From positions 64,001-128,000 of the IMG/VR virus record IMGVR_UViG_3300009158_000001: 64,000 nucleotides of DNA. One strand, written 5' to 3'. The translations under genes were made by a program, and so were the position numbers. This DNA comes from a virus. Positions within the stretch are counted from its first letter, which is position 1. Every line of letters begins with the position of its first letter. Shown in pieces: positions 1 through 64,000 of the stretch. The notes under the pieces are model-generated. The model saw nothing but the letters and a program-made list of their open reading frames with translations. It was not told the DNA's origin and made no database searches.

Positions 1-3000
1 ACAGGATTGGTTCTATCAAGATTGAGACTTCTACTAGATATTCTAGCAGTTGCGCCATCTAAATATGACTTTTTCATTATACTTGTTGGTGCAGGAATAT
101 TTGATTCTGAATAATCTGCGCCTAAAGCATCTGCCATATCCATACTTTGCCTACGATAACTATCACTGACAAGCGATCCACCACCAGTCAATGGTTGCAT
201 TTGAGCATTACTATTCATTCCATAATTAGAAGGTGGTGGCGGTATATCACTTAATGGCTCATCATCATAGCCTTTAGTAAAGAGTGCATATAGACCAGCC
301 ATTGCAGCCGCACCAATTCCAACAGTTCTAGCAAATTTATTCTCAAGTAAACCTTTAGCATCTTCTGCGCCAATAGACATTTCACTTCTCATTGACCTAA
401 CAAAGTTTGCTTCAGCATTTACATTTCTTGTTTCCTCACTTATTCTAGAAGGAGCTGGCATAGGGGCAGGAGCTGTCTCAGCTTCATCAGCAAGCGACCC
501 CATTGCTGTGTCAAGCCCCCCTCCTCCTTGGCGTGCCTGTGCCTTGTCAATCTCAGCTTGGTTACCTGCGGCAAGTCTTTGTTGAGCATCACTCATTTCA
601 TTTGTTTTTTCTTCATAAAGACTTCTAAGATCAGCTTTTTCTCTTTCTCTTTGCTCAGGAGGAAGAGCATTTATTGATGAATTTAAAAGAGCAGTTCTTT
701 CTGCTGCAGGTGCGCTAGCAAACGCAGCTTCAAAAGACCCATGATCTCCGGACGATAAAGCTCTAAGAACAGTAGTAGGCTCAATATCTTCTGCTTTTTT
801 ACTTGCCTCTAAAGTACTTTTTGTAACTTTAGCTCTTGATAAACCTGAGGTTAATCCTTCCATTTGTTCAGGTGTTCTTTGAGGTAAAAGATAGTTAGAC
901 TTTTGGCCATCTTTATCAGTGTAAAAGAATGAATCAAAAAACTCAGTGAAATAATTAGATCTTTTTTCTGGATTAGGCTCTGAGAGAATACGACCTACTG
1001 ATTCGGAGAATACGCTACCAAGTGTTCTATCAAGATGCTTAAAGCCAACCGCATTTTGTTCCATCTTATTAGCAAACACAGATAAGTCTTCTGCTTCTGT
1101 TCTTGTTATTGCCCCAGTCTCTTCAAGTATTCTTTTTATAAATCTTATTTCTTCTGCAGCATTAGAAGTTTGACCAATCTCAGACTGGCCAGACCATTTC
1201 ATAAATGCCTTCTGGACTTCACCTAATTCAAGGCTACCATTAGCTCCAAGTTTATCCTTAAGAGAATCTTTAATTATTGGATCAAATGCATTTTGACTTA
1301 TGTTATAGGATCTTTGTTGGTTAAACTGTTCTTTCATTGGCTCATCAGATGTTAAATCTCTAAGTTTTCCGTATGCCTCTTCGACCCCCTCAGGAGTGTT
1401 TAAAAGATGCTCATCTTCGGAGCTAACCTCAATCATTTTTGTTAAAGCAGCATCATGGTCAAAGTCGGCCGATGTTTTATTAGTGACGTTGCCACCCATT
1501 CTAACAAACTCTGCACCAGGAGTATCTTTTGATACAGTCTGGCCATTAGATATCCATTCTCCATATGCAGGAATTGATACACCACCTGCTTGGTCCATTT
1601 TAGGATTATATCTACCAGAGTATACACTCATAAACTCAGGACCAATGGAAGGAGGCTGTCCTGACATCATAGGCATGTCAGCTTTGCCAGCTAGTACATC
1701 CGCTCTGTATTTATTCAAATACGCAACTTCATGTTCGCGGCCAGCTGCTTGTGCTTTTTTTATTCTTAAATCAAAACTTTCATCTATTCGACTTCTTGAC
1801 AGGCCCATCTGATAAGGCTGCATATGAGTAGGCAAACTTTTATTTAATTCAGCTCCATAGACCGTTTCATATTTTGCTCCACTAATTCCACCTTCTAAAA
1901 GATGTGTTGTGATTCCAATACTTTCTTTATTCAAATCACCTTTAAATTCTCCAAACGCGCCATGTAATAGCTGAACAAGGTCATCGTCGATATTTTCCAT
2001 GTTCTTTTCAAGCATGTCAAAAATTCTACCAATGATATTCTTTAGTTTTAAATCTTCAGTTAATCTTGCTGATCTAGAATCTTTTACAGTAGAGGCGTTT
2101 AGTAGATTAGCAGAAGGAAGATACTCCATAGTATTTTCGGAATATTTTACAAACCCTCCAGTCTGTCTAAGCTGTTCAAGAGTTCCTCTTCTTTTTGCCA
2201 TTTCAGTTGCATATAATTCATCTGGTATTTTTGCACTAAGATCTAAGACTGTGTCTGAACCAACTTTACCAGCCTCTCCAACTGGCTGACTGCCAACTCT
2301 ATTTGCCATTTCTTGTACAGAAGATACATAAGCAGGATCTAGAGGAGTAATTCCTTGAAGAGCCTGATCAAAAGCAAGCATGTGTCGTTTACGGTATGGA
2401 CTGCCTTCTGCTGCAATAGTACTTCTTGTAGAGTCGTAAATCTCTTCTACGTAACGTCTTTCAAGCTTAGCGTCATTGTTAGAATCCAATGAGAAATCAC
2501 GACTTGTTTGAACATTCAATCCAACAACGGCAGGAGATGATTCAATTCCAGCCATAAGACTTGCTTGGTGTTCTTTATTGAATCCTAAAGCTTTTAACAT
2601 ATTTGTCGTTGCAGCTTGCTGGCCTTCCATCATTTCTGCTAAGCCAGGAAAGCCAGTACCTTTTTGTTCTAACCCAAAAATTAATCCATATACAGCTTCT
2701 TGATATGGTCTACGTTGATTATTAGGAGTGTTAATTTTTAAATGCTGATTTACTTTCTTAAGCATTACAAGTAGTGCGTTAGTATCTTTTTCAGAATAGC
2801 GTGCCCCTTGCAAAGCCTGTGCTGCCGCGTGAAAGTCTTGAAGTGTATTTTTAAATCCTTTTATATATTTTTCCTGTGCAGGTACAGGCAACTTCGAGTC
2901 TACTGATGCAATTTGTTTATAGAAATCTGAATCTACTAACATATCATCTGCAGGTAGTACCGCATCAAGCGTTGATCCGGTAAACTTACTTGTAGCATAT

Positions 3001-5759
3001 TGCTGTTGGCCACGAATTGCTAATGTATTACCCTCTTTATATATTTCTTTACCTTCTGCAATATGCGAAACATCTTCTGTTAGAGATTCAGCAGCAACAT
3101 TATAAAGATTTCTTTGCTCATCAGTTAAAGGACCCATTGCGGAGTCATCTCTTATCTGACCAAGAACTTGTTGTTTATTTCTTTGTATTGCTTCTTCTCT
3201 GGCTGGATTAGTTGCCATGGCATCTAGTTCATTTGTTCGCTCTAAGTTAACTTGAGAAACAGTCTTATCAAGATCATTCTTCCTTGCTCTTTCAAGTTTT
3301 TCTAACTCTTCCTCTCTAATACTTCTGGTCCATTGCCCTGTTGTACTTTCTTCTTCATATCTAGCTAGGCGCTTTTTGTGTCGCTCTTCAGCTTTAGCTT
3401 TCTCTTCTTTTACCTTTGCATCGTACTTTGCATTGATGTTAATAGTCTCTTCAGACTCAACATCAGCAATTGCAGAAAAAAGATGTTGGTTAGTTTTTGT
3501 ACCGCCTTCTAGCTTTCCTGCTCCTGCAGGCACTTCTCTGCCAAAAGCAAGTTTATAGCCACCTTCAATTGGGATAACATCTTGAAGTAGCACTCTTCCT
3601 TGAGAAGCTGTTCCTCCCGCATCAACAAAAGTATTTTCTATTGTTCCGTTGTTTAAGCGCCGACGACCAAGAGCTTCTCCTTCTGAAAAACCAACACCTG
3701 ATCTTTCTTGCATATCGAAAATCATTCTTTGTCTTTGCATAGGATCAGCGTCGCCTAAAGCATCTACTTCCTCTAAGAAAGGTTGTAACTTTGGATTGTA
3801 TTCAAAAGGATAACTTTCAGTTCCCGTTTCAATGCTAGTTCGTCTTCCTGGTCGAATGAATGTTCCTTCAACTTGTTCAGCATTAGGATTAATTAGACCT
3901 CTTGAACCTTCAAGGAAAATCTCAGGACTTCTTGCTTGGCCTCTAGGAGTAGAGAAAACAGCGCCAGTAACAAATGGCTCAAGTCCACTTTGAAGCATTC
4001 CTTTAAACGCACCACTTCTAAATGGATAAGCATCTAAAAGCATTGCCTTTGAACCCATAGGATTACCTATAACACGCGCCTGATTACCTACACGCGAAAG
4101 TGCTGTTCTGCTACCAGGATTAACAACAGTTAAAGGGTTATTAAGATGTCTATTAGTTCTTCTGCCAAGTGGAATTACACTTACAGGCTTAACTCCACCT
4201 GCAGTATTTTCTAATTCTCCAGCAAAAGTACCCATATAGATACCAGCTTCTGGTCCATTCATTCCTGCCTCTGCCCAGTGGTAAATTCCTTTATCACCTT
4301 GCTTTGCACCTGCTACTGGAAAAAGAGAAACACCTTGGGCTTGTGCTATTTTTAAATGTGCGTTAAACCGCTCAACAGGTTCAATGCCTACAATACTTCT
4401 CTCTTCTTGCATAAGGATTTGCGAATGTTTTCTTGCCACTGCAACTAAAGGATTTTTTGTTGGATCTATCTCTTCCATGTATCGAATAGCTTCATCAGAG
4501 CTTTCAGCTGACGAGAAAAGAATCTCTTCTGCAGATCTAACTTTTCCAGCTTCTAAGGCTTCAGCTACATCTAAGTATTTACCAGTTTGAGGATTCCAAA
4601 TATTATCGTGACCTGTTATTGCTGGAGTTGAAGCAATGTCAGTTCCAGTATTATCAATGTTAATGACTTTGCCAACTGGCGAGTACATGCTTGAACCAGA
4701 TTTTCCTCTGAAGTAGATATGCCCCTGAGCCTTGCCTTGTTCACCAACAAAATAATCTCCTGCCTCTCCTAGTGGTAAATTAATTTCACCACTATTAACT
4801 CTTACTCTTGCATATCTAAATGAACGAGGAGCTGCACCTTCTGGCTGACCAAACGAACTCATAATTTCATATATGTCGCCTTGACCAGGATTAAACTGGA
4901 ATCTTCCCCCTAATTTAGATTGAAGTGCTTTCTGGTATTCGCCTAATTTTGCTTGCTCTGCTTGTGTAAGAGAGGCAAGAGATAAGTCTCTTGTGCTAGT
5001 TGGCATTTTGTTAAATTTATCAAAACGAGACATTGCACTCATAACTTGATTTCCATTATCAAGTCTTAGTCCTATAGCTGCAGGTATTTTATCTGAAGCT
5101 CTACTTGCGTTTAAGAAACGAGTATTTGATCTGTGATAGTAATCAAAAATATTTCCAAGGCCTTCTACGCTAGCTTCTGCCGCTTGGCGAAAACTTTCAA
5201 GCATACCTATAGTTTCTGCATAAGTAGCGCCCATTAAGCGACTCTTTATATTGCCAATAAGTTTTTCATTACGAGGATCAGACACGAATCCAGAAAGACG
5301 CTTATCGCCATTGATCATATCAAGAACAGACTTCTTAGCTGCCGTTAATGAAAGAATTGCGCCTTCAGCTTCTCTCCCTAGATACATAACATTATTTAAT
5401 GCATTGTTCTGTGCTCTTGCCGCTTGCTCTGCAGTTGCCCCTACAAAGCTTCCCGCTTGAGTTGTGCCATATTCTTTAATCCTATCTAGAACTTCAGAAG
5501 TTACGGTTGACTGCAACTTTAGAATCTGTTCGCTGAAACTTAAAGCCTTATTACTCCCCATCCTTCCTCTTGCCTGAGAAACCATCGAGAAGAATGTAGT
5601 GTTGGGTCTAGGTGGGCTAGCAGGAAAAGATGCAAAGCCAGGACTAAGTAGCATTCTTGCAACTTGAGGTGTAAGTTCAGCACCAGTTGCTTTACCCGCT
5701 TCCTTTGTTGCCATACTCCCGTATAATATAGCACCTAAACTTGTTAAGAACTCTTGCAT
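1..5759 (-). CDS. Large virion protein, candidate virion-packaged two-barrel RNA polymerase (3' truncated by window edge; not in the ORF track)
   Basis: ATG at 5759 (MQEFLTSLGAIL...). The frame is open in the segments I translated and at position 1, and the track lists no stop-terminated ORF here, so it is >1919 aa. It contains SADFDHD (ADFDHD at 1452-1469), about 50 aa downstream of GQPPSIG, resembling the beta-prime RxP...NADFDGD arrangement. A TM-like segment (VGIGAAAMAGLYALF) lies near the C-terminus. Confidence 0.6.
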   Translation of the reverse strand, partial: MQEFLTSLGAILYGSMATKEAGKATGAELTPQVARMLLSPGFASFPASPPRPNTTFFSMVSQARGRMGSNKALSFSEQILKLQSTVTSEVLDRIKEYGTTQAGSFVGATAEQAARAQNNALNNVMYLGREAEGAILSLTAAKKSVLDMINGDKRLSGFVSDPRNEKLIGNIKSRLMGATYAETIGMLESFRQAAEASVEGLGNIFDYYHRSNTRFLNASRASDKIPAAIGLRLDNGNQVMSAMSRFDKFNKMPTSTRDLSLASLTQAEQAKLGEYQKALQSKLGGRFQFNPGQGDIYEIMSSFGQPEGAAPRSFRYARVRVNSGEINLPLGEAGDYFVGEQGKAQGHIYFRGKSGSSMYSPVGKVINIDNTGTDIASTPAITGHDNIWNPQTGKYLDVAEALEAGKVRSAEEILFSSAESSDEAIRYMEEIDPTKNPLVAVARKHSQILMQEERSIVGIEPVERFNAHLKIAQAQGVSLFPVAGAKQGDKGIYHWAEAGMNGPEAGIYMGTFAGELENTAGGVKPVSVIPLGRRTNRHLNNPLTVVNPGSRTALSRVGNQARVIGNPMGSKAMLLDAYPFRSGAFKGMLQSGLEPFVTGAVFSTPRGQARSPEIFLEGSRGLINPNAEQVEGTFIRPGRRTSIETGTESYPFEYNPKLQPFLEEVDALGDADPMQRQRMIFDMQERSGVGFSEGEALGRRRLNNGTIENTFVDAGGTASQGRVLLQDVIPIEGGYKLAFGREVPAGAGKLEGGTKTNQHLFSAIADVESEETININAKYDAKVKEEKAKAEERHKKRLARYEEESTTGQWTRSIREEELEKLERARKNDLDKTVSQVNLERTNELDAMATNPAREEAIQRNKQQVLGQIRDDSAMGPLTDEQRNLYNVAAESLTEDVSHIAEGKEIYKEGNTLAIRGQQQYATSKFTGSTLDAVLPADDMLVDSDFYKQIASVDSKLPVPAQEKYIKGFKNTLQDFHAAAQALQGARYSEKDTNALLVMLKKVNQHLKINTPNNQRRPYQEAVYGLIFGLEQKGTGFPGLAEMMEGQQAATTNMLKALGFNKEHQASLMAGIESSPAVVGLNVQTSRDFSLDSNNDAKLERRYVEEIYDSTRSTIAAEGSPYRKRHMLAFDQALQGITPLDPAYVSSVQEMANRVGSQPVGEAGKVGSDTVLDLSAKIPDELYATEMAKRRGTLEQLRQTGGFVKYSENTMEYLPSANLLNASTVKDSRSARLTEDLKLKNIIGRIFDMLEKNMENIDDDLVQLLHGAFGEFKGDLNKESIGITTHLLEGGISGAKYETVYGAELNKSLPTHMQPYQMGLSRSRIDESFDLRIKKAQAAGREHEVAYLNKYRADVLAGKADMPMMSGQPPSIGPEFMSVYSGRYNPKMDQAGGVSIPAYGEWISNGQTVSKDTPGAEFVRMGGNVTNKTSADFDHDAALTKMIEVSSEDEHLLNTPEGVEEAYGKLRDLTSDEPMKEQFNQQRSYNISQNAFDPIIKDSLKDKLGANGSLELGEVQKAFMKWSGQSEIGQTSNAAEEIRFIKRILEETGAITRTEAEDLSVFANKMEQNAVGFKHLDRTLGSVFSESVGRILSEPNPEKRSNYFTEFFDSFFYTDKDGQKSNYLLPQRTPEQMEGLTSGLSRAKVTKSTLEASKKAEDIEPTTVLRALSSGDHGSFEAAFASAPAAERTALLNSSINALPPEQREREKADLRSLYEEKTNEMSDAQQRLAAGNQAEIDKAQARQGGGGLDTAMGSLADEAETAPAPMPAPSRISEETRNVNAEANFVRSMRSEMSIGAEDAKGLLENKFARTVGIGAAAMAGLYALFTKGYDDEPLSDIPPPPSNYGMNSNAQMQPLTGGGSLVSDSYRRQSMDMADALGADYSESNIPAPTSIMKKSYLDGATARISSRSLNLDRTNP

Positions 5760-5777
5760 TGTAAATACCCGCTATTC

Positions 5778-8700
5778 TTACTGCTCAAAGGGATTAACAG
5801 AAATGCTATTTCTTATATCAATGCTGATTGACGAATCAAACCGATTAGGTCCTTGAATATTATAACTATAATTACCATAGACATCATTAGCATTATTAAC
5901 TGCTGACATTGCCTTGTGTGGATTGATAAATTTAAACTTGTTTAGATCTTGAACAGCTTGTTCATCAATATAAGGCTTTCTAGACATATAAGATGCGCGG
6001 CTGGGATAGATACCAAAGTCATGGTAATTCATACCTTCACTTTCAATGTATTTTAGCTTTACATCCTCTAAATCTACTGCAGGATTAAATCCAATCCAGT
6101 CAGCTCTTGGCATACTTTTATGTTGAAAGTATTGACTAACTTCCATTTCTCTCATTGCCTGAGCTTCATCTGGATTTGCAGCTTCTCCGTACCCCATTTT
6201 TTCTTTTAAGTTTGTCAAGTCCGCTGCATAGTCCATGCCGAATGTAGACATAGGCCCAGCTCCGGCAGCTCTATTAATAGCATCAAGATCCTTTCCTAGA
6301 TAAAAGTCTCTCATTGTTTTTTGTTTATACTCAGGCAAAGCCTCTATGATTTCTTCCTGTCGACCAGGATTGAATTCTCTAGCAAAGCCAGTTGCAAAAA
6401 CAGATTCACGTCCTCCAAGTGTGCTACCAAGACTTTCATCTGAGACATAACCCGAAGAACCAATAATTGTTTTCTGTGCAATGTTTTGATATTGCTTTGC
6501 TAGTCTGTCATCCCCAGAAAATGTTGCTGCTTTAGAAAGACCACTATATTTAGCATATTTAAGCTTATCAAAGTATTCTTCTGTATCTCTTTTCTTTCTT
6601 AGTCCAGGTGATTCAAAATCTATACCAAGCCAACTATGAACTGCACTTTTTACAGCAGGAGCAATCCAGTCAGCAATGGGAGAGTCCCATCCTTTCATTT
6701 CGCTACCATACATTTCACGACTCTGATAGTCTTCTAACACGTCTCTGTATGGAAGTAATTTGTTTATTGGAGCAGCACCAAAAGCCATTATATGCTCAAT
6801 AGGTTGAGCTACTCTATTGGCAAAGTGAGTTGTTGCTTCCCACCCAGCACCTATAGCCTTTCCTAGGTAGTTTGTCATTGCAAAATTACCAATAGGAGAA
6901 TACTCTTTAGCAAACTTGCCTTCAGATCTTAACTCTTTGTTGACATTGAATCCATTGTTTCTAACTGCAGCTTTTATAATTCCGTCATCGTCGACTGCTT
7001 GCCCAATTGAAGCAGGAACACTTACTGTTACTCCTTGGCCAACTTGAATCTCATCAGAGAAAACTTCCTCATTCTTCTTTTTCATTTTTGCAGCTTTTAT
7101 TTGCGAATAGTTAAATTCACTAATTAAAGCATCAACATTATTAGTTATTCCTGCAACACCAAATTTACCTCCATATCCTTCAAGTGTAAAAGTCATGGAC
7201 TGGGGATCTACTGAAGCAATTGTTCCAGAAATATTATCATAGCTACTTGGTTTGAATTGATAAGAGTCAAACTCTCTTCTGTTCTTTTTCTCTTTCATCA
7301 TCTGTTCATGGCGATACAAAAAGCCACGCTCTGGGGCAGTCATCTCATCTGAATCTCTCATTAGTTTTGCTTTGTGGAGAGTTCCTTTATACTGAGGAGA
7401 ATAAGGCGATACATCACCCAGCACATTTAACTTATGAAGAAGTGGATAATCTTCAGGATTTACACCCTTTAACTCAGGGTGTAAAGCTTCATATCCTTCT
7501 CCCGGCATCCTATACTCACCTTCTCCATGTCTTGCTGATGTATATGGATTGCCATATTTGAAACTATCAGGAAGCCAATTAGGCATTGAGTTACGTATCG
7601 GATTGTATTGTTTATTTTCATCTTGATGTACAAATCGACGTATTGCTTCTGATGTAAATGGGATTCCCATAAATGAACCACCACCATGCAGATCATAGAA
7701 CTTTGAATCAATATCCATGTTTCTAGAAAAAGATTCTAACTCTTGGCGCTGGTCACCCACTTTACTAGTTCCGGTAAGGTAGCCCTTAGCGCTCTTTGCA
7801 TAGAAGCCAACAAGGCCACCTAGAGAAGTTGCCTCTTGCCAGAACTTGCCAAGAACACGAGAACCTTGGTACGGAGAAACAGGTGCTGCCATTGCAATGC
7901 CACCAATTCTCTGATCAGGTATTTCCTCTAATCCAGTTGTTCTTTCTAGATATTTTGTCTTACCATCCTTTGACTCTCTTTTCCATTCGCCAACATGCAT
8001 TAACTTTGGTCTTTTTATAAGATCAGCAATCGGTTGTATTGCAGGATATATAAAAGGAATCTGATCAAATGCTGCTCCGGTTATAGGAGAAGGTCTCTTG
8101 TAATAATTTTCTCTTTCTAGTTTATATGTAAAGTTTTTAAGAAAAAATTCTGCGACTGGACCATGATTGCCTGAACTACCAGCTTGTGTTGCTCCAGATG
8201 AAAGTCTTGCTATTAGAGAAGGTCGCTGGTAAAGAACGTCGTCTCCTCCATATCCGCCCTGTCCCATTTCCCAGCTTTGATTTCTTCTTACAGTTTCAAG
8301 TCTTTTACCTTGGTTTAATTCTCTTAACTCTCTTGGTCTTTCTACTGTACCTAATCCGCCAGTTCCCAGAAACCATCCAAGAGCTGCAATACCCGAAGCA
8401 TAAGCAATAGCTTTTATTCGAGGAGCATTTTCAACTGCTTTAATAACGCGTTTAAAAACACTTCTTTCATTTCTTAAAATCTTTTGGCGGCCTTCTTCAT
8501 ATGTAAAGTCTGTTACCTTTTCTGCGAGGACTGACAAGTTACTCTTATCATTAATCTTGCCAATTGGATTATTTAGTACTCCATGTTGACCAGATTCTTC
8601 TAAGCTTTTTACATATGAAAGAGTATCTCTTTCCACGGCGGAGATTTGATGTTCAGTCAATCCACTTAAGTCAAATGCTGAACTTCTTGGTGTCGAATGT

Positions 8701-10628
8701 CTTTGATGCAAGATTTCATTTCTTTGCCGTCTTATTGATTTAATCTGATCATCAAGTTCGTCCTGCAAAGCAACATGCTGAGCATTATCAACATTGCGCA
8801 TCCTCTCATGGTATTCAGCTTTAACTCTTACTACTTCTCCGCTTGTCTGGCGTATATGCCCAGCAACTTCACGAAGTGGAAGATTTGCTAAGTCTTGAAA
8901 TTGTTGGAGTAGATACTTTTCTCTCTGTCCAACTTCTACAACTTTATTTTTATTTAGAAATCTTTGTAACGTAACAAAACCTGCGCCTAAAGCAATACCA
9001 ACACCAAGCGCAGTTGTTGGATTAGTTGATCCTGGCATCATTTCTTCAAATGATCTTCTCCAGTCATTTATAAGAGTTGCTTCACCTATGTAACTTCTAA
9101 TCTCATTTGCTCTGCCAATCAAGTTGGCAACACCGGGTATTGGGCCAGCCGCAAAGGGCCCTACACCAATCATCCCTAGTCCGCCTACAGCACCGCCTAT
9201 CAACATACCTGGCAGGGTCCTCTTGCGTAGTTTATTCGCAATTAAACCACCTGCTATTGCAAGACCAGTTGTTTGTAGAGCTCCGGCAACTTCTTTATTA
9301 ATTCCCTCTCCATTTTTCATGCTATAACCAAGTTGGTTAATAGCCATAAGACCAGCACCAACAGTTGTAGCTAGTCGACTATATCGACCAAGCATAGCAA
9401 ATGCATGACCATGTTGGATTCTAGGAGTTAAATTATTTTCTGTTAGCGTAGAGTAGATTGACTTCTTGACATCTGGGAAAAGATATTCAAAGAAAGATCC
9501 AACCTCATTAAACATCTCAGAGAAAAGATTAGATGTTCTAGTTAAAGCATAGCTAGTATATGACTCTGCATGAAAAAGTTTATTAGATCTTTCTTCAGCG
9601 GTTTTACCTAATAAATTTTTAAAGAATTTAAAAGGTCCCCACTCAGAAACACTTTTCTCTCCTCCATATAAAACATTTCCGAAGTTAAGTCGCTTACCAA
9701 CTCCAGAGAAAAACTTTCTAATGCTTGGATCTAATTCTCCTTTACCAATAAGCACATAGCCTTCATCTCCGCCAACCTTCTCAGCATAAGTTGCACCAGT
9801 TGATCGTTCTTTCAAGCCTAGACTGGGATCTATACCAATTAAGACTGACTCTGTATACTTGCCTTTGTCGGCCAAGATAACGTCACTTGCAAGGGCTCTA
9901 CCTTTAGGCACTACCTTGCCAGATAAATCAACTTTACCTTCACGAACCTGACCATCTTGGTAAACAAGGTAGTCAATAAGGTTTAATTTTTTTCTATCTA
10001 TTCCAAACTGTTGGCTATAAAAATCAAGAGTTCTATCTCTTGAAACTTCGCCAAGAGATCTAAGACTGACATCTAACGATATAGGTGTACTGCCTCTATC
10101 AACTGAGTAAGATAAGACATCTGTTAAATAGGTAGCTTTTGTAAATAGCTTAATAACATTATCAAAAATTGGTAGCCCAAGACCTTGCTGTTGTAGCTTT
10201 GTAAGGCCTGAGTACCAAAACTTGCCAGGGTCAGAAGTCTCTGCTCCTAGAGCAGCAAAGTCAGTTGCTTTATTAATTAAAGCAGCTCTGACATTCTTAA
10301 TGGCGTTTTTACCAGTTCTTAATTTGAATACATCACCCACTTCTTTGATGTGGTTTTCTGTACGCATAGACCAGCGTTGGAACTTCCTACTTGTGAGTAT
10401 ATCATGCGCACCCTCTGCAAGGTGTGGTGCAGTATTGTATACAAGATAAGCAACTGCACTCTTTACACCAAAGCTTGCAAGCTGTGCAGAAGTTGGAATT
10501 TCTTCGCCAGCGGCTTCCGAGCTTTCAGCCCAGACATCTTGTGCCTCTGAGTACTTACTGCGCTCTGCGGAATCAACTAGTGGTTGATTCAAAGCAAGTT
10601 GCTGTGACAGATAGGTAGGTAAGGCCAT
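5778..10628 (-). CDS. Tape-measure-like / ejection protein (1616 aa)
   Basis: Lies directly downstream of the tail tube paralogues and chaperone-like genes; contains a cluster of Gly/Ala-rich hydrophobic helices (aa ~420-560 and ~740). Confidence 0.5.
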   Translation of the reverse strand: MALPTYLSQQLALNQPLVDSAERSKYSEAQDVWAESSEAAGEEIPTSAQLASFGVKSAVAYLVYNTAPHLAEGAHDILTSRKFQRWSMRTENHIKEVGDVFKLRTGKNAIKNVRAALINKATDFAALGAETSDPGKFWYSGLTKLQQQGLGLPIFDNVIKLFTKATYLTDVLSYSVDRGSTPISLDVSLRSLGEVSRDRTLDFYSQQFGIDRKKLNLIDYLVYQDGQVREGKVDLSGKVVPKGRALASDVILADKGKYTESVLIGIDPSLGLKERSTGATYAEKVGGDEGYVLIGKGELDPSIRKFFSGVGKRLNFGNVLYGGEKSVSEWGPFKFFKNLLGKTAEERSNKLFHAESYTSYALTRTSNLFSEMFNEVGSFFEYLFPDVKKSIYSTLTENNLTPRIQHGHAFAMLGRYSRLATTVGAGLMAINQLGYSMKNGEGINKEVAGALQTTGLAIAGGLIANKLRKRTLPGMLIGGAVGGLGMIGVGPFAAGPIPGVANLIGRANEIRSYIGEATLINDWRRSFEEMMPGSTNPTTALGVGIALGAGFVTLQRFLNKNKVVEVGQREKYLLQQFQDLANLPLREVAGHIRQTSGEVVRVKAEYHERMRNVDNAQHVALQDELDDQIKSIRRQRNEILHQRHSTPRSSAFDLSGLTEHQISAVERDTLSYVKSLEESGQHGVLNNPIGKINDKSNLSVLAEKVTDFTYEEGRQKILRNERSVFKRVIKAVENAPRIKAIAYASGIAALGWFLGTGGLGTVERPRELRELNQGKRLETVRRNQSWEMGQGGYGGDDVLYQRPSLIARLSSGATQAGSSGNHGPVAEFFLKNFTYKLERENYYKRPSPITGAAFDQIPFIYPAIQPIADLIKRPKLMHVGEWKRESKDGKTKYLERTTGLEEIPDQRIGGIAMAAPVSPYQGSRVLGKFWQEATSLGGLVGFYAKSAKGYLTGTSKVGDQRQELESFSRNMDIDSKFYDLHGGGSFMGIPFTSEAIRRFVHQDENKQYNPIRNSMPNWLPDSFKYGNPYTSARHGEGEYRMPGEGYEALHPELKGVNPEDYPLLHKLNVLGDVSPYSPQYKGTLHKAKLMRDSDEMTAPERGFLYRHEQMMKEKKNRREFDSYQFKPSSYDNISGTIASVDPQSMTFTLEGYGGKFGVAGITNNVDALISEFNYSQIKAAKMKKKNEEVFSDEIQVGQGVTVSVPASIGQAVDDDGIIKAAVRNNGFNVNKELRSEGKFAKEYSPIGNFAMTNYLGKAIGAGWEATTHFANRVAQPIEHIMAFGAAPINKLLPYRDVLEDYQSREMYGSEMKGWDSPIADWIAPAVKSAVHSWLGIDFESPGLRKKRDTEEYFDKLKYAKYSGLSKAATFSGDDRLAKQYQNIAQKTIIGSSGYVSDESLGSTLGGRESVFATGFAREFNPGRQEEIIEALPEYKQKTMRDFYLGKDLDAINRAAGAGPMSTFGMDYAADLTNLKEKMGYGEAANPDEAQAMREMEVSQYFQHKSMPRADWIGFNPAVDLEDVKLKYIESEGMNYHDFGIYPSRASYMSRKPYIDEQAVQDLNKFKFINPHKAMSAVNNANDVYGNYSYNIQGPNRFDSSISIDIRNSISVNPFEQ

Positions 10629-10654
10629 GGTTTCCTTTAAGAGACTGTTCTATA

Positions 10655-11701
10655 TTATTTTCTCTTAAATTTCTTATTCTCTCTTACTTTTACTCCAATC
10701 TTTTTGAAAGTGGTAGCTTCTTCAGTTTGCTTGGTTGCTAAAGCCCTTCTTTCTCTCTCAAGAATAATCTCATATCCAGCAGGTACAATACCCATTTCAA
10801 GCTGTGCTGCTAATGCTTCTTCATCTGTATATCTTGGTAGATTATCAAAATCTTCTGCATCAAATCCGCCAATTTTATTGTTCTTGTCAATTTTAATACC
10901 TGGCACATTAACCTGAACGCCATTTGAAACAGCAACTCTATCCTTAGGAGCAATATAGGTTACACCTTCATTTGATGATGCGACTGAGATATCCTTTTTA
11001 TACTCGGGCTTTGGTTCATTCATTGTTCTCTCAGGAGTAGGAGTCTGTTTATTTGACGCCTCTTGTTGGGCCCTAAACTTAACAAACTCATCAATAAACG
11101 TATCATCTTCTGTTTTCTTTTGTGGCTTTTTTGCCTTAGGCTTTGCTGCTTTTTCAACGTTGGGATCATATATCTCTAGTGGATTTTTAAGTATTCCATT
11201 TTCAAGTAGATATTTCTCCGCACTGGCAAATAAACTAGCAATTCGATCAAATGGCAATTTGTCTAAAGACTCAAAAGTGTAAGCTTTAAATACTACGCAA
11301 ATAATAGTATACATTTGATACTCAACATTTGTCATGCTAAGTGCTCTATACATATTAAGTCTTTGAGTAAAACCTTGTATGTTTATATTTCCATTTGAAT
11401 CTGGAATAATTCCAGAGTCACTAATGTACATTATTAAGTTTGATATAGTGTCGACTATGCCAGCTGGCAAGTAGTCTATTTCAAAGTCTGTCCACTTAGG
11501 AGTTCTAAGAGTATAGTCCCTAAAAATCTTTACCTTTAATTCGTAATTTGAAAGACTATTAAATCGTTCAGCATAGCGAATTCTTTTATATTCACCCCAA
11601 GGTATACGAGTAAAATATTCCGTATGAGTACTATTAAGCCCATACGGAAGATCTACTACATATAACGGGATATCCTTATGGTTAAAGATATCTAAGTACA
11701 T
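10655..11701 (-). CDS. Putative tail assembly chaperone 2 / hypothetical
   Basis: Position between chaperone-like gene and tape-measure candidate. Shares a short motif (LPAGIVDTISN vs LPAGLPDLLTN) with the upstream 172-aa gene. Confidence 0.4.
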   Translation of the reverse strand: MYLDIFNHKDIPLYVVDLPYGLNSTHTEYFTRIPWGEYKRIRYAERFNSLSNYELKVKIFRDYTLRTPKWTDFEIDYLPAGIVDTISNLIMYISDSGIIPDSNGNINIQGFTQRLNMYRALSMTNVEYQMYTIICVVFKAYTFESLDKLPFDRIASLFASAEKYLLENGILKNPLEIYDPNVEKAAKPKAKKPQKKTEDDTFIDEFVKFRAQQEASNKQTPTPERTMNEPKPEYKKDISVASSNEGVTYIAPKDRVAVSNGVQVNVPGIKIDKNNKIGGFDAEDFDNLPRYTDEEALAAQLEMGIVPAGYEIILERERRALATKQTEEATTFKKIGVKVRENKKFKRK

Positions 11702-11718
11702 TAATACTCTTTAATTAA

Positions 11719-12237
11719 TTAGAGTTCTTTGCTTAGTGAGAAAGCAAGTTCTACAGGAATAAATGCACTTAAACGGCTAATCATATTTGTAAGAAGATCT
11801 GGCAGACCAGCAGGTAAATCATTAACTGCTTCATCTGATAGCATTGGGAAAACACAACCAGCCTCTAGAATTTCCTTATTAAGTCTTTCCATGTCCTGAC
11901 CAGCAATCTCACGGATCATTCGCATCTCTCTTACTTTAAGAGGACGGACTAGAAACCATCTATTGTCTTCATGAGGATAAACAATGACAGTGCCATGCTT
12001 CTCCTTCATTCTTGCAACATAGCTTCTAGAGCATCCCATCTTCTCAAGTTCAGAGTAAGCAAGATCTTTCTCTTCCTCTGCTGTAAGAGATCTTTCCTGT
12101 TGGGGTTTTGACTCGTCGCCAGTAGGCTCCTTTGCAGCCTCCTTCTCAGCCTCTCTGCTCTTTCTTGTTTTTTCAAGCTTTTTCTCTAAAAGAGCTTCGG
12201 CGTCAACTTCTACTAATTCTGTTGTTGTTTCTGACAT
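11719..12237 (-). CDS. Putative tail assembly chaperone
   Basis: Small acidic helical protein after the tube genes; FLVRPL...E pattern as seen in tail chaperones. Confidence 0.45.
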   Translation of the reverse strand: MSETTTELVEVDAEALLEKKLEKTRKSREAEKEAAKEPTGDESKPQQERSLTAEEEKDLAYSELEKMGCSRSYVARMKEKHGTVIVYPHEDNRWFLVRPLKVREMRMIREIAGQDMERLNKEILEAGCVFPMLSDEAVNDLPAGLPDLLTNMISRLSAFIPVELAFSLSKEL

Positions 12238-12269
12238 TTTTCCTCTTTGTTCCTATTGGGTTGTAATTA

Positions 12270-13325
12270 TTATGGCTTGACTATTGGGGGAAGTTCAGGT
12301 GCCGCATCCCCTCTAGCAATATCTTTTATAGGTCGTTCTGGCTTAGCTACCGCCGTTCCACCTGTTTGGTTTGTTTTGGCTGCTTCTGTTGCGGTTGCCG
12401 CTGCCGCTGCTGCTGCTGGTGAAGCAGGCTCGGCCTTTGCCGCTTCGGCTTGGGCGGCAAGAATACTATCATAATCAGTTTGTCCGCTTCCATTTCTAGC
12501 AAGAACTTCTTTTGATCTTGCCATAAATTTATAGGTTTCCATTATTGGTTGGTCATCAGACATAATCTGTTGTGCTTCGCCAATAAAATGAACATCTCTA
12601 AGTATAACAGTCGAGGAGTTCATATAAGATGTGATACCATTTGCCATAGATGTTATATTTGGATTACCATAAGTAATAATTATATTCAAAGGCTTGTTTA
12701 CTCCGCCAGCCCTTGAAAACTGGTCAGGTCTATGAAGACTTCCGCTGTCCGATAGCGCCTTGCCATAGCCTCCCGATAATCCAAAATATGACTTTTGAGC
12801 ATCGTTCAGGTTTCGTTCACTTAAACTTCCATGTAAGCCACCACTATTAGCTAATAGACTTGTAGTTCCATCTGGAGTCGTATTATTTGTAATAGTACCT
12901 GCAGTTAAATTTGCAACCATATCTGTCTGAAGGCTTTGATTGGCAAATAAACCATCAAGCATTGCGGCATCACCAGGATGATTGCCCATGTTGTCATATG
13001 ATCTTAGTAAACTAATCAATTTTTTCTTTCCATTTAGCTCAGGAAAATCGCCTGCAGAAAAAGTAAAATCTCTTGGTAGCTCTGAATAATATTTTTGCAA
13101 AACATAACTCAAATATTGAGGATGTTGAAAGTTAATATAAAGTTGACCTAATACAATTACTTGACCATCAGCCACCCCATCATAGTATAAACTGTTATAG
13201 CCATAAATTGGTCTTTTGTTTTGTGATACTTCCCATGAAATACCAAAAGCATTTGTTATAAGAGCAGAGCCAATTGTTAATGATACATTTGCTCCAGTAT
13301 ATGCAGTTGCTACTGACTTAGCCAT
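12270..13325 (-). CDS. Tail tube-like protein (tube initiator / baseplate hub)
   Basis: YTGANV...ISWEVSQNKRPIYGY...G.L.INF and terminal ETYKFMAR parallel the tube protein motifs at 14623-15261. Confidence 0.6.
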   Translation of the reverse strand: MAKSVATAYTGANVSLTIGSALITNAFGISWEVSQNKRPIYGYNSLYYDGVADGQVIVLGQLYINFQHPQYLSYVLQKYYSELPRDFTFSAGDFPELNGKKKLISLLRSYDNMGNHPGDAAMLDGLFANQSLQTDMVANLTAGTITNNTTPDGTTSLLANSGGLHGSLSERNLNDAQKSYFGLSGGYGKALSDSGSLHRPDQFSRAGGVNKPLNIIITYGNPNITSMANGITSYMNSSTVILRDVHFIGEAQQIMSDDQPIMETYKFMARSKEVLARNGSGQTDYDSILAAQAEAAKAEPASPAAAAAAATATEAAKTNQTGGTAVAKPERPIKDIARGDAAPELPPIVKP

Positions 13326-13367
13326 TATTATCCTTTTTATAATTAATCTTCATAGCAACGTTTACTA

Positions 13368-14420
13368 TTATTTTAAATATCCATCTCTAAAACGGTTGAT
13401 AGTGCCTTGTTGATATGTGGCAGTACGACGGGTATTCCTCTTGCCATTCATAGGGATTCCTTCAGGATTAACTTCATTATGCGCAATAGCACTATCAGCT
13501 TCCATAATTGCATTATATTTATAAACTTCTTCTTGAATTTCTCTTCTTTGCTCTGGGGTGTTAGAGCTTGAATTAGCTGGAGCAGGACTTACTATCGCTG
13601 GAGTTGCTGTAGTAGGTTCAGTCGCAGCCTTAACACTATCAACTAAGACAGGCTCAAGTCCACTATCAAATGCATTTGCAAAGCTAAAGGTGCTATTTGC
13701 TGTACCAATTGTACCTTCAAAATATCTTATATTTGAAGCCATATACTGATATTGAACTTCAGTGTAAATGTCTTCAACTGAAAGAGTACTAGAGTCATGA
13801 ATAATCTCAATATCTTCTAGAATAATTTTACCCATATGTCCAGCTTCATTTATCATCGTAATAATAATATCAAACGGCGGAAGATCAGAAGGTTTTACTA
13901 CTTCTCCTAGATAATTTGTATCCCAAGAAAAATCCCAGATTTTTCTATTCTTCTCTGGCTCTGGAGCCCCAGCATTACTCTTTCTTTTAGTAATGTATTC
14001 AGCGTCACCAGACGCATAACCTAGAAGTCCACCTCTATCCCATGTAACATCAACATCCCCTTTTAATGGAAATTCGTAATTATCATTAAATACATGGGTA
14101 TGTAACTGGTTAAATATTAATGTACCAGCAATAGTTCGGCCACCTCTTGCTACTGCAATTGGATTTTTAAATCCTAATGCCTTTACAGGTGTTTTAGTGT
14201 TATAAGTTGAAATTGATATAGTCTGTAAAGTTCCAATTCTAAAAATTCTTGCACTGTTTTTTCCTTGATACTGAGGCAACATAATTGTTGCTGAAATATC
14301 GCATCCAGAAAATCCAAGATTATTACCTGCTGCAGTAAAACTCTCAAATAATCCATCCCTTATAGTAGGAGGTTTCTTTGGCGGAGTATCTGTTTGGACG
14401 GTTGGACCGGGAGGAGCCAT
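13368..14420 (-). CDS. Tail tube-like protein (paralogue)
   Basis: FSGCDI, KTPVKALG, RGGRTIAGTLIF and DLPPFDI correspond to FSGADI, KAPIYVLG, RGKRGIAGSLIF and DQLPPFDV in the tube gene. Confidence 0.65.
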   Translation of the reverse strand: MAPPGPTVQTDTPPKKPPTIRDGLFESFTAAGNNLGFSGCDISATIMLPQYQGKNSARIFRIGTLQTISISTYNTKTPVKALGFKNPIAVARGGRTIAGTLIFNQLHTHVFNDNYEFPLKGDVDVTWDRGGLLGYASGDAEYITKRKSNAGAPEPEKNRKIWDFSWDTNYLGEVVKPSDLPPFDIIITMINEAGHMGKIILEDIEIIHDSSTLSVEDIYTEVQYQYMASNIRYFEGTIGTANSTFSFANAFDSGLEPVLVDSVKAATEPTTATPAIVSPAPANSSSNTPEQRREIQEEVYKYNAIMEADSAIAHNEVNPEGIPMNGKRNTRRTATYQQGTINRFRDGYLK

Positions 14421-14539
14421 TAAGTATCCTTTCTATAGTTGAGAAGAAAAACTATTAGTATTAAAAAAATTACAAATAGACATGCCAAAATTACGGCTCC
14501 ATCTTTAATCTTTGAAATAGTTTCTTTTATTTTTTTCAT
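14420..14539 (-). CDS. 39-aa single-pass membrane peptide (below ORF-track cutoff)
   Basis: MKKIKETISKIKDGAVILACLFVIFLILIVFLLNYRKDT; TAAAGG upstream; the stop overlaps the next start (TAATG). Confidence 0.55.
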   Translation of the reverse strand: MKKIKETISKIKDGAVILACLFVIFLILIVFLLNYRKDT

Positions 14540-14556
14540 ATGCCTTTACTCATAAT

Positions 14557-14585
14557 AAAAAACCTACATATATTATATGTAGGTT
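14557..14585 (-). terminator. Rho-independent terminator after tail tube gene
   Basis: Inverted repeat AACCTACATA...TATGTAGGTT running into a T-tract on the minus strand. Confidence 0.65.
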
Positions 14586-14622
14586 CTTCATACCAGTAGC
14601 CTGTATTAGGCTATTTAGTTAT

Positions 14623-15261
14623 TTACTCGCTGATAGTAACAGCACCGCTAGCAGTTCTGTCAATCTTGAAGCGACTATCTTTCTGAGTTGTCCAACGAGT
14701 AACCGCACGAGCAAGATATGTTGTTTGCATATCAGCCTGGCGATCTTCAATACCCATACCCCAGCCTTCATTCATAAGTTCAACACCATGAATAACGCAC
14801 TTAGCAGCAATACCCATTTCATTTAATGCACTAACAGTGACATCAAAAGGAGGAAGCTGATCGGCATAGAAAGCCTTTGAAAGCTTACCCATTGAGTCTG
14901 GCTTGGCAGCAGAGTCTCCTAGCGATGGACGAGTTGGACCAGCTGTTGAACTAAAGTCCATTGGATTTGGCTCGTAAATCTTTTGAACAAACTTGCCAAG
15001 TGCGCTACCCTCATCCTCGATATTGAACTGCTCAAGAATAGCATGTGTATCAAACTGAATAAAGATTAGTGAACCAGCAATACCACGCTTGCCGCGTGAG
15101 AAGGCGCGAGGGTTGGCCTCACCTAGTACGTAGATTGGGGCCTTTTCGCGCTGAATAGCATAGGAAACCGCCATAAGGTTACCTACTTCATTGTTCGCAA
15201 AGACAGCCTTAATATCAGCTCCTGAGAAACTGTTGTGTGCTCTTGTAAGAAAATCAGACAT
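14623..15261 (-). CDS. Major tail tube protein
   Basis: 212 aa, immediately downstream of the sheath and followed by a terminator; beta-rich pattern shared with the two downstream paralogues. Confidence 0.75.
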   Translation of the reverse strand: MSDFLTRAHNSFSGADIKAVFANNEVGNLMAVSYAIQREKAPIYVLGEANPRAFSRGKRGIAGSLIFIQFDTHAILEQFNIEDEGSALGKFVQKIYEPNPMDFSSTAGPTRPSLGDSAAKPDSMGKLSKAFYADQLPPFDVTVSALNEMGIAAKCVIHGVELMNEGWGMGIEDRQADMQTTYLARAVTRWTTQKDSRFKIDRTASGAVTISE

Positions 15262-15284
15262 TTTTATTGCTCCTTAATTTATAA

Positions 15285-18266
15285 TTAAACGCTAAGGTTT
15301 ACAGAGAAGGTAATCTGTCTAAGCTCAAAGACAGGAGTGAGAGTTAGATCAACTCTAACCTTACCAAGAACACGCTCTTCTGCAGTTTGCATAAGCTTAA
15401 AGCGGCCAGCTGTAATAACCTGTACGCCAGTGGAATCGCCAAGATTTCTCTTGAGGACTTCGCCAATTGCAGCTTCAAGTGCATTCCTCTTGATTGCGGA
15501 AAGACCTTTACCAAGGAAAGGACGAGCCGTATTTCTAAGCTCTTCAGCAATCTTAGCAACAATTCTTACCGTAGTAAGTCTTGTGTAGTCAGATGTTGGA
15601 GAAGCAAAGGTCGGTGAGTCTGCAATAGATGGTGTACCGTTCTCAACCTTAGCAAGTGTAAGTCCAAGGCCACATGCAACGTCCACAGTCTTGGTCTCTA
15701 GGCGGTAAGGCACAAATAGACCAGGAACCTGACGGTTAATAAGGCTGTCAATAACACTCAAGTTAGGAAGCATACCAGCAACAATTGTAGCCGCATTTGT
15801 AATGTAAGCAGGGCTTCTTGTGTTAACATCATCTGCTGTTGTGCCAAACAGAGCAACAACAGAAAGATACTTACCAAGATCGATTTTCTTACTATTACCA
15901 TCCAGCACCATGTTGGCTGTTGAGTAATCAAGTGATCTATCTTCCGTTAGGAAAAGTCCACCACGCTTTACGCCATCATTGAAAGCGTACTTGCCGCCAA
16001 TGAACTTATGACCAAGTAGACCTGTACCATTATTGCTTTCATCAGTAATGAAGTAGGTGCCACTCTCTCTGTCATACGCATAAGTAGGAGCCTTACCAAA
16101 GTACTCACGAATGCCACGAGCCGAAATGCTACCAGGAAGACGAGTACCAATCACACCGTGACAAGTTCTGTAATCCTCTGAGTTCTCATAGCAATACGTT
16201 GCAAGAAGATGCCCAAAGTTAACTTCTCTATATTGGAACTCACCTGACTCCGGAAGAAGACTATTACTAGCAATCTCGGGAAGATCTGAAATAACACCAG
16301 TGGTCGACCAGTAGTAGGTATAGGTGTAGTCGCCATTGTCTGATACAACAAGGTAACCAAGGGCATCGTTTGCTTGCCCAGGCGCAGGATAAGCCCCATC
16401 AGTAATAGTAATATCTGCACCATCAGCGGCATTCTTAGCATCAATTGTTATGCCATAAGGAACAATGATGTCAAAAGCTGCAAGATCAAGATTCTCAAAC
16501 GCAGTATGAAGCTTCTCATATCTCTTCATAAGGGAGATATTTGAATCAGTGGTGCCTGGGCTAAACTCGGCTGCAGTACCGTAATCAAAGTTGTTATTAG
16601 CATAATCTTCAAGAGGGGCATGAGTAAATGTTGCCCCACTAAGACCATAGGACACAGCTGTGCCGCCATCAAGAACCTTATCAAGAGGAACATAAACGCC
16701 ACCACCAGCAACAGCAAAAGGCTTATTGCTATCCTGAGGGTATAGACCAACATCAGACGCTCTACCAGTTGATGATCCAGCTACTCCATAGGCACTGACT
16801 GTTCCCTGTCCAGAAGGAAGTGTAATTGTAGGAGCAGCCTGTAAGAAAGGACGAGCAGTATAGCCAGCCCAAGGGTGATCAACGCCGTAAACAACTTCAC
16901 CGTCAGCGTTGACAGTGCCATCAGCGGTAATTGATATTACGTTGTCTAACGCGCTAGCAGTGAATGGAAGCTTTTCGAATTCCCCATTAGCATTAAGAGC
17001 AGCTGCTAGTGCAGTGGCCACAGCACTAGCAGAAGTATAAGGCTGACCAACAGCATATGTTCCAGTAGCAGTAATTCCAGAAATGCCAAATGAATAAGTA
17101 AGAGCAGTTGCACCAGGAGCAGCATAGTTACCAGCAATAGTACCAACTGTTGCCACTGCACCTCTGACAAGACCGTTACCAGCAACGCTGGCACCAGTTA
17201 TAACACCTGAAACATTGACAGTAATAGTAACAGTAGCATCATTGGTGCTTGTTACTCCACCAAGAAGACTACCATCAACAACAATATTACCAGCAGTATA
17301 ACCAGTGCCCTGAGTTGTGATAGTTACGCTATAAACACCACCAGCGCTGACTGTGATAGATGCTCTACCAGCGTCGTGGCCATCCCCATCATCAAGTGCA
17401 AGGTCAGTATATGTACGGGTTGCCCCTGCGACTGAGGCCACTGAGAAAGTAAGATCATTTGCAGTGCTGACCCCACCAAGAGCCGAACCTAAGACCTTAA
17501 GTCCATCACCAACCGCATAAAGTGAACCACCAGCAGCTGTCGAAATTGTAGTAGTTGAGTAGGCTCCTGTTCCAAACGTAGGAACACCTAGCACAGTAAA
17601 TGTAGCCCCAGTACCAGGACCAGATGCCTGATAGCTAGAAGCAACTCCAGTGTAACTCCTGCTTCCCGAGCTAACACTAATAGCAATAGACTCTGCCTCT
17701 GCGCCTTCGCCTAGGCCTAGATCAACATCGCCAAGTTCAAACTCAACATCAACTTCGCCATTATCAAGTGAGGCACCCTCTAATGCAGTACCCTGCCAGA
17801 CAACAGTATCCGTCTCAAGATTAACAACAATAAGTTCAGCAGTAACAGACTTATCATCTGCAGTGCCAGTACCACTCGTTGCTAGGCTCTTAGCATGACG
17901 ATAAGCCACGCCATACTTAGCAGCAGCTTCAGGCGACTCCTGTGTAGTACGAATTGTAATACCTGCAGCGCTTGCCTCATTAACATCAGCACCAAGAGCT
18001 GACAAAACAGGAGGAGTACCAGGCAAACGGTAAACATAAATGTTTGAAGCTCCGCCTTTCTTGACTTCGCTAGCGGCTCTCGCAACTTCAGAGTCAGAAC
18101 CAAACTCTCTAACAACAGCACTTACATCTGACATCAGGAATGGTTCACTGGTAAGACCCTTAGTGGCCGTACCAAGAACAAGAACAGACTGTGTAAGATC
18201 TGGGGCTGAGAAGGTTAGGTTACCATCTTGAAGCTGTACGTAACTCCCGGGTAGGTTTATATACAT
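15285..18266 (-). CDS. Contractile tail sheath protein with inserted Gly/Thr-rich domains
   Basis: N-terminal LPGSYV..DG and VLVLGTATKG; C-terminal YTRLTTVRI...PFLGK...LTPVFELRQITFSV, typical of sheath proteins. Confidence 0.85.
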   Translation of the reverse strand: MYINLPGSYVQLQDGNLTFSAPDLTQSVLVLGTATKGLTSEPFLMSDVSAVVREFGSDSEVARAASEVKKGGASNIYVYRLPGTPPVLSALGADVNEASAAGITIRTTQESPEAAAKYGVAYRHAKSLATSGTGTADDKSVTAELIVVNLETDTVVWQGTALEGASLDNGEVDVEFELGDVDLGLGEGAEAESIAISVSSGSRSYTGVASSYQASGPGTGATFTVLGVPTFGTGAYSTTTISTAAGGSLYAVGDGLKVLGSALGGVSTANDLTFSVASVAGATRTYTDLALDDGDGHDAGRASITVSAGGVYSVTITTQGTGYTAGNIVVDGSLLGGVTSTNDATVTITVNVSGVITGASVAGNGLVRGAVATVGTIAGNYAAPGATALTYSFGISGITATGTYAVGQPYTSASAVATALAAALNANGEFEKLPFTASALDNVISITADGTVNADGEVVYGVDHPWAGYTARPFLQAAPTITLPSGQGTVSAYGVAGSSTGRASDVGLYPQDSNKPFAVAGGGVYVPLDKVLDGGTAVSYGLSGATFTHAPLEDYANNNFDYGTAAEFSPGTTDSNISLMKRYEKLHTAFENLDLAAFDIIVPYGITIDAKNAADGADITITDGAYPAPGQANDALGYLVVSDNGDYTYTYYWSTTGVISDLPEIASNSLLPESGEFQYREVNFGHLLATYCYENSEDYRTCHGVIGTRLPGSISARGIREYFGKAPTYAYDRESGTYFITDESNNGTGLLGHKFIGGKYAFNDGVKRGGLFLTEDRSLDYSTANMVLDGNSKKIDLGKYLSVVALFGTTADDVNTRSPAYITNAATIVAGMLPNLSVIDSLINRQVPGLFVPYRLETKTVDVACGLGLTLAKVENGTPSIADSPTFASPTSDYTRLTTVRIVAKIAEELRNTARPFLGKGLSAIKRNALEAAIGEVLKRNLGDSTGVQVITAGRFKLMQTAEERVLGKVRVDLTLTPVFELRQITFSVNLSV

Positions 18267-18284
18267 CGGCTCTCCTTTGAATAA

Positions 18285-19028
18285 TTAATTTGAAGTAACA
18301 ATTTTTAAAGCAATTTCTTTTAGTACGAAGAAGCTGGACCAACTAAGTTTCTCAATTGAGACAGCATATTTAATAGTTCTCTTGTGTCTTAACGCTTCTG
18401 TGTCATCTCCTAATTCTTCTACAAAAACAAAATCTAACACTCCACTGTATTTAACATACCATAGATAAACCTTAATGATATCCATGATCCACTCCTTTAG
18501 GAGGTCAGCTTCATGCGCTGTTTTTCCATATACACTCAAAGAAATATTATAGTCAAATCTTTGACCATATAAGTAGATCTCGGATGTATCATCTTTCGGG
18601 TCCATGTACTTGCCAACTAGTATAGGTGTCACCATCCTACGAGAAGGAGCGTTTACTGCCCCTGTTCCGGCGGCACCTGGTTTACCGTCTAGAACTTTAA
18701 AAACAACATTAGGAGTTTCACTTTCAACATTGATGATAGGTCTTTGAATAATTAATCTTTCATTATTTAACCATGAAGGTTTAAGGGATACAGTTGCAAA
18801 ATTGATAACTTCCTGAAGCAATTCCATAACTTCATAAATTGTATTGATTCTTATTTTGTCATTCTCTAATTTAAGAATTGCTTTGCCACCTGGCTCCAGT
18901 ATTAAATTACTAGGTGCTGCTTCTGTGACCTTATTTAATAGTTCGTTCTTTTCAAGAACTTCAACAATAAAATTCTTTTGAGCAGTACTAAGGTCAGCCT
19001 GTAATTGTTTACTCAGTGGATTTAACAT
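18285..19028 (-). CDS. Putative tail terminator / completion protein
   Basis: Position between neck genes and sheath; alpha/beta pattern. Confidence 0.45.
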   Translation of the reverse strand: MLNPLSKQLQADLSTAQKNFIVEVLEKNELLNKVTEAAPSNLILEPGGKAILKLENDKIRINTIYEVMELLQEVINFATVSLKPSWLNNERLIIQRPIINVESETPNVVFKVLDGKPGAAGTGAVNAPSRRMVTPILVGKYMDPKDDTSEIYLYGQRFDYNISLSVYGKTAHEADLLKEWIMDIIKVYLWYVKYSGVLDFVFVEELGDDTEALRHKRTIKYAVSIEKLSWSSFFVLKEIALKIVTSN

Positions 19029-19029
19029 T

Positions 19030-19578
19030 TTAATATTTCCTACAGTATAAGATTATGTATTCTATTCGACCAGTATCTGAACGCTTCTCATTCAATGTAT
19101 TAATTGTCCAAGTAATATGGCGACGCTCTGGCTTAACAAGAGCACCATTAGGTTCCAATGCTAATTCTATGATTTTATCTTCATAGTCTATTGCTACTGT
19201 GTCTTGCACATAAAACTTACAAAATTGCTTTTTACTTCTGCCAATTTCTGTAAGTAATGAAGCTCCAGCTTTTTCCTGATCACTTCCAATGTCAACTTTA
19301 AATGTATCTATATAATGCTCATCCCATAGATAGCCTTCTCCTAGGCATACAGTGCATTTTTGATGCATTTGACCTTCTTTAGCTACATTGCAAGAGCAAG
19401 GAATTCTGTAGTTATTTGCATTACGTCTAAACTTTCTAAGCATAACTTTGAAAGCCTTTGGGATCTCATAGACTGATCCTCCAAAAGTATCTTTAGTTTC
19501 TTTGCGTAAATCTACTTCTTTTTGTGTAACTTTTGGGCTTGAATCTAAGCGATAAAAGCGATTTCTTTTAATAGCCAT
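19030..19578 (-). CDS. Putative head-closure (neck) protein with Zn-binding motif
   Basis: CSC...CTVCLGEG motif; position in the neck module. Confidence 0.5.
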   Translation of the reverse strand: MAIKRNRFYRLDSSPKVTQKEVDLRKETKDTFGGSVYEIPKAFKVMLRKFRRNANNYRIPCSCNVAKEGQMHQKCTVCLGEGYLWDEHYIDTFKVDIGSDQEKAGASLLTEIGRSKKQFCKFYVQDTVAIDYEDKIIELALEPNGALVKPERRHITWTINTLNEKRSDTGRIEYIILYCRKY

Positions 19579-19591
19579 TTATGCTCCTATC

Positions 19592-20728
19592 CTAACTACC
19601 AGTATCAGGCCAGTTGCCATTTATATTTCTATAGATGTACCGGTAACGATAACGGTTCTGATAAGCATAGTCTGGATAGTATCTGTAAGATCCAGGAAGT
19701 CTAGTTTTAATATTGACACTCGGAGCAAATCTAGGCATGTTATCAATTGATCTGCCAAAAGCAGGATAGTCTGCACCAAGATAACCTTTGATTGCCATAC
19801 CAGCATTAAGACTTGCGCCATATGAAAGATTACCATTGCTATGAAGAATTCTATGTAAGTCTTCATTGCGTTTTCTCATTTGCTCAATCTTGACTTTCAA
19901 AGCTGAGCCATTGTCAGCCCATTCGACTTTAAGATCGCCAAGTTGTTTAGCACGAGGAGCACCTAAGGCAAGTGAAATATTCTCAATCAAATCAATAGAA
20001 CTATTGATGATTACGTACTCCATCTTAACATAATCAAGCCATTTTTGTGTTCCATTTTGCACTGGCATATCAAAGACCATTGCATCTACAACTTTTGAAT
20101 ATCTATAAATAAGATAGTTAACCGTATCAGCATCAACATCACCTACAATACTACCAACGCTAGATAGAACTTGATCGTAAGTTGCGTACATGGGAGTGTA
20201 CCTACTAGTGAACCAAGATTCGTCTTCTATGCCCACCGAGTCGACTGCAGCGCCAATTTCTTTGATTCCCCTAATTTCAATAACATACTGATTATTATTG
20301 AGTAACGTATCAAAACCTTCATCTTGTGAATAAGTATTGAGTTCGCTGCCACTAGATGTAACAGTAAATGGAACAAGACTTGTAAACATAACTGGAGCAA
20401 GATCAGTGCCAACATTGATTTCAAAGTAAGCCCACCACTCTCCAACTTGAGAGTCAACTGCAGTTATATAGTTATAAGTATATTGTCCATACTTAGTTGG
20501 AGCACCTGGATCAACTCTATAGAATCCTGGCACTGCATGAGTGGCAAGATTGACTCCCGGTAGTCCGGGCTTTTTGCCATATGGATAAATTGATACCTTT
20601 GGTGTAGATTCAGGGATTGTCATATCAGCTGCAGGATCTGTACTAACAAATCCATTAGCTAGATAGCCATTTCCATCTCTGACTTGGCAAACAATATTAA
20701 CTGCATCTCCTTGAATTACGGTTAACAT
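19592..20728 (-). CDS. Putative head-tail adaptor with N-terminal beta-sandwich domain
   Basis: Position; helical C-terminal half with PMYAT and KQLGDLKVEW patterns reminiscent of adaptor proteins. Confidence 0.45.
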   Translation of the reverse strand: MLTVIQGDAVNIVCQVRDGNGYLANGFVSTDPAADMTIPESTPKVSIYPYGKKPGLPGVNLATHAVPGFYRVDPGAPTKYGQYTYNYITAVDSQVGEWWAYFEINVGTDLAPVMFTSLVPFTVTSSGSELNTYSQDEGFDTLLNNNQYVIEIRGIKEIGAAVDSVGIEDESWFTSRYTPMYATYDQVLSSVGSIVGDVDADTVNYLIYRYSKVVDAMVFDMPVQNGTQKWLDYVKMEYVIINSSIDLIENISLALGAPRAKQLGDLKVEWADNGSALKVKIEQMRKRNEDLHRILHSNGNLSYGASLNAGMAIKGYLGADYPAFGRSIDNMPRFAPSVNIKTRLPGSYRYYPDYAYQNRYRYRYIYRNINGNWPDTGS

Positions 20729-20729
20729 A

Positions 20730-21830
20730 TTATTCCCTTATTACGTTGATAATAATTTTTTTGCCATTAACAATCCAAGAATAGCCCACATCGACTGCAT
20801 CTTGGTTGCCATCCATAACATTTCTAAACAACTTAATTGTATCTGCTGTTACGCTAGTGGGATCAATATCCTTATTAAAAGTAAGAGTAATTTGTTTGGT
20901 CTTTAAAGATATATTACTAGCTCCATACTCAGGATCAATTTTTACTAGTTGAAACTCAGTAGCTGCAGCTTCTATCTCTGCTTGAGTAGGCACATCCAGT
21001 CCAATTGGACTTTGCGAAACTGTAGTGGGTAATTCTTTAACCTGATCAGCTGCTGTAGAAAAATCAACCTTATAAGTATCAACTAAATACTGTATGGGCC
21101 GAAGATTTATTGTCCAGGTATCACCTATTTTAAAGCTGTCAGACGCTCCGCCAATAAGTTCAAGGTAAATGTCTTTATCTTTGGCAATTTTGTTTCTACC
21201 AGTTAATGGTAGCAAATCAAACTTAACAGTATCATTGCTGTCAAAATACCATCTTAATTTACAAGATGACGAGCTGCCAGCTTTTGCCACCTCAACAATT
21301 ATTAAATCTGCTGTAGTTCCAGTGTAATAGCCACTAGATCTAATAAGACCTTCGCCGCTAGATAAAGGATCCTTTAGTGGATCAAATACAGTCCTTGATC
21401 CAATGTAACTCCATTCATTGTCAGGAGAAGATGAGCCGCTAATTAGCAATCTATAGTCTGTCTTTTCCTGTAAGAAAGCCCTGGGTCTAATAATTAATTT
21501 GCTTTTAACATCAACGTCGTACTCATAACTCATTTGCTCTTCAAGAGTAAGCCCAGACGAATCGCACCTAACAACCTCTAACTCAACTGGAACTTCACCT
21601 TTGAGATGAAGACTTTCAAGTGTTTTTGCGTAGGAAGATTCATTAGTAAATCTATAAAGTTTTTCTTCAAACTCAACACCAGTTGCAATGTGGTTATCAG
21701 GGCCAACTAGACTAATACTGTTCTCAGCAAGAAACTCAGATACCTCTTGATCAAAAAGAATCTCAATCTTTTCCCCAGTAGGAAAAGTAGTAATAGGACC
21801 TGGCCAAACTGAAACAATATTAAAAGCCAT
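20730..21830 (-). CDS. Virion protein with Ig-like (Big_5-type) domains
   Basis: IVSVWP...IEILFDQEV and VKIDPEYGASNI...ITLTFNKDIDPTSV patterns. Confidence 0.55.
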   Translation of the reverse strand: MAFNIVSVWPGPITTFPTGEKIEILFDQEVSEFLAENSISLVGPDNHIATGVEFEEKLYRFTNESSYAKTLESLHLKGEVPVELEVVRCDSSGLTLEEQMSYEYDVDVKSKLIIRPRAFLQEKTDYRLLISGSSSPDNEWSYIGSRTVFDPLKDPLSSGEGLIRSSGYYTGTTADLIIVEVAKAGSSSSCKLRWYFDSNDTVKFDLLPLTGRNKIAKDKDIYLELIGGASDSFKIGDTWTINLRPIQYLVDTYKVDFSTAADQVKELPTTVSQSPIGLDVPTQAEIEAAATEFQLVKIDPEYGASNISLKTKQITLTFNKDIDPTSVTADTIKLFRNVMDGNQDAVDVGYSWIVNGKKIIINVIRE

Positions 21831-21832
21831 TA

Positions 21833-22051
21833 TTAGAACTCCTCAATATAAGATTCAAGAGTACATTCAACTTCACACCCAGTAACTAAAGTAATCTCTT
21901 GTGTCTCTAAGCTCTCAGCCTCTATAACCGCATCTTGATTATCCATAATTGCTTGATGTTCCTCAAAAGCTAGCCTTCTAAACAAAGCATCCATGTCCTT
22001 CTGTGACGTAATATTTGCTAATGCATTTGCAATTTTATTTTCTAAACTCAT
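21833..22051 (-). CDS. Hypothetical protein (72 aa)
   Basis: ORF with AGGAG SD, tightly packed with its neighbours. Confidence 0.6.
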   Translation of the reverse strand: MSLENKIANALANITSQKDMDALFRRLAFEEHQAIMDNQDAVIEAESLETQEITLVTGCEVECTLESYIEEF

Positions 22052-22093
22052 GTCATCTCCTAGTAATTAATATCTAGATACGGACATTATAAC

Positions 22094-22126
22094 AAAAGAA
22101 AACCCCCAGGCCTTTCGACCTGGGGG
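22094..22126 (-). terminator. Rho-independent terminator after major capsid gene
   Basis: CCCCCAGGTC-GAAA-GGCCTGGGGG followed by TTTTCTTTT on the minus strand. Confidence 0.85.
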
Positions 22127-22148
22127 CTATTTATCTATCTTCTAATTA

Positions 22149-23432
22149 TTAGTTAGAAGGGAAGTTTGAGCCGCCGTCAATTGTAGCGCCAGCAGGATCA
22201 AAACCAGAGGTAGGATCGTAGTAAGGACGCGCAATTTCAGGTGAGTAGAAGTTCTGGTCGCAGAAGATATTCTTAAGCGTAACTAGACCCTGGCCTTCGT
22301 TATACATGAAGATACCCCACTTCTCTGACCACTTCATCTTGAAGGTCTCAAAGTACTTGTCTTCCCACTCGTCAGCAACAATGCCTGAACCAACAATTAG
22401 AGCACCAAGTGACTTGCTATCGCAAAGAACGATATCGGTAAGCTTAGTAGCAGGATCGTAAGGCATGAAGCGTGAAGTCACAATACGTAGACCAAACGGA
22501 AGGCCAAGAGGAAGCTGAGGAGCAGCTGTAATGGCATTAACGTTAAAGTCCTTAAGTGAAGCACCAGTACCATCGGGCTTAAGACCAAGCTGGCCACGTG
22601 AGTAACCCTTTGAAAGGACACCCTTAACGGCATCAGGAACACCGCTAACGTTAGCAGCCGAACCCGAATAGTTACCAAAGAGATTGCCGCTGCCGCTCTG
22701 CATGGCAAATGCACGAAGGACGGGGTCGCGTACAAACATAAGGTAAGTAAGAGGATGGCAGATTAGCGTATCGGGAGTGAAACCTCTCTGGATGAGAAGG
22801 TGATACGCATTGAAAAGGTCATCCATGGTAAGCGTACCATTGGTCTTGAGCGTAATGTCACGACCAGTGGTGATACCAAGAGCTGACTGAGAAGGATTAA
22901 GATTGTCGAACGCAGGAACGCTGATGTTCGTGATATGCTTAGCGATTTCGGTCTCCTTGCGGCGAGCGAAAGCACGACCGGCCTCACGGGCAAGGTAACC
23001 AAGGAGATTCCAATTGGAAGCCTTGATAGCCTCTTGCGTAAGGGAGATCATAACACCCCACTTGTCAATGGCGGCCGTAGCCATACCACCGCCAGTAGTC
23101 ACACGCTCTTCACGGTAACCTTCAAGCTCAGTGACCTTATGGACAGTGAAAGCTGAAAGGGCGGGAAGACGGAACTCAGTAATACCATCCGGCGCAGGAA
23201 TGGTATCAAGGAGTGGGGTAAGATTGAGCATTGGCTCCATTGGCTCCATCATAATCTCAACAATTGAGTGCTTGACCCAGGGCCCAAGCTCAGCTGACGT
23301 AATCGCGTCTTCGATTGAAAGACGTGAGTCGCTGGAGTGGTCTGAGCCAGGAAGCCAACCGTTGTTCTTGATGAGCGCTGTAAGCTCACTCTGATCAGCA
23401 ATTTCTAGGTTCTTGTGCTTTAGTCTTGACAT
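22149..23432 (-). CDS. Major capsid protein (HK97 fold)
   Basis: 427 aa; KWGVMISLTQEAI...AGRAFARRKE spine-helix pattern and PDTLICHP; strongly biased codons; followed by a strong terminator. Confidence 0.85.
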   Translation of the reverse strand: MSRLKHKNLEIADQSELTALIKNNGWLPGSDHSSDSRLSIEDAITSAELGPWVKHSIVEIMMEPMEPMLNLTPLLDTIPAPDGITEFRLPALSAFTVHKVTELEGYREERVTTGGGMATAAIDKWGVMISLTQEAIKASNWNLLGYLAREAGRAFARRKETEIAKHITNISVPAFDNLNPSQSALGITTGRDITLKTNGTLTMDDLFNAYHLLIQRGFTPDTLICHPLTYLMFVRDPVLRAFAMQSGSGNLFGNYSGSAANVSGVPDAVKGVLSKGYSRGQLGLKPDGTGASLKDFNVNAITAAPQLPLGLPFGLRIVTSRFMPYDPATKLTDIVLCDSKSLGALIVGSGIVADEWEDKYFETFKMKWSEKWGIFMYNEGQGLVTLKNIFCDQNFYSPEIARPYYDPTSGFDPAGATIDGGSNFPSN

Positions 23433-23466
23433 TTTTTGGTTCTCCTTATTGAGATTATGATTTTAA

Positions 23467-25026
23467 TTAGAGTAGGACGCGCACGATGGCAGCGAACTGA
23501 CCACCGCTTGACTGATGAATTTCTGCAGGATGGCCATCATTAGCCGAACCAGGAGTACGATCAGCGAGTGACACGCCATCATAGTCATGGAAAGTCTTGA
23601 CAGAGGCAAGATCAGCCTTAGGTGAACGGTCAAGTGTATAGCACTTACCAACAATGTCTTCAGGAAGCTGATAGCCAGTAGGGTTGGCCCAAGTAGTAAC
23701 CTTGGCTACACTAGCATCAGTAAGGTCACCAGTAGTGGCGGCAACAAGAGCACCAGCAGTGATCTTGAGTGCAACCTCAGGCGTGCGAGCCACATAAGGG
23801 ACAAAGTTAGAATACTTGTCGTAGGAGAGATAATCGCCAGGCTTGACATTACCAGTCACTCCGGCAAAAACAGCAACGTCAACATACTGATCACTGGTAT
23901 CTGCAGCAGCGTCTGAGACGTTAGAGCCAGCAAGAGCAACAGCAGCAGTGGGTAGGTAGCTGAATGTGACAACAGTGCCAGCGGTAGCAAGAGTGCCAGC
24001 GCCGCCCGACTCATACATGAAAAGAATACCAAGTTCACGGTCAACGAAATAATCGCCAACCTTTGTTAGTTGATTTGGGCTACCCTTCTCAGCCTTAAGA
24101 ACAAGTGCGCTTGCAGAAACAGTGCCATATTGCATGGCATTGTAAATGTTATGCTCAATGCTCTTACGACCAAGAGCAAGAGCCACCCAGTTCTCATTCG
24201 TTAGATCGGCATAGCGGACAGGAAGAAGAGCCAAGAGGTCCGAAGCGCCTGCGTCACCAATTTCATTGCCGAAAATCCAACGCGCTGTACCAGCAACTTC
24301 AAGCTGACTAAGAGCAGTAAGCTTTTGGGTATTTGCAGCAGTCGTAACAGTCGCGGCCTTAATAGGAGCAACAGGTAGACGAAGGGTGTGGTCCTGGCCA
24401 GTCCAGAAGGTTGACTTATTTTCACGACGATAGTTCATGAAGCGAAGCTTGTTGGGCTGCGTACCATCACCACCAGCCCAGGCATAAACCACGTTAGCAG
24501 CTACACCGATTGGGCGAGAAATAAAGGCATCAATAGTCTCTGACGCGCCAATAAGGCCACGACTCTTGAGATGCGTAGTCAACTGCGTGACTGTGTACTC
24601 AACAGCAGCAGCAACAGGAAGACCAGTTGTTAGGTCTTCAATGCGCTCATCTACATCTTTCTGCTCATACTTAAGGACCGGAGTGGTACCGCCAGCGACA
24701 ATAGCAGCCTTCCAAGCAAGACGAATACCTGCAGGAACAAGGCGACCTACTGTGCCAAGGTTAATGGTAGAAGTAGCATTCTCACCAGTAAGACTCTCAC
24801 GAGTGAGAGCAACAAGCTTACCGGGCATGATTACAACCATATCGGTAAAGACGTGGCGCTGATACTTGTATGAGAAATAACCATTGGCCGAATTTGTAGC
24901 ATTGCGGCTAATTGGGAGCCAAGCCGCAGCGGCAAGGTCATTCTGAGGTGCAACCGTGTCGCCGTGCGTAGGGGCGATAATCGGCTTACCATAATCGATA
25001 TCTCTAAGCTTTCTATATGTTGCCAT
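23467..25026 (-). CDS. Head decoration / minor capsid protein
   Basis: Immediately upstream of the major capsid gene, with similar high-expression codon bias and Ala/Thr/Gly-rich composition. Confidence 0.55.
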   Translation of the reverse strand: MATYRKLRDIDYGKPIIAPTHGDTVAPQNDLAAAAWLPISRNATNSANGYFSYKYQRHVFTDMVVIMPGKLVALTRESLTGENATSTINLGTVGRLVPAGIRLAWKAAIVAGGTTPVLKYEQKDVDERIEDLTTGLPVAAAVEYTVTQLTTHLKSRGLIGASETIDAFISRPIGVAANVVYAWAGGDGTQPNKLRFMNYRRENKSTFWTGQDHTLRLPVAPIKAATVTTAANTQKLTALSQLEVAGTARWIFGNEIGDAGASDLLALLPVRYADLTNENWVALALGRKSIEHNIYNAMQYGTVSASALVLKAEKGSPNQLTKVGDYFVDRELGILFMYESGGAGTLATAGTVVTFSYLPTAAVALAGSNVSDAAADTSDQYVDVAVFAGVTGNVKPGDYLSYDKYSNFVPYVARTPEVALKITAGALVAATTGDLTDASVAKVTTWANPTGYQLPEDIVGKCYTLDRSPKADLASVKTFHDYDGVSLADRTPGSANDGHPAEIHQSSGGQFAAIVRVLL

Positions 25027-25047
25027 AATTTTCTCCTATAATTTGGG

Positions 25048-25860
25048 TTAGACTTTCACATCTAGTGGGTTAAACTTTCCTGAAACAAAGCCAGAACGCA
25101 CTTGCTGAACAAGATAGTTCTCAGCTTTATTTATATCATGATTTCGTAATTCCTTATATTTACTAGCGACTCTGCGCTCTACAGATGTATAGTATTCTTC
25201 TGTGGTATCCATTGCGTCTTCGATGGTGCTAACATCAAGCTTCTTGCCAAGTTCTTTGAGCTCAGAAGAATCTTCAATAATAATTTCTTCTGACTCTGAA
25301 CTGTCAGCAATTTCACTTACTATCTCTTCGACAGAGTCCATTGGTCCACTCATTTCTTCTTTGATTTCATCGGCAGGAGATTCGCTAGGAATTTCCATGC
25401 CAGCAGCCTGAAGAGAAGCTCCAAGTTGCCACTGCCATTTCTGGTGCATATCAATACGCTCAGCAAGAAAGTTAGCAACACCCTGCTCATTTGCAGCATT
25501 GGCAGCATCAAAGGTACCCTTGAGCATAGCAATCATAGCTACATTCTTCTTGTAAATATCAAGAGCAAGGTCTTTAGCTTCAGTAGTCATAGAGTCATCT
25601 TTGAATGACGCCGTCTCTACCATGTGAGTAAGAGAAGGAGGGAATGCCCCAAGCTTGCGAATATTCTCAGCAAGATCATCTACTGAGCCGTATACATCAT
25701 CATAAATATTGCCAAATAGCTCATGGTACTCAGCAAAATCTGGGCCAGCCACATTCCAATGGGCACGATGCGCAGTGAAGTAAAAAACAACTACGTTGCA
25801 AAGTAGGTCTTCAAGAGCATCAGCGACAGAAGTCGCGCCGGTTGTCATTTCAGTTTCCAT
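25048..25860 (-). CDS. dps: Dps (ferritin-like) protein with acidic C-terminal extension
   Basis: AHWNVAGPDFAEYHELF...DDLAENIRKLG ferroxidase signature and H.K..W.L at the end of helix 4; about 120 extra acidic residues. Confidence 0.85.
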   Translation of the reverse strand: METEMTTGATSVADALEDLLCNVVVFYFTAHRAHWNVAGPDFAEYHELFGNIYDDVYGSVDDLAENIRKLGAFPPSLTHMVETASFKDDSMTTEAKDLALDIYKKNVAMIAMLKGTFDAANAANEQGVANFLAERIDMHQKWQWQLGASLQAAGMEIPSESPADEIKEEMSGPMDSVEEIVSEIADSSESEEIIIEDSSELKELGKKLDVSTIEDAMDTTEEYYTSVERRVASKYKELRNHDINKAENYLVQQVRSGFVSGKFNPLDVKV

Positions 25861-25927
25861 ATTATTCCTCCAAAAGGATTAAGTTAAATTAATAATTACA
25901 TAGTGATTCTAGCATAATTCCTATACT

Positions 25928-28654
25928 TTAGCCACCTATACCAGGAGCAGGATAAGCACCAAGAGGAGGAGTTTCTTTCTTGCTCCACACAACAGGAGCC
26001 ATAATCTTTCTAAGCTCAGATCTTTTTTTGACAATTACTTCTTCAGTCTTGTCATATAAGCCATCCTCATTCATCCTGGCAATAGTGAGAACAGTAGCGG
26101 GATCCTCTTCAGAACCCTCCACACTGCAACTAATTCCATGAGTAACAACACCTTTGCTATGCATTGCATCAATAACGCCGTATCCTTCCTTCATTTCAAC
26201 TGCATCATCTTGCTCACCAAGTGAACCAGAGCTAACACCAACTTCATTACCTTTACTGTCAAGGCGATAAGCAACAAAGTCACCCACTGCAAATGTAGCA
26301 GTTGAAGGAGTAGTGTAAGTCTTCTCGGGGGTATAAGTATCCTCGACGCCAACCTCAGCAACAGGCTCATTGTAAACAAAGTCTCCCATAACCCAAGAAC
26401 CTTTGACTGAGTCTTCGGCTCTCATACGTTCAATCTGAGCAGCTTTGGCATAAGCCCAAGTCTTGCCACCATCACCACCCCAAAGATCCCAAGCAATACG
26501 ACCAGCAGAAGGAAAACCTTCTTCCCCCTGGCTAAAGCCAGAAGCCTTCTTATCAACTTCATGACGAGCAAAAAAACTTTTCATACGCATAACAGTAGAA
26601 GGAGAAAGTTCTTTTTTATTCATGATGTCTCTCGCACGCGCAACACCTACACCCGTGCCACCGCGCTTGAATTCTCCACGCCACTCAAGGCCCCGCTTAG
26701 CAGCTGATGCCATACCAGGCGTAGGAATAAAACCTTGAGCTTCATCATCCATTTCTGGACCAAATAGATCTTGGATATCTTCTCCAAACTCAGACTGATC
26801 CATCTTTGACTTACCAGCATCTTGCATACGAGCTAGCATCTTTTGAGCACGAGCCTGAATAGATTTGACTTTCTCAGGAGCAAGACCACTTACTTGTGGC
26901 GCTCTAGCAATAGCATTACGAAGGTGTGGAAGATCAACCTTGCCATCTTCTCCCTTATAGGGAAGGTGACGGAGTGAACGAGGCTTAGTTTTGCCCTCTT
27001 CATCCTTCTCGCCACCTTGAGTAATGTAGAAGAATGAACTATCAGGAAGGTTATTAACGTAAGCAGTAGTCCAGACAGCATCATCAATGCTGATAGTCTT
27101 TACCATTTCGGAGAACATCTCAGCCGACATATCGTCAGCTAACTCTACATTAAAGTTATTAGCAAGAAATTCTTTAACAGAATCTAGTAGTGATTTACTA
27201 TCAAGTTCAACCTTTGCAAGTTTCTCATCTGTGATAGCTTTGCCAGAGCGTAATTCTTCAAGCTCTGACATTACCTCTACAGGAGCAATAGATTTTGACT
27301 TAATATATTCGTCAACAATTGAAAGAATTTCTTTCTTATTGTCTTCTGATAGTGCAGTGGGCATTTCTTGCTCCTCTTGGTTAGTTAATTTGGTTTGGTC
27401 TTCCATAGGTTCTTGCTTGCTTGCTGAGACTAACCCATCTGGGATAACAGCAAATCTGCAGTAGCCATTTGGTTCTATAGTTTGGGAAATAATTTTACAA
27501 CAATTCTCACTAGCATGAAGAGCACAATTGCCACACTTAACGCCAATGCTAAGATTCTCATTTTCTGGGCCACTTTCATAGCCAACCCAGATACCAGGAG
27601 CCTTATCTAAAGGCCCGACCTTGGCAGCAAGAGTCATCAAAGAATCCGCAAGCGCTTTCTCTTCTTCTGATAACTGACTGTAAAGATCTGCATGATCTTC
27701 AACAATCTCAGTTGGCACCGTAGCAACTGGACCATTATCAAAGCTGGCCATAATCTCCGAGTCAGAGATATCTGTAACTGCATTCTTGAAACAATCAGTG
27801 ACAACCATAGTAGTCTTGAAGTTTTCTAGATATTGTTGAAGTGCGTCGCCTCCAACTTCTTTGTAATTCATAACTCTTGCGTGAACATCAGCAGGATGGG
27901 TGACATAGGCATAACCACGGTAACGGAGACCACTCGGTACACCATAAGCTTTAACGCCATCAATGTCATCGCCAATATCCCATTCCATCTCATCAGTCTT
28001 ATATGATCTACCGCTGATAGAGTCATAGAGGTCATTAGGTGTCATTTCTACGCTGACTGTAAGATAGCGACCATCTAGAGTTTTCTCTACGGCTTCTGGA
28101 TCTGTAACAAGTCCCTTGACAAGTACCCATCCAAGGCCCTCAAAATCCTCATCAGTCATCATTCCAGACTTGGCAAGCTTCTTCATATAGGGAGCCATAG
28201 CAACATCAGGAGCCTTAAGCATAAGGCCATCCTTGATCATTCCAGAGCTAACATTATAGGCAGCCTTAGGATTGTCTACCCACGTACCACCAATAGCCCG
28301 ACCAACTGCGCCTACTTCTCTATTCTCAATCTTCTTACCATCAACAACAGCAACTTCCTTATGCATAGGCTTAATGGGGATATTGTATGGATTAGTAAGT
28401 GTAGGGATAGCGTCTTTTAGATCAGCAGGCATATAAATAAGATTATTCTGAGTAGGCCTCATACCATGAGTAACCTTGGTAAGAGTTACTAGGCCGACCT
28501 TATTCTCCGCAACACCATCATTAATAAAGTATTTGAAATCAAGAAAATGAGGACTCTTTTTGTCCCATACTTCATGGGTAAAATCGCCCTTAACACTATT
28601 AACAAAATAGTCTTGAACGATACCTTCTTGTAATAGTCTCTTACTTATCTTCAT
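25928..28654 (-). CDS. Prohead protease / scaffold multidomain protein
   Basis: Lies between portal and capsid genes. N-terminal PMH...VGR...YLTVSV pattern of herpes/HK97-type maturation proteases, followed by HiPIP-like, LPDSSF...RHLPY and RGLEW...LWGGD modules. Confidence 0.65.
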   Translation of the reverse strand: MKISKRLLQEGIVQDYFVNSVKGDFTHEVWDKKSPHFLDFKYFINDGVAENKVGLVTLTKVTHGMRPTQNNLIYMPADLKDAIPTLTNPYNIPIKPMHKEVAVVDGKKIENREVGAVGRAIGGTWVDNPKAAYNVSSGMIKDGLMLKAPDVAMAPYMKKLAKSGMMTDEDFEGLGWVLVKGLVTDPEAVEKTLDGRYLTVSVEMTPNDLYDSISGRSYKTDEMEWDIGDDIDGVKAYGVPSGLRYRGYAYVTHPADVHARVMNYKEVGGDALQQYLENFKTTMVVTDCFKNAVTDISDSEIMASFDNGPVATVPTEIVEDHADLYSQLSEEEKALADSLMTLAAKVGPLDKAPGIWVGYESGPENENLSIGVKCGNCALHASENCCKIISQTIEPNGYCRFAVIPDGLVSASKQEPMEDQTKLTNQEEQEMPTALSEDNKKEILSIVDEYIKSKSIAPVEVMSELEELRSGKAITDEKLAKVELDSKSLLDSVKEFLANNFNVELADDMSAEMFSEMVKTISIDDAVWTTAYVNNLPDSSFFYITQGGEKDEEGKTKPRSLRHLPYKGEDGKVDLPHLRNAIARAPQVSGLAPEKVKSIQARAQKMLARMQDAGKSKMDQSEFGEDIQDLFGPEMDDEAQGFIPTPGMASAAKRGLEWRGEFKRGGTGVGVARARDIMNKKELSPSTVMRMKSFFARHEVDKKASGFSQGEEGFPSAGRIAWDLWGGDGGKTWAYAKAAQIERMRAEDSVKGSWVMGDFVYNEPVAEVGVEDTYTPEKTYTTPSTATFAVGDFVAYRLDSKGNEVGVSSGSLGEQDDAVEMKEGYGVIDAMHSKGVVTHGISCSVEGSEEDPATVLTIARMNEDGLYDKTEEVIVKKRSELRKIMAPVVWSKKETPPLGAYPAPGIGG

Positions 28655-29180
28655 TAGCCTTCCTTATAATGACTTTGCTATTAGGATGATCAGGCGGTAA
28701 ATCATAATACTTACTATCTGAGATTTTTCTATTATCTATTATAGACTGACTACTTTGATTATATACCTGGTATGATTCTTCACCACTATCCTTTAAAGCA
28801 TTGAATACGCCCCAGTTATAGCTTCTCATTCTTTCTGTCTCATAGATAGTCATCATCCTGTGCCCAATTGTCTTAGCCGTATCAGTAATAGTATTACCTT
28901 GGCGATTGCGCATTTCAATGTGTAGCTTGTCTATGAAAAACTTCTGAACCTTCAACTGGAATTCTATATTACCAGTATGCGTCTCGTTCGTTAGATTAGA
29001 AGAGTCGGCATACTCAGAGTAACCTTTTATATAGGCCTTAATGCTGTTGTCTTTAAGCATAATAGAAAAACGCTCAAATGCAGCATCAATGGTAAAGTCA
29101 GGTTGGATGTCATAGTCAGCTTTCTCTTTTAGATGGCTAACTAATCCATTCACGTCTTCTCTATACTCATCAAAGTCCAT
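28641..29180 (-). CDS. Hypothetical; probable C-terminal part of the portal (head morphogenesis-like tail)
   Basis: The frame is open upstream to the A10 run at 29284-29293, so it joins the portal by a -1 shift; ends with LPPDHPNS. Confidence 0.5.
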   Translation of the reverse strand: MDFDEYREDVNGLVSHLKEKADYDIQPDFTIDAAFERFSIMLKDNSIKAYIKGYSEYADSSNLTNETHTGNIEFQLKVQKFFIDKLHIEMRNRQGNTITDTAKTIGHRMMTIYETERMRSYNWGVFNALKDSGEESYQVYNQSSQSIIDNRKISDSKYYDLPPDHPNSKVIIRKANEDK

Positions 29181-29275
29181 GATACTATTTGTAACTAGAC
29201 TTCCCGGCGCACTCTTTGTTCCATGCTGATTTGATGGTCTAACAGCATTGGCATTTGCTTTCCCACTAGGCAGCG

Positions 29276-30820
29276 CTACTGAATTTTTTTTTTAGTATTG
29301 CCTGAATCTTTCTCGGACACTGTTGGCTTCTTTGCTAGATTACCAGCAGCTAGATCTCTAGCCTTCTGCAGATCACCAGAGGACATAGGAGTCCTGTTAC
29401 TCTTGGCAGATGTCTCAGCAAGAGGAGACATAGGATTTGCGCCAAGTCTAAGTAGTTCTTGAGCTTCTGTAACCATCTTGTAATATGAATGATCCCAGTC
29501 CTCATCTTTCGCAGTGGACATACCAATGCGATCTCTTAACTCATCATGACTAATCGCGCTATTAAGCCAAAGCTGGATAGCTGCGTTTTCCTTTTTAATT
29601 TGATTCTCAACATCTATTTCTTTAAATCTAAGAACAACTTTGTTATTAGGATCTAGCCAGTCAAAACTATTGTCCTCTGCACTTTCTTGAAGCATAGGAA
29701 CAATAAGATTAGCATAGATTTGCTCTTCAAGAACAAGTTGATCACTCTTGACTGCGTTAATAAGGCTACTAGACATAGTAGCTGCTGTAGAACGGTTAGC
29801 AGTATCACCTTCCCCAATATCTACCGTTGATAGGCCAAGGGCAGCAAGAACACGTTTCTTAAAGTAATCAAGATAACTTTCAGCTCTAAGAGAACGACCT
29901 TCTGCGCCAATCATTTTAATTTCATGACGTTCAGGGGTAACAAAGAAACCTTCTGGTGGCTGATTATTAATAACCTCAGTAACCATAGTAATCTCATCTC
30001 TACCATCTGGAAGAATAGTAGCAGGCATTGCTTCGGTTCCAATCTTATACTGTACAATTGGAAAGATGCTTTGATGAAGTAAAACTTCTACGTCTGTTTC
30101 AATTCGACGCAAAGCTTTAATATCTTCAATAGCAGCACTGCATCTTGGCGTACCAACAATAAACCCTTCAAGCTTATTAACATGAAAATGTATGATCTCA
30201 CTAGGCTCATAGATTGAGGTCGGACGAGTATTTTCTGTCCAATCCTCTTCGCTGTATTGTCGATACTTTATAGGCTGTTTAAGGTCATTAACCTTAACCT
30301 GGATCATACTAGTAGGAAGTATATGAAGTGAGCTAATTGGGGCTATTTTGCGCCCTTTAGAGTCTGTTCTAGTATAGCCTCCAGATGTCTTGTCATTGCG
30401 CTTGATAAGAACAAAACAATTACTATATCTAATAATATTCTTGGCTATATCAGTTATAAACTGTCTAGGCGTAGTACGACTAACGTAGCAAACTTCCTTA
30501 AGTCTGCGCTCTACGTAGTCTACAAGATCTGGGTCTTTCCCTATTACCTCATAGCCTTCTTTCATGAAAAGAGAAAGTTTCTTGTCAAAGCTAATCTGTA
30601 AGTAAGCTTCAATTGTAGCAACTTTATCTATTTCCTTAAAATCATGCTCTAGCTTTTGCCAGTCATTCATGAAGTAAGGACGTGTCGTTCTATAGTTAAA
30701 TACTGGATCCTTTGTCTTTTCTAGACTAGGCCCAGGCATCTTACTCTCAGCATCATCTATTACCTTAACGGATGATGCAAGATTCTTAAGATTAATAACT
30801 TGTGCTTTTAATTTAAACAT
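29276..30820 (-). CDS. Portal protein
   Basis: 514 aa; IIHFH...GTP, YLDYFKKRVLAALG and ISHDELRDRIG portal-type patterns; lies between terminase and protease. Confidence 0.8.
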   Translation of the reverse strand: MFKLKAQVINLKNLASSVKVIDDAESKMPGPSLEKTKDPVFNYRTTRPYFMNDWQKLEHDFKEIDKVATIEAYLQISFDKKLSLFMKEGYEVIGKDPDLVDYVERRLKEVCYVSRTTPRQFITDIAKNIIRYSNCFVLIKRNDKTSGGYTRTDSKGRKIAPISSLHILPTSMIQVKVNDLKQPIKYRQYSEEDWTENTRPTSIYEPSEIIHFHVNKLEGFIVGTPRCSAAIEDIKALRRIETDVEVLLHQSIFPIVQYKIGTEAMPATILPDGRDEITMVTEVINNQPPEGFFVTPERHEIKMIGAEGRSLRAESYLDYFKKRVLAALGLSTVDIGEGDTANRSTAATMSSSLINAVKSDQLVLEEQIYANLIVPMLQESAEDNSFDWLDPNNKVVLRFKEIDVENQIKKENAAIQLWLNSAISHDELRDRIGMSTAKDEDWDHSYYKMVTEAQELLRLGANPMSPLAETSAKSNRTPMSSGDLQKARDLAAGNLAKKPTVSEKDSGNTKKKIQ

Positions 30821-33080
30821 TATCTATATTAACTCCAAGTGCAATCTTTTTCCAGAAATCCAAAGTTTCACCTTTGCTTATTATAGATGATTTGGCTTTG
30901 TCACAGTTAGTTAAGTTAAATCTTCTATCTGTTAGAGGATTATACAACTGAGCAGTATTTTTGCCTTCAATATCCTTAAGGCCTATGTTGTTTTCAACAA
31001 TAACTCCTGGTTGACTCTTCCCATTTATAGCAGCGCCAGCTTCTTCCATTATTTTTGTAAGTTCACTGCTAGAGAAAGGAGACTCAATAACAAACCCAGT
31101 CTCATTGCCTTGCTGATCATAAACAGGCATTTTCGTACAAACTTCAATACCTCTATCAGCTAACTCTAGCAACGCACCAAGAATAGAATAAAGAGTGCTT
31201 AGTGCCATAATCTTTGCGGCAACTTGAATTCTTGTTGCTGTCTTACTATTTAGCCAACTATTTAATCCCTCAATTGCTAAAGTCACTTGGCTGCAATTGT
31301 TTTCTAGCATTTTTCCTGCGCCACTAAGTATCATGTTAAATATCTCAACAATATCTCCATTCTCAACAAAAGCAACATTAGACAAAAACTTAACAACCTC
31401 TTCCCCTGTAGAAGCTTTGTCTGGCTTTTTAGTTGGATTGGTCTGGGAAATATCAAAGTCTCTAAGGTAACCAGCAAATGAATTCACAGCATCTTGCAAG
31501 TCAGCTCTATCAATACTAGAAAGGGTATTTGCATGATCACTCCATTTTCTTAGGAGTTCTTTTTCTTTATCATTCTCTGGGACTTTACCATTATGAATAT
31601 CTGAGATCTCAGACATACTCCAGCCATAGGTAGGATTAGGCAAGGCTTTGTTTATGTCCATCAAGGAGATCACAGACTTAGATGTACAACCTGCATATAT
31701 CTCCCAAGGACTGAAAGACCATCTTAATCCTAGTTTAATAGCTGCAAGTAAAGGTCCAAGAATCATTGCAATCAAGTCTCCTAAGAAACCTGAAAAATTC
31801 AAGACAACCTCTTGCCATGAAAATCTAATCATTGCAAGAATAGATGCCGCAAGGAATGCAATCTCAATTGGACAAAGTGTACCTAGTCTAACTAGGCTGC
31901 AATAGTTTTGTTTTATTAGAAATTCTGTATCAAGGGCATTTAGAATTTTGTCAAAAAGAAAAGTTAGATTATCCAAAAGCAACTTAGCATCAAATTCAAA
32001 CTCCAAGCCAAGCTTAAAGCTTTTAAGCCCTCCCCATGCTCCATCAAGAAAACAATCAAAACAATTGCTTAAGACGTCGTCAAACTCAAAATGAAACTTT
32101 CTACCTTTGAATCCTACATTCAAAGGTTCTTTCTTTCCGAACAAATTATCTACATATGAATTTTGCTCGTCTACTGCCCCAAGAGTAGTTTCGATAAAAG
32201 AAGCTGAATTCTTTATGTCATTTGCAGAACTTCTAAGTGGAATGATAGCAAGCTTATTTGAGATATTCCCTTCTTTGAGAAAAGCTTCATCATTGTCCCA
32301 GTATCCAGTTAACTCATCTAGAGCACCAGCAAAAGTAGTATTCTCGATATCCTTGACTTGGAACTTAGTAAAAAGATAAATTCTATACCCTAATTCTATA
32401 CCTGCTCCAGAGCCAGGAGAGATAACTTCTGCTGCTATATATTTAGCATCATTTTTTTTGAAATTATCAAGCAACCAAGTAATTGCTTCTTGCTTAAATT
32501 CTTTATGCTTTTCTTCTATGTCAATGTACTTGCCACTGTTACTTTTATAATAAAACTTATTTAAAGCAATGTCTGCCTTAATTTCTGCTAGTTTTTCTTT
32601 CTTGTCTTTTATCTTTCTACTTTCAGTATAACTAGCTTGGCCAAGTACATGATTTGGATTATAGAAATCCATTAGTGATTTGTGGTTTTCGTTGTCCACG
32701 TCGTATGGCAAATCATAATCAATTGTTTCTAGTTCCTTATCAAGATTGGTAATGAGATTTTCAACCTTAGATTTTAACTCAGAAACTCTTTTTCTATTGT
32801 CTTGGCGAAGAAGATTTACAGCTTCTGGATTATAAGCCTCATCATTTGCACCAAAGACTACTTTCTCATCTAAGACTTGGTTATAAACCTGATTCTTTTT
32901 AAATGAATTTATTAAGTCAGAGATAACTTTTGAGGCTTGCTCTGGTGTTAAAGTAGAGCCTTTGTTTTGCGCATCTTTAGTTAAGTTGGGGTCAATGACT
33001 GTAACATCAGATAGACTAAGATTCTGAGTTACCTCTTTGTCAATGTTAAGAGGTGGGCGACTAAGTTTTCCAGATCTCAT
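30813..33080 (-). CDS. Hypothetical protein with hydrophobic Cys-containing central region (755 aa)
   Basis: Long ORF overlapping both neighbours; no family recognised. Confidence 0.6.
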   Translation of the reverse strand: MRSGKLSRPPLNIDKEVTQNLSLSDVTVIDPNLTKDAQNKGSTLTPEQASKVISDLINSFKKNQVYNQVLDEKVVFGANDEAYNPEAVNLLRQDNRKRVSELKSKVENLITNLDKELETIDYDLPYDVDNENHKSLMDFYNPNHVLGQASYTESRKIKDKKEKLAEIKADIALNKFYYKSNSGKYIDIEEKHKEFKQEAITWLLDNFKKNDAKYIAAEVISPGSGAGIELGYRIYLFTKFQVKDIENTTFAGALDELTGYWDNDEAFLKEGNISNKLAIIPLRSSANDIKNSASFIETTLGAVDEQNSYVDNLFGKKEPLNVGFKGRKFHFEFDDVLSNCFDCFLDGAWGGLKSFKLGLEFEFDAKLLLDNLTFLFDKILNALDTEFLIKQNYCSLVRLGTLCPIEIAFLAASILAMIRFSWQEVVLNFSGFLGDLIAMILGPLLAAIKLGLRWSFSPWEIYAGCTSKSVISLMDINKALPNPTYGWSMSEISDIHNGKVPENDKEKELLRKWSDHANTLSSIDRADLQDAVNSFAGYLRDFDISQTNPTKKPDKASTGEEVVKFLSNVAFVENGDIVEIFNMILSGAGKMLENNCSQVTLAIEGLNSWLNSKTATRIQVAAKIMALSTLYSILGALLELADRGIEVCTKMPVYDQQGNETGFVIESPFSSSELTKIMEEAGAAINGKSQPGVIVENNIGLKDIEGKNTAQLYNPLTDRRFNLTNCDKAKSSIISKGETLDFWKKIALGVNIDNV

Positions 33081-33511
33081 TATGCAATCTCCGCAGCAGT
33101 AATAACAATGTTAGATTCTGTTAGATATTTTGCACCAGTACCTCTTGGTACGTAAATACGAAGAGCAAAATAAACAGATGACTCTTCTCCCTTGGGAATA
33201 GAAGTAAGTGTTATAGAATTACTGTAAGGTACGTTCTCCCAGAGCTCAAGGCTAGGAATATCAGTTAGTGTTTCAATTGCTAGTAGTTGATAATATATTC
33301 CAGTCTGCTCAGAGATAGGAAGATCTTGACCAGCATTATCTTTTAAGGAAATAGTTATATTGCTATAACCTTTACTATAGTCGCTTATATTGGACAAGTA
33401 GAATTTACTTATTTGATAGGTACCATCAGTTGTGTCGTGGTACGAAACAATAGGATTTTCATTGTTATTGATTTCTGAATCATCAATGACAGTGTAGAGT
33501 TTTAAAGCCAT
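33080..33511 (-). CDS. Hypothetical beta-rich protein (143 aa)
   Basis: GAGG SD; TAATG coupling to the next gene. Confidence 0.6.
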   Translation of the reverse strand: MALKLYTVIDDSEINNNENPIVSYHDTTDGTYQISKFYLSNISDYSKGYSNITISLKDNAGQDLPISEQTGIYYQLLAIETLTDIPSLELWENVPYSNSITLTSIPKGEESSVYFALRIYVPRGTGAKYLTESNIVITAAEIA

Positions 33512-33518
33512 GTGTCCT

Positions 33519-35660
33519 CTATTTAATAGTTCGACCGCTAGGTCGTTGGTAGTTGTGTCGTGAGTTAAACACTGGAGCTATTGCTTGTCCCATGTTTCCT
33601 TTTCCGTCTCTAGTAACAATCATATCTCTTTCCCAGGCCCTTCTATCAAGGTCACTGTAGTGTTCTGTTGTCTTTTGGTAAGGACCAGAACCATTTTTCC
33701 TGCTATCTATAGCAGAGTTTCTTTCATTTTGCAAGTGTCTTAGTAACTCGCCACCTGTTAATTTCTTGCCATAAGGATCTTGATTCTGATCATTTAGCAT
33801 TGAATGGCCAAGCGTCTCAGTTATTCCAAAGTTAGAAACCATTCCCTTAGACATAGCTAAAGGTCCTTCTTCTATAGTAAAAGCTACAAGGCTAAGCATA
33901 AATGCGTCCAGAGCATGGTCACCAATGCTAGTATTGTCTTGTCCAAATACAGGAGTTCCGTTTGGCTGACGAGACTTAATAATATAGTTAAGTAGTTGTT
34001 TTCTAAGCAATTCATCTTCAAAGGAAAACCTAACAATCTTGTCTTCAAATCTTCTGACTGCGTTCTCTACTAGAAATGGCTTAGCCGGGTGTTCAACAAT
34101 TCTCCCCGTTGACGGTTCTCTTATAGAAACTTTGCTACCAAAGTCATAAGCCTTTACTTTTCTTTGAACATTAAATTCGTATGTGCCCGCTTTCTGCTGA
34201 GAGGACCACATTTTGAGTGTCTCCCATTGAGTAGCACCGTGTCCTTTGTCAACATAGATATGTTGAGGTTGCCAGAAACTTAAAAGTTCTGTTATTTTCT
34301 GGAGACCTTGCAACTGTGTAAAGTTTTGCTTTGGAACATTTATAATTTCCATTACCTGTAATCCAACTTGCGGATGAAATCCAGTTATACATATCCAAGT
34401 ACCAAAGCTAGTATTCCAGTCAACTCCTAGACTAAATCTAAATCCAGTAAGATCTCCTTTCATTTTTGCTTCTCTCATCTGACTATAACTATAGCCATCC
34501 ATAGCACTAGCAACTAATGGAGCAGCAAAGACGCCATCTGCATTGCTAATAAACATAGCCATGACTTCCTGCAACCAACTGTCACTTGTATACTCGCGCC
34601 TCATTTCGTTTCTTAATGATCTCCAACTAATCTTTGTCTGTGCAAAAGGAGTTTCATCAATAACTGCAGTTGGAAAATAGAATTCTTTCCAGTCTACTGC
34701 TTCTTGGCACCATTCATAAAACTTGCTACGAAGACCACTTGGAGTAGATGCAGCTCTTATTAAGCAATCACTGTGAGACTGTGCAATAGGAAGGATTGTA
34801 GTAAAGTCCTTCTCAGTCATATAATCAACCTCATCAAGAATAATAACGTGGGCATCCTGACCACGGACTGCACTAGCACCATTACTGCCAGTCGTGAATC
34901 CAGAGATAATTGCGCCATTATCAAGTCTTAACTGATGATAAGGTGACTGCTTATATCTAAACTCTTTTTTAAGACTAAGGTTGCTATTAAGCAATTCAAG
35001 TATTCTATTAAATATTGCAGTTACTTGAGAATCAAAAGGGCAACAAACAAGAATCTTGATTCCATTGACTTTCTCTTTTATGTCTTCGTCAAAGTATTCT
35101 CTGATTCGAGTAAAAGCATGAAACAATATTTCAATAGCCAAAGCATCTGACTTCCCAGATCTTCTACCAAACCTATAAACCTTTTTCTTACTTTGACATC
35201 TTAAGGCAATCTCTTGATGTGCTCTAGGTTTCCAGTTAAACATTTTACTAGCAAATGTGACGGGATCAGTATTGATGACTAATGCGTCCTTCTCTTCAGG
35301 TGAAAGTTCACTAGCAAATTCTGAGTACTGTTCTAGGTAGTCCTCTGGTATTAGTGGGCAACTAATCTGAAAAGCATGAGTGGGAAAAGTCTTTGGATCA
35401 GCTTTAACCTTTCTCTTGCTTTCAATGGGATGTGTTGGATAGTCTTTCTTGTATTTCTCAATATGAGATACTTGACAGTTCTGGCATCCTACTGTGCACT
35501 TTGCATTTGTTTTAGTTTTTGTGCGAAGACCATAGTTCTCAATATAATCTTGCAAAAACCCAGAGTCTATTTTTGTCCAGTAGTCTACATAAGAAACATC
35601 TACACTCTCCGTATCAACTTTCTTAAATAGATCTTCTAATTTTAATATTTTATTTTTCAT
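33519..35660 (-). CDS. terL: Terminase large subunit
   Basis: Walker A GRRSGKS, Walker B IILDE, ASTP motif III, RNase H-like GVDW and DHALDA. Start moved to ATG 35660, just after the upstream stop. Confidence 0.92.
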   Translation of the reverse strand: MKNKILKLEDLFKKVDTESVDVSYVDYWTKIDSGFLQDYIENYGLRTKTKTNAKCTVGCQNCQVSHIEKYKKDYPTHPIESKRKVKADPKTFPTHAFQISCPLIPEDYLEQYSEFASELSPEEKDALVINTDPVTFASKMFNWKPRAHQEIALRCQSKKKVYRFGRRSGKSDALAIEILFHAFTRIREYFDEDIKEKVNGIKILVCCPFDSQVTAIFNRILELLNSNLSLKKEFRYKQSPYHQLRLDNGAIISGFTTGSNGASAVRGQDAHVIILDEVDYMTEKDFTTILPIAQSHSDCLIRAASTPSGLRSKFYEWCQEAVDWKEFYFPTAVIDETPFAQTKISWRSLRNEMRREYTSDSWLQEVMAMFISNADGVFAAPLVASAMDGYSYSQMREAKMKGDLTGFRFSLGVDWNTSFGTWICITGFHPQVGLQVMEIINVPKQNFTQLQGLQKITELLSFWQPQHIYVDKGHGATQWETLKMWSSQQKAGTYEFNVQRKVKAYDFGSKVSIREPSTGRIVEHPAKPFLVENAVRRFEDKIVRFSFEDELLRKQLLNYIIKSRQPNGTPVFGQDNTSIGDHALDAFMLSLVAFTIEEGPLAMSKGMVSNFGITETLGHSMLNDQNQDPYGKKLTGGELLRHLQNERNSAIDSRKNGSGPYQKTTEHYSDLDRRAWERDMIVTRDGKGNMGQAIAPVFNSRHNYQRPSGRTIK

Positions 35661-35661
35661 A

Positions 35662-38600
35662 CTAAAATGATAGCATTTGTCTACTTCCCCAAACCTTTGT
35701 TGTTGTTGCATATCTTGATCTTGGAGCACTTAACATTGATGCTTCACTTCCTAGATGTCTTAAAGTCGAGAATTGAGACTGCTCCATTGCTTTCAAACTC
35801 CGGCCTCTCATTGTAGCAGGAACACTGCCAGAAAAACTTGAGACTCCTTTTGCCCAACTTGTTTTCTGTGATCTCATAGACTGTAAGTATTGATTCCCTT
35901 CGTTTCTGACATCAAAAATCTTAAAAGCAGCATATCCTATACCAACTAGCGCCCCTGCGCCCATTACCCCTGCCGCGCCATTAAGAAGTAGAGTTCCTGC
36001 AACTTTATTAAATATGGCTGCCGAAAGATAGCCAGTAATTGCTCCTTTTATTCCTCCAATCAATCCTTCTTTTTGGTAACCGTGTATAGCATCTTTTGCT
36101 GCAAAATATAAAGACATAGCACCCGGAAACAAAGTGCCAACACCACCCCATCTTGCCAAGAATTTATTTACACTTGAACCTTTTCCGCCTAAAGCTCTAT
36201 AGGCAGTTCGTCTAGTGCCACTGCCAAGTCCTTGTGAGTTCATTATGTAGTGATCCCAAGCTTGGTATAACTCCTTCTCACTCCTAACAGTAGCCCAACC
36301 TTCTATTCCCCCATTTCTTGCAATGCCAGGGGCCGCATACTTTCCTGTGCCATTTGCGTTCCATACTCTACCCCATTTAGTATCGATGACACCGCCAGTA
36401 GTACTTTGTCGTCTAACATATCCCCAGTCGTTAATGACTGATGACATACTGCCAGCAAGTCCTCTAGTAGTTAATTCAAGTTCATTCTCAATAAGAGAAG
36501 CTCTTCCTCCTATGAGATCCCTTCCGGTTGGAATTCTAAATCGAGGTGCTTTGTCTCCTAAAGCTTCCTCAGCAAACTCTCCTATCTTCTTTTCCGATTT
36601 AGCTACCCTAGAAGACCAAGCTTTCCAGCCAGCGATAGCAATACCAGTACCAGCAACCGCTGCAATTACTGGCATAATATTACTGCCTCCTGCGGCCCCT
36701 CCTAATTCTGCAGCTTTTGCAGTTGCGGGTAAACCTACCAGAAGAGCAACCGCACCTCCTGCGCCAAAGATTTTTAAGAATTTACCAAAGAAACCTTTTT
36801 TGCCAGCAACCTCAACAGTCTCTTCAATTGCTGATTCTATTGCGCCTTTGGGAACAGTTCTTTTTACTTTACCAGCTCTAACTCTTTTCTTAAAGTTCTC
36901 AACAGCGTCTCTACCGCTGGCAAAAAAAGATTTCTTAGCATTTGCTTCTTTTGGAAGTAATTCTTCAACATAATCAGGAGCCGTCATTGTATTAACAATT
37001 GAATTCTTATCATAACTATCTGGATTGATATTCAATGCCGGATTTATAGTTGGATCTATAGCCTGAGCAAGAACAAGTGCACCTTTTTCATCTACTGCAT
37101 AAAGTCCTGTCCCATTAGCAATCGCGTGCGTACTGTCATTCATCTTGTGGCCAGGGTTTATATTGAAATAGTGTTGATAGATGGGATGGCCTGCAATGAG
37201 ATCTATATCATCTATAGATGTCACCATAAGAACTCTTAAAACTTCCTGAGCATCTCTTGTAAGTTTGCCTTTGTCAATGTATGCACCAGTCAACATCCAT
37301 TTTAACTCTTGGAGGCCCCTCGCTTTCATAATATCTGGGTCGTCAAGTTGGTTCGTCAACCGAAGATGTCCATAGCGCTCAAAAACTTTATTAACCTTTG
37401 CTTCTATATCGGCCATATGTTCATAAAGGGTTTTTTCTTCACTTGTTTTTATAAGTTCAATGCCAAGATCAGTATTCGCATTTTGATGAAAAATTTCCGA
37501 GCTTATGTGTCTACCCTCATCGCTCCTCACAAAATTATAAGTCTCCTCAGAATTCATAAAATTAGCTGCTGTGGGTTTTCCTGTTGTTGGATTTGGTCTT
37601 CCTCCCAACAACATTCTTACATGCTCTACTTGCTCTACCAGCTTTTGCTGTCTTGGTGACCTCTCTGCGGGTGCCGTCATAAGAATCTTTTCCCATCCAT
37701 GCATTGATTGAGATTGTCTTGTAAACGCTAATCGTCCAGCATTTGTTTCATTAGGCCTATAAAAAAAGGTTAAACGCTGAAACCCGCGTGGTGCAGGCAT
37801 TAACATTCCTCTTTTATTAAATCTTTTATTAATTCTTGATAATTTTAATCTATCTTCAAATTCTTTTATAGGTAAACGAACTGAAGACTCACGAATGGGA
37901 CCATACTTTGCCTTGCGAAGTCTGTCACGTTCAGGATACCTTCCTTCTCTGGTTTTTCTGAAAGATTTAAATTTCTCTTTTCTTTCTTTCTTTAGCCTTT
38001 GAGCTCTTTCTTTCTTTCTTTTTTCTCGTATCTCAAGTTGTTTTTCTTTTGTTTGTCTAGGGTATTTCCTTCGAAGTTTTCTTTTTCTCTCTATTGCCTC
38101 GCTTTGTACCTTTGCTTTGGCCATTTTTTTCTTTCGTCGCTCAAGATCACGAAGCTCTAACCTACGTTCTTGAGATGAAAGTCCGCTATTATTAATCCTG
38201 TCATTCTCATATCTGAGTGTTTGTTCTTCTAAGTACTTACTGTGGGCTTTTTTATTTATAGGCATCCAATCAGTATGTTTTTTAGTATCAAAAGGCTGAT
38301 CAACACCTTCTTTGTCGAGAGCGTGTAAAGCTTTTTTTCTGTCAAATTTTAAAGCTGACCTGTCAAGTACGGCACCAACAGTCCCACCTCTATGATGGCC
38401 TAGGCCATCAACTGTAAAGAAATCATAACCAAGATCTCTTATTGCATCTTGGGTAACTTTATTTTCAAGAGCATACCATTTACCTTGCTGTATTTTCTCT
38501 TGAAGGCTATTGACAGCTCTTTCCCCAAGTGCAGGATTTGTTGATCCCCATTCTCCATCACGTAAAAATTCAGCAGCGGATCCTTCTGCCGACTGGCCAC

Positions 38601-39264
38601 CAGCAGTGGCGCGCCTCATTTCTGCAGTTTCTTCTTTGGTATAAACTTCTCCTCTTAATACAGCGTGAAGTCTATCACTTAACTCTGCAACATGCGTTGG
38701 GTCATGGTGGTTGAAGACTTTTTTTGGACTAACTCGTCCTTCATACATCCATTTTGTATGAAGATTTTCCATGGTCTCCGACCGTAAAAAACTCTGCGAT
38801 GTAAATTCGCTATGACTGACAAAGACTGCATTTGCTGTTCGCGCGCCGCCTGTGTCAAATCCCGCTGCATTTGCTATATTTCCACCGGGTCTTCTTTGAC
38901 CATGGAACACAGGTGTTTCTTCCCAATATTTTTCAATAGTTGGAGGAAAACTTTCTTGTGGATTTGCTCTTACATCTTCTCTTGTTAAACGATAATGATC
39001 CTTTGCTCTTCCCCAGCCAGGAACATCTTCACCAACCATTTGATCTTCAGTCCAGCCAGCATATCTTCTCATTGCAACTTCATGACGTTTCATGGCGGCT
39101 TCGCTGCGCGGTTGAACTTCAGGTCCGACTGGACCAGACTTCAACTGTTGTCGCCAGCTTGAAGGACTCACTGTATCAATGCCCTTCATATAGTCTGGGC
39201 TTAAAACGCTAAGTACTTTTTTTTGCTCTACAGCTTCTTTTCGTCCTATAGGGCGTGTTTTCAT
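35662..39264 (-). CDS. Putative ejection protein: ADP-ribosyltransferase-like N-terminus plus shared C-terminal domain
   Basis: VFHG...F...VFVS...GYDFF...AVLD ART-like pattern; highly basic middle region; TM helices; C-terminal domain paralogous to the next two genes. Confidence 0.55.
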   Translation of the reverse strand: MKTRPIGRKEAVEQKKVLSVLSPDYMKGIDTVSPSSWRQQLKSGPVGPEVQPRSEAAMKRHEVAMRRYAGWTEDQMVGEDVPGWGRAKDHYRLTREDVRANPQESFPPTIEKYWEETPVFHGQRRPGGNIANAAGFDTGGARTANAVFVSHSEFTSQSFLRSETMENLHTKWMYEGRVSPKKVFNHHDPTHVAELSDRLHAVLRGEVYTKEETAEMRRATAGGQSAEGSAAEFLRDGEWGSTNPALGERAVNSLQEKIQQGKWYALENKVTQDAIRDLGYDFFTVDGLGHHRGGTVGAVLDRSALKFDRKKALHALDKEGVDQPFDTKKHTDWMPINKKAHSKYLEEQTLRYENDRINNSGLSSQERRLELRDLERRKKKMAKAKVQSEAIERKRKLRRKYPRQTKEKQLEIREKRKKERAQRLKKERKEKFKSFRKTREGRYPERDRLRKAKYGPIRESSVRLPIKEFEDRLKLSRINKRFNKRGMLMPAPRGFQRLTFFYRPNETNAGRLAFTRQSQSMHGWEKILMTAPAERSPRQQKLVEQVEHVRMLLGGRPNPTTGKPTAANFMNSEETYNFVRSDEGRHISSEIFHQNANTDLGIELIKTSEEKTLYEHMADIEAKVNKVFERYGHLRLTNQLDDPDIMKARGLQELKWMLTGAYIDKGKLTRDAQEVLRVLMVTSIDDIDLIAGHPIYQHYFNINPGHKMNDSTHAIANGTGLYAVDEKGALVLAQAIDPTINPALNINPDSYDKNSIVNTMTAPDYVEELLPKEANAKKSFFASGRDAVENFKKRVRAGKVKRTVPKGAIESAIEETVEVAGKKGFFGKFLKIFGAGGAVALLVGLPATAKAAELGGAAGGSNIMPVIAAVAGTGIAIAGWKAWSSRVAKSEKKIGEFAEEALGDKAPRFRIPTGRDLIGGRASLIENELELTTRGLAGSMSSVINDWGYVRRQSTTGGVIDTKWGRVWNANGTGKYAAPGIARNGGIEGWATVRSEKELYQAWDHYIMNSQGLGSGTRRTAYRALGGKGSSVNKFLARWGGVGTLFPGAMSLYFAAKDAIHGYQKEGLIGGIKGAITGYLSAAIFNKVAGTLLLNGAAGVMGAGALVGIGYAAFKIFDVRNEGNQYLQSMRSQKTSWAKGVSSFSGSVPATMRGRSLKAMEQSQFSTLRHLGSEASMLSAPRSRYATTTKVWGSRQMLSF

Positions 39265-39274
39265 TTTAGTTTCC

Positions 39275-42200
39275 TTAGTAAGACATCATTGGGGAACTAT
39301 TACCCATTATAGTATTACTTGCGTATCTACTTCTAGGTGAGGTAATCATATAGGCTTCATTGCCTAAGCTCTTCATAGAGGAGTACTTTGAATTTTCTAT
39401 TGCCGCAATTGCGCGTTGTCTCATTGTTGCAACAGTTGAACTAGCAATAGACATACTAACATTTGTTGTCCAACTTGTACGTTGTCTGTTGTTTTGCAAA
39501 TATAGATTGCCCTCTGTCATTACCTCAAACATTCTTTTACTTGCGTACCCAACAGCACCAAGAACGCCCAAGGCTGCCGTCCCAGCAATAGGATTAAGTA
39601 ATGCGCTTCCTATTATTCTATTAGTTATAGCTGCCTTTAAGTATCCCTGTGCTGCTCCCGTTATCCCTCCCATAATGCCATTTTTATCATAGCCTTCTAC
39701 CGCATCTTTACCTGCAAAATACAAAGCAATACCTGTAGGAAGAACAGTACCAAATCCGCCCATTCTAGCAAGCCATCTATTTGCACTTGAATTTTTACCG
39801 CCTAAAAGACCATAGGCAAATCTTCTAGTACCAGATCCCAATCCTTTGCTATTAGTTATATAATCGTCCCATTGCGAATAAAGTTCTCTTTTGCCGGAAA
39901 CTCTCATCCATCCTTCTTCTGAAGGAGCAACGTATCTGCCCAATCCCTTTGTAGTCCATGCTCTGCCCCATCTTGTATCAATGGTTCCACCTGTTGCAGA
40001 CTCTCGACGATTAAAGCCCCATTCGTTAATAATGGATGACATGCTACCTGCAAGTCCTTTGGTCGTAAGCTCTAGCTCGCGTTCAATAAAGCCACCTCGA
40101 CTAGAGGCTACGCTCATAATACTTGGAATTTTTCCTAACGCAGAACCAACTGAAGAAGTTAACCTAGATCTTGTTGCTGGATTAATTCTAGAGTAACCAA
40201 ATGCAAGAGCACCAACAGCTGCTATTCCTCCTAGGACTGCAAGTCCTCCTGCTCCTGAGGAAGAACCTGCTGCTGCGCCTAAAGTACTTGCACTTGCAAC
40301 AGAAGGCAAACCAACGCCAACGCCTACGGCAAGTAAAGCTCCAAGTATTCCTTTGTTAGAAAGTTTTTCTCTTATTTCTCCAGCTAATTTCTTTGCGCCC
40401 TTTCTTTTAACAAAATTTCTAACTGCTTCTGAATAGGACCTTCTTACAGCCTTGGCAGTGTCACCTATTTTTAAGACCTGAGGGCCAGTTTCGCCAGAGG
40501 CAGCTCGGCGAAGCGAAGTTGATTCTTCTATCCTGGTGTCCATAGTACGTAAAGAGTCTACGAATTCATCGTACTCGCGGCTATCTCTGAATGAGCCCTG
40601 AAAAGTAGATATAAGCCTTTGCTCGTCTCCAGAAAACTGTAAATTATTCGAGGCTCGGCGATAAACTTTCATTTCATCTGCGTATTGCGCTTTTAAAGCT
40701 TCTGTTTGTCCAAAATCTCCTCTAGCCTGTGCTTCTTTTATTGCTTCTGTAGGAGCAACAGGCTGAGTGGGTAACTCCGCACCATACAGTAATTTTTCAA
40801 ATTCTTTTTTAAAAGCTATGACTTCTTCATCATTTGCTAGCTCTGACTCTTTCCATTTTATAGGATTATCCAGTATAGCCTCATCAGTGCCTGGTATATA
40901 GTCTTCAGGATGCTTAACTTTACCAGCATAGTAATCGTGCAAAGTTTCTTCAAGTTCTTTCCAACCTACAGGGTCTGCTTCAAATATCTCAGGACTTAGT
41001 CTGGCTTGATCGCCAATATTGTCATATAGAATATCCCATGTCTCAGTCTCAGGATTATGTTTCCATATTCTAACTGGATCAGCAAGAGTAGGCGTTCTTG
41101 GAGGCACCATTGAGTCGGGATTCGGAACTTCTTTTTGGTGCATACTAAGCCACGTACTTTCGTCGTACGCTGACTCAATTAAAATATTTCCTTTTGCAAT
41201 CCTATGATCTGGGTCGCTAGAAGTAAACTGGTCACGAATATATGGAGACAGCCTTGCACCTGGGCTTTTAAAATTTCTTGGCGCAGTTCCACTCGGCCCA
41301 TAGCCAAATTCGGGAGTTCCTTTTGCAAAATAAGGATCTGGTGCAATTCCCCCCTTCAAGGTTACTGATCTTGGTCCAAAAGAATCACGCTCTGCCATTA
41401 ATCCCTGAACGCCACTGCCCCCAGCAAGAGGATCAACGCCAATAATAGTTGCTTTCTCTGGACTTAATTTCCCAGCCTTAACAGCTTTAATATCCTCAAG
41501 TAAATCTTGAGCCCCATGCTCATCAGTAAATCGATAAGCTCTGTCTTCTCGAAATAAAATATCAAAATCAGCTAGTGGAGCAGACGTGCCATGGGCTGCT
41601 CCAGCGGCCGCAGCCGAGTATATTCTTTGATTAGTCTTAGCAATTCTAGTAAGGTTAGTATATTGGCTATTAGCGGGGCCAATGCTAGTAATTTGAGGTT
41701 CAGCTTTTGTCCATTCTGACAAATGCTCTGCAAAGATTTGGCTATTCAAAAACTCAGGAAAAGTTTCCTGTCTCTTATCAGTAAACCTATGAAGTATGCC
41801 TTGCCATCTGTTATTTTCACCTCTACCAAAAAGAGCAAATCCAGGAGATGGAACATTGGCGGTATTTGGATCAATCCCTGCTGTTCGAAGTTTAATATCT
41901 TCTATGCCTGGCGTGTCAAACTGAATAAGAGCTGAACCATATGTTGGGTCTGCTAAAAGTGCCTCACTAGCAATTGGCTTACCTTTTGATACAGTAGCCA
42001 TGATTTCTTGGACACGTGGATCTCGAAAATTCAACTCTCCTGAATTTTCTATCATAGAGTCAAGAAAACCTTGATGAGCATAGGCATAATGTCTTTCTGG
42101 AGTATATAAAAGATTATCAGGTAATCTTTCACCCCCTAGAGCAAGGTCTCCGCCTCGACGTAAGCCAAGATTATACTCGCTTAAAGCTTGGTTTGTTCCA

Positions 42201-42460
42201 AAGAGAGGTTTTCCATATGCAGCTTCTAATTCACGCTCTGTCTTTGCAAACGCCGCCGCAAATCCCTCTCTGCCTTCATCGTATCTTGATGCATAAGGAA
42301 TATCAATTCCTCTGTGCACACTACTTGAATCAAGTGACGAGAAATCACCAAGATTACTGGTAAACGAACGCTTATATAAGTTGAATTTAGGTAGATGGCC
42401 CTGCAATTGGGCAATCGTCTCAGGACTCAACATCCTTGGACCTTTTTTTATTTGACTCAT
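39275..42460 (-). CDS. Putative ejection protein: unknown N-terminus plus shared C-terminal domain
   Basis: IERELELTTKGLAGSMSS...WDDYITNSKGLGSGTRR...LGNEAYM..PRSRY is shared with both neighbours. Confidence 0.55.
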   Translation of the reverse strand: MSQIKKGPRMLSPETIAQLQGHLPKFNLYKRSFTSNLGDFSSLDSSSVHRGIDIPYASRYDEGREGFAAAFAKTERELEAAYGKPLFGTNQALSEYNLGLRRGGDLALGGERLPDNLLYTPERHYAYAHQGFLDSMIENSGELNFRDPRVQEIMATVSKGKPIASEALLADPTYGSALIQFDTPGIEDIKLRTAGIDPNTANVPSPGFALFGRGENNRWQGILHRFTDKRQETFPEFLNSQIFAEHLSEWTKAEPQITSIGPANSQYTNLTRIAKTNQRIYSAAAAGAAHGTSAPLADFDILFREDRAYRFTDEHGAQDLLEDIKAVKAGKLSPEKATIIGVDPLAGGSGVQGLMAERDSFGPRSVTLKGGIAPDPYFAKGTPEFGYGPSGTAPRNFKSPGARLSPYIRDQFTSSDPDHRIAKGNILIESAYDESTWLSMHQKEVPNPDSMVPPRTPTLADPVRIWKHNPETETWDILYDNIGDQARLSPEIFEADPVGWKELEETLHDYYAGKVKHPEDYIPGTDEAILDNPIKWKESELANDEEVIAFKKEFEKLLYGAELPTQPVAPTEAIKEAQARGDFGQTEALKAQYADEMKVYRRASNNLQFSGDEQRLISTFQGSFRDSREYDEFVDSLRTMDTRIEESTSLRRAASGETGPQVLKIGDTAKAVRRSYSEAVRNFVKRKGAKKLAGEIREKLSNKGILGALLAVGVGVGLPSVASASTLGAAAGSSSGAGGLAVLGGIAAVGALAFGYSRINPATRSRLTSSVGSALGKIPSIMSVASSRGGFIERELELTTKGLAGSMSSIINEWGFNRRESATGGTIDTRWGRAWTTKGLGRYVAPSEEGWMRVSGKRELYSQWDDYITNSKGLGSGTRRFAYGLLGGKNSSANRWLARMGGFGTVLPTGIALYFAGKDAVEGYDKNGIMGGITGAAQGYLKAAITNRIIGSALLNPIAGTAALGVLGAVGYASKRMFEVMTEGNLYLQNNRQRTSWTTNVSMSIASSTVATMRQRAIAAIENSKYSSMKSLGNEAYMITSPRSRYASNTIMGNSSPMMSY

Positions 42461-42471
42461 CTAATCTCCTA

Positions 42472-43377
42472 TTAGTAAGAAATCATAGAGTGAGTATTGC
42501 TTAGTATAGTATTGTTTCCATACCTACCTCTTGGAGCAGTAGCCATATAAGCCTCATTTCCTAGACCTCTCATAGAAGAGTATCTTGAGTTTTCTACTGC
42601 AGCTATACTTCTTTGTTTCTGCATTTGGGCATTAGAACTAATCATGGCTGATCCTGGTCCGCGCTTCCAACTGACTAAATTCATTTTTCCCATTTTTAAA
42701 TAGTCATTGCCATCATTCAAGACACCAAGAACTCTATTGCCTGCATATCCTGCTCCAATAAGTAAACCACCTGCTACTGTGGCCCGCAAAGGATTCATAA
42801 GAGCACTGCCAATAATTCTATTAACAATTGCCATACTAACATAACCTTTTGCAGCCCCTATTAATCCACCAACAATTCCATCCTTCTTGTAACCTTCCAT
42901 AGCATCTTGCGATGCAAAATACAAAGATACGGCAGGAGGAAGTATTGTTGAGAAACCTCCACCAATTGCAAGGAATTTATTTACACTAGAACCTTTGCCA
43001 CCTAAGGCCCTATAAGCGACTCGTCTGGTGCCAGTTCCAAATCCTTGACTATTCATAATATAATCGTCCCAGGCCGTGTAAAGTTCTTTCTTACTTAAAC
43101 CTCGTCTCCAAACTGTTTCTGATCCTTGTTGCACTACAGGAGCAACATAATTATTTTGGCGAAAACCTCCATTTCTTGACCATCTTCTACCAAAATGGGC
43201 ATTAAAATGACTACCATCTGCGCCCATACGACGATTAAAACCCCAATCATTAATGACAGAAGACATTGCTCCTGCCAATCCTTTTGTTGTAAGTTCTAGT
43301 TCATTTTCAATAAAGCTAGCACGAGAGTTGAAATTATCATTAATCCACTGCCTTTGCGTTTCAAATCTTCTTGCCAT
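42472..43377 (-). CDS. Stand-alone copy of the shared C-terminal membrane domain
   Basis: The 301-aa protein is essentially only the shared domain. Confidence 0.6.
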   Translation of the reverse strand: MARRFETQRQWINDNFNSRASFIENELELTTKGLAGAMSSVINDWGFNRRMGADGSHFNAHFGRRWSRNGGFRQNNYVAPVVQQGSETVWRRGLSKKELYTAWDDYIMNSQGFGTGTRRVAYRALGGKGSSVNKFLAIGGGFSTILPPAVSLYFASQDAMEGYKKDGIVGGLIGAAKGYVSMAIVNRIIGSALMNPLRATVAGGLLIGAGYAGNRVLGVLNDGNDYLKMGKMNLVSWKRGPGSAMISSNAQMQKQRSIAAVENSRYSSMRGLGNEAYMATAPRGRYGNNTILSNTHSMISY

Positions 43378-43378
43378 C

Positions 43379-45604
43379 TTAACCTCTTCTTAAAGCTGAA
43401 AGAGCTAGTGTAAGGTTTCCAGTGTCGTTATACTTACCCGGAGTATGCCGTCCTCTTGTTGGGCTCATAGAAGGATTTGTAAAGTAATTTTCTTCTATAT
43501 CATTCAAGCCAATGGCTCCTGGGTTTGTCATTCTTACTCTTTCACTTGAATCGGCTTGCATCTGAGCTTGAGCACTCATGTATTTATCTCTTGCCCCTGT
43601 CAGTACATTTGCTGGATGGTCAAGGCCTCCATTTGTTGCACTGCTCATTGCTCCAGTATAGGCAGCCACACCAGCGGCACCCGCAAAGACTGCAGCACCA
43701 CCCAGACCAGACATACCGCTTTTAAAACCTGACATTGCAGGTCCATGATGCTGCGGCACATCAAGTATTGAAGCTTCAGTCTCATCTGCCATACCCAGAT
43801 AGTTTGGATTTCTTCTGCGAAAAAATGAGGAACTTTCCGCTTTTGCTTCAGGTGCAACGTTTTCTTTGTAGAAACTTCTCGTTGCACTCATGCTTTTCTG
43901 TACACCGGCTGCTGCCTGGCCACCATAGAATGCTGCTAAGTTTGGAAGCTCTGAAATAGTTTTACCAGGCCGATTTTGATTTAAATCTGCACCAGTGTTG
44001 TAGTTAACAAAGTCGTTTGCGCTTTGTTGTACTTTATTGTCTAATGAATTTAATTCTCCACCTTGAGTATATCGAGTTTTATCTGCAGGTGACATATCTC
44101 TAAGTCTTTGATTTGATTCACTTTTAGACATGCCTGATATGTCGTCTGTTGTCTGAGAGTGGAATGCTCTTGCATTATCAGGAGTGTAAGCCCCAGCTTT
44201 CGTAATTTGCTCTTCTAGACCTGTACGTTGACGGCTTGCATCTTCCATTGTGTCAAGACTTGCCTTTAAGCCACTTTCATTAGCAGTCTCACTCAAAGCT
44301 CTTGTACCTAGCTGTGAACTTTCCGCCCATCCTTGACTTTCAACTCTGTCTCCTACTTTCATTCCTTGAAGAAAACTACTAGTCAACGACTTAGTGCCAG
44401 AGCCACCAAACATTCTTTGTCCGCCTTTAACTGCAGCAATACCTACTGCGCCTACTGCCGCTCCCTTCATTGCTCCTTGAGTAAAAGCCTTTGCAGTACC
44501 CGTAGCCTTAAGTCCTTGAAATTCTTGATCTTTTGAGTTGTCATATGCCATTGCCCCTTGGACGCCACCAACCGCTGCACCTATAACTGGTGCTGCTGCA
44601 AAGTCTGCAAGATGACTAGCTCCTGTCCCTTGTTTACTTAAAGGTCCAAAGTCTTTATTCATACCTTGATTTGGGCTTGCAATTGAATTTGCTTTTTGGC
44701 CTAGTTCATTGTAGTCAGTCTGAGTCTCTGCTTCCTGCTCAATTGTCTGACCAGCAGCTGTTTTTCTTTGAGTTGACTTTTGTGTTTTTTCCTCTTGCTG
44801 AGTTGTTTCTCTGCTCTCTTGTTGTTCTCTTTTTGCTTCTTGGTATGCCTTCCTATTTTCTTTTCTCTTCTTTGGATCTGTCTCAGGAGCGGTTCTTTCT
44901 TGCCGCTTCATATCAGCAATTTTTTGTCCTTCACTCTCAACATCGTCTGCATATAATGCTGCTTCGTCTACTTTTTCAGGCGGTGGCTTAGGTTTGCTAA
45001 TCTCAGCCTCTTGCTCTTCAAACTGTTGTACTGCGCGTTTTTGTGCAGGACTATAATTGCTTGGATCATCCTCCATTACCTTTCTAGGTGGAGCAGGCTC
45101 TGCCATTTGTCGAGGAGGAGTTACTTTACTTGCTTCTTGTGCTGCTATTTTTTCTTCATTAGTAGAAAATTTTGCAAAGTCTTGAGCTATGTCTTCCCCT
45201 TTAGGTAAAGCTTTCTCAAGTAATGAGCCTATTCTTCCGGCACGTCGACCTGCAAATGCACCAAGTGTTGCTCCAACAGTCATTGTTGTACTAAGATTTC
45301 CTGGATCTCCTGAAAGGATTGAAGCTCCTAAGCCAGCAAATGCTCCTATCGCAGTACCTGCAAGAATTGCCGAACCGCCCGCCACTCCTTTCTTACTAAA
45401 TGTAGGACTGGCGCTAGCAGCTTCTTGGACTCTCTGATTTATAAATTTCTTAAAACCAGAACTTTCTTTTATGCCAAGAGCTGCTGTTCCTTGTTGTTTT
45501 AGAAGAGCTTCATAAAGAGTATTTCCAATTTCATGTTTTGCTGCACGTGTGCTAGACAGCAATGCTCCAATGAATGTCAATGTTTCTGTAACAAAATTTG
45601 CCAT
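43379..45604 (-). CDS. Glycine-zipper membrane protein, putative ejection protein
   Basis: Several GxxxG/AxxxG hydrophobic segments separated by charged low-complexity regions. Confidence 0.45.
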   Translation of the reverse strand: MANFVTETLTFIGALLSSTRAAKHEIGNTLYEALLKQQGTAALGIKESSGFKKFINQRVQEAASASPTFSKKGVAGGSAILAGTAIGAFAGLGASILSGDPGNLSTTMTVGATLGAFAGRRAGRIGSLLEKALPKGEDIAQDFAKFSTNEEKIAAQEASKVTPPRQMAEPAPPRKVMEDDPSNYSPAQKRAVQQFEEQEAEISKPKPPPEKVDEAALYADDVESEGQKIADMKRQERTAPETDPKKRKENRKAYQEAKREQQESRETTQQEEKTQKSTQRKTAAGQTIEQEAETQTDYNELGQKANSIASPNQGMNKDFGPLSKQGTGASHLADFAAAPVIGAAVGGVQGAMAYDNSKDQEFQGLKATGTAKAFTQGAMKGAAVGAVGIAAVKGGQRMFGGSGTKSLTSSFLQGMKVGDRVESQGWAESSQLGTRALSETANESGLKASLDTMEDASRQRTGLEEQITKAGAYTPDNARAFHSQTTDDISGMSKSESNQRLRDMSPADKTRYTQGGELNSLDNKVQQSANDFVNYNTGADLNQNRPGKTISELPNLAAFYGGQAAAGVQKSMSATRSFYKENVAPEAKAESSSFFRRRNPNYLGMADETEASILDVPQHHGPAMSGFKSGMSGLGGAAVFAGAAGVAAYTGAMSSATNGGLDHPANVLTGARDKYMSAQAQMQADSSERVRMTNPGAIGLNDIEENYFTNPSMSPTRGRHTPGKYNDTGNLTLALSALRRG

Positions 45605-48600
45605 TATCGTCTTTCCTTACCACGGCCTCGGTTTCTTTGCATGCTGCCCATTAATGCAGCCTGTTGCATCTCTGCCATCATTAATTTTCTACTATTACCA
45701 GACTCAGAAGAAGTAATAGGTGTAATTGAGTTGAGCTGAGAACTAGAACTGGTTAAGTTATTTATACTATTTAACTCTGGAGATTGATCATATCTTTCAA
45801 TCATTTGAGACTCAGATGTGCCTGGGCTTTTATCAAAATGAAAACGATTATAACTAAAAGCACTTAAAGTATTCCATCCTTTTCTTTCAGCTCCACCCAT
45901 TCCGCTTTGAGCTCCAAAATAGAAAGGCTGACTCCACATGCCCTTGCCTTTGCTTTTTGCAGAGTATTCAGCTTGCATATAAGCTGTTTGGCTAACTAAA
46001 TCTTCCGTAGATTTTTCTCTAAAAAGAACTGAACCAAGTCCCTGCTTAACCATTTCATATGAATAGTTTGTTCCTTCTTGGTCTGTTATAAGACCAACTG
46101 AACGACCAAAAGTTTGTCTTCCGCCAACTACAACTTGAGATCCTGTTCTTGCAGATAAAACATTTGTTAAGTAATTTTTACCAGGTTGAGCATATGCCAT
46201 TTCTCCTGGCCCAGTACCTACTCCTTCGTGAGCTGTTTCAGGGGTGTCAATGCCAGATACGCGCACACTACCTAGCTTTCTTCTGCCCATGCCAAGAAAG
46301 CCTTTGCTAATCAATTCAACTGTATCACCGTCACCAACCGCGTAGTCAACCTTTGCACCATCAACTGCCTGGAGTGCAACACCAGCATCATTTGTTTTGT
46401 CAATTGGTGCAGTGTATGAAGTCAAAGCACTCTTAATATCTCCGCCAGCGGCATAGTTACCGCCTTCTAAGATTTGTTTCTCATCACCACTCTTTTTTAA
46501 AATTGCTTCAGTTGTTGGTTTCCAACTAGGTTGATCAATCATGTAATCGGCTGCAAGAGCAAGCCCAGCACCAACTATTCCACCTATAGCACCAGCAGTT
46601 CTTCCTACATTAGAAACAAACCAACTTGCGTCTTTCAGCGCAGATACCGCAATCTTTCCTCCCGCACCCGCAGGAGAAACAGCATTCGCAAGAAACCTAT
46701 CTGCGGTTTCTCTCTGTAGTTTTATTTTTCCTAATCCTTGCATTGTCAGGCTAGCCATCGCCTTAAAGTGACCAACACTTTGAGGTCTTGCAAATTTAAC
46801 AGCACTTAAAGAACTACTCAATTCATGTAGTCCTCTACCTAGACCTCCTATAGTCAGACCATATCCCTTAGAGGAAACATTCTTAAAAATTTGATCTAGA
46901 GTTCCTTTAGTCTGTTCTATTATTTGCCGGGTAAGAGCTCCATCACCTTGATCAAATCTCAACTTTAATTCATCAGTCAATTTCTGTCCAAGACTTCCAT
47001 TTGGTTCCCGAAGTCTTCCTGTTAAAGTCTCAAACCTTTCCATCAAACTTTCTGGAGTTAATCCCCTACTCGCAATGCTTTCACTCTCAGCATACTGCCC
47101 AACCATATGTTCAAAAACACGCCTATGCGCTGTTTCCGCACTTGCACCGCCTGCAATCAAGTCTGCGTGCATTTTCTTCATATCGTCTACTAGATGATAG
47201 TCATGCGTCTTATTAAAGAAAGAGTATGTTGCTCCATCCTTTGTAACTTTTTCATGCCGGACTTGGCCTTGTCGAGTTCCAAGGTTAAATGGCTCGTAGG
47301 CATCAGTCTGAATATTGATTGGTTCAGTGTGATATTGAATTTCACCACTCAAATCAGCAACTGGCATAGGCCTATTAACTATAACTTCATCTACTATGCC
47401 TTCCGCGTTTTCTAATTTAATAACCTTTCCTGGCTTTTCATCTGGATAAGGCAATTCTCTTTTGATAATAGGATTACCTTCTTCGTCCAATTTTAAAGCA
47501 TCAACAGTTAATTCCTTTTTTGCATCAAACAAAGATGCTTGTCCAGATACCAGATTAGCAGTCTCATGAATCCTAAGAAGTTCCTTGTCAATGTTGTAAT
47601 TTTTTGTTACATCACCTATTGTTCCCTGATTCCATCTGGCAAGAAGAGGATTTGCACTGCTTTCATCTACATCAAAAAGAACTCTACCTTGTGCATCTGT
47701 TGTTATAGGCTCAAGTTCCGTATCTTTCAAGTATGAAGTAAGACTTAGCCATCCTCTTTTCTTGCTGTCAAACAGTATACTTGTTGCCGCAATAAGGGAC
47801 TTCATCTGTCCACCAATTGACGCGGTTTCTTTTCCTTGGTTTACGGTATAGACATCTTTAACTGTTTCATACAGTTTTGCATCTGTTAAAAGTTTTCCCT
47901 GAAGAACTGTGTCCATCAAAGCTAAATGCTCTTCCTTTGCTCCATAGAAGGCCCTAGATGCCCAGTCAATTTTTGTACCAGAAAATACATCTGGCCCTGT
48001 TGGAATATATCCAGTTTGCATAAGACCAGAAAATAACATCTTAGTAAGTTCAAGCTGATCTTTGTTATGAAGTCCTTGTCCTATATTTTTTTCCCACATT
48101 GGGAAAAGACTAATCATTTCATTGGTTTTCCCTTCCATTCTTAATCTATCCACACCTTGTGTATAGTGATAGTTGGTAGGATCCATAATGTTTCTTTTAT
48201 ACTGTGACTTCCAGTATGCATCAAACATTTGTCTAATTTCTGATAGATCTTGAATTCCTTCTGGTCCAGTCCTGAAAGCTTTCATAATATCAGGATCTTG
48301 ATTTAAAGGAACACGGTCCTCTGGGAACATTGCTACATTGTAATTGCCTTTGAAATCCCTGACATGCGCTCCTATTCCGTCATCTGCTGGTCGAATAACA
48401 GATATCTGTCTTTCTCCTGCGTCATCCACAGAAGGAACAATAGCGGTAAAGAATTTATTCTTGTTTGGTAATTTGCTTTTATCAGAAACATTCTGGGTAA
48501 AGTATTCCCAAAGTTTGCCAAGTCTGAAGGATTCAAAGGTCATATTTGCAGCAATTAATGCTTTATTATTGTCACTTCCTTGCTTCGCAAATATCATAGA

Positions 48601-49593
48601 CCACTTAGCAGCTTCTCTTTGGCTATAAATACGCTGGCCGTCTGCAAGTTCAACAAACCCTTGCTCTTCTAGTTTTTTAAAGATGCCTGTAATCTTCTCA
48701 TCATCTATGGCACCATCAGCACCTGCATTTTCTTCATAGAACTTTTTAAGGAAATCATATTTACTTTCTGCCCATCCTCCAAAGAGTGTTCTGAAACTAT
48801 CTAAGCTTTCAGGGGTGTGCTCAACAACTCTATATGTTCTTTCTCTTGCTTCACCTGCGGCATTCTCCGCTGCAGTGTCAGTAAGCAAAGCAGTAGGCAT
48901 CATATCTAAAGCAAGAAATCCTTTTTCCATTTGCTCAGAAGGTGACATCCGAGTAATCGAAGTTCTACCTTCTTGGGTTGAAATTAACTTGTCGATCTGA
49001 TTTAGATTTTCCATATCAATCATGGCAAGCTGAAGTATTGGAGCATTTCTTCCAAGACCACCAGTCTCAATGTCCACAATCATAGCATTTCTAATAATGT
49101 CAGGTGTCTTAAAGTTAAAGACTGACATTGCCGAAAGTTTTAATTTTAAATCCCTAATGCCTTGACTTGAAGCTCCACTCAGTATTTGTCCAAAAGTATC
49201 GCCTTGGCCTGCTGCAGCATAAGATGCTAATTTCGCAGTTACATCTTTAAATAATGCTGTCTTTTCTGCAAGTACAGTCTCTGTAAAGTTAATAAAGTTT
49301 TTACCAGGAGCAGCACCAATTAACTGTGCGCCCTTGCCTATCGCAGTATCTGTAGCAGTCATCAAGTACTGCTTGAAATTAGTCTTATCGTTTAGCGCTT
49401 TAACAACCTCAGATCCAAATCTGAATGTTCCTTTAGCAATACTTTTAACAAGAGTAAAAGTACCACGTGCACTAGCATCAACTTCAGAAAGATAGTTACT
49501 ACCTCTGTACTTGCCTGCCAAAGCAGTGATTCCTTTTATAGGATCTGCATCTGGATTTAAAAGATAATCTTTTAATGTGTATGCAGAGGCCAT
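45604..49593 (-). CDS. DEDDh 3'-5' exonuclease-like plus staphylococcal nuclease (SNase) fusion
   Basis: IVDIETGG (ExoI), ANMTFE (ExoII-like), HLALMD (ExoIII); C-terminal DGDT, RVSGIDTPET, FGR, MVKQGL and AKSKGKGMW SNase motifs. Confidence 0.75.
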   Translation of the reverse strand: MASAYTLKDYLLNPDADPIKGITALAGKYRGSNYLSEVDASARGTFTLVKSIAKGTFRFGSEVVKALNDKTNFKQYLMTATDTAIGKGAQLIGAAPGKNFINFTETVLAEKTALFKDVTAKLASYAAAGQGDTFGQILSGASSQGIRDLKLKLSAMSVFNFKTPDIIRNAMIVDIETGGLGRNAPILQLAMIDMENLNQIDKLISTQEGRTSITRMSPSEQMEKGFLALDMMPTALLTDTAAENAAGEARERTYRVVEHTPESLDSFRTLFGGWAESKYDFLKKFYEENAGADGAIDDEKITGIFKKLEEQGFVELADGQRIYSQREAAKWSMIFAKQGSDNNKALIAANMTFESFRLGKLWEYFTQNVSDKSKLPNKNKFFTAIVPSVDDAGERQISVIRPADDGIGAHVRDFKGNYNVAMFPEDRVPLNQDPDIMKAFRTGPEGIQDLSEIRQMFDAYWKSQYKRNIMDPTNYHYTQGVDRLRMEGKTNEMISLFPMWEKNIGQGLHNKDQLELTKMLFSGLMQTGYIPTGPDVFSGTKIDWASRAFYGAKEEHLALMDTVLQGKLLTDAKLYETVKDVYTVNQGKETASIGGQMKSLIAATSILFDSKKRGWLSLTSYLKDTELEPITTDAQGRVLFDVDESSANPLLARWNQGTIGDVTKNYNIDKELLRIHETANLVSGQASLFDAKKELTVDALKLDEEGNPIIKRELPYPDEKPGKVIKLENAEGIVDEVIVNRPMPVADLSGEIQYHTEPINIQTDAYEPFNLGTRQGQVRHEKVTKDGATYSFFNKTHDYHLVDDMKKMHADLIAGGASAETAHRRVFEHMVGQYAESESIASRGLTPESLMERFETLTGRLREPNGSLGQKLTDELKLRFDQGDGALTRQIIEQTKGTLDQIFKNVSSKGYGLTIGGLGRGLHELSSSLSAVKFARPQSVGHFKAMASLTMQGLGKIKLQRETADRFLANAVSPAGAGGKIAVSALKDASWFVSNVGRTAGAIGGIVGAGLALAADYMIDQPSWKPTTEAILKKSGDEKQILEGGNYAAGGDIKSALTSYTAPIDKTNDAGVALQAVDGAKVDYAVGDGDTVELISKGFLGMGRRKLGSVRVSGIDTPETAHEGVGTGPGEMAYAQPGKNYLTNVLSARTGSQVVVGGRQTFGRSVGLITDQEGTNYSYEMVKQGLGSVLFREKSTEDLVSQTAYMQAEYSAKSKGKGMWSQPFYFGAQSGMGGAERKGWNTLSAFSYNRFHFDKSPGTSESQMIERYDQSPELNSINNLTSSSSQLNSITPITSSESGNSRKLMMAEMQQAALMGSMQRNRGRGKERR

Positions 49594-49605
49594 CTATCTT
49601 CTTAC

Positions 49606-50919
49606 TTATTCATCATAGTCAAAGGGATCATCTTTATTATCTCTTATTAGACTATTAATCTTACTTAATGCAGCAGACATTTTTGTCATAGTTGAACTAA
49701 CACTCTCAACCTTAGTAGACTCCATCTTAGCCTTAGCATTTAACTTGGCTTCTGGGGTGCTTAACAGTTCCTTCATTAGCTGACTGCGCATCTTTTGGAA
49801 ACGTTCCTTTAACGCAAAAGCAGGATGTTCCTTCATCGCAGTCTTAACAGGATTGCCGTGTAAGTCGCTACTTAGTACAGCCTCCTGCATCAAGTCTCTA
49901 CCCTCGCCAAGGCTATCTCCTTGACTTAATAGCATATTAACCCGGATCTCATAGATATCCAGTTCGGCAAGCTTAGTCGCCAAGCTAATAACACTAGGAG
50001 TAATATTATTCATATCTCTAAAGTTCTCACTACAGTATTGCTTAACCTTAACCTGGAGAATACTTGCTTCTACGGGGCAAGGTTGCAGTACTGGGAATTT
50101 ACTAGAGGCAAGATCAACACTTCCATTGTCTCTCTTAACAGCAAACCAGCATGAGCTGCGAATAGGGCAACTCTCATATCCTTTACATATTAAGGGCACA
50201 CTAGCATAAGTACCATGCTTAACAGCAGCAAGGTGCGACCTCATTCTAGCAGCACTCTGAGGTGTTATATGTAAGTCCTTATATAAGTCAGGATCACTAC
50301 CAAGAAAAGTCCCAAGACTACTGTTAGAGAAGAAAGCATTAACATCTATAGTATTAGGATCACTGGCGTCTAAGGCACTCTGAAAAGCTTCCTTAAGACT
50401 GATACTCGTAGCACTACTTTGATCAAGAGGCTCAGCCCTCTCTAGTAAATCTAAGTCACTATCTAGTATCTCCCCCACCCTATCAAGTAGCACTTGTGTA
50501 CTGGCCTCCACGCCGCCAAGACCATTAGTATTACGGTTCCCAGAGACCATACTAGAGTCCTTTAACAGGGGGCTAGTCTTAGTAAAGGACTTATCCTCAC
50601 TGATAGACATCTCCCTAGTAGGAAGGCCCTTTGCTGTCTCAGCTACGCTAATGTTAGTATCCTCTAAAGCCTGTAAGTCAAAAGGCATACCGTCTTCCTT
50701 AGGGGAAAACTCTAACGAGTTCCCCAAGGTGTATGGGTCAATAACTTGTCCAGATAACGTTCCAGTATAAGTAGGCTGAGAAAGCCGCGCCGCATTCTTA
50801 TATAGATTATCGGCTCCACGCCCTGCACTGTTGTCGTGGGAAGATCTAGGCTTCTTACCATTAGCCTTGTTTATATCATTGTAATGAGCCAAAACAGAGT
50901 ACTTCTTACTAGTAATCAA
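49606..50919 (-). CDS. Cys-motif protein, possible terminase small subunit
   Basis: First gene of the late arm; CKGYESCP..SC...CPVE and a helical C-terminus with EHPA. TTG start is uncertain. Confidence 0.35.
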   Translation of the reverse strand: MITSKKYSVLAHYNDINKANGKKPRSSHDNSAGRGADNLYKNAARLSQPTYTGTLSGQVIDPYTLGNSLEFSPKEDGMPFDLQALEDTNISVAETAKGLPTREMSISEDKSFTKTSPLLKDSSMVSGNRNTNGLGGVEASTQVLLDRVGEILDSDLDLLERAEPLDQSSATSISLKEAFQSALDASDPNTIDVNAFFSNSSLGTFLGSDPDLYKDLHITPQSAARMRSHLAAVKHGTYASVPLICKGYESCPIRSSCWFAVKRDNGSVDLASSKFPVLQPCPVEASILQVKVKQYCSENFRDMNNITPSVISLATKLAELDIYEIRVNMLLSQGDSLGEGRDLMQEAVLSSDLHGNPVKTAMKEHPAFALKERFQKMRSQLMKELLSTPEAKLNAKAKMESTKVESVSSTMTKMSAALSKINSLIRDNKDDPFDYDE

Positions 50920-51268
50920 ACTAAAGTTTAAACTTTATTAACTTGATACCATAAGGAGCCTTATATATGTATAAGGACAAAACCTCTATATATATTTGGG
51001 GAAAAAATCTAGGGGAAAAGCTAGGGGGAAAGGGGTATAGGTCTGGGAAAGACGTAGACTTGCCTAAAGAACTCTATATAGGTTTATATATTTATATTTT
51101 TATTTTTATGGAAAAGAGTGGGTACTTTATATACTGGGACCCTTAAACAACCCATACCCCTATTCGTTTTAGCCCACCCCCTTTAAACGTAAAACTCTGA
51201 CCGTTAGGGTGGGACATTGGGTTCCAAAAAGCCCTGCAATTGAGCAGGCACGCGTCTAGGAGTCTGCC
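50920..51268. promoter_or_regulatory. Divergent intergenic control region at the compositional boundary
   Basis: AT-rich with TATATA runs and clustered G-runs, followed by a structured leader and the AGGAG SD of the giant ORF. Confidence 0.5.
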
Positions 51269-54200
51269 ATGACTATTGCCCTTATCGTCCTCGCCATCTT
51301 CGTCTGCATTGTCATCCTTTCCAACACGGTGAGCTATCTCATGACCGCCAACAAGACCGCGCCCATCACCCCCGCCGAGGTTCGTATGAACAACAACAAC
51401 CACCCCCTCATCGTCCTGGCCATCGTCACCCTGGTTGTCATTGGTGGCCTTGTCACCTTCGGCATCGGCAAGACTGCTGGCCTGTGGGCTCAGCCCTCCT
51501 TCGAGGATCTCGTTGACCCCTACGCTGTCGCTGAGTATGAGCAGGTTGCCCTGCGCATTACCAGCTTCCCCCACCCTGGTGTTGGCCAGTACTCGCCTGA
51601 TGAGGGTACCAATTGCACGGGCTGGGCCTGGAAGGGCCACATGTACGGCATTACCCATTGTGATGTCGACACATACATCATTGGCAAGGAGACGGGTGAG
51701 ACCCCTGATCCAGTGGTCCGTATCAACACGGATCACGTTGTCAGTGTCCCTGTATTGGGCAATGACCTCTACACCGTTGGCATGGAATGCAGCCCTGACC
51801 TTCGCTGGTGGGGTGCTACCACTGGTGAGTGGCGTAACCTCGATTGGAGCGACATCGACGTTGAGACATTCAGCCCTAACAACCGCGCTGCTAGCCTCAT
51901 GCTTGAGCGCTGGCATGGTAGCGTAAACCGAGCACAGGACGCACTGGCTCAGCAGAACGAGTACAGCGCTAGCCTGTACACCAACACCGCCCTGTTCCAG
52001 CAGGGTGAGTGGGAGATCCTTAGCAAGGGTCAGCGCTACTGCTACGACAGCCAGGATGATGTGGTTGGCCATGGTGGCTGGTTCCGTAGTGGCGATAGCG
52101 GTGGTGTCCTTCTCGCAGGGGATGAGCCCATCGGCGCTGTTAGCTACAGCAACGGGTCTGAGACCCGCAACTGCTTCAGCGCAATTGCGTTGTCGCAGGA
52201 GAAGTCCTACCAGGACTTTGAGTTCCGGGAACTCTCTTCGACCACCATGGACCTGACTGGGAAGTTCAAGACCGCTGCTTCCCACTCGGGTATGCAGGGG
52301 CGGATTTTCCGTAGCCTCAACACCGAAACCACCAACGCCCATCAGGGCAAGGAGAATTTCATGCCTTACCTCATCCTCGCCATCCTCGGCCTCATCCTCG
52401 CTGCCGCCACCACGACCATCAAGGTCAAGGAGTTTCTCATGTCCAACCTTCGCACCATCGTCATTGGTTTCCTGATTGTCCTGGGCCTTGTGGTCCCGAT
52501 CGTTCTGGCGTGGAACCACGCCCTCACGGTTTGTCCTGTCACGGACGCATGGTTCAGTGTCAACTTTATGAACGGTGCCCTGGTTAGCATCGTCGTTGAA
52601 ATGGCTGCAATTGCGGCTGTTCTCGCCATGGCAACGCTTATCTCTGAGATGAGCTGCCCAAAGTGGATGGTTAAGCCTATCCTCGCCATCACCCCCAACC
52701 TTGCCACCATCACGGCCAATAAGGCCAAGGAGTCTGTCATGCCTATTCGCCTGTACATTGCAATCATCCTCACAATCGCCATCTTCGTCCCCATGGCGCT
52801 TATCGCCACCTTCCGAGAGGCCTTCGTGTGTATCTTGGGCCTTGGCCCCCTTGCATTCACGGCTATTGACCTCATTCTGCATGTGGAGTACCACTACCAT
52901 GTGCGTGAGCTTTCTATCGTGACCAAGAAGCTCATCGCCCACCAGAAGCTGCACAAGCTGCTCTTTGGCGGTATGGCTCTTCTCGCCATGGTTCTTGGTG
53001 GGTGCGGCGATACCATCCAGCAGGCTCCTGCTGGTATGGGCGAAATCGTCGCCGCTCACAACGGCGAATGCAGCGCCTTCCACTGGCAGGGCCAGATCAG
53101 GACGGCGGCTCACTGCACCTATGCCAGCACCGATTGGCGGGACAACGCAACAGCCGTTCTTCACCAGCAGCAAGGAAAGCATGCTATCCCAGAAGACTTG
53201 GCAGATATCGGCCAAGAGTGTAGCCCCGACCTGCGTTGGTGGGGTGCCACCACTGGTCGGACTCTGCCTGTGGAGGACGTCAAATTCTACGCTGTAAAGC
53301 GTGGGCAAAACGTCTGGGACCTTGGCGAACAAGTTCCTCCATGGACTCCTGGAGCACAGGCCTGCTTCACCCAGACCCTGCACAACCGCTTCTCCGACGG
53401 AGATAGCGGAGGACCCCTTCTCGCCGGTGATGAGCCGGTGGGCAGCGTCTCCTGGAGCAGCAACCTGCCTTGGGGCATGGCCTGCTTCGGCCGACTGGAA
53501 AAACAACCAATGTGGGGAAATCTCTCCACGTCTTCCCCGCAAGGGGGTAAGGGCTTCCGCATGAAGTCCATCGAAATGACTGACAGCCTCGCTGTCACTT
53601 TGACCCAGGTCTTCACGGACCTTGCCATTGCAGGAGCAATCCTGGCGCTGGCCTTCCTTCTGGCCCGAGTCCGGGCCAAGTTCCGCACGCACGACGAAAC
53701 CAACGCCGGCAATTCTGCTGGCCTCATTGGGGCTAAGAACCCCAGTAAGGGACACATGTCCCCCATTTTGGCCTTCGTGGCCCGCCTGACGAGCGTAATC
53801 GTCATCCTCCTCCTTGGTGTCTGCCTGCTGGCAGCACCCGGCGTGACCCCGCTGGTCTCTTCGAACAACAGCCCGACCATCGAGACGGGCATCGACCCTG
53901 AGGCCATTGCCAAGATTGTCCAGCGCTTGAAGAAGCGCCTGGCGTACGGCATGCGGATGGCCAAGAAGAAGCGGTGGACCGTGCGTCGCTTGAACCGCTG
54001 GCTCGTTGCAAACGGTTACAAGGCCAAGGCCAAGAAGGCCAAGAAGGCGGTCGCAAAGGCCGTTGTCAAGTTTGACCGTGCGGGTATGACCCGCCGTCAG
54101 CGTCGCGCAAAGGCCCATAAGGCCAAGGTTGCAGCAACGAAGGCAGAAACCAAGGCTCGTGGCGTTAAGCGCCGCGCAGAAGCCAAGGCAACGAACGACG

Positions 54201-57200
54201 CAATCGCCAAGCTGGAGGCTGCGATTGCCTTCCTCGGGCTCATTGCCCGCGTGGCCCGTCACCAACGGCGCATGGAAGTGTCGGCTGCGCGGTCGAAGCG
54301 CAAGGTGGCTCGCAAGGCCACTGCTAAGCCCGCCGCCAAGAAGATCATTGTCAGGGCCGAGGGTGCAGGTCGTCCCACCTTCCACCCCCGCCGCAGCAAA
54401 GTCCAGGGATACAACCCTGCCGCACAAAGCCGACAGGAGATCATCACCTCACGCGAAAAGCGGGAAGAGCGTCGCCTTGCACGCGAGGCTCGGCACCTCA
54501 CGCTCCTTAATAGGGCATATGCTGCCCTCCTCAACATGGTCGTTGAGGGAACGGCATTCAAAGCAGGCTGGACCCTTCGAGGTGCATGCATGCTGCTGGC
54601 GGACAACATGGCTTGGGTTGCCGCCCAGGCCGAGATCCAAACGTTCGATCAAGATGACGACGTGGCCTGGCAGTATGAGGCAGCCGTCCGCAACATCCCC
54701 TTCGAGATTAAGCGGGAGGTTGAGAACGCAGAGGTCGACGCAGCATGGGCGCTCATCGAGGCCAACGACAAGAAAGTCCTTGCCGAGATCAAGCAAGCGA
54801 ACGCTAAGGCGCGGGCCAAGAGGAAGGCAGAGCGTGAAGAGCGCATTGCCACTCACAGGGCGAAGGTCGACGCAGAGCGGGCCGAACGTGAAGCCGCCAA
54901 GGCCGTAAAGGCCGAAGAGCGCAGGAAGCGGGAAATGGCAAAGGCGGAGCGCCTGGTTGAAGCCCTCAAGGCCCGTGAGGCCAAGAAGGGCAAGACCACC
55001 AAGGTGGATGTTACTCCTGTGTCTCCCGTGGCTAAGCTGCGGGAAGTCCAGGCAAACAGCCCCGTTCTCGCCGTTGTCGCAGGTCTTGGGCTTGCGACTG
55101 GCATGGTGGCCGTTGCCGTCATTGCCCTTGCTGCAATTGCCTTCTTCGCTATTCGCAAGAATCGTGCCGAAGACTGCAAAGAAGAAACGGTCGACGCAGA
55201 TTGGGGCGATCTGCTTGAAGCTCCTGCTGAGCCACAGCCCCAGTCCCTGTTGCTGCGTCTGACAGAGCTCTTGGGCCAAGAGTCTCCTGCGCGGGAGGTT
55301 GTTGCATATGAACCTGCTCCTGCACCAGTTACTGTACCTGCCGAGCCAGAGCCGCAATCTCTTCTTGGGCGTCTTATTGAGCTTCTGCCTGAGGCTGAGG
55401 CGCGTGCTACTGAGCCTGCCACCTGCGCTTGCGGAATACCGCAGGAAGAAGGCTACGTCTGCGATACCTGCGTACTCAATGAGTATGCTGCTGGTATGGC
55501 AAATGCCCTCGAAAATGCGGTCGAAGAGTTTCCCTTCACCGATCCTGGTGACTGGGATGGCGGGGCAATCGATGACGTGTATGCGGCTCAGCTCATGGCG
55601 GCTGACCGTGAAGCCGCGCAACGCGATGCGGCAGACTTGGAAGAGCACCTGCAGGTTCTTGCGGCAGAAGCTGCTCTTGCAGACCTCGACCAGGAAGCAG
55701 AACAGGACATTGATCCGCTAGATCTTCTAGTGGAGAAGGCCAAGGAGGAAGAGATGGAAGAGGAAAAGACCCCTGAGCAGGTCTGGGCAGAAATCTGCAA
55801 TGAGCTGACGGTATCCCCTAGGAACTACTCGGCTAATGCTGCAATGAACATCTTGATTGAGATGTATCAGCGCAAGATTGACCTGTTCCGTTTCCGCCAT
55901 TTCGGCACTACTCGTACGTTCACCCGCAAAGACAAAGACGGGGATAGGCGTACCAGTAAGACAAAGACTCTGCGCAAGGACGTTATTGTCCGGTTTGCCA
56001 GCATCCTGCGTCAGGACAAGGAGATGGCAACGTGGTTTGCGGAAGCAAGTCACGATCCCTCTTGGGAGCAGTTCTGGGTTGGCATCGAGTCCCTTATGAA
56101 GGACAAGAAGCAGGCTTGGACTGCCCAGGATTGGCGTATCCTTCGAGCCAGGTACGAAGCGGCTGTCTTGGTCGTTAACGACCTCTGCATCGAGTTCCTC
56201 GGTCAGTCGAAGAGCAAGCCAAAGTTCATGGCAAGTGAAGTCTCTTGTCTTGTAACCAAAGACACCTTCCGCTACCGTGCAGTTGGTGCGCAGGAAGCGA
56301 TGGAAGCCTGCAAGCGCATTAACGCAAAGCACAAAGGTGGCTTCTGTGTGGCTCGTGGTGTCTACCAAGAGCAAATGCTTAGCGGCTCTCACCTGCCCTG
56401 GGTTGTTGATAAGGCTGACGGGGAAGGCAACTGGCTGGAGTTTGGCTTTGTTCTCACCACCAGCGCTGGTGTTGCAGACTGGGGCTTTGGCCGTGAAAAC
56501 CGCAACAATAGCAGTGTTGAGCTGAAGACTGCCACAGAAATGCTTGGTGGAATTGTCCAGCTTGATCAGTACAAGCCAGAACGTGCGTACATCGAGATGT
56601 TCCACAAGAACTGGACCTTGATGAAGAAGCCCAGCCTTAACGACTGGAAGACTTTCATTAAGACAGCCTTTGCCAATGGCAACATGTTATTCATTAACCC
56701 AACGACAATGGATACCAGGCATGTCGCCAAGAACGGCACCAGTTACAGTAAGTCTGTAACTGACAATGGCACAACAGCCAGCACGGTCCATACTTTCTTC
56801 AACGATGGTAGCGTGACCACGGTAATGACGCGCAAGACTCTTGATGCAAATTCGAAAGGCTTTGCTCACAAGTTCAGCAGTGCGCGGACGACTATCAGGA
56901 AGTTCTTCTTGAAACACTCTGGTATTCGTGATCTCAAGGTTCTTCCTTGGGAAGTTGTCGAAAGCCGAGATGAGCTGGCAACAAAGTTTGGCAATGAGTC
57001 GTATGACCAATACCAGGCATGCCGTAAAGCAATCTCTGCTGATCGCAATCATCGGCTAGACGTTGTAGTTCTTAGCCGCGTGAACAATGCACGGTTTGAG
57101 GCTTGGGCTACTGAGTATGTGCAGAATAAGCAATCATCGGTTGTTTATCACATCAAGACTCGGCAGCCTTTGACGCTCAGCCAGCTCAACAAGCAGAATA

Positions 57201-60200
57201 AGGCCCTTGCAAAGCTGCAGGGTAATTACTTCTTGGCTCAAACTGAGTTGGAAACTAGCCGCGCTGGTATTGCAGCCATTAGGCATACGATTGAGACGAG
57301 TGCTTATACGTCTCAAGAACTGTCTTCTGATTTGATTGAGGCCTTCAAAGAAGGTTACCAATGGATGAAGACTCCTGGTGGCTATCAGTTGGTTAGCGCA
57401 AGAAAAGCTGCAGCAAACCCAGAGAAGATTCTCAAGGGCGAAGCTCTTGCTGCTGTGCTGGATGCGTGGATCAAGACTGCCATTGACGTTCAGGCAGACT
57501 CTCTTCGCGCAGAGGGTGCGAAGATTGTGCGCAGGTACGAAGAAGCACTTCAGCTTCTGCTTCCTGGGTACAGCTGCAAGGTCAATGGTGAGGATTGTCT
57601 CATGGCTGCATACAATAAAGCAGAACATGCGAAAAAGACAGACCCCAGCAATCCTGAGATTGCCTTGCTTCTTGCAGCGTACTATGCGGAGTACGAGAAA
57701 GAGCAAGCGGAGTACGAGAATGAGCAAGCGAAAATCCAAGCGCGTTACGAGAAAACCCATAAGGAATGTCAGGAGTATGAGCAGCGCGTTAAGGAGCAGG
57801 AAGGATGGGATGAAATCCCGTTCTGTAAAGCAGGTGCCGTTCTTTCGGCATTGGCTCTTGCAGCTGGGCTTCCTGCCTTCGTGGTAGTGTTGCCGCTTGC
57901 ACTGACGGCACTGGCTGCTTTCATGAAGATGGAAAACTCTGACGTTGAAGGTGAGGAGATCCTCGCTGACAATGCAGAGTTCTGCCTGTACAGTACACCA
58001 ATTGTCCGTCACACAACAGGCAAGTGGACTGCAGTCAAAGACAACAACACTGGGGAATCCGCCCCAGTCGAAGCTGGCGAAAGCCAGAAGGAGAAGCCCA
58101 TGAGCTTCCTTGACAAGATGAACCAGACCATCCGAAATGTCTGGAACGAGCTCACCGGCCGTGAGAGAATTGGTACTGACGTGAAGACCAAGGCACCTGC
58201 CACGTACGGCTCTATCCTTGCTGCCAGCAAGGTTGAGCACACGGCACTTACCCGTATCTGCGGTGGTAAGATCCGTGAGATGCAAGTCACCGAACTCAGC
58301 AGTGAAGAGCTGCGTGAGATCAAAGACTTCATCCGCCGTGATGGTGACACCTGGATCATTGTCCGCGACTCTCAGAAGTTCCACTTCCCGAACTGGGCAA
58401 TGGAGAAGCTGGTGTCTGAGATTGTGATTGCAGGTCACGCTGTCGACAAGAAGGTCAGCCAGCAGGAAGTGAATAAGTATTTCGGCAGCTTGCTTTGGGC
58501 TCCTGCTGAGATTGTTTCCTTCCAGGCTAGCGAAGCCAAGGTCATGAGTGATGGGCTTGCCGCCATGTACGACGGTACCAACCTGATGAGCGATGAGCTT
58601 GCATCGACTATCGACTGGGTTGGCTATGCAATTCGTCGACTGCTTACGGTACTCGGCTTGTTCAAGGGTATGTTCATTATCCTTCCTGCTGGGTACTTCC
58701 CGTCTGGGGTCAAGCTATTCGGCAGTGAGGTGAAGAAGCACCTTCGTCTGCGTCGGGATAGCGGTCGTGCACTTGCACTGCAGCCTCAGGCTAACGGTCA
58801 CAGTGATGTGGCTAGGACTCTAGGCATGCAGCTTTGGTCCATGCTGTTGGGCCCCTGGATTGCTAGTGTTGGTTTTGCCAATCTAGCGAAGGGAGCGTAC
58901 GGCTATGCAATGTCGAACCTGAACAAGGCTAATGAGCGTCTTCTTGCTCCTGCAGAGGAAGAAGAAGAAGGCCGCGATGCCTTGATGGCTGAGGCTAGCC
59001 GCCTGCACGGGTTCAATCCAATTGCTGTATTCAGGTCTTTTGCGACCAGCATGGCAAACGGGCTCACGAAGTCCTTCAATCCCAACAAGGTGAACATTGC
59101 ACCTGTTGACGAGAAGGGCAGAAGCCTTGTGCCAAACGGCTATCCGATGATGCTGCCTTGGCTTGCGCTGGCAGAGCTGTGGCTCAAGGTCACGGGCAAA
59201 GTGCCAGAAGAGCTTGCTAAGAAGGTTGAAGATACCGAAAAGCTTCGTCTGCGGCTCTTTAAGCTTGCGAACGGCGCAATTCCAGTGCTTGTGCACAACA
59301 TGCACCGCCTTGATGCGGCTAAGGTTGCAGGCATTCGTCGCATGGCTATTGCTGCTATTGCGACTCGCATCCCGACTGGCAAGACCAGCGGTATCGAGGT
59401 TATGCTCTTCGACGCAGAAGAGTATGGGGCAGATCTACTGCCTGAGATCGTTGGCCGTAAGAAGAACGACATTGAGTTCTGGCTCTTCCCTTGCGAGGAG
59501 ACCACGGCCTTCAAGGTTGCTTCTGAGGGCGGCGACGACGACGACCTGTACGAGTTCCTCCTGGGAATTCTGCACAAGCTGGCTCGCCTTGGCCTTGAGT
59601 GGCGGGCAAAGATCCTCGATGTGAGTGCCGATACGCAAAAGGCCATGGACGAAATCAAAGTTCGCTTTGCTCGTCAGGTGGCAGCATTCAAAGAAGACCG
59701 TAAGCTTCTTGCAAAGCTGATGGAGATGCCTTATGCAAAAGTCTTCACGGCAAATGGCAAGGTCAGGGCAGGCTGGCCGTCTCTCTTGGGTGTTACCATG
59801 GCACCAGGTGGATGGCAGATCCGTCACACGGAAGCTGTTGAAGATATCATCGTGATGACCGAGGAGTCCCGTGAAGATATCGCCACCCAGGCTCGCCTCT
59901 TTGCTGAGGTAATGACAGCAAACAACGACAGCCCGTTCACCAGCGCCATTGGCACTGTTGCGCAGAGCCACAAGTTTGCCACTGGCATCTTGACTGGAAA
60001 CGTTGTGCTGACGAACAGTATCGGTGCTCTGGATAAGATCTGGGCACTCTTTGTTCTTGCTACCATTCTGCTGTCGGATATGGTAGACGCTTGCAACAAG
60101 GGCAAGAAGTACGCAGAGGCTGGTGCTGCACTCATGTACCTTAACTGGGCATGGGGCTGGCTGTGCTATCGTATTGCTAGCAATCCAGATGCTAAGGTTA

Positions 60201-62560
60201 TCTGCCCTGCGCAGTATCTAGTATCTGTGCCTCCTGCTGCCAAAGAGCTGTTCAACGCACGTCATGCTAATAAGATGACTGTTGATGGCAAAGTTGTTCA
60301 GCCGGGCAAGCTTCTCAACAATCTCTATGAGAACCATAGAGAGCTTGGCGAGACGGTCGAGGCTATGATCCGCGAAGAGCACAACCGTGCTGAGTTCTCG
60401 GCTACGGTAACTGCGATGCTTCAGACTGTTAGCGTTCCTGTGCCTGGGGCTGCTTCTGCTCAGGGTATGGGCTCGGAAGTCTGGGCTGAAGTCTGGACTG
60501 CAAGCGGCCGCAAGAAGATCTACCTGGATGGTCTCAAGCAGAAGTCTGCTATGAGGTTCGAAGACATTCGGGCAGAGCAGCGTTACATGGCAGAACTCAA
60601 CAATGCAACCGTCTACGCAGCACATGCTGAGTTTGACCGTATTGTCATGGGTCGCCTTGTGAAAGCTGATCCTAACGCTACTAGTGAGGAGATTGCAGCT
60701 ATGTTCAAGCTTTGCAAGCTTGGCATGGTCTACTCGTATGCTTTCAAGACTGTTGGCTACGAAGAGAACTGCGTCAAGATCCTTATGGATGAAGAGGGAG
60801 AGTTCGGCGCTTCTGGCGGCGTTCCTACCTACATCATCCCTGTCAGCGGCAACTGCACCTTTATCGGCAACTTTGCAGGTAGCAGCGAGATCCTCCTTGA
60901 GTGGATGATGAATCCTGCTACACTCGCACTTGTTGCTGAGATCAAAGCCAAGGCTGGCGACTTCAAGTACGTCGTTCTCTCCATGAAGGGTGAAGCCTTT
61001 GGAGAGATGATTGACGGCGGTCGTGACCTCAGGTACAGCGAGGCTGACTTTGATGGCAAATCCATCACGGAGATCCTCTGTATGCCTGGCGTTGCTCTTG
61101 CTGGCAATCAGCGTGAAGAAAGCCACGTTGATCAGAGCACCTGGCTTGCAAGTGTAGCAGACACGGTCACGCAACGTCGCAACGACATTCTTCGCAAGCT
61201 GAAGGCGGAGAACAAAGCAGCAGAAGCATTGCTTCGCGGCAAGACTTTCGGAGAGCTTCTTCAGGAGTTCAACGTAACGGTCGTCGCAGAGTCCGTCACT
61301 GGCACTGCCAAGGTCGAAAAGATCGAGGCGTTCAAGTGGATGGACAAGAAGCATGCGGGTCGTACGTACCCAAACACCTTTGTCATTGTTCGCTTCGGGA
61401 ATGAAGCAGATCCTGTGACTGAGGAGATGGAAGAGGATGATATTACCATCTTCCTTGCTGACGAAGTGATTGAGGCTGCTCCTGACACCAAGGAGAACAT
61501 TACGATCGAGGCCTCTGCTCCTGTGGTTGAAAAGACTGCAGAAGCAAAAAAAGACAGCATAAGCGATAAGCTCAACCGCATCTTCGGCAAGAAGGAGGCT
61601 GTTAAGCCCCCTGCTCCTATCGAAGTCGTGCCTGCTGCTGTTGTTGCGGCTGCTACTGGACAAGAGGAGCTCAAGATCCTGAGCATTTCTGAGCCTGCCT
61701 TTGCGAAAGAAGGATGGTCCCAGACCAGCGAAGGAAAGCTTGTGCGCCGCACTTTCAGCAAGACCAAAGTCAAGGAAGTCTTTGCTGCTGGCTGGAACTT
61801 CTGCTTCTGCGAGGGCGATGGAGACAAGTGGGTCATTGCAGACACCCGCTTTGGTTTTGTCATTGGCCGCGGACAGACTCAGGTCATAGCGTTGCAAAGG
61901 GCAATTGCAAACACCCAGGCTGCTAAGGTTGGACGCAACCTTCTTGACGAAGTCCAGTTCTCGAACTGGCTCTTTGACCGTGCAACTCAGGCTCAGCGTC
62001 CGCTTGTTGACCTGATTGCAGAGCACAACAAGAAGGAAGAGCCCGTGGCCGAGGCAACTCCTGCTACTCCTGTTGTTGTCGCAGAGACTGCTGGTACTAA
62101 GCCTACTAGCCGTTGCGTTGGTAACTTCGCATTGGCTGGCCTTCAGCACTCTAGTAACGTCAATGTTGCTGAGCGTGAGCTTGTTGAGGGCGTAAAGATT
62201 ACTCTCATCCGCAATGTGGCTCACCCCAAGGATGCAAATGCCGTTGAGGTCCATGTGAATGGTTACCGCTTCGGGTATGTTCCTAAGGAAGCCGCTGCAA
62301 GGCTGGCTCCTCGGATGGACATCGGCGTGAAGGCGTGGGCCATTGTCACGGGATGGGAAAACGGGTACGCCCGCTTCGATCTGTTCCTTGGCAAGACGCC
62401 CACTACCTTGGAGACGTTCAACTACCAGCGTGACGAAATCGAGCGTGCATGCGAGGGGCTTGCCTGGCTGGAGTCGTACGACGCGACCGATGAACAGAAG
62501 GCTCCGGCTAATGCCCTCCTTGCGCACTTTGCTGCCCTTTGTGGTAGCCTTAAGCTCTGA
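51269..62560 (+). CDS. 3763-aa polyprotein: TM peptides, 2 chymotrypsin-like proteases, basic/coiled-coil and acidic regions, two-barrel RNA polymerase-like domain, HIRAN
   Basis: Uninterrupted frame with consistent codon bias and AGGAG SD; motifs are itemised in the sub-features. Confidence 0.85.
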   Translation: MTIALIVLAIFVCIVILSNTVSYLMTANKTAPITPAEVRMNNNNHPLIVLAIVTLVVIGGLVTFGIGKTAGLWAQPSFEDLVDPYAVAEYEQVALRITSFPHPGVGQYSPDEGTNCTGWAWKGHMYGITHCDVDTYIIGKETGETPDPVVRINTDHVVSVPVLGNDLYTVGMECSPDLRWWGATTGEWRNLDWSDIDVETFSPNNRAASLMLERWHGSVNRAQDALAQQNEYSASLYTNTALFQQGEWEILSKGQRYCYDSQDDVVGHGGWFRSGDSGGVLLAGDEPIGAVSYSNGSETRNCFSAIALSQEKSYQDFEFRELSSTTMDLTGKFKTAASHSGMQGRIFRSLNTETTNAHQGKENFMPYLILAILGLILAAATTTIKVKEFLMSNLRTIVIGFLIVLGLVVPIVLAWNHALTVCPVTDAWFSVNFMNGALVSIVVEMAAIAAVLAMATLISEMSCPKWMVKPILAITPNLATITANKAKESVMPIRLYIAIILTIAIFVPMALIATFREAFVCILGLGPLAFTAIDLILHVEYHYHVRELSIVTKKLIAHQKLHKLLFGGMALLAMVLGGCGDTIQQAPAGMGEIVAAHNGECSAFHWQGQIRTAAHCTYASTDWRDNATAVLHQQQGKHAIPEDLADIGQECSPDLRWWGATTGRTLPVEDVKFYAVKRGQNVWDLGEQVPPWTPGAQACFTQTLHNRFSDGDSGGPLLAGDEPVGSVSWSSNLPWGMACFGRLEKQPMWGNLSTSSPQGGKGFRMKSIEMTDSLAVTLTQVFTDLAIAGAILALAFLLARVRAKFRTHDETNAGNSAGLIGAKNPSKGHMSPILAFVARLTSVIVILLLGVCLLAAPGVTPLVSSNNSPTIETGIDPEAIAKIVQRLKKRLAYGMRMAKKKRWTVRRLNRWLVANGYKAKAKKAKKAVAKAVVKFDRAGMTRRQRRAKAHKAKVAATKAETKARGVKRRAEAKATNDAIAKLEAAIAFLGLIARVARHQRRMEVSAARSKRKVARKATAKPAAKKIIVRAEGAGRPTFHPRRSKVQGYNPAAQSRQEIITSREKREERRLAREARHLTLLNRAYAALLNMVVEGTAFKAGWTLRGACMLLADNMAWVAAQAEIQTFDQDDDVAWQYEAAVRNIPFEIKREVENAEVDAAWALIEANDKKVLAEIKQANAKARAKRKAEREERIATHRAKVDAERAEREAAKAVKAEERRKREMAKAERLVEALKAREAKKGKTTKVDVTPVSPVAKLREVQANSPVLAVVAGLGLATGMVAVAVIALAAIAFFAIRKNRAEDCKEETVDADWGDLLEAPAEPQPQSLLLRLTELLGQESPAREVVAYEPAPAPVTVPAEPEPQSLLGRLIELLPEAEARATEPATCACGIPQEEGYVCDTCVLNEYAAGMANALENAVEEFPFTDPGDWDGGAIDDVYAAQLMAADREAAQRDAADLEEHLQVLAAEAALADLDQEAEQDIDPLDLLVEKAKEEEMEEEKTPEQVWAEICNELTVSPRNYSANAAMNILIEMYQRKIDLFRFRHFGTTRTFTRKDKDGDRRTSKTKTLRKDVIVRFASILRQDKEMATWFAEASHDPSWEQFWVGIESLMKDKKQAWTAQDWRILRARYEAAVLVVNDLCIEFLGQSKSKPKFMASEVSCLVTKDTFRYRAVGAQEAMEACKRINAKHKGGFCVARGVYQEQMLSGSHLPWVVDKADGEGNWLEFGFVLTTSAGVADWGFGRENRNNSSVELKTATEMLGGIVQLDQYKPERAYIEMFHKNWTLMKKPSLNDWKTFIKTAFANGNMLFINPTTMDTRHVAKNGTSYSKSVTDNGTTASTVHTFFNDGSVTTVMTRKTLDANSKGFAHKFSSARTTIRKFFLKHSGIRDLKVLPWEVVESRDELATKFGNESYDQYQACRKAISADRNHRLDVVVLSRVNNARFEAWATEYVQNKQSSVVYHIKTRQPLTLSQLNKQNKALAKLQGNYFLAQTELETSRAGIAAIRHTIETSAYTSQELSSDLIEAFKEGYQWMKTPGGYQLVSARKAAANPEKILKGEALAAVLDAWIKTAIDVQADSLRAEGAKIVRRYEEALQLLLPGYSCKVNGEDCLMAAYNKAEHAKKTDPSNPEIALLLAAYYAEYEKEQAEYENEQAKIQARYEKTHKECQEYEQRVKEQEGWDEIPFCKAGAVLSALALAAGLPAFVVVLPLALTALAAFMKMENSDVEGEEILADNAEFCLYSTPIVRHTTGKWTAVKDNNTGESAPVEAGESQKEKPMSFLDKMNQTIRNVWNELTGRERIGTDVKTKAPATYGSILAASKVEHTALTRICGGKIREMQVTELSSEELREIKDFIRRDGDTWIIVRDSQKFHFPNWAMEKLVSEIVIAGHAVDKKVSQQEVNKYFGSLLWAPAEIVSFQASEAKVMSDGLAAMYDGTNLMSDELASTIDWVGYAIRRLLTVLGLFKGMFIILPAGYFPSGVKLFGSEVKKHLRLRRDSGRALALQPQANGHSDVARTLGMQLWSMLLGPWIASVGFANLAKGAYGYAMSNLNKANERLLAPAEEEEEGRDALMAEASRLHGFNPIAVFRSFATSMANGLTKSFNPNKVNIAPVDEKGRSLVPNGYPMMLPWLALAELWLKVTGKVPEELAKKVEDTEKLRLRLFKLANGAIPVLVHNMHRLDAAKVAGIRRMAIAAIATRIPTGKTSGIEVMLFDAEEYGADLLPEIVGRKKNDIEFWLFPCEETTAFKVASEGGDDDDLYEFLLGILHKLARLGLEWRAKILDVSADTQKAMDEIKVRFARQVAAFKEDRKLLAKLMEMPYAKVFTANGKVRAGWPSLLGVTMAPGGWQIRHTEAVEDIIVMTEESREDIATQARLFAEVMTANNDSPFTSAIGTVAQSHKFATGILTGNVVLTNSIGALDKIWALFVLATILLSDMVDACNKGKKYAEAGAALMYLNWAWGWLCYRIASNPDAKVICPAQYLVSVPPAAKELFNARHANKMTVDGKVVQPGKLLNNLYENHRELGETVEAMIREEHNRAEFSATVTAMLQTVSVPVPGAASAQGMGSEVWAEVWTASGRKKIYLDGLKQKSAMRFEDIRAEQRYMAELNNATVYAAHAEFDRIVMGRLVKADPNATSEEIAAMFKLCKLGMVYSYAFKTVGYEENCVKILMDEEGEFGASGGVPTYIIPVSGNCTFIGNFAGSSEILLEWMMNPATLALVAEIKAKAGDFKYVVLSMKGEAFGEMIDGGRDLRYSEADFDGKSITEILCMPGVALAGNQREESHVDQSTWLASVADTVTQRRNDILRKLKAENKAAEALLRGKTFGELLQEFNVTVVAESVTGTAKVEKIEAFKWMDKKHAGRTYPNTFVIVRFGNEADPVTEEMEEDDITIFLADEVIEAAPDTKENITIEASAPVVEKTAEAKKDSISDKLNRIFGKKEAVKPPAPIEVVPAAVVAAATGQEELKILSISEPAFAKEGWSQTSEGKLVRRTFSKTKVKEVFAAGWNFCFCEGDGDKWVIADTRFGFVIGRGQTQVIALQRAIANTQAAKVGRNLLDEVQFSNWLFDRATQAQRPLVDLIAEHNKKEEPVAEATPATPVVVAETAGTKPTSRCVGNFALAGLQHSSNVNVAERELVEGVKITLIRNVAHPKDANAVEVHVNGYRFGYVPKEAAARLAPRMDIGVKAWAIVTGWENGYARFDLFLGKTPTTLETFNYQRDEIERACEGLAWLESYDATDEQKAPANALLAHFAALCGSLKL
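51560..52190 (+). other. Chymotrypsin-like serine protease domain 1 (within polyprotein)
   Basis: CTG...ITHC (His 51656), NDLY (Asp), GDSGG (52091-52105). Confidence 0.8.
53030..53490 (+). other. Chymotrypsin-like serine protease domain 2 (within polyprotein)
   Basis: CSA...TAAHC (His 53111), EDLA (Asp), GDSGGPL (GDSGG at 53399-53413). Confidence 0.88.
58100..60400 (+). other. YonO / cellular RdRP-like single-chain two-barrel RNA polymerase domain
   Basis: Ordered motifs DGTNLMSDELA (58571), IR...FKG (58661), RIP (59366), GGDDDD (59528-59545), IGTVAQSH, VDACNKG (60083). Confidence 0.65.
62120..62395 (+). other. HIRAN domain at the polyprotein C-terminus
   Basis: LAG...LIRNVAHPKDANAVEV..NGYRFGYVPKEAA..LA matches the HIRAN L.RE..N..D.NAI.V...GYVP pattern. 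Confidence 0.8.
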
Positions 62561-62567
62561 GGTTACT

Positions 62568-62840
62568 ATGAAGGAGATCCTCATGAAGTACATGGGTGGT
62601 GCTAAGTATCCTGGTCCTTGCCGCAATTGCAGCCGCTACTGTGGTTGTGATACACTGCGGCTCTTCCGAGATGACCGATATAAGGCAGCGAAGTGGGTCA
62701 CAATCTGCACAGATTGCTGTGAAGAATGGGATGCCCGCTTCAACAAGCCCAAGGCCATTGTGGCTCCTCAACCTGCTCCTGTAAAGGAAGTGAAGGTTGT
62801 GGAAGTCGCTAAGCCAAAGCAACTTTCGTTGTTCGGCTAG
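62568..62840 (+). CDS. Small Zn-finger protein with C-terminal beta-clamp-binding motif
   Basis: GAGG SD with ATG 62568 (alternative AAGGAG with ATG 62583); CRNC...CTDC; ends QLSLFG. Confidence 0.7.
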   Translation: MKEILMKYMGGAKYPGPCRNCSRYCGCDTLRLFRDDRYKAAKWVTICTDCCEEWDARFNKPKAIVAPQPAPVKEVKVVEVAKPKQLSLFG

Positions 62841-62884
62841 AGAACTGACAGTTTGAACTAAAGCCCTATTCTACAACCCTTTTC

Positions 62885-62913
62885 AAAAGAGCTCACTTTG
62901 TGAGCTTTTTTTT
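62885..62913 (+). terminator. Rho-independent terminator ending the polyprotein operon
   Basis: AGCTCAC-TTT-GTGAGCT followed by a T-run. Confidence 0.8.
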
Positions 62914-63222
62914 ACTACTTACTTACAGAGGCCAAACGACTCCGCTACTCCGCTCCCCCTCGAAAGCCTGTGTGTATTTTGTAATTTCTGCACCCCCTTG
63001 GAGAGGCTCCTGCGTCGCCCAGAGCATTGTAGGCTTCGCTCCCTGGCAACAAAGCTAGACCAACGAGAGGTCTGGTGGGCCTCCTGCGTCGGCCAGATAT
63101 AGTGAGCGTTCACGCTTGCTATACTGGCGGATCCGTCCCAGTAGATGCGAGAGATAACGGATAGGTACCTCCCAAACGTCTACCTTGTCGGGTGTGGGAA
63201 GGCCGAAAACGCTGACAAGGAA

Positions 63223-63259
63223 AGAACCTCTGGCCTCACGGCTGGGGGTTCTTTTTTTT
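63223..63259 (+). terminator. Terminator-like hairpin
   Basis: AGAACCTCTGGCC-TCAC-GGCTGGGGGTTCT followed by a T-run. Confidence 0.7.
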
Positions 63260-63523
63260 CCACTCCGCTGAATAACCAGATAACTTGTGGCAACCAGGGG
63301 TCTTACGAGGCTCCTTCGTCGCCCAAAGCATCGGATGGTGGCTGCCGCTACCCGTATCAGAGAAGGCCTGTCGGTCTCTGGTATGTATCAGACAGGGGCG
63401 GTTGCCAGTCCGCCTAACAGAAAAACTGGCCGTCATCCCCTTTAGGATGGCATGTTTACGTCCCCTCTTGGACGGGTTCCTGGTAGTGGTAATCCTACTT
63501 ACTGCGTACCAGGATAGAGAGGT

Positions 63524-63563
63524 AAAGCCCCAGCACAGTAGGATGTGTTGGGGTTTTATTTTT
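63524..63563 (+). terminator. Terminator-like hairpin
   Basis: GCCCCAGCACA-GTAGGA-TGTGTTGGGGT followed by TTTATTTTT. Confidence 0.7.
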
Positions 63564-63743
63564 GTTACTCCGCTATATAAGTAGATTACTAGTAACTATA
63601 TAGTGGTTTGTTGGCGGCTCCTACGTCGCCCAAAGCACTGGGCGTTGACGCTCTGCCATCTCCGTTGGTAGAGACTAGCTTTAAAACACGGGGAGTCCCA
63701 GGTCGGCCTTACGGGCTTGGATAAGACTATTGGCAGAAGGACA

Positions 63744-63781
63744 GATTCCCACTACTAGGCCGGTAGTGGGTTTCTTTTTTT
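63744..63781 (+). terminator. Terminator-like hairpin
   Basis: CCCACTACT-AGGC-CGGTAGTGGG followed by TTTCTTTTTTT. Confidence 0.7.
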
Positions 63782-63843
63782 GGCCTCCTTCGTCGGCCAG
63801 AGATTATGAGGCACTTTCGCCTCTCGGTCCTTAGGAGGACACC

Positions 63844-64000
63844 ATGAAGGCAGGTAAGTATCACTCGTACGACTGGCGAACCGAGCGGGATGCGGATGCT
63901 GATAGGAGCGTCTTCGTCCAGGCCTGGAAAGCCAAGTTCCCTGGGGTCGTGCCGCAGTTCGCCATCATCCTGGATGACGGCAGTTGCCACTGGTGGAACG
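63844..64000 (+). CDS. Hypothetical protein (3' truncated)
   Basis: AGGAGG SD with ATG 63844 (MKAGKYHSYDWRTERD...); open to the window end. Confidence 0.65.
   Translation, partial: MKAGKYHSYDWRTERDADADRSVFVQAWKAKFPGVVPQFAIILDDGSCHWWN

Follow-up and report, generated by a model that had tools for sequence, protein, structure and literature searches.

A giant stop-free open reading frame of a phage joins probable former cistrons to a predicted two-barrel RNA polymerase and may still encode several proteins

We analysed a window of 64,000 nucleotides from a viral genome (IMG/VR record IMGVR_UViG_3300009158_000001, positions 64,001 to 128,000). It holds an 11.3-kb open reading frame (ORF) that is a real single frame, probably formed by the in-frame, stop-free concatenation of putatively early genes that are separate in related phages. 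Because old ribosome-binding sites (RBSs) and starts are kept at the joints, this one gene may still make several proteins. According to the explanation we favour, the fused chain opens with several membrane proteins of one or two helices, continues with two trypsin-like proteases that carry signal peptides and with a basic region, and closes with a conserved domain whose fold is unknown, a hydrophobic anchor and a QDE-1/YonO-type two-barrel RNA polymerase (RNAP) ending in a HIRAN domain. Seven of eight internal Shine-Dalgarno (SD)-ATG motifs would be retained RBSs and start codons of the former cistrons, and the same short joints would double as breakpoints for module swapping between phages. 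Translation from 51269 would yield the full membrane-anchored chain, and ribosomes bound to the conserved SD at 58088-58093 most likely initiate at 58100 as well, giving a free 1486-aa RNAP-HIRAN. We assign this explanation as a whole a probability of about 0.6. The features of the ORF, in window coordinates, are as follows.

51258-51271, plus strand: true RBS and start, AGGAGTCTGCC-ATG, with an in-frame TAG 4 codons upstream
51269-62560, plus strand: giant ORF, 3763 codons, zero internal stops; opens a GC-rich plus-strand block
51377-51388, plus strand: internal GAGGT-N4-ATG (Met40); begins the signal-anchor and trypsin-like protease 1 module
51467-52360, plus strand: trypsin-like protease 1, GDSGG at 52091-52105
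52349-52363, plus strand: internal AAGGAG-N6-ATG (Met365); begins a 26-residue single-helix module
52427-52441, plus strand: internal AAGGAG-N6-ATG (Met391); begins a 100-residue membrane module
52727-52741, plus strand: internal AAGGAGTCTGTC-ATG (Met491); begins a two-helix module leading into the lipobox and protease 2
52994-53005, plus strand: internal lipoprotein-type lipobox L-G-G-C, after a basic stretch and hydrophobic helix
53006-53560, plus strand: trypsin-like protease 2, AAHC at 53105-53116 and GDSGG at 53399-53413
53548-53563, plus strand: internal TAAGGG-N7-ATG (Met765); begins a single-helix module
53746-53758, plus strand: internal TAAGGG-N4-ATG (Met830); begins a helix and basic region; SD and ATG within a stable local hairpin
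53822-55096, plus strand: Ala/Arg/Lys-rich low-complexity region, then a helix and acidic region
55742-55756, plus strand: AAGGAGG-N5-ATG (Met1496) within a Glu/Lys run; probably a chance motif
57815-57925, plus strand: hydrophobic segment of 37 residues, conserved, forming one helix or a hairpin immediately before the RNAP module
58088-58102, plus strand: internal AAGGAG-N6-ATG (Met2278); begins the RNAP-HIRAN module, 1486 aa
58316-60328, plus strand: two-barrel RNAP catalytic core, with RIPTGKTSG at 59366-59392, GGDDDD at 59528-59545 and SDMVDACNKG at 60074-60103
62126-62347, plus strand: HIRAN domain (Pfam)

The source phage is from freshwater. As a practical warning, gene callers split the giant ORF and put antisense shadow ORFs in its place.

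The first-pass annotation had listed eight internal SD-ATG pairs in frame with 51269, and all eight are present. The ATGs lie at 51386, 52361, 52439, 52739, 53561, 53756, 55754 and 58100, each 4-7 nt behind its motif (in order GAGGT, AAGGAG three times, TAAGGG twice, AAGGAGG and AAGGAG). The sequence at 52739 had been called a near-copy of the true start, and indeed AGGAGTCTGTCATG and AGGAGTCTGCCATG are one base apart; AGGAGTCTGTCATG is in addition identical to the true-start RBS of two relatives, L001 and L002. That each pair sits at a module boundary is borne out by homology for seven of the eight. The exception is Met1496, where relatives have Q or E; the motif at 55754, already considered the weaker site, is unique to this phage, the Met is absent from L001-L003, and the motif probably arose by chance.

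Comparison with related phages strongly supports a fusion origin of the ORF. Stop-free homologues are found in L001, L002 and L003 (3725, 4057 and 3963 codons when counted from the first ATG, the last 3966 from stop to stop), where the open frame is kept at 42-73% identity with a differing module order. The 5' leader is also kept in these three, despite a differing first module. This phage and L001 have RNAP cores that are 98% identical and N-terminal modules that are permuted, both in frame and stop-free. At the same syntenic position, marked by an SNase gene and a gene for about 440 aa on the opposite strand, the modules are unfused in the more distant relatives L004 (six separate genes with stops), L007 (two) and L008 (two, with a TAA that overlaps the SD of the next module). 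These relatives agree with the earlier proposal that ancestral genes were fused with their initiation sites kept, as Met40, Met391 and Met2278 correspond to gene or ORF starts there. Met40 aligns no more than 2 residues from where the stand-alone 290-aa protease gene of L004 begins, and in L001 and L002 the giant ORF opens, at its annotated start, with the module that begins at Met391. Relatives add further domains (Metallophos, PIF1, DprA and YpsA); the Metallophos module lies inside the ORF in L002, L003 and L011 and opens a gene in L008. In a tree, stand-alone RNAPs are spread broadly and fused RNAPs fall in nested clades. Because this quick, midpoint-rooted tree has long branches, it does not prove fusion over fission.

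The N-terminal joints are conserved among relatives. The Met365 position is found in L001-L003, and its SD survives a Lys-to-Glu change (AAGGAGG vs GAGGAGG). The Met491 joint is identical in L001, has a different spacer in L002 (AAGGAGCCCGTC-ATG), and reads AAGGAG-N6-ATG at the homologous Met of L008. Met765 and its upstream nucleotides are kept in L001-L003 and L008, and the 18 nt upstream of Met830 are identical in three relatives. The N-terminal modules are, at the same time, near-identical among relatives at the nucleotide level, that is, recently exchanged mosaics, so the SDs at these sites may be young relics rather than selected elements. For the same reason, conservation of the six N-terminal SD-ATGs may or may not exceed what the protein sequence requires.

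The RNAP joint is conserved beyond that requirement. The Met2278 column is common to 8 fused ORFs. All of them have an SD of 6-7 nt (AAGGAG, AGGAGGT or AAGGAGG) at 4-6 nt spacing, and the column is the true RNAP gene start in the unfused L004 and L007, where the SD sits in untranslated DNA. The residues encoded around the SD differ (KEKP, QEVN, KEGN, KEGK and KEAK) and the linkers are non-homologous. Therefore, the common feature is a nucleotide motif and not a peptide. Since the column is a real start in both unfused relatives, 58100 is probably still used for initiation, and the soluble RNAP that the first-pass annotation derived from it is plausible in view of the deep conservation of its SD-ATG.

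Generic counts give no significant sign of internal initiation. The in-frame excess that the first-pass annotation anticipated was not significant: an SD of at least 6 nt precedes 6/97 in-frame and 3/99 off-frame ATGs (Fisher P=0.24), and one of at least 5 nt precedes 10/97 and 10/99. Nor did the observed count stand significantly above synonymous codon shuffles, which reached it in 47 of 500 cases and in about 9-27% across trials. Both tests fall short because Lys-Glu is almost always written AAG-GAG in the giant ORF. Strong off-frame pairs also arise by chance. More specific tests were significant. Of only 20 Lys-Glu dipeptides, 5 form KExxM against 0.52 expected (P=1.3e-4), and an SD precedes 5/8 Mets located directly before a hydrophobic helix vs 5/89 of the remaining Mets (P=1.9e-4). 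In eight further large genes from this phage the count was 6/254 (P=0.003).

The internal sites resemble true RBSs from the same GC-rich block. Their SDs can pair with the 16S 3' end, and the spacing to the in-frame ATG lies inside the 4-9 nt taken to define internal start sites. Their SD duplex energies range from -5.2 to -11.7 kcal/mol (true start, -6.8), and five of them outscore the true start on a crude measure of SD duplex minus mRNA folding. On this measure 58100 scores only moderately, and 53756, buried in a hairpin with a local MFE of about -25 kcal/mol, is the worst of the eight. The predicted local mRNA structure at the joints is no more open than at other Mets. On these grounds, the full set of nested isoforms that the first-pass annotation derived from the upstream starts is only tentative. 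No RNA runs containing the sequence were listed.

The main alternative is a pure polyprotein, which we consider rather unlikely. Only 51269 would be used, and the chain would insert into the membrane and be cut into modules, in part by the two trypsin-like proteases that it contains and in part by signal peptidases of the host, such as signal peptidase II at the internal lipobox; the SD-ATGs would be non-functional relics of recent fusions that serve as recombination joints. The motifs of the protease modules suit this scheme. Protease 1, with GDSGG, is 38% identical to the stand-alone 290-aa protein of L004 (P0011), which carries a precomputed PF00089 hit. Protease 2 has intact TAAHC and GDSGG motifs; its Pfam Trypsin score of 17.5 bits is below the 20.6 cut-off and its PDB matches to S1 peptidases are weak (E 0.03). 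Residues about 552-579 form a lipoprotein signal peptide, with a basic n-region, a hydrophobic core and the lipobox. Its location is internal, 60-90 residues past Met491, and it has no ATG or SD of its own, which favours processing. In L002, L003, L008 and L011 the equivalent signal peptide comes directly after a TAAGGAG or AAGGAG SD and an internal ATG, and the topology of the internal lipoprotein signal peptides is compatible with cleavage. The lack of generic in-frame enrichment, mRNA that is not opened at the joints and the recent exchange of N-terminal modules, with AGGAGTCTGTCATG recurring at module breakpoints, also fit a polyprotein. However, the strong SD at the RNAP joint persists although RNAP cores are 28-55% identical and the linkers non-homologous. 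A polyprotein also leaves unexplained why module borders fall exactly on Met, and no cleavage-site motif was identified.

A second alternative, selection of K-E-x-x-M as a peptide or pause signal rather than a start, is improbable. The motif might be recognized by a protease at module borders, or an SD-like pause might aid membrane targeting of the next helix; most sites do precede a hydrophobic helix, and the enrichment of KExxM is at the amino-acid level. However, no helix follows the RNAP joint, the residues there differ (Q/K, then E, then G/A/V/K) but AGGAG(G), the purine core, is constant, and the unfused relatives carry the same SD untranslated and start at the same Met. Pure chance, with Lys-Glu/Gly-Lys codons of a GC3-rich gene mimicking SDs and ordinary Met codons serving as ATGs, agrees with the shuffles and with the equally frequent off-frame pairs but is very improbable, since seven conserved sites fall on module or gene starts that relatives define independently, and KExxM is enriched; the comparative data reject it for these seven, and it stands only for the non-conserved 55754.

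The assignment of RNAP-HIRAN to the C-terminus, made in the first-pass annotation, is upheld by structure prediction and Pfam. An AF2 model of residues 2350-3020 (pLDDT 89, pTM 0.86) matches QDE-1 in Foldseek with probability 1.0 and E 9e-6. In VIA, the model matches RDR2 with Z 13.2 (rmsd 4.6, 433 aligned), P32 gp64 with 12.0 and P23-45 gp96 with about 9.6-9.7; the next unrelated entries are at about 7. As modelled, this region holds the two-DPBB fold of QDE-1, RDR2 and phage gp64-type RNAPs. The metal-loop position reads GGDDDD. In 21 homologues three of its Asp never vary (D-x-D-D), and the Gly of DxDGD is absent. HIRAN (PF08797, residues 3620-3693) scores 33.6 bits vs a gathering cut-off of 24.7. 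The RNAP clade is rare, with only 19 hits among 1.8 billion cluster representatives.

Two known kinds of arrangement are involved here, giant fused phage proteins and in-frame internal initiation. The latter yields N-terminally shortened proteoforms in T7 gene 4A/4B, lambda S107/S105 and phiX174 A/A*. To our knowledge, such cases involve a single internal site in a single ancestral gene. The giant ORF shares with them an in-frame SD and ATG inside an ORF and predicted products with a common C-terminus, but has up to seven candidate sites that mark former cistron borders. Genome-wide internal initiation in E. coli has been mapped by retapamulin Ribo-seq (bioRxiv 10.1101/520783).

Thermus phage P23-45 has a tape-measure-fused virion RNAP of 5002 aa, gp96; its gp64, like P74-26 gp62 and P32 gp64, is a non-virion RNAP (PMC10770324; PDB 8h2m, 8f5m, 8f72). 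All are single-chain two-barrel phage RNAPs, and that of gp96 is embedded in a giant multifunctional protein. The RNAP described here differs in its C-terminal position, with membrane helices, proteases and a basic region ahead of it, in its terminal HIRAN, in its GGDDDD loop and in the internal SD-ATG at its border. A term search of PMC10770324 found no internal start sites or proteolytic processing. The giant ORF has the codon usage of the GC-rich non-structural block and not of structural genes, which is only a hint as to virion packaging of its product. QDE-1 and plant RDR2 (PDB 2j7n, 7y7q, 7w82) are the best structural matches (Z 12-13, 430-480 aligned residues, Foldseek E about 1e-5), with conserved motifs in the same order; these cellular RNA-dependent RNA polymerases are about 11-12% identical to the phage RNAP, eukaryotic and stand-alone, and have the canonical DxDGD rather than D-x-D-D. 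The virion RNAP gp66 of crAss-like phage phi14:2 (PDB 6vr4), also a large single-chain two-barrel enzyme, is a weak match (Foldseek E 0.03) and differs in lacking membrane and protease modules.

Polyvalent proteins of phages and conjugative elements are giant multidomain proteins with peptidase and nucleic-acid-enzyme domains, for which autoproteolytic domain release has been proposed and of which N4 virion RNAP-like examples exist (Iyer et al. 2017, PMC5512222). The giant ORF likewise joins many unrelated effector domains, here proteases, RNAP and HIRAN, in one polypeptide. It differs in its membrane helices, trypsin-like proteases and codon usage. Pfam, which gave only HIRAN and the sub-threshold Trypsin, detected none of the signature domains of polyvalent proteins, such as zincin MPTase and ArdC-N. 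Retained internal RBSs were not found in a term search of PMC5512222, where 'internal' occurs twice, neither time for start sites.

A stronger version of our explanation is tentative. The ORF would represent a distinct gene architecture, an operon without stops, in which in-frame cistrons each have a working RBS and phages exchange cassettes at the RBS joints. A single mRNA would give programmed, C-terminally co-terminal proteoforms, from free RNAP to forms tethered through membrane helices and periplasmic proteases, and continuous ribosome cover might shield an 11-kb, putatively early transcript from polarity.

Regardless of whether the internal sites are used, the locus presents a gene fusion caught in stages, with six, two or one gene at the same position, and modules permuted between phages with 98% identical polymerase cores. 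It also adds a rare two-barrel phage RNAP clade, in which the GGDDDD loop is non-canonical and HIRAN, PIF1 or SLOG domains are fusion partners. If the internal sites work, one frame would yield the phage RNAP in a free and in a membrane-tethered form, and this would be a new viral way to encode several proteins, distinct from both an operon with stops and a classical polyprotein.

An open frame of 3763 codons without a stop occupies window 51269-62560 (plus strand) and encodes membrane helices, two trypsin-like proteases, a basic region, a middle domain and an RNAP-HIRAN module. At the true start, which reads AGGAGTCTGCC-ATG, a TAG in the same frame lies four codons upstream. The first-pass annotation described eight internal ATGs preceded by Shine-Dalgarno (SD) motifs, at 51386 (Met40), 52361 (Met365), 52439 (Met391), 52739 (Met491), 53561 (Met765), 53756 (Met830), 55754 (Met1496) and 58100 (Met2278), and took them for initiation sites kept by fused ancestral genes. 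On a sequence check all eight are in frame, with purine-rich motifs 4-7 nt upstream. The joint at 52739, that is, a module border carrying such a motif, reads AGGAGTCTGTC-ATG. AGGAGTCTGTC is the exact ribosome-binding site (RBS) of the true start in L001 and L002, two related phage contigs, and a further copy precedes a small gene lying 2.9 kb past the giant ORF, outside the window.

The in-frame enrichment expected from the first-pass reading did not appear in generic counts. With an SD of at least 6 nt, 6 of 97 in-frame ATGs compare with 3 of 99 off-frame ATGs (P=0.24), and with at least 5 nt the counts are 10/97 and 10/99; the observed number was also reached in 47/500 and 134/500 synonymous codon shuffles. 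These results are weak because Lys is mostly AAG (85%) and Glu mostly GAG (62%) in the giant ORF, making any Lys-Glu pair AAGGAG. A signal lies above this generic level in two more specific counts. Of the 20 Lys-Glu pairs in the protein, five belong to a K-E-x-x-M, with 0.5 expected (P=1.3e-4), and an SD precedes five of eight Mets directly followed by a hydrophobic helix against five of the remaining 89 (P=1.9e-4). In eight further large genes of this phage, six of 254 internal Mets are such sites (Fisher P=0.003).

A crude RBS score was taken as the SD-antiSD duplex energy less the local mRNA folding. Five of the internal sites outscore the true start, 53561 and 58100 have moderate scores, and 53756 scores poorly since a stable hairpin encloses its SD and ATG; one of the N-terminal sites is thus structurally occluded. 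Local mRNA folding does not differ between joints and other Mets (Mann-Whitney P=0.39), and the joints show no general loss of structure. The six N-terminal internal sites resemble real RBSs of the GC-rich block and may be regarded as candidate starts. As a separate observation, six of seven joints carry, immediately 5' of the SD, a small GC-rich hairpin with a stem of 4-5 bp and a loop of 4-7 nt, compared with 16 of the 89 control Mets (P=5e-4). One of these hairpins has a GAAA tetraloop, and the hairpin is not conserved at the RNAP joint in other lineages. Their window positions are:

52337-52348, joint hairpin
52414-52426, joint hairpin
52714-52726, joint hairpin
53533-53544, joint hairpin
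53729-53745, joint hairpin
58075-58088, joint hairpin

Homologues of the giant ORF are rare but exist, and we consider their sequence comparison the decisive evidence. A tblastn search with both protein halves found none in 50,697 phage records. The frame is likewise stop-free in three related contigs, with 3725 codons in L001, 4057 in L002 and 3963 from the first ATG in L003 (3966 stop to stop). The 5' leader is conserved across these three and the window phage, whereas the first module differs: it is module A in the window and L003, while L001 and L002 open with the module that begins at window Met391, with homology from the ATG on. Over the N-terminal 600 codons the modules run A-B-C-D-E-F in the window and D-E-B-X-F in L001, yet the polymerase cores of the two are 98% identical. 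Therefore, the rearrangement is recent and has always preserved the frame, and it implies very recent cassette shuffling at the SD-ATG joints. Met365, Met491, Met765 and Met830 are conserved with their SDs in L001-L003 and in the related contig L008, and the SD at Met365 survives a Lys-to-Glu change (AAGGAGG versus GAGGAGG). This N-terminal conservation carries little weight because the modules concerned are recent mosaics. The proposal that all eight sites mark module boundaries fails for Met1496, which is not conserved in relatives; internal initiation at 55754 is taken as refuted.

Other relatives carry the locus unfused in the same synteny: beside a GC-rich plus-strand block, the opposite strand bears a ~440-aa gene and a large gene with an SNase domain. 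In L004, six separate genes with stops and spacers encode proteins of 130 aa, 290 aa (trypsin-like), 176 aa, 137 aa, 506 aa and 1944 aa (RNAP-PIF1). L007 has two genes, of 388 aa and 1563 aa (RNAP-YpsA), and L008 also has two, of 945 and 3024 aa, the TAA of the first overlapping the TAAGGAG of the second. Window Met40 lies at most two residues from the start of the L004 protease gene. A Metallophos module starts a gene in L008 and is internal in L002, L003 and L011, a further related contig. The motif observation is real, and the proposed origin by fusion of ancestral genes is strongly supported.

The RNAP joint at 58100 offers the clearest case. Its Met occupies a single alignment column in ten family members, and the stand-alone polymerases of L004 and L007 begin at that column. 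AAGGAG, AGGAGGT or AAGGAGG lies 4-6 nt before the aligned ATG in all eight fused ORFs compared at the DNA level, across lineages whose polymerase cores are just 28-55% identical. The residues encoded at this SD vary (KEKP, QEVN, KEGN, KEGK, KEAK), the remaining linker is unalignable, and the unfused RNAP genes have GGAGGT or AGGAGGT in untranslated sequence; thus, the shared feature is a nucleotide motif. This conservation is the strongest argument that at least 58100 is under selection as a ribosome-binding site, and we think that its use as an internal start is probable.

The main rival explanation is a true polyprotein, processed by host signal peptidases and by the proteases that it carries itself, in which the joints would be mere recombination linkers. 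Both protease modules contain GDSGG, the second also AAHC, and ahead of each lies either a signal-anchor or a lipoprotein-type signal with a lipobox. Among the relatives, there are several in which the protease signal peptide directly follows an internal TAAGGAG-ATG, whereas the lipoprotein signal of the window lacks its own start. Deep inside three giant ORFs there are lipoprotein signal peptides carrying a lipobox:

window 52994-53005, lipobox
L002 3445-3520, signal peptide with lipobox
L003 8315-8390, signal peptide with lipobox

Should the complete chain be produced, these internal lipoboxes could be cleavage sites for host signal peptidase II, a process that would resemble the host-signalase processing of flavivirus polyproteins. 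The polyprotein and internal-initiation models are not mutually exclusive. Under internal initiation, a ribosome must run to 62560 because no stop interrupts the frame. Functional internal sites would therefore necessarily yield the C-terminally co-terminal nested isoforms foreseen by the first-pass annotation, 55754 dropping out of that set. Initiation at 58100 would give free RNAP-HIRAN alongside the full-length membrane-anchored form.

Several other readings were rejected. An alternative genetic code or hidden terminator codon does not fit, as the rare TTA, CTA and TCA codons do not lie at module ends and the joints share no constant preceding codon. A general shunning of stop triplets in all frames is contradicted by abundant off-frame TGA and TCA. 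By composition, the linkers are not fossil non-coding sequence, since the codons upstream of joints have a normal coding GC3 (0.75-0.81). Two antisense frames are open because the sense frame has almost no TTA, CTA or TCA (11 among its 3763 codons):

51143-54427, minus strand, 1094 codons, codon-aligned to the sense frame
60218-62626, minus strand, 802 codons

The 1094-aa frame is a shadow ORF rather than a gene, since its differences from L003 fall at the third positions of sense codons: read in sense, 53 are synonymous and 37 non-synonymous, whereas the antisense reading gives 15 and 75. The giant ORF of L003 was split by the gene caller, which cut it to 2771 aa and annotated antisense ORFs instead.

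The RNAP-HIRAN assignment is supported by fold, motifs and Pfam. Residues 2350-3020, modeled at pLDDT 89 from a 21-sequence alignment, match QDE-1, RDR2 and the phage RNAPs P32 gp64, P74 gp62 and P23-45 gp96 (Z 9.6-13.2, Foldseek E ~1e-5), and RxPTGxTSG, GGDxDD and SDxVDAxNKG are invariant, although the acidic loop is non-canonical. Pfam finds HIRAN (residues 3620-3693) and otherwise a sub-threshold trypsin match, and the sole PHROGs match is a HIRAN-like family of unknown function. Searches of PDB with phmmer gave only marginal HIRAN matches for residues 2200-3763 and none for protease 1. In relatives, PIF1 helicase, YpsA/DprA-like SLOG or Metallophos domains replace or supplement HIRAN. The middle domain (55736-57823, residues 1490-2185) is strongly conserved, at 60% mean column identity among six homologues, and has no Pfam match; its AF2 model from that six-sequence alignment is unusable (pLDDT 49.8).

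The source is a tailed phage with terminase, portal, major capsid and tail sheath genes on the minus strand, and the window covers bases 64001-128000 of its 174,107-bp contig. Independent assemblies and DNA runs containing the contig are from freshwater or lake metagenomes; the sequencing-run search listed no RNA run. The giant ORF opens a ~20-kb block of 50-59% GC in a genome of ~38%, spanning window 51000-64000 and on to about genome base 135000, with host-like codon usage; L004, L007 and L008 have the same island. GC3 is 0.6-0.75 in the giant ORF versus 0.27 in structural genes, and the ORF avoids AGA, ATA, TTA, CTA, TCA and AAA. The phage tRNAs, all encoded outside the window, are Arg-TCT, Lys-TTT, Pro-TGG, Thr-TGT, a CAT(CAU)-anticodon tRNA, Asn and Tyr, and those for AGA, AAA, CCA and ACA read A-ending codons common in the late and AT-rich structural genes and rare in the giant ORF and island. 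Codon usage and tRNA set together give only a hint of early expression with host tRNAs, in contrast to polymerases of the N4 or crAss type, which are packaged in the virion. A sigma-70 promoter and terminator scan over the giant ORF found nothing informative above shuffled expectation. Two neighbours, divergent from the giant ORF, adjoin the RNAP locus in every relative with enough flank:

45604-49593, minus strand, 1329 aa, staphylococcal-nuclease domain
49606-50919, minus strand, 437 aa, weak match to N4 virion-RNAP domain PF21769 (E 0.003, below cut-off)

Downstream of the giant ORF, three small genes have a near-identical palindromic RBS, GTCCT(T/A)AGGAGGAC, before their ATG, with the SD within a hairpin; the early block may use it as a common regulatory element:

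window 63824-63846, palindromic RBS
genome 130086-130108, palindromic RBS, beyond the window
genome 131042-131064, palindromic RBS, beyond the window

T7 4A/4B and lambda S are familiar single in-frame internal starts. Starts of this kind are well documented (bioRxiv 10.1101/520783), autoprocessing has been proposed for the giant multidomain proteins of phages described as 'polyvalent' (PMC5512222), and P23-45 has a two-barrel RNAP fused into a giant protein (PMC10770324). In the literature we found no description of a family keeping up to seven former cistron starts in one stop-free, cassette-shuffled frame. Speculatively, stops might be selected against through covalent polymerase-membrane tethering or through polarity protection of a long early transcript. 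The giant-ORF family would combine known ingredients, internal starts and giant fused phage proteins, with retained and shuffled cistron starts, and is of clear interest.

Follow-up and report, generated by a model that had tools for sequence, protein, structure and literature searches.

Nested proteins made from in-frame internal starts are known for lambda C/Nu3, T7 gene 4A/4B and IF2 alpha/beta. Small hairpins beside the Shine-Dalgarno (SD) sequence serve as translational operators in T4/RB69 gene 43 and in the MS2 replicase operator, and 5'-terminal or intercistronic stem-loops stabilise the mRNA in the ompA leader, the T7 gene 10 leader, and the puf and pap operons. A nested internal start was described for Ms6 lysA/lysin384 (PMC3111421), and in E. 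coli such starts are shown by Ribo-RET (bioRxiv 10.1101/520783). Giant virion-associated polymerase fusions include the N4 vRNAP (PMC4496689, PMC13434306) and the tape-measure-fused RNAP of P23-45 (PMC10770324).

Here, we analysed a window of 64,000 nucleotides from an uncultured, myovirus-like freshwater phage, whose complete genome measures 174 kb, and found a giant stop-free open reading frame (ORF) with candidate start signals inside it. Like the lambda C/Nu3 type of gene, this ORF has a conserved in-frame SD and ATG at domain borders, and its predicted products share a C-terminus. It differs in the number of joints, at least six within 11 kb (many more in relatives), in an A/C-rich leader and, at three joints, in a covarying two-hairpin RNA. 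As in the T4 gene 43-type operators, a short hairpin lies directly 5' of the polymerase SD and might adjust initiation by binding a protein. However, the T4/RB69 gene 43 and MS2 operators are located in untranslated leaders, whereas the phage element is translated in frame and has two hairpins. The first hairpin recalls the ompA/T7 gene 10 type, since the stand-alone genes of the phage have a similar hairpin in their untranslated leaders, 7-13 nt from the SD, but the one at the joints lies inside the ORF, 17-24 nt from the SD, with the second hairpin between. As in the N4 vRNAP and P23-45, the polymerase forms part of a protein of several thousand residues that also has other functional parts; no sequence relation to them was found, and internal SD-ATG joints are not reported there.

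A giant ORF composed of modules

The giant ORF sits within a GC-rich island and contains all junctions (Table 1). It appears to encode transmembrane modules, two trypsin-like domains (GDSGG and (T/A)AHC-like motifs), further modules, and an RNA-polymerase-like core with HIRAN. PHROGs and Pfam searches of these modules returned only HIRAN plus a weak trypsin match. The putatively YonO-like polymerase core gave no match by tblastn against GenBank phages or by profile search against PDB sequences.

The region was also seen in an independent contig and in a ~90% variant, whose listed indels are mostly frame-preserving. In IMG/VR, single-sequence protein searches found no relatives, a profile search found one locus only, already known, and DNA-pattern scans for the joints found none; JGI metagenomes yielded one short contig. 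Homologous modules occur as stand-alone genes elsewhere (L003 ORF1, the L005 trypsin gene), the module after 52439 has its homologue at the start of a stand-alone ORF in L003, and the polymerase is nearly stand-alone in the P0003 phage. An assembly artefact was rejected because the layout is identical in the independent contigs L003, L012 and L013. AAG as a stop codon was rejected since AAG is heavily used as Lys in the ORF, as was C-to-U editing that creates stops, since several joints lack CAA, CAG and CGA.

Table 1. Coordinates of the giant ORF, its joints and the leaders of true genes in the window.
Feature	Position	Strand	Description
Giant stop-free ORF	51269-62560	+	3763 codons, ~11 kb
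True 5' leader of giant ORF	51233-51271	+	CCTGC-AATTGA-GCAGG 51233-51248, 8 nt, TAGGAG 51257-51262, N6, ATG 51269
Weak-hairpin joint	52337-52363	+	A/C-rich tract, GCCC-ATCA-GGGC, AAGGAG (52349-52354), N6, ATG 52361
Weak-hairpin joint	52414-52441	+	GACC-ATCAA-GGTC, AAGGAG (52427-52432), N6, in-frame ATG 52439
Weak-hairpin joint	52714-52741	+	GGCC-AATAA-GGCC, then AAGGAGTCTGTCATG (recurrent phage start cassette), in-frame ATG 52739
Two-hairpin element, copy 1	53499-53563	+	A/C tract, hairpin 1 53512-53529, hairpin 2 CCCC-GCAA-GGGG 53535-53546
Copy 1, start	TAAGGG 53548-53553, ATG 53561	+	Covariance model E 1.6e-23
Two-hairpin element, copy 2	53692-53758	+	A/C tract, hairpin 1 GCCGGC-AATTCT-GCTGGC 53705-53722, hairpin 2 53727-53745
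Copy 2, start	TAAGGGA 53746-53752, ATG 53756	+	E 1.2e-7, copy absent from model
Two-hairpin element, copy 3, before polymerase core	58037-58102	+	A/C tract, hairpin 1 58049-58068, hairpin 2 CTGGC-GAAA-GCCAG 58074-58087
Copy 3, start	AAGGAG 58088-58093, ATG 58100	+	E 1.3e-4; copy also in L003
True 5' leader, first small gene after giant ORF	63808-63846	+	GAGGC-ACTTTC-GCCTC, 9 nt, SD, ATG 63844

In-frame SD-ATG units at the joints

We found that the ATGs of all six joints (52361, 52439, 52739, 53561, 53756, 58100) are in frame with the giant ORF. The SD is AAGGAG-N6 at four joints and UAAGGG-N6/7 at two, and the real gene starts of the phage use the same SD and spacing. All ten AAGGAG sites of the giant ORF are in frame, and in five of them an ATG comes after a spacer of exactly N6, where the Met frequency of 2.6% predicts ~0.26 such sites. 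The junction at 52739 shares a 15-mer with true gene starts: its unit GGAGTCTGTCATG is also present there, and the start cassette GGAGTCTG(T/C)CATG was found at nine true starts and at this joint. The homologous joints keep GGAG and ATG though the residues vary (QKEKPM, QEEKPM, HKEGKM, QKEAKM, TLESAM), and the residue before the joint Met is not constant (R, H, P, F, L, V). By these comparisons, the in-frame SD-ATG units are real, conserved and beyond what the protein requires. The distant relatives L005, L007 and L008 have in-frame SD-ATG units without hairpins, and therefore the hairpins are not needed for a junction as such.

The initial annotation had described the joints as intergenic signals held in an open frame. 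The core of this description holds: SD, spacer and ATG match real starts, and hairpin 1 resembles the phage 5'-UTR hairpins.

A two-hairpin RNA element at three joints

One recurrent element had been proposed for all six starts, and we found that only three copies (53561, 53756, 58100) are structured and conserved. The element of ~74 nt consists of an A/C-rich tract, a 6-7-bp hairpin, a 4-6-bp hairpin (mostly with a GNRA loop), SD and ATG. The full layout with TGGGGAA hairpins that had been noted before 53561 and 58100 is present at both, and a third copy of this hairpin was located at 53705-53722. Nine copies of the element were counted in all, and 8/9 have a GNRA loop.

The folding energy of the three copies was -21.6 to -22.1 kcal/mol, with z of -1.7 (53561), -3.0 (53756) and -3.6 (58100). 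When the copies at 53756 and 58100 were left out of the covariance model, it recovered precisely those two (E 1.2e-7 and 1.3e-4; next match E 0.75), and the scan of the whole genome matched only copies of the element. In eight aligned copies from four phages, 100% of the cells were paired and 8/10 pairs showed double (compensatory) changes; 0/500 shuffles were as good, and slid controls were 46-64% paired. One compensatory change concerns the 53561 copy, for which relatives have CCUC-GNAA-GAGG. G.U pairs are confined to the + strand; these and the GNRA loops point to an element that acts as RNA.

The synonymous-site conservation proposed as a check was found at 53561 and 58100, the two junctions tested. 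Synonymous identity at 58100 was 0.89-0.95 versus 0.58 overall, and identical codons among identical residues made up 0.86-1.0 at both joints versus 0.57-0.68 overall. The nucleotide identity of the joints could come partly from recombination. The curated covariance models of Rfam 15 gave two chance-level matches, none at a joint. Taken together, the aligned sequences demonstrate that the two-hairpin element exists, covaries and is under nucleotide-level selection, and it is, on this footing, a new covarying RNA motif within coding sequence.

Furthermore, we examined the claim of an SD-adjacent hairpin at each of the six starts. All six hairpins exist, with the 3' arm 0-1 nt before AAGG, and those at 52361, 52439 and 52739 look like chance. 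As a background rate, 16% of ORF positions and 22% of AAGG sites have such a hairpin; finding 6/6 has P ~1e-4 to 1e-5, for a set chosen post hoc. The stems of these three joints are only 4 bp, and folding was no better than in shuffles (z -1.0 at 52361, +0.55 at 52439, +0.35 at 52739). The covariance model aligned only their flanks. Across A/C-rich junctions in seven phages, an SD-adjacent hairpin was found in 4/24 versus a 25% background, showing no enrichment. In relatives, the GGCC..GGCC pair of the 52739 joint is 6-9 nt from the SD, and the A+C content at 52361 is at the 100th percentile. The 4-bp hairpins are probably a by-product of Ala/Gly/Thr codons, the leader being otherwise unstructured.

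Proposed internal initiation and competing explanations

We consider the chance about even (roughly 0.5) that the joints are in-frame structured translation-initiation regions giving nested products. The giant ORF would then consist of formerly or elsewhere separate genes, strung in one frame without stop codons, and each joint would keep a working initiation region with an A/C-rich leader, SD (AAGGAG or UAAGGG), 6-7-nt spacer and AUG. Since the initiation regions are retained without stops, ribosomes could both read through and start internally. Reading through would yield long fused chains, and internal starts would yield N-terminally shorter nested products, such as the polymerase core alone from 58100. 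At 53561, 53756 and 58100, the conserved leader would act on the + strand RNA with a short hairpin abutting the SD. We infer a role for the hairpins in organising or regulating internal initiation: they could keep the G-rich linker locally structured, tie the exposure of the SD to the passage of ribosomes, or serve as the binding site of a factor. The element probably lets downstream parts, e.g. the RNA polymerase, also be made alone.

The weak SD (UAAGGG) in two copies of the element counts against this reading. The minimum free energy folds of 53561 and 53756 have the SD partly paired with the base of hairpin 2. For the joints, local folding put the predicted accessibility of the SD at the 7th-66th percentile, a measure that does not separate the true ORF start (54th) either. 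Internal initiation would face competition from ribosomes elongating from upstream. Among the four functions that the initial annotation had listed, internal initiation fits best, RNA processing is possible, and internal promoters and stop-codon-independent release found no support.

RNA processing or segmental mRNA stability is an unlikely explanation. The long transcript would be cut in the A/C-rich tract, and hairpin 1 would guard the new 5' end of the downstream segment, a role that it may also have on ordinary mRNAs of the phage. The phage group has a covarying 5'-UTR hairpin with a 4-7-bp GC stem and a 6-nt loop starting A-A/C, and the hairpin-SD-ATG layout of the giant-ORF leader is also found in L003. 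Internal hairpin 1 has the same form (GUGGGG-AAAUCU-CUCCAC, GCCGGC-AAUUCU-GCUGGC, CUGGGG-AAUCCG-CCCCAG). We found ten hairpins of this type on the + strand of the genome; SD-ATG follows 5/10, and two of these five are internal joints. In relatives, promoter-like sequences directly precede these hairpins, whose position is probably that of the mRNA 5' end. However, a cut would leave stop-less upstream fragments, which are normally targets of rescue and decay, and every copy keeps the frame open, which argues that read-through translation matters. Processing would be compatible with internal initiation.

It is rather improbable that the joints are relics of gene fusion, at most conserved linkers for module-shuffling recombination, without a present role in expression. 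The joints remain alike though the relatives differ in module content and order, recombination would also raise local nucleotide identity, and a single T-to-A difference separates TAG-GAG-TCT-GYC-ATG of true starts from AAG-GAG-TCT-GTC-ATG at 52739. But compensatory stems, GNRA loops and SD-ATG are retained across paralogous joints with unrelated flanking modules, and the SD is retained while residues change.

It is very unlikely that the hairpins work at the level of DNA or nascent RNA, whether as internal promoters or by making the phage polymerase pause or terminate. The downstream small genes have a conserved hairpin of another kind (GGCC-TCCTTCGTC-GGCC type), which may serve as a promoter for the phage polymerase, and on the minus strand hairpin 1 (58068-58049) is followed by a G/T-rich run flagged as terminator-like. 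However, the GGCC-type motif was not seen at the joints, the + strand scan found no promoter-like site at the junctions, including no sigma-70-like site, and no T-run follows any junction hairpin on the + strand, as an intrinsic terminator needs. Both the G.U pairs and the GNRA loops speak for RNA of the + strand, and the AACCAAYG flank is absent before other genes of the genome.

We give no better odds, and perhaps slightly worse, to the joints being punctuation of a stop-less operon, in which the element would direct ribosomes, or an RNase and a rescue factor, to finish one product and start the next, so that a single unbroken frame would yield separate proteins. For the stop-codon-independent release suggested earlier, we found no terminator-like site at the junctions on the + strand and no conserved recoding signal.

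Termination of the upstream product by a frameshift and restart at the ATG is highly implausible. Candidate stops are the -1-frame TAA of GGGTAAGGG, inside the SD in 7/9 copies, and the +1-frame TGA of ATGA, present in most; the window (53515) and L012 carry an in-phase G-GGA-AAT heptamer 11 codons before the TAA. But TAAGG and ATGA are ordinary SD and start features in this phage, a stimulatory structure would be poorly spaced, and only 2/9 copies have the heptamer; the other seven, which are the homologous copies of L003 and L013 and those of the remaining two joint types, lack it, so that no conserved in-phase heptamer marks a programmed -1 frameshift. The NPGP motif of 2A/StopGo is absent from the joint peptides. 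Conservation on the protein only, with the joints as flexible linkers or as sites cut by the two trypsin-like domains within it, would suit a chain with these motifs and Thr/Asn/Ala/Gly-rich joints with Lys-Glu, but has hardly any credence when synonymous sites are most conserved at the joints, residues vary while GGAG and stems persist, and no constant residue precedes the Met.

Implications

If the joints work as in-frame initiation regions, one gene would produce a graded set of proteins, with membrane and protease modules fused to the polymerase, plus the polymerase alone. This would be a compact means of setting amounts and of making bound and free forms of one enzyme. With nine copies and clear compensatory changes, the element is a well-defined object for RNA-structure control of internal initiation, and it would suit the study of initiation control on an mRNA already under translation. 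The locus suggests that stand-alone early genes, each with a terminator, promoter and leader of its own in relatives, can merge into one frame with their start signals kept.

Giant ORF and GC-rich island

The window covers bases 64001-128000 of the record of a complete IMG/VR phage (174,107 bp, with direct terminal repeats), and head, portal and tail-sheath genes on its minus strand mark this phage (W) as myovirus-like. We found that its giant ORF spans 3763 codons with no in-frame stop, and that the other two frames contain 92 and 232 stops. The encoded chain combines several transmembrane segments and two trypsin-like domains with long uncharacterised stretches, an RNA-polymerase-like core bearing the motif GGDDDD, and a HIRAN domain. 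A search of GenBank phages returned no relative of the polymerase core in any isolate. Together with the small genes downstream, the giant ORF forms an island whose GC content is 50-59%, compared with 38% for the genome. The same GC jump was present in every relative checked (loci L003-L008), indicating a lineage trait rather than a chimeric assembly.

Two long ORFs lie antisense to the giant ORF; most likely these are not genes but arise from the GC-rich pattern of its codons. A Lys/Arg-rich stretch (KKKRW..RRQRRAKAHKAK..) follows the start at 53756, and this arginine-rich segment could bind nucleic acid. A tRNA-Arg(TCT) gene is located at the end of the island, in locus L011 of the same genome.

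Coordinates of the features described in the text (window positions unless a locus is named)
Feature	Position	Detail
GC-rich island	51000-64000	genome 115-134 kb
Giant ORF	51269-62560	plus strand
Antisense ORF	51143-54427	minus strand, 1094 aa
Antisense ORF	60218-62626	minus strand, 802 aa
Lys/Arg-rich stretch	53950-54420	
tRNA-Arg(TCT)	L011 8091-8166	genome 134091-134166
Joints homologous to 53561	L003 2766; L012 4364; L013 5357	
Second-model match at 53756	53692-53767	E 1.2e-7
Second-model match at 58100	58037-58111	E 1.3e-4
Strict leader-type hairpins	51233; 63808	true leaders
Strict leader-type hairpins	53705; 58049	internal joints
Hairpin added by looser loop rule	53510	
G-GGA-AAT heptamer region	53515-53550	
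Small-gene array	L007 1-6000; L008 1-1870	upstream of polymerase gene
Small-gene spacer layout	63780-63846; L011 1780-3440; L007 12100-13150; L008 10100-11810	

SD-ATG units inside the giant ORF

The six joints, named by their ATGs (52361, 52439, 52739, 53561, 53756 and 58100), all share the frame of the giant ORF. Ordinary genes of W carry AGGAG or AAGGA about 6 nt before the ATG, and TAGGAG-TCTGCC-ATG is found at the start of the giant ORF. Inside it, each of the ten AAGGAG sites is in frame and reads Lys-Glu; five of them have an ATG at exactly N6, where about 0.26 would be expected (Met is 2.6% of codons). The 15-mer GGAGTCTG(T/C)CATG was found in ten copies in W and the relatives' loci examined, all on the plus strand, with nine at stand-alone gene starts and one at the internal joint 52739. 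Three of these true starts read TAG-GAG-TCT-GYC-ATG, and the internal copy reads AAG-GAG-TCT-GTC-ATG. At homologous joints in relatives (41-69% identity), the GGAG and ATG are retained and the residues vary (QKEKPM, QEEKPM, HKEGKM, QKEAKM, AKEVKM, TLESAM, NEESAM). The 30 nt upstream of the SD are rich in A and C, ranking at the 96th-100th percentile in most hairpin-less joints. Judged by sequence comparison, the SD-ATG units are real signals. They match true gene starts, which supports the initial annotation's view of intergenic signals held in an open frame.

Synonymous-site conservation in relatives, proposed there as a check, peaks at both joints tested. Between W and L003, identical residues of the polymerase region share the same codon in 58% of cases overall and in 89-95% within 58010-58156, at the 58100 joint. 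For the second trypsin-like domain, W was compared with L003, L012 and L013. Identical codons were 57-68% overall and 86-100% at ~53460-53630, at the 53561 joint; in the GDSGG stretch, which is highly conserved, the figure was only 17-28% for L012 and L013 and about 53% for L003. At the nucleotide level, constraint is thus strongest at the joints and extends to either side of the ATG.

Hairpins at the six joints

A short hairpin had been noticed just 5' of the SD at all six starts, and each indeed stops 0-1 nt short of the AAGG. Hairpins of at least 4 bp, with a loop of 3-8 nt and at most one G.U, precede 16% of positions across the ORF and 22% of AAGG motifs; finding them at 6/6 joints is unlikely by chance, in a set chosen by eye. 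Upstream of 53561, 53756 and 58100, the sequence folds each time into a tandem pair of hairpins at about -22 kcal/mol (z -1.7, -3.0, -3.6), and these structures are conserved, whereas upstream of 52361, 52439 and 52739 the fold is not more stable than that of dinucleotide-shuffled sequence (z -1.0, +0.55, +0.35).

Of 33 in-frame joints examined in seven phages, 13 show a hairpin adjoining the SD (background 25%), and nine of the 13 are the structured copies. Only 4/24 A/C-rich joints have one (three in W, one in L005). The GGCC..GGCC pair of 52739 recurs in L003, L007 and L010 at 6-9 nt from the SD; GGCC is self-complementary and is produced by Ala codons. Because of this recurrence away from the SD and the low count at A/C-rich joints, we treat the hairpins at 52361, 52439 and 52739 as unsupported. 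One paired position differs among these three small stems (A-U, G-C, C-G), leaving a small doubt about their dismissal. Taken as a whole, the initial hairpin observation is confirmed in part.

The two-hairpin element

The structured element, ~74 nt long, consists of an A/C-rich tract, hairpin 1, hairpin 2 (mostly with a GNRA loop), SD and ATG. Aligning joint 53561 with its homologues in L003, L012 and L013 revealed a compensatory change in hairpin 2, CCCC-GCAA-GGGG in W versus CCUC-G(A/C)AA-GAGG in the others; hairpin 1 retains its stem, with a loop of 6 or 9 nt. When a covariance model of these four sequences was run against 198 kb, it picked up the following joint in both L013 (E 3e-5) and L012 (E 5e-3). 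A second model, built from these four sequences plus the two new ones, with W 53756 and W 58100 both excluded, was searched against 50800-64000 on both strands with filters off, and matched both excluded copies. Its next match (E 0.75) was the 52439 joint, by the flanks only and with the hairpin part deleted. Over all loci with default filters, 8/8 matches were on the plus strand at in-frame joints, and the whole W genome gave no further match.

In the eight-copy alignment every cell is paired, and 8/10 pairs have changed on both sides. None of 500 shuffles gave values as high, and with slid partners only 46-64% of cells were paired. The alignment was fitted to the model, which favours pairing, yet two copies were recovered blind. 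The plus strand shows three G.U pairs, and 8/9 copies have a GNRA loop (GCAA, GAAA, GUAA); both features point to an element that would act as plus-strand RNA. Taken as a predicted structure, it is a new covarying RNA element, most likely a specialised leader of the sub-clade W, L003, L012 and L013.

Stand-alone genes of the island have a covarying hairpin of their own, located 7-13 nt upstream of the SD (W, L003, L005, L007, L008), with a 6-nt loop beginning A-A/C and stems including GGGC/GCCC, GAGGC/GCCUC, GGGAC/GUCCC, GGAGC/GCUCC and CCUGC/GCAGG. The strict pattern occurs only ten times on the plus strand of the whole genome, and an SD-ATG follows five of these hairpins: two true leaders, two internal joints and one other. 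A looser loop rule added one hairpin to this set, and on the minus strand 0/29 preceded an SD-ATG. Hairpin 1 looks like the leader hairpin of the W group, but its spacing to the SD differs and a second hairpin intervenes at the joints, indicating resemblance rather than membership.

The small genes after the giant ORF share a spacer made up of a terminator, the hairpin GGCC-TCCT(T/G)CGTC-GGCC, ~10 nt, a second, covarying hairpin (4-5 bp, 6-nt loop), SD and ATG. The phage polymerase may use the GGCC-TCCT(T/G)CGTC-GGCC hairpin as a promoter.

Fused and separate modules in relatives

In L005/L006, the stop of the trypsin-like gene overlaps the start of the polymerase ORF. In L003, the module corresponding to that after W 52439 begins a stand-alone ORF with a normal leader, and the P0003 phage has its polymerase core in what is almost a separate gene. 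L007 and L008 have a dozen small genes (up to 13) upstream of the polymerase gene, with 120-190-nt spacers that each contain a terminator, a promoter-like box (conserved as TTACTT..N17..TAAT-like), a small hairpin and an SD. This array resembles W's giant ORF in an unfused state.

Stop-free joints as in W are also found in L003, L012 and L013, which are independent assemblies, and a lake-water run contained a ~90% variant of W whose listed indels are mostly frame-preserving. We therefore rejected an assembly artefact. Relatives (P0004-P0008) gain or lose whole modules between repeated TETTTA..KExxM joints, such as a Cys-rich mini-module in P0007 only, and module order in W differs from that in L012/L013. 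These differences suggest that modules are shuffled at the joints.

Proposed working of the joints

The best-supported reading is that the joints act as in-frame translation-initiation regions, so that the giant ORF would yield fused long chains as well as shorter, nested products. The hairpins might confine the G-rich linker in local structure or expose the SD after ribosome passage; other possibilities are factor binding and the capping of a processed segment of mRNA. Computed SD accessibility at the joints is not unusual, and in two copies part of the SD is paired with the base of hairpin 2; both count against a simple 'open SD' role.

The internal promoters suggested by the initial annotation lack a defining feature, as do readings of the joints as terminators, frameshift sites or 2A-type sites. 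The SD contains a TAA in the -1 frame (GGGTAAGGG), and 11 codons upstream of this TAA there is an in-phase G-GGA-AAT heptamer. W and L012 share the heptamer, L003 and L013 lack it, and it is therefore probably a chance occurrence. The nested in-frame initiation proposed for the joints would be a variation on a known kind, here combined with a new covarying RNA element.
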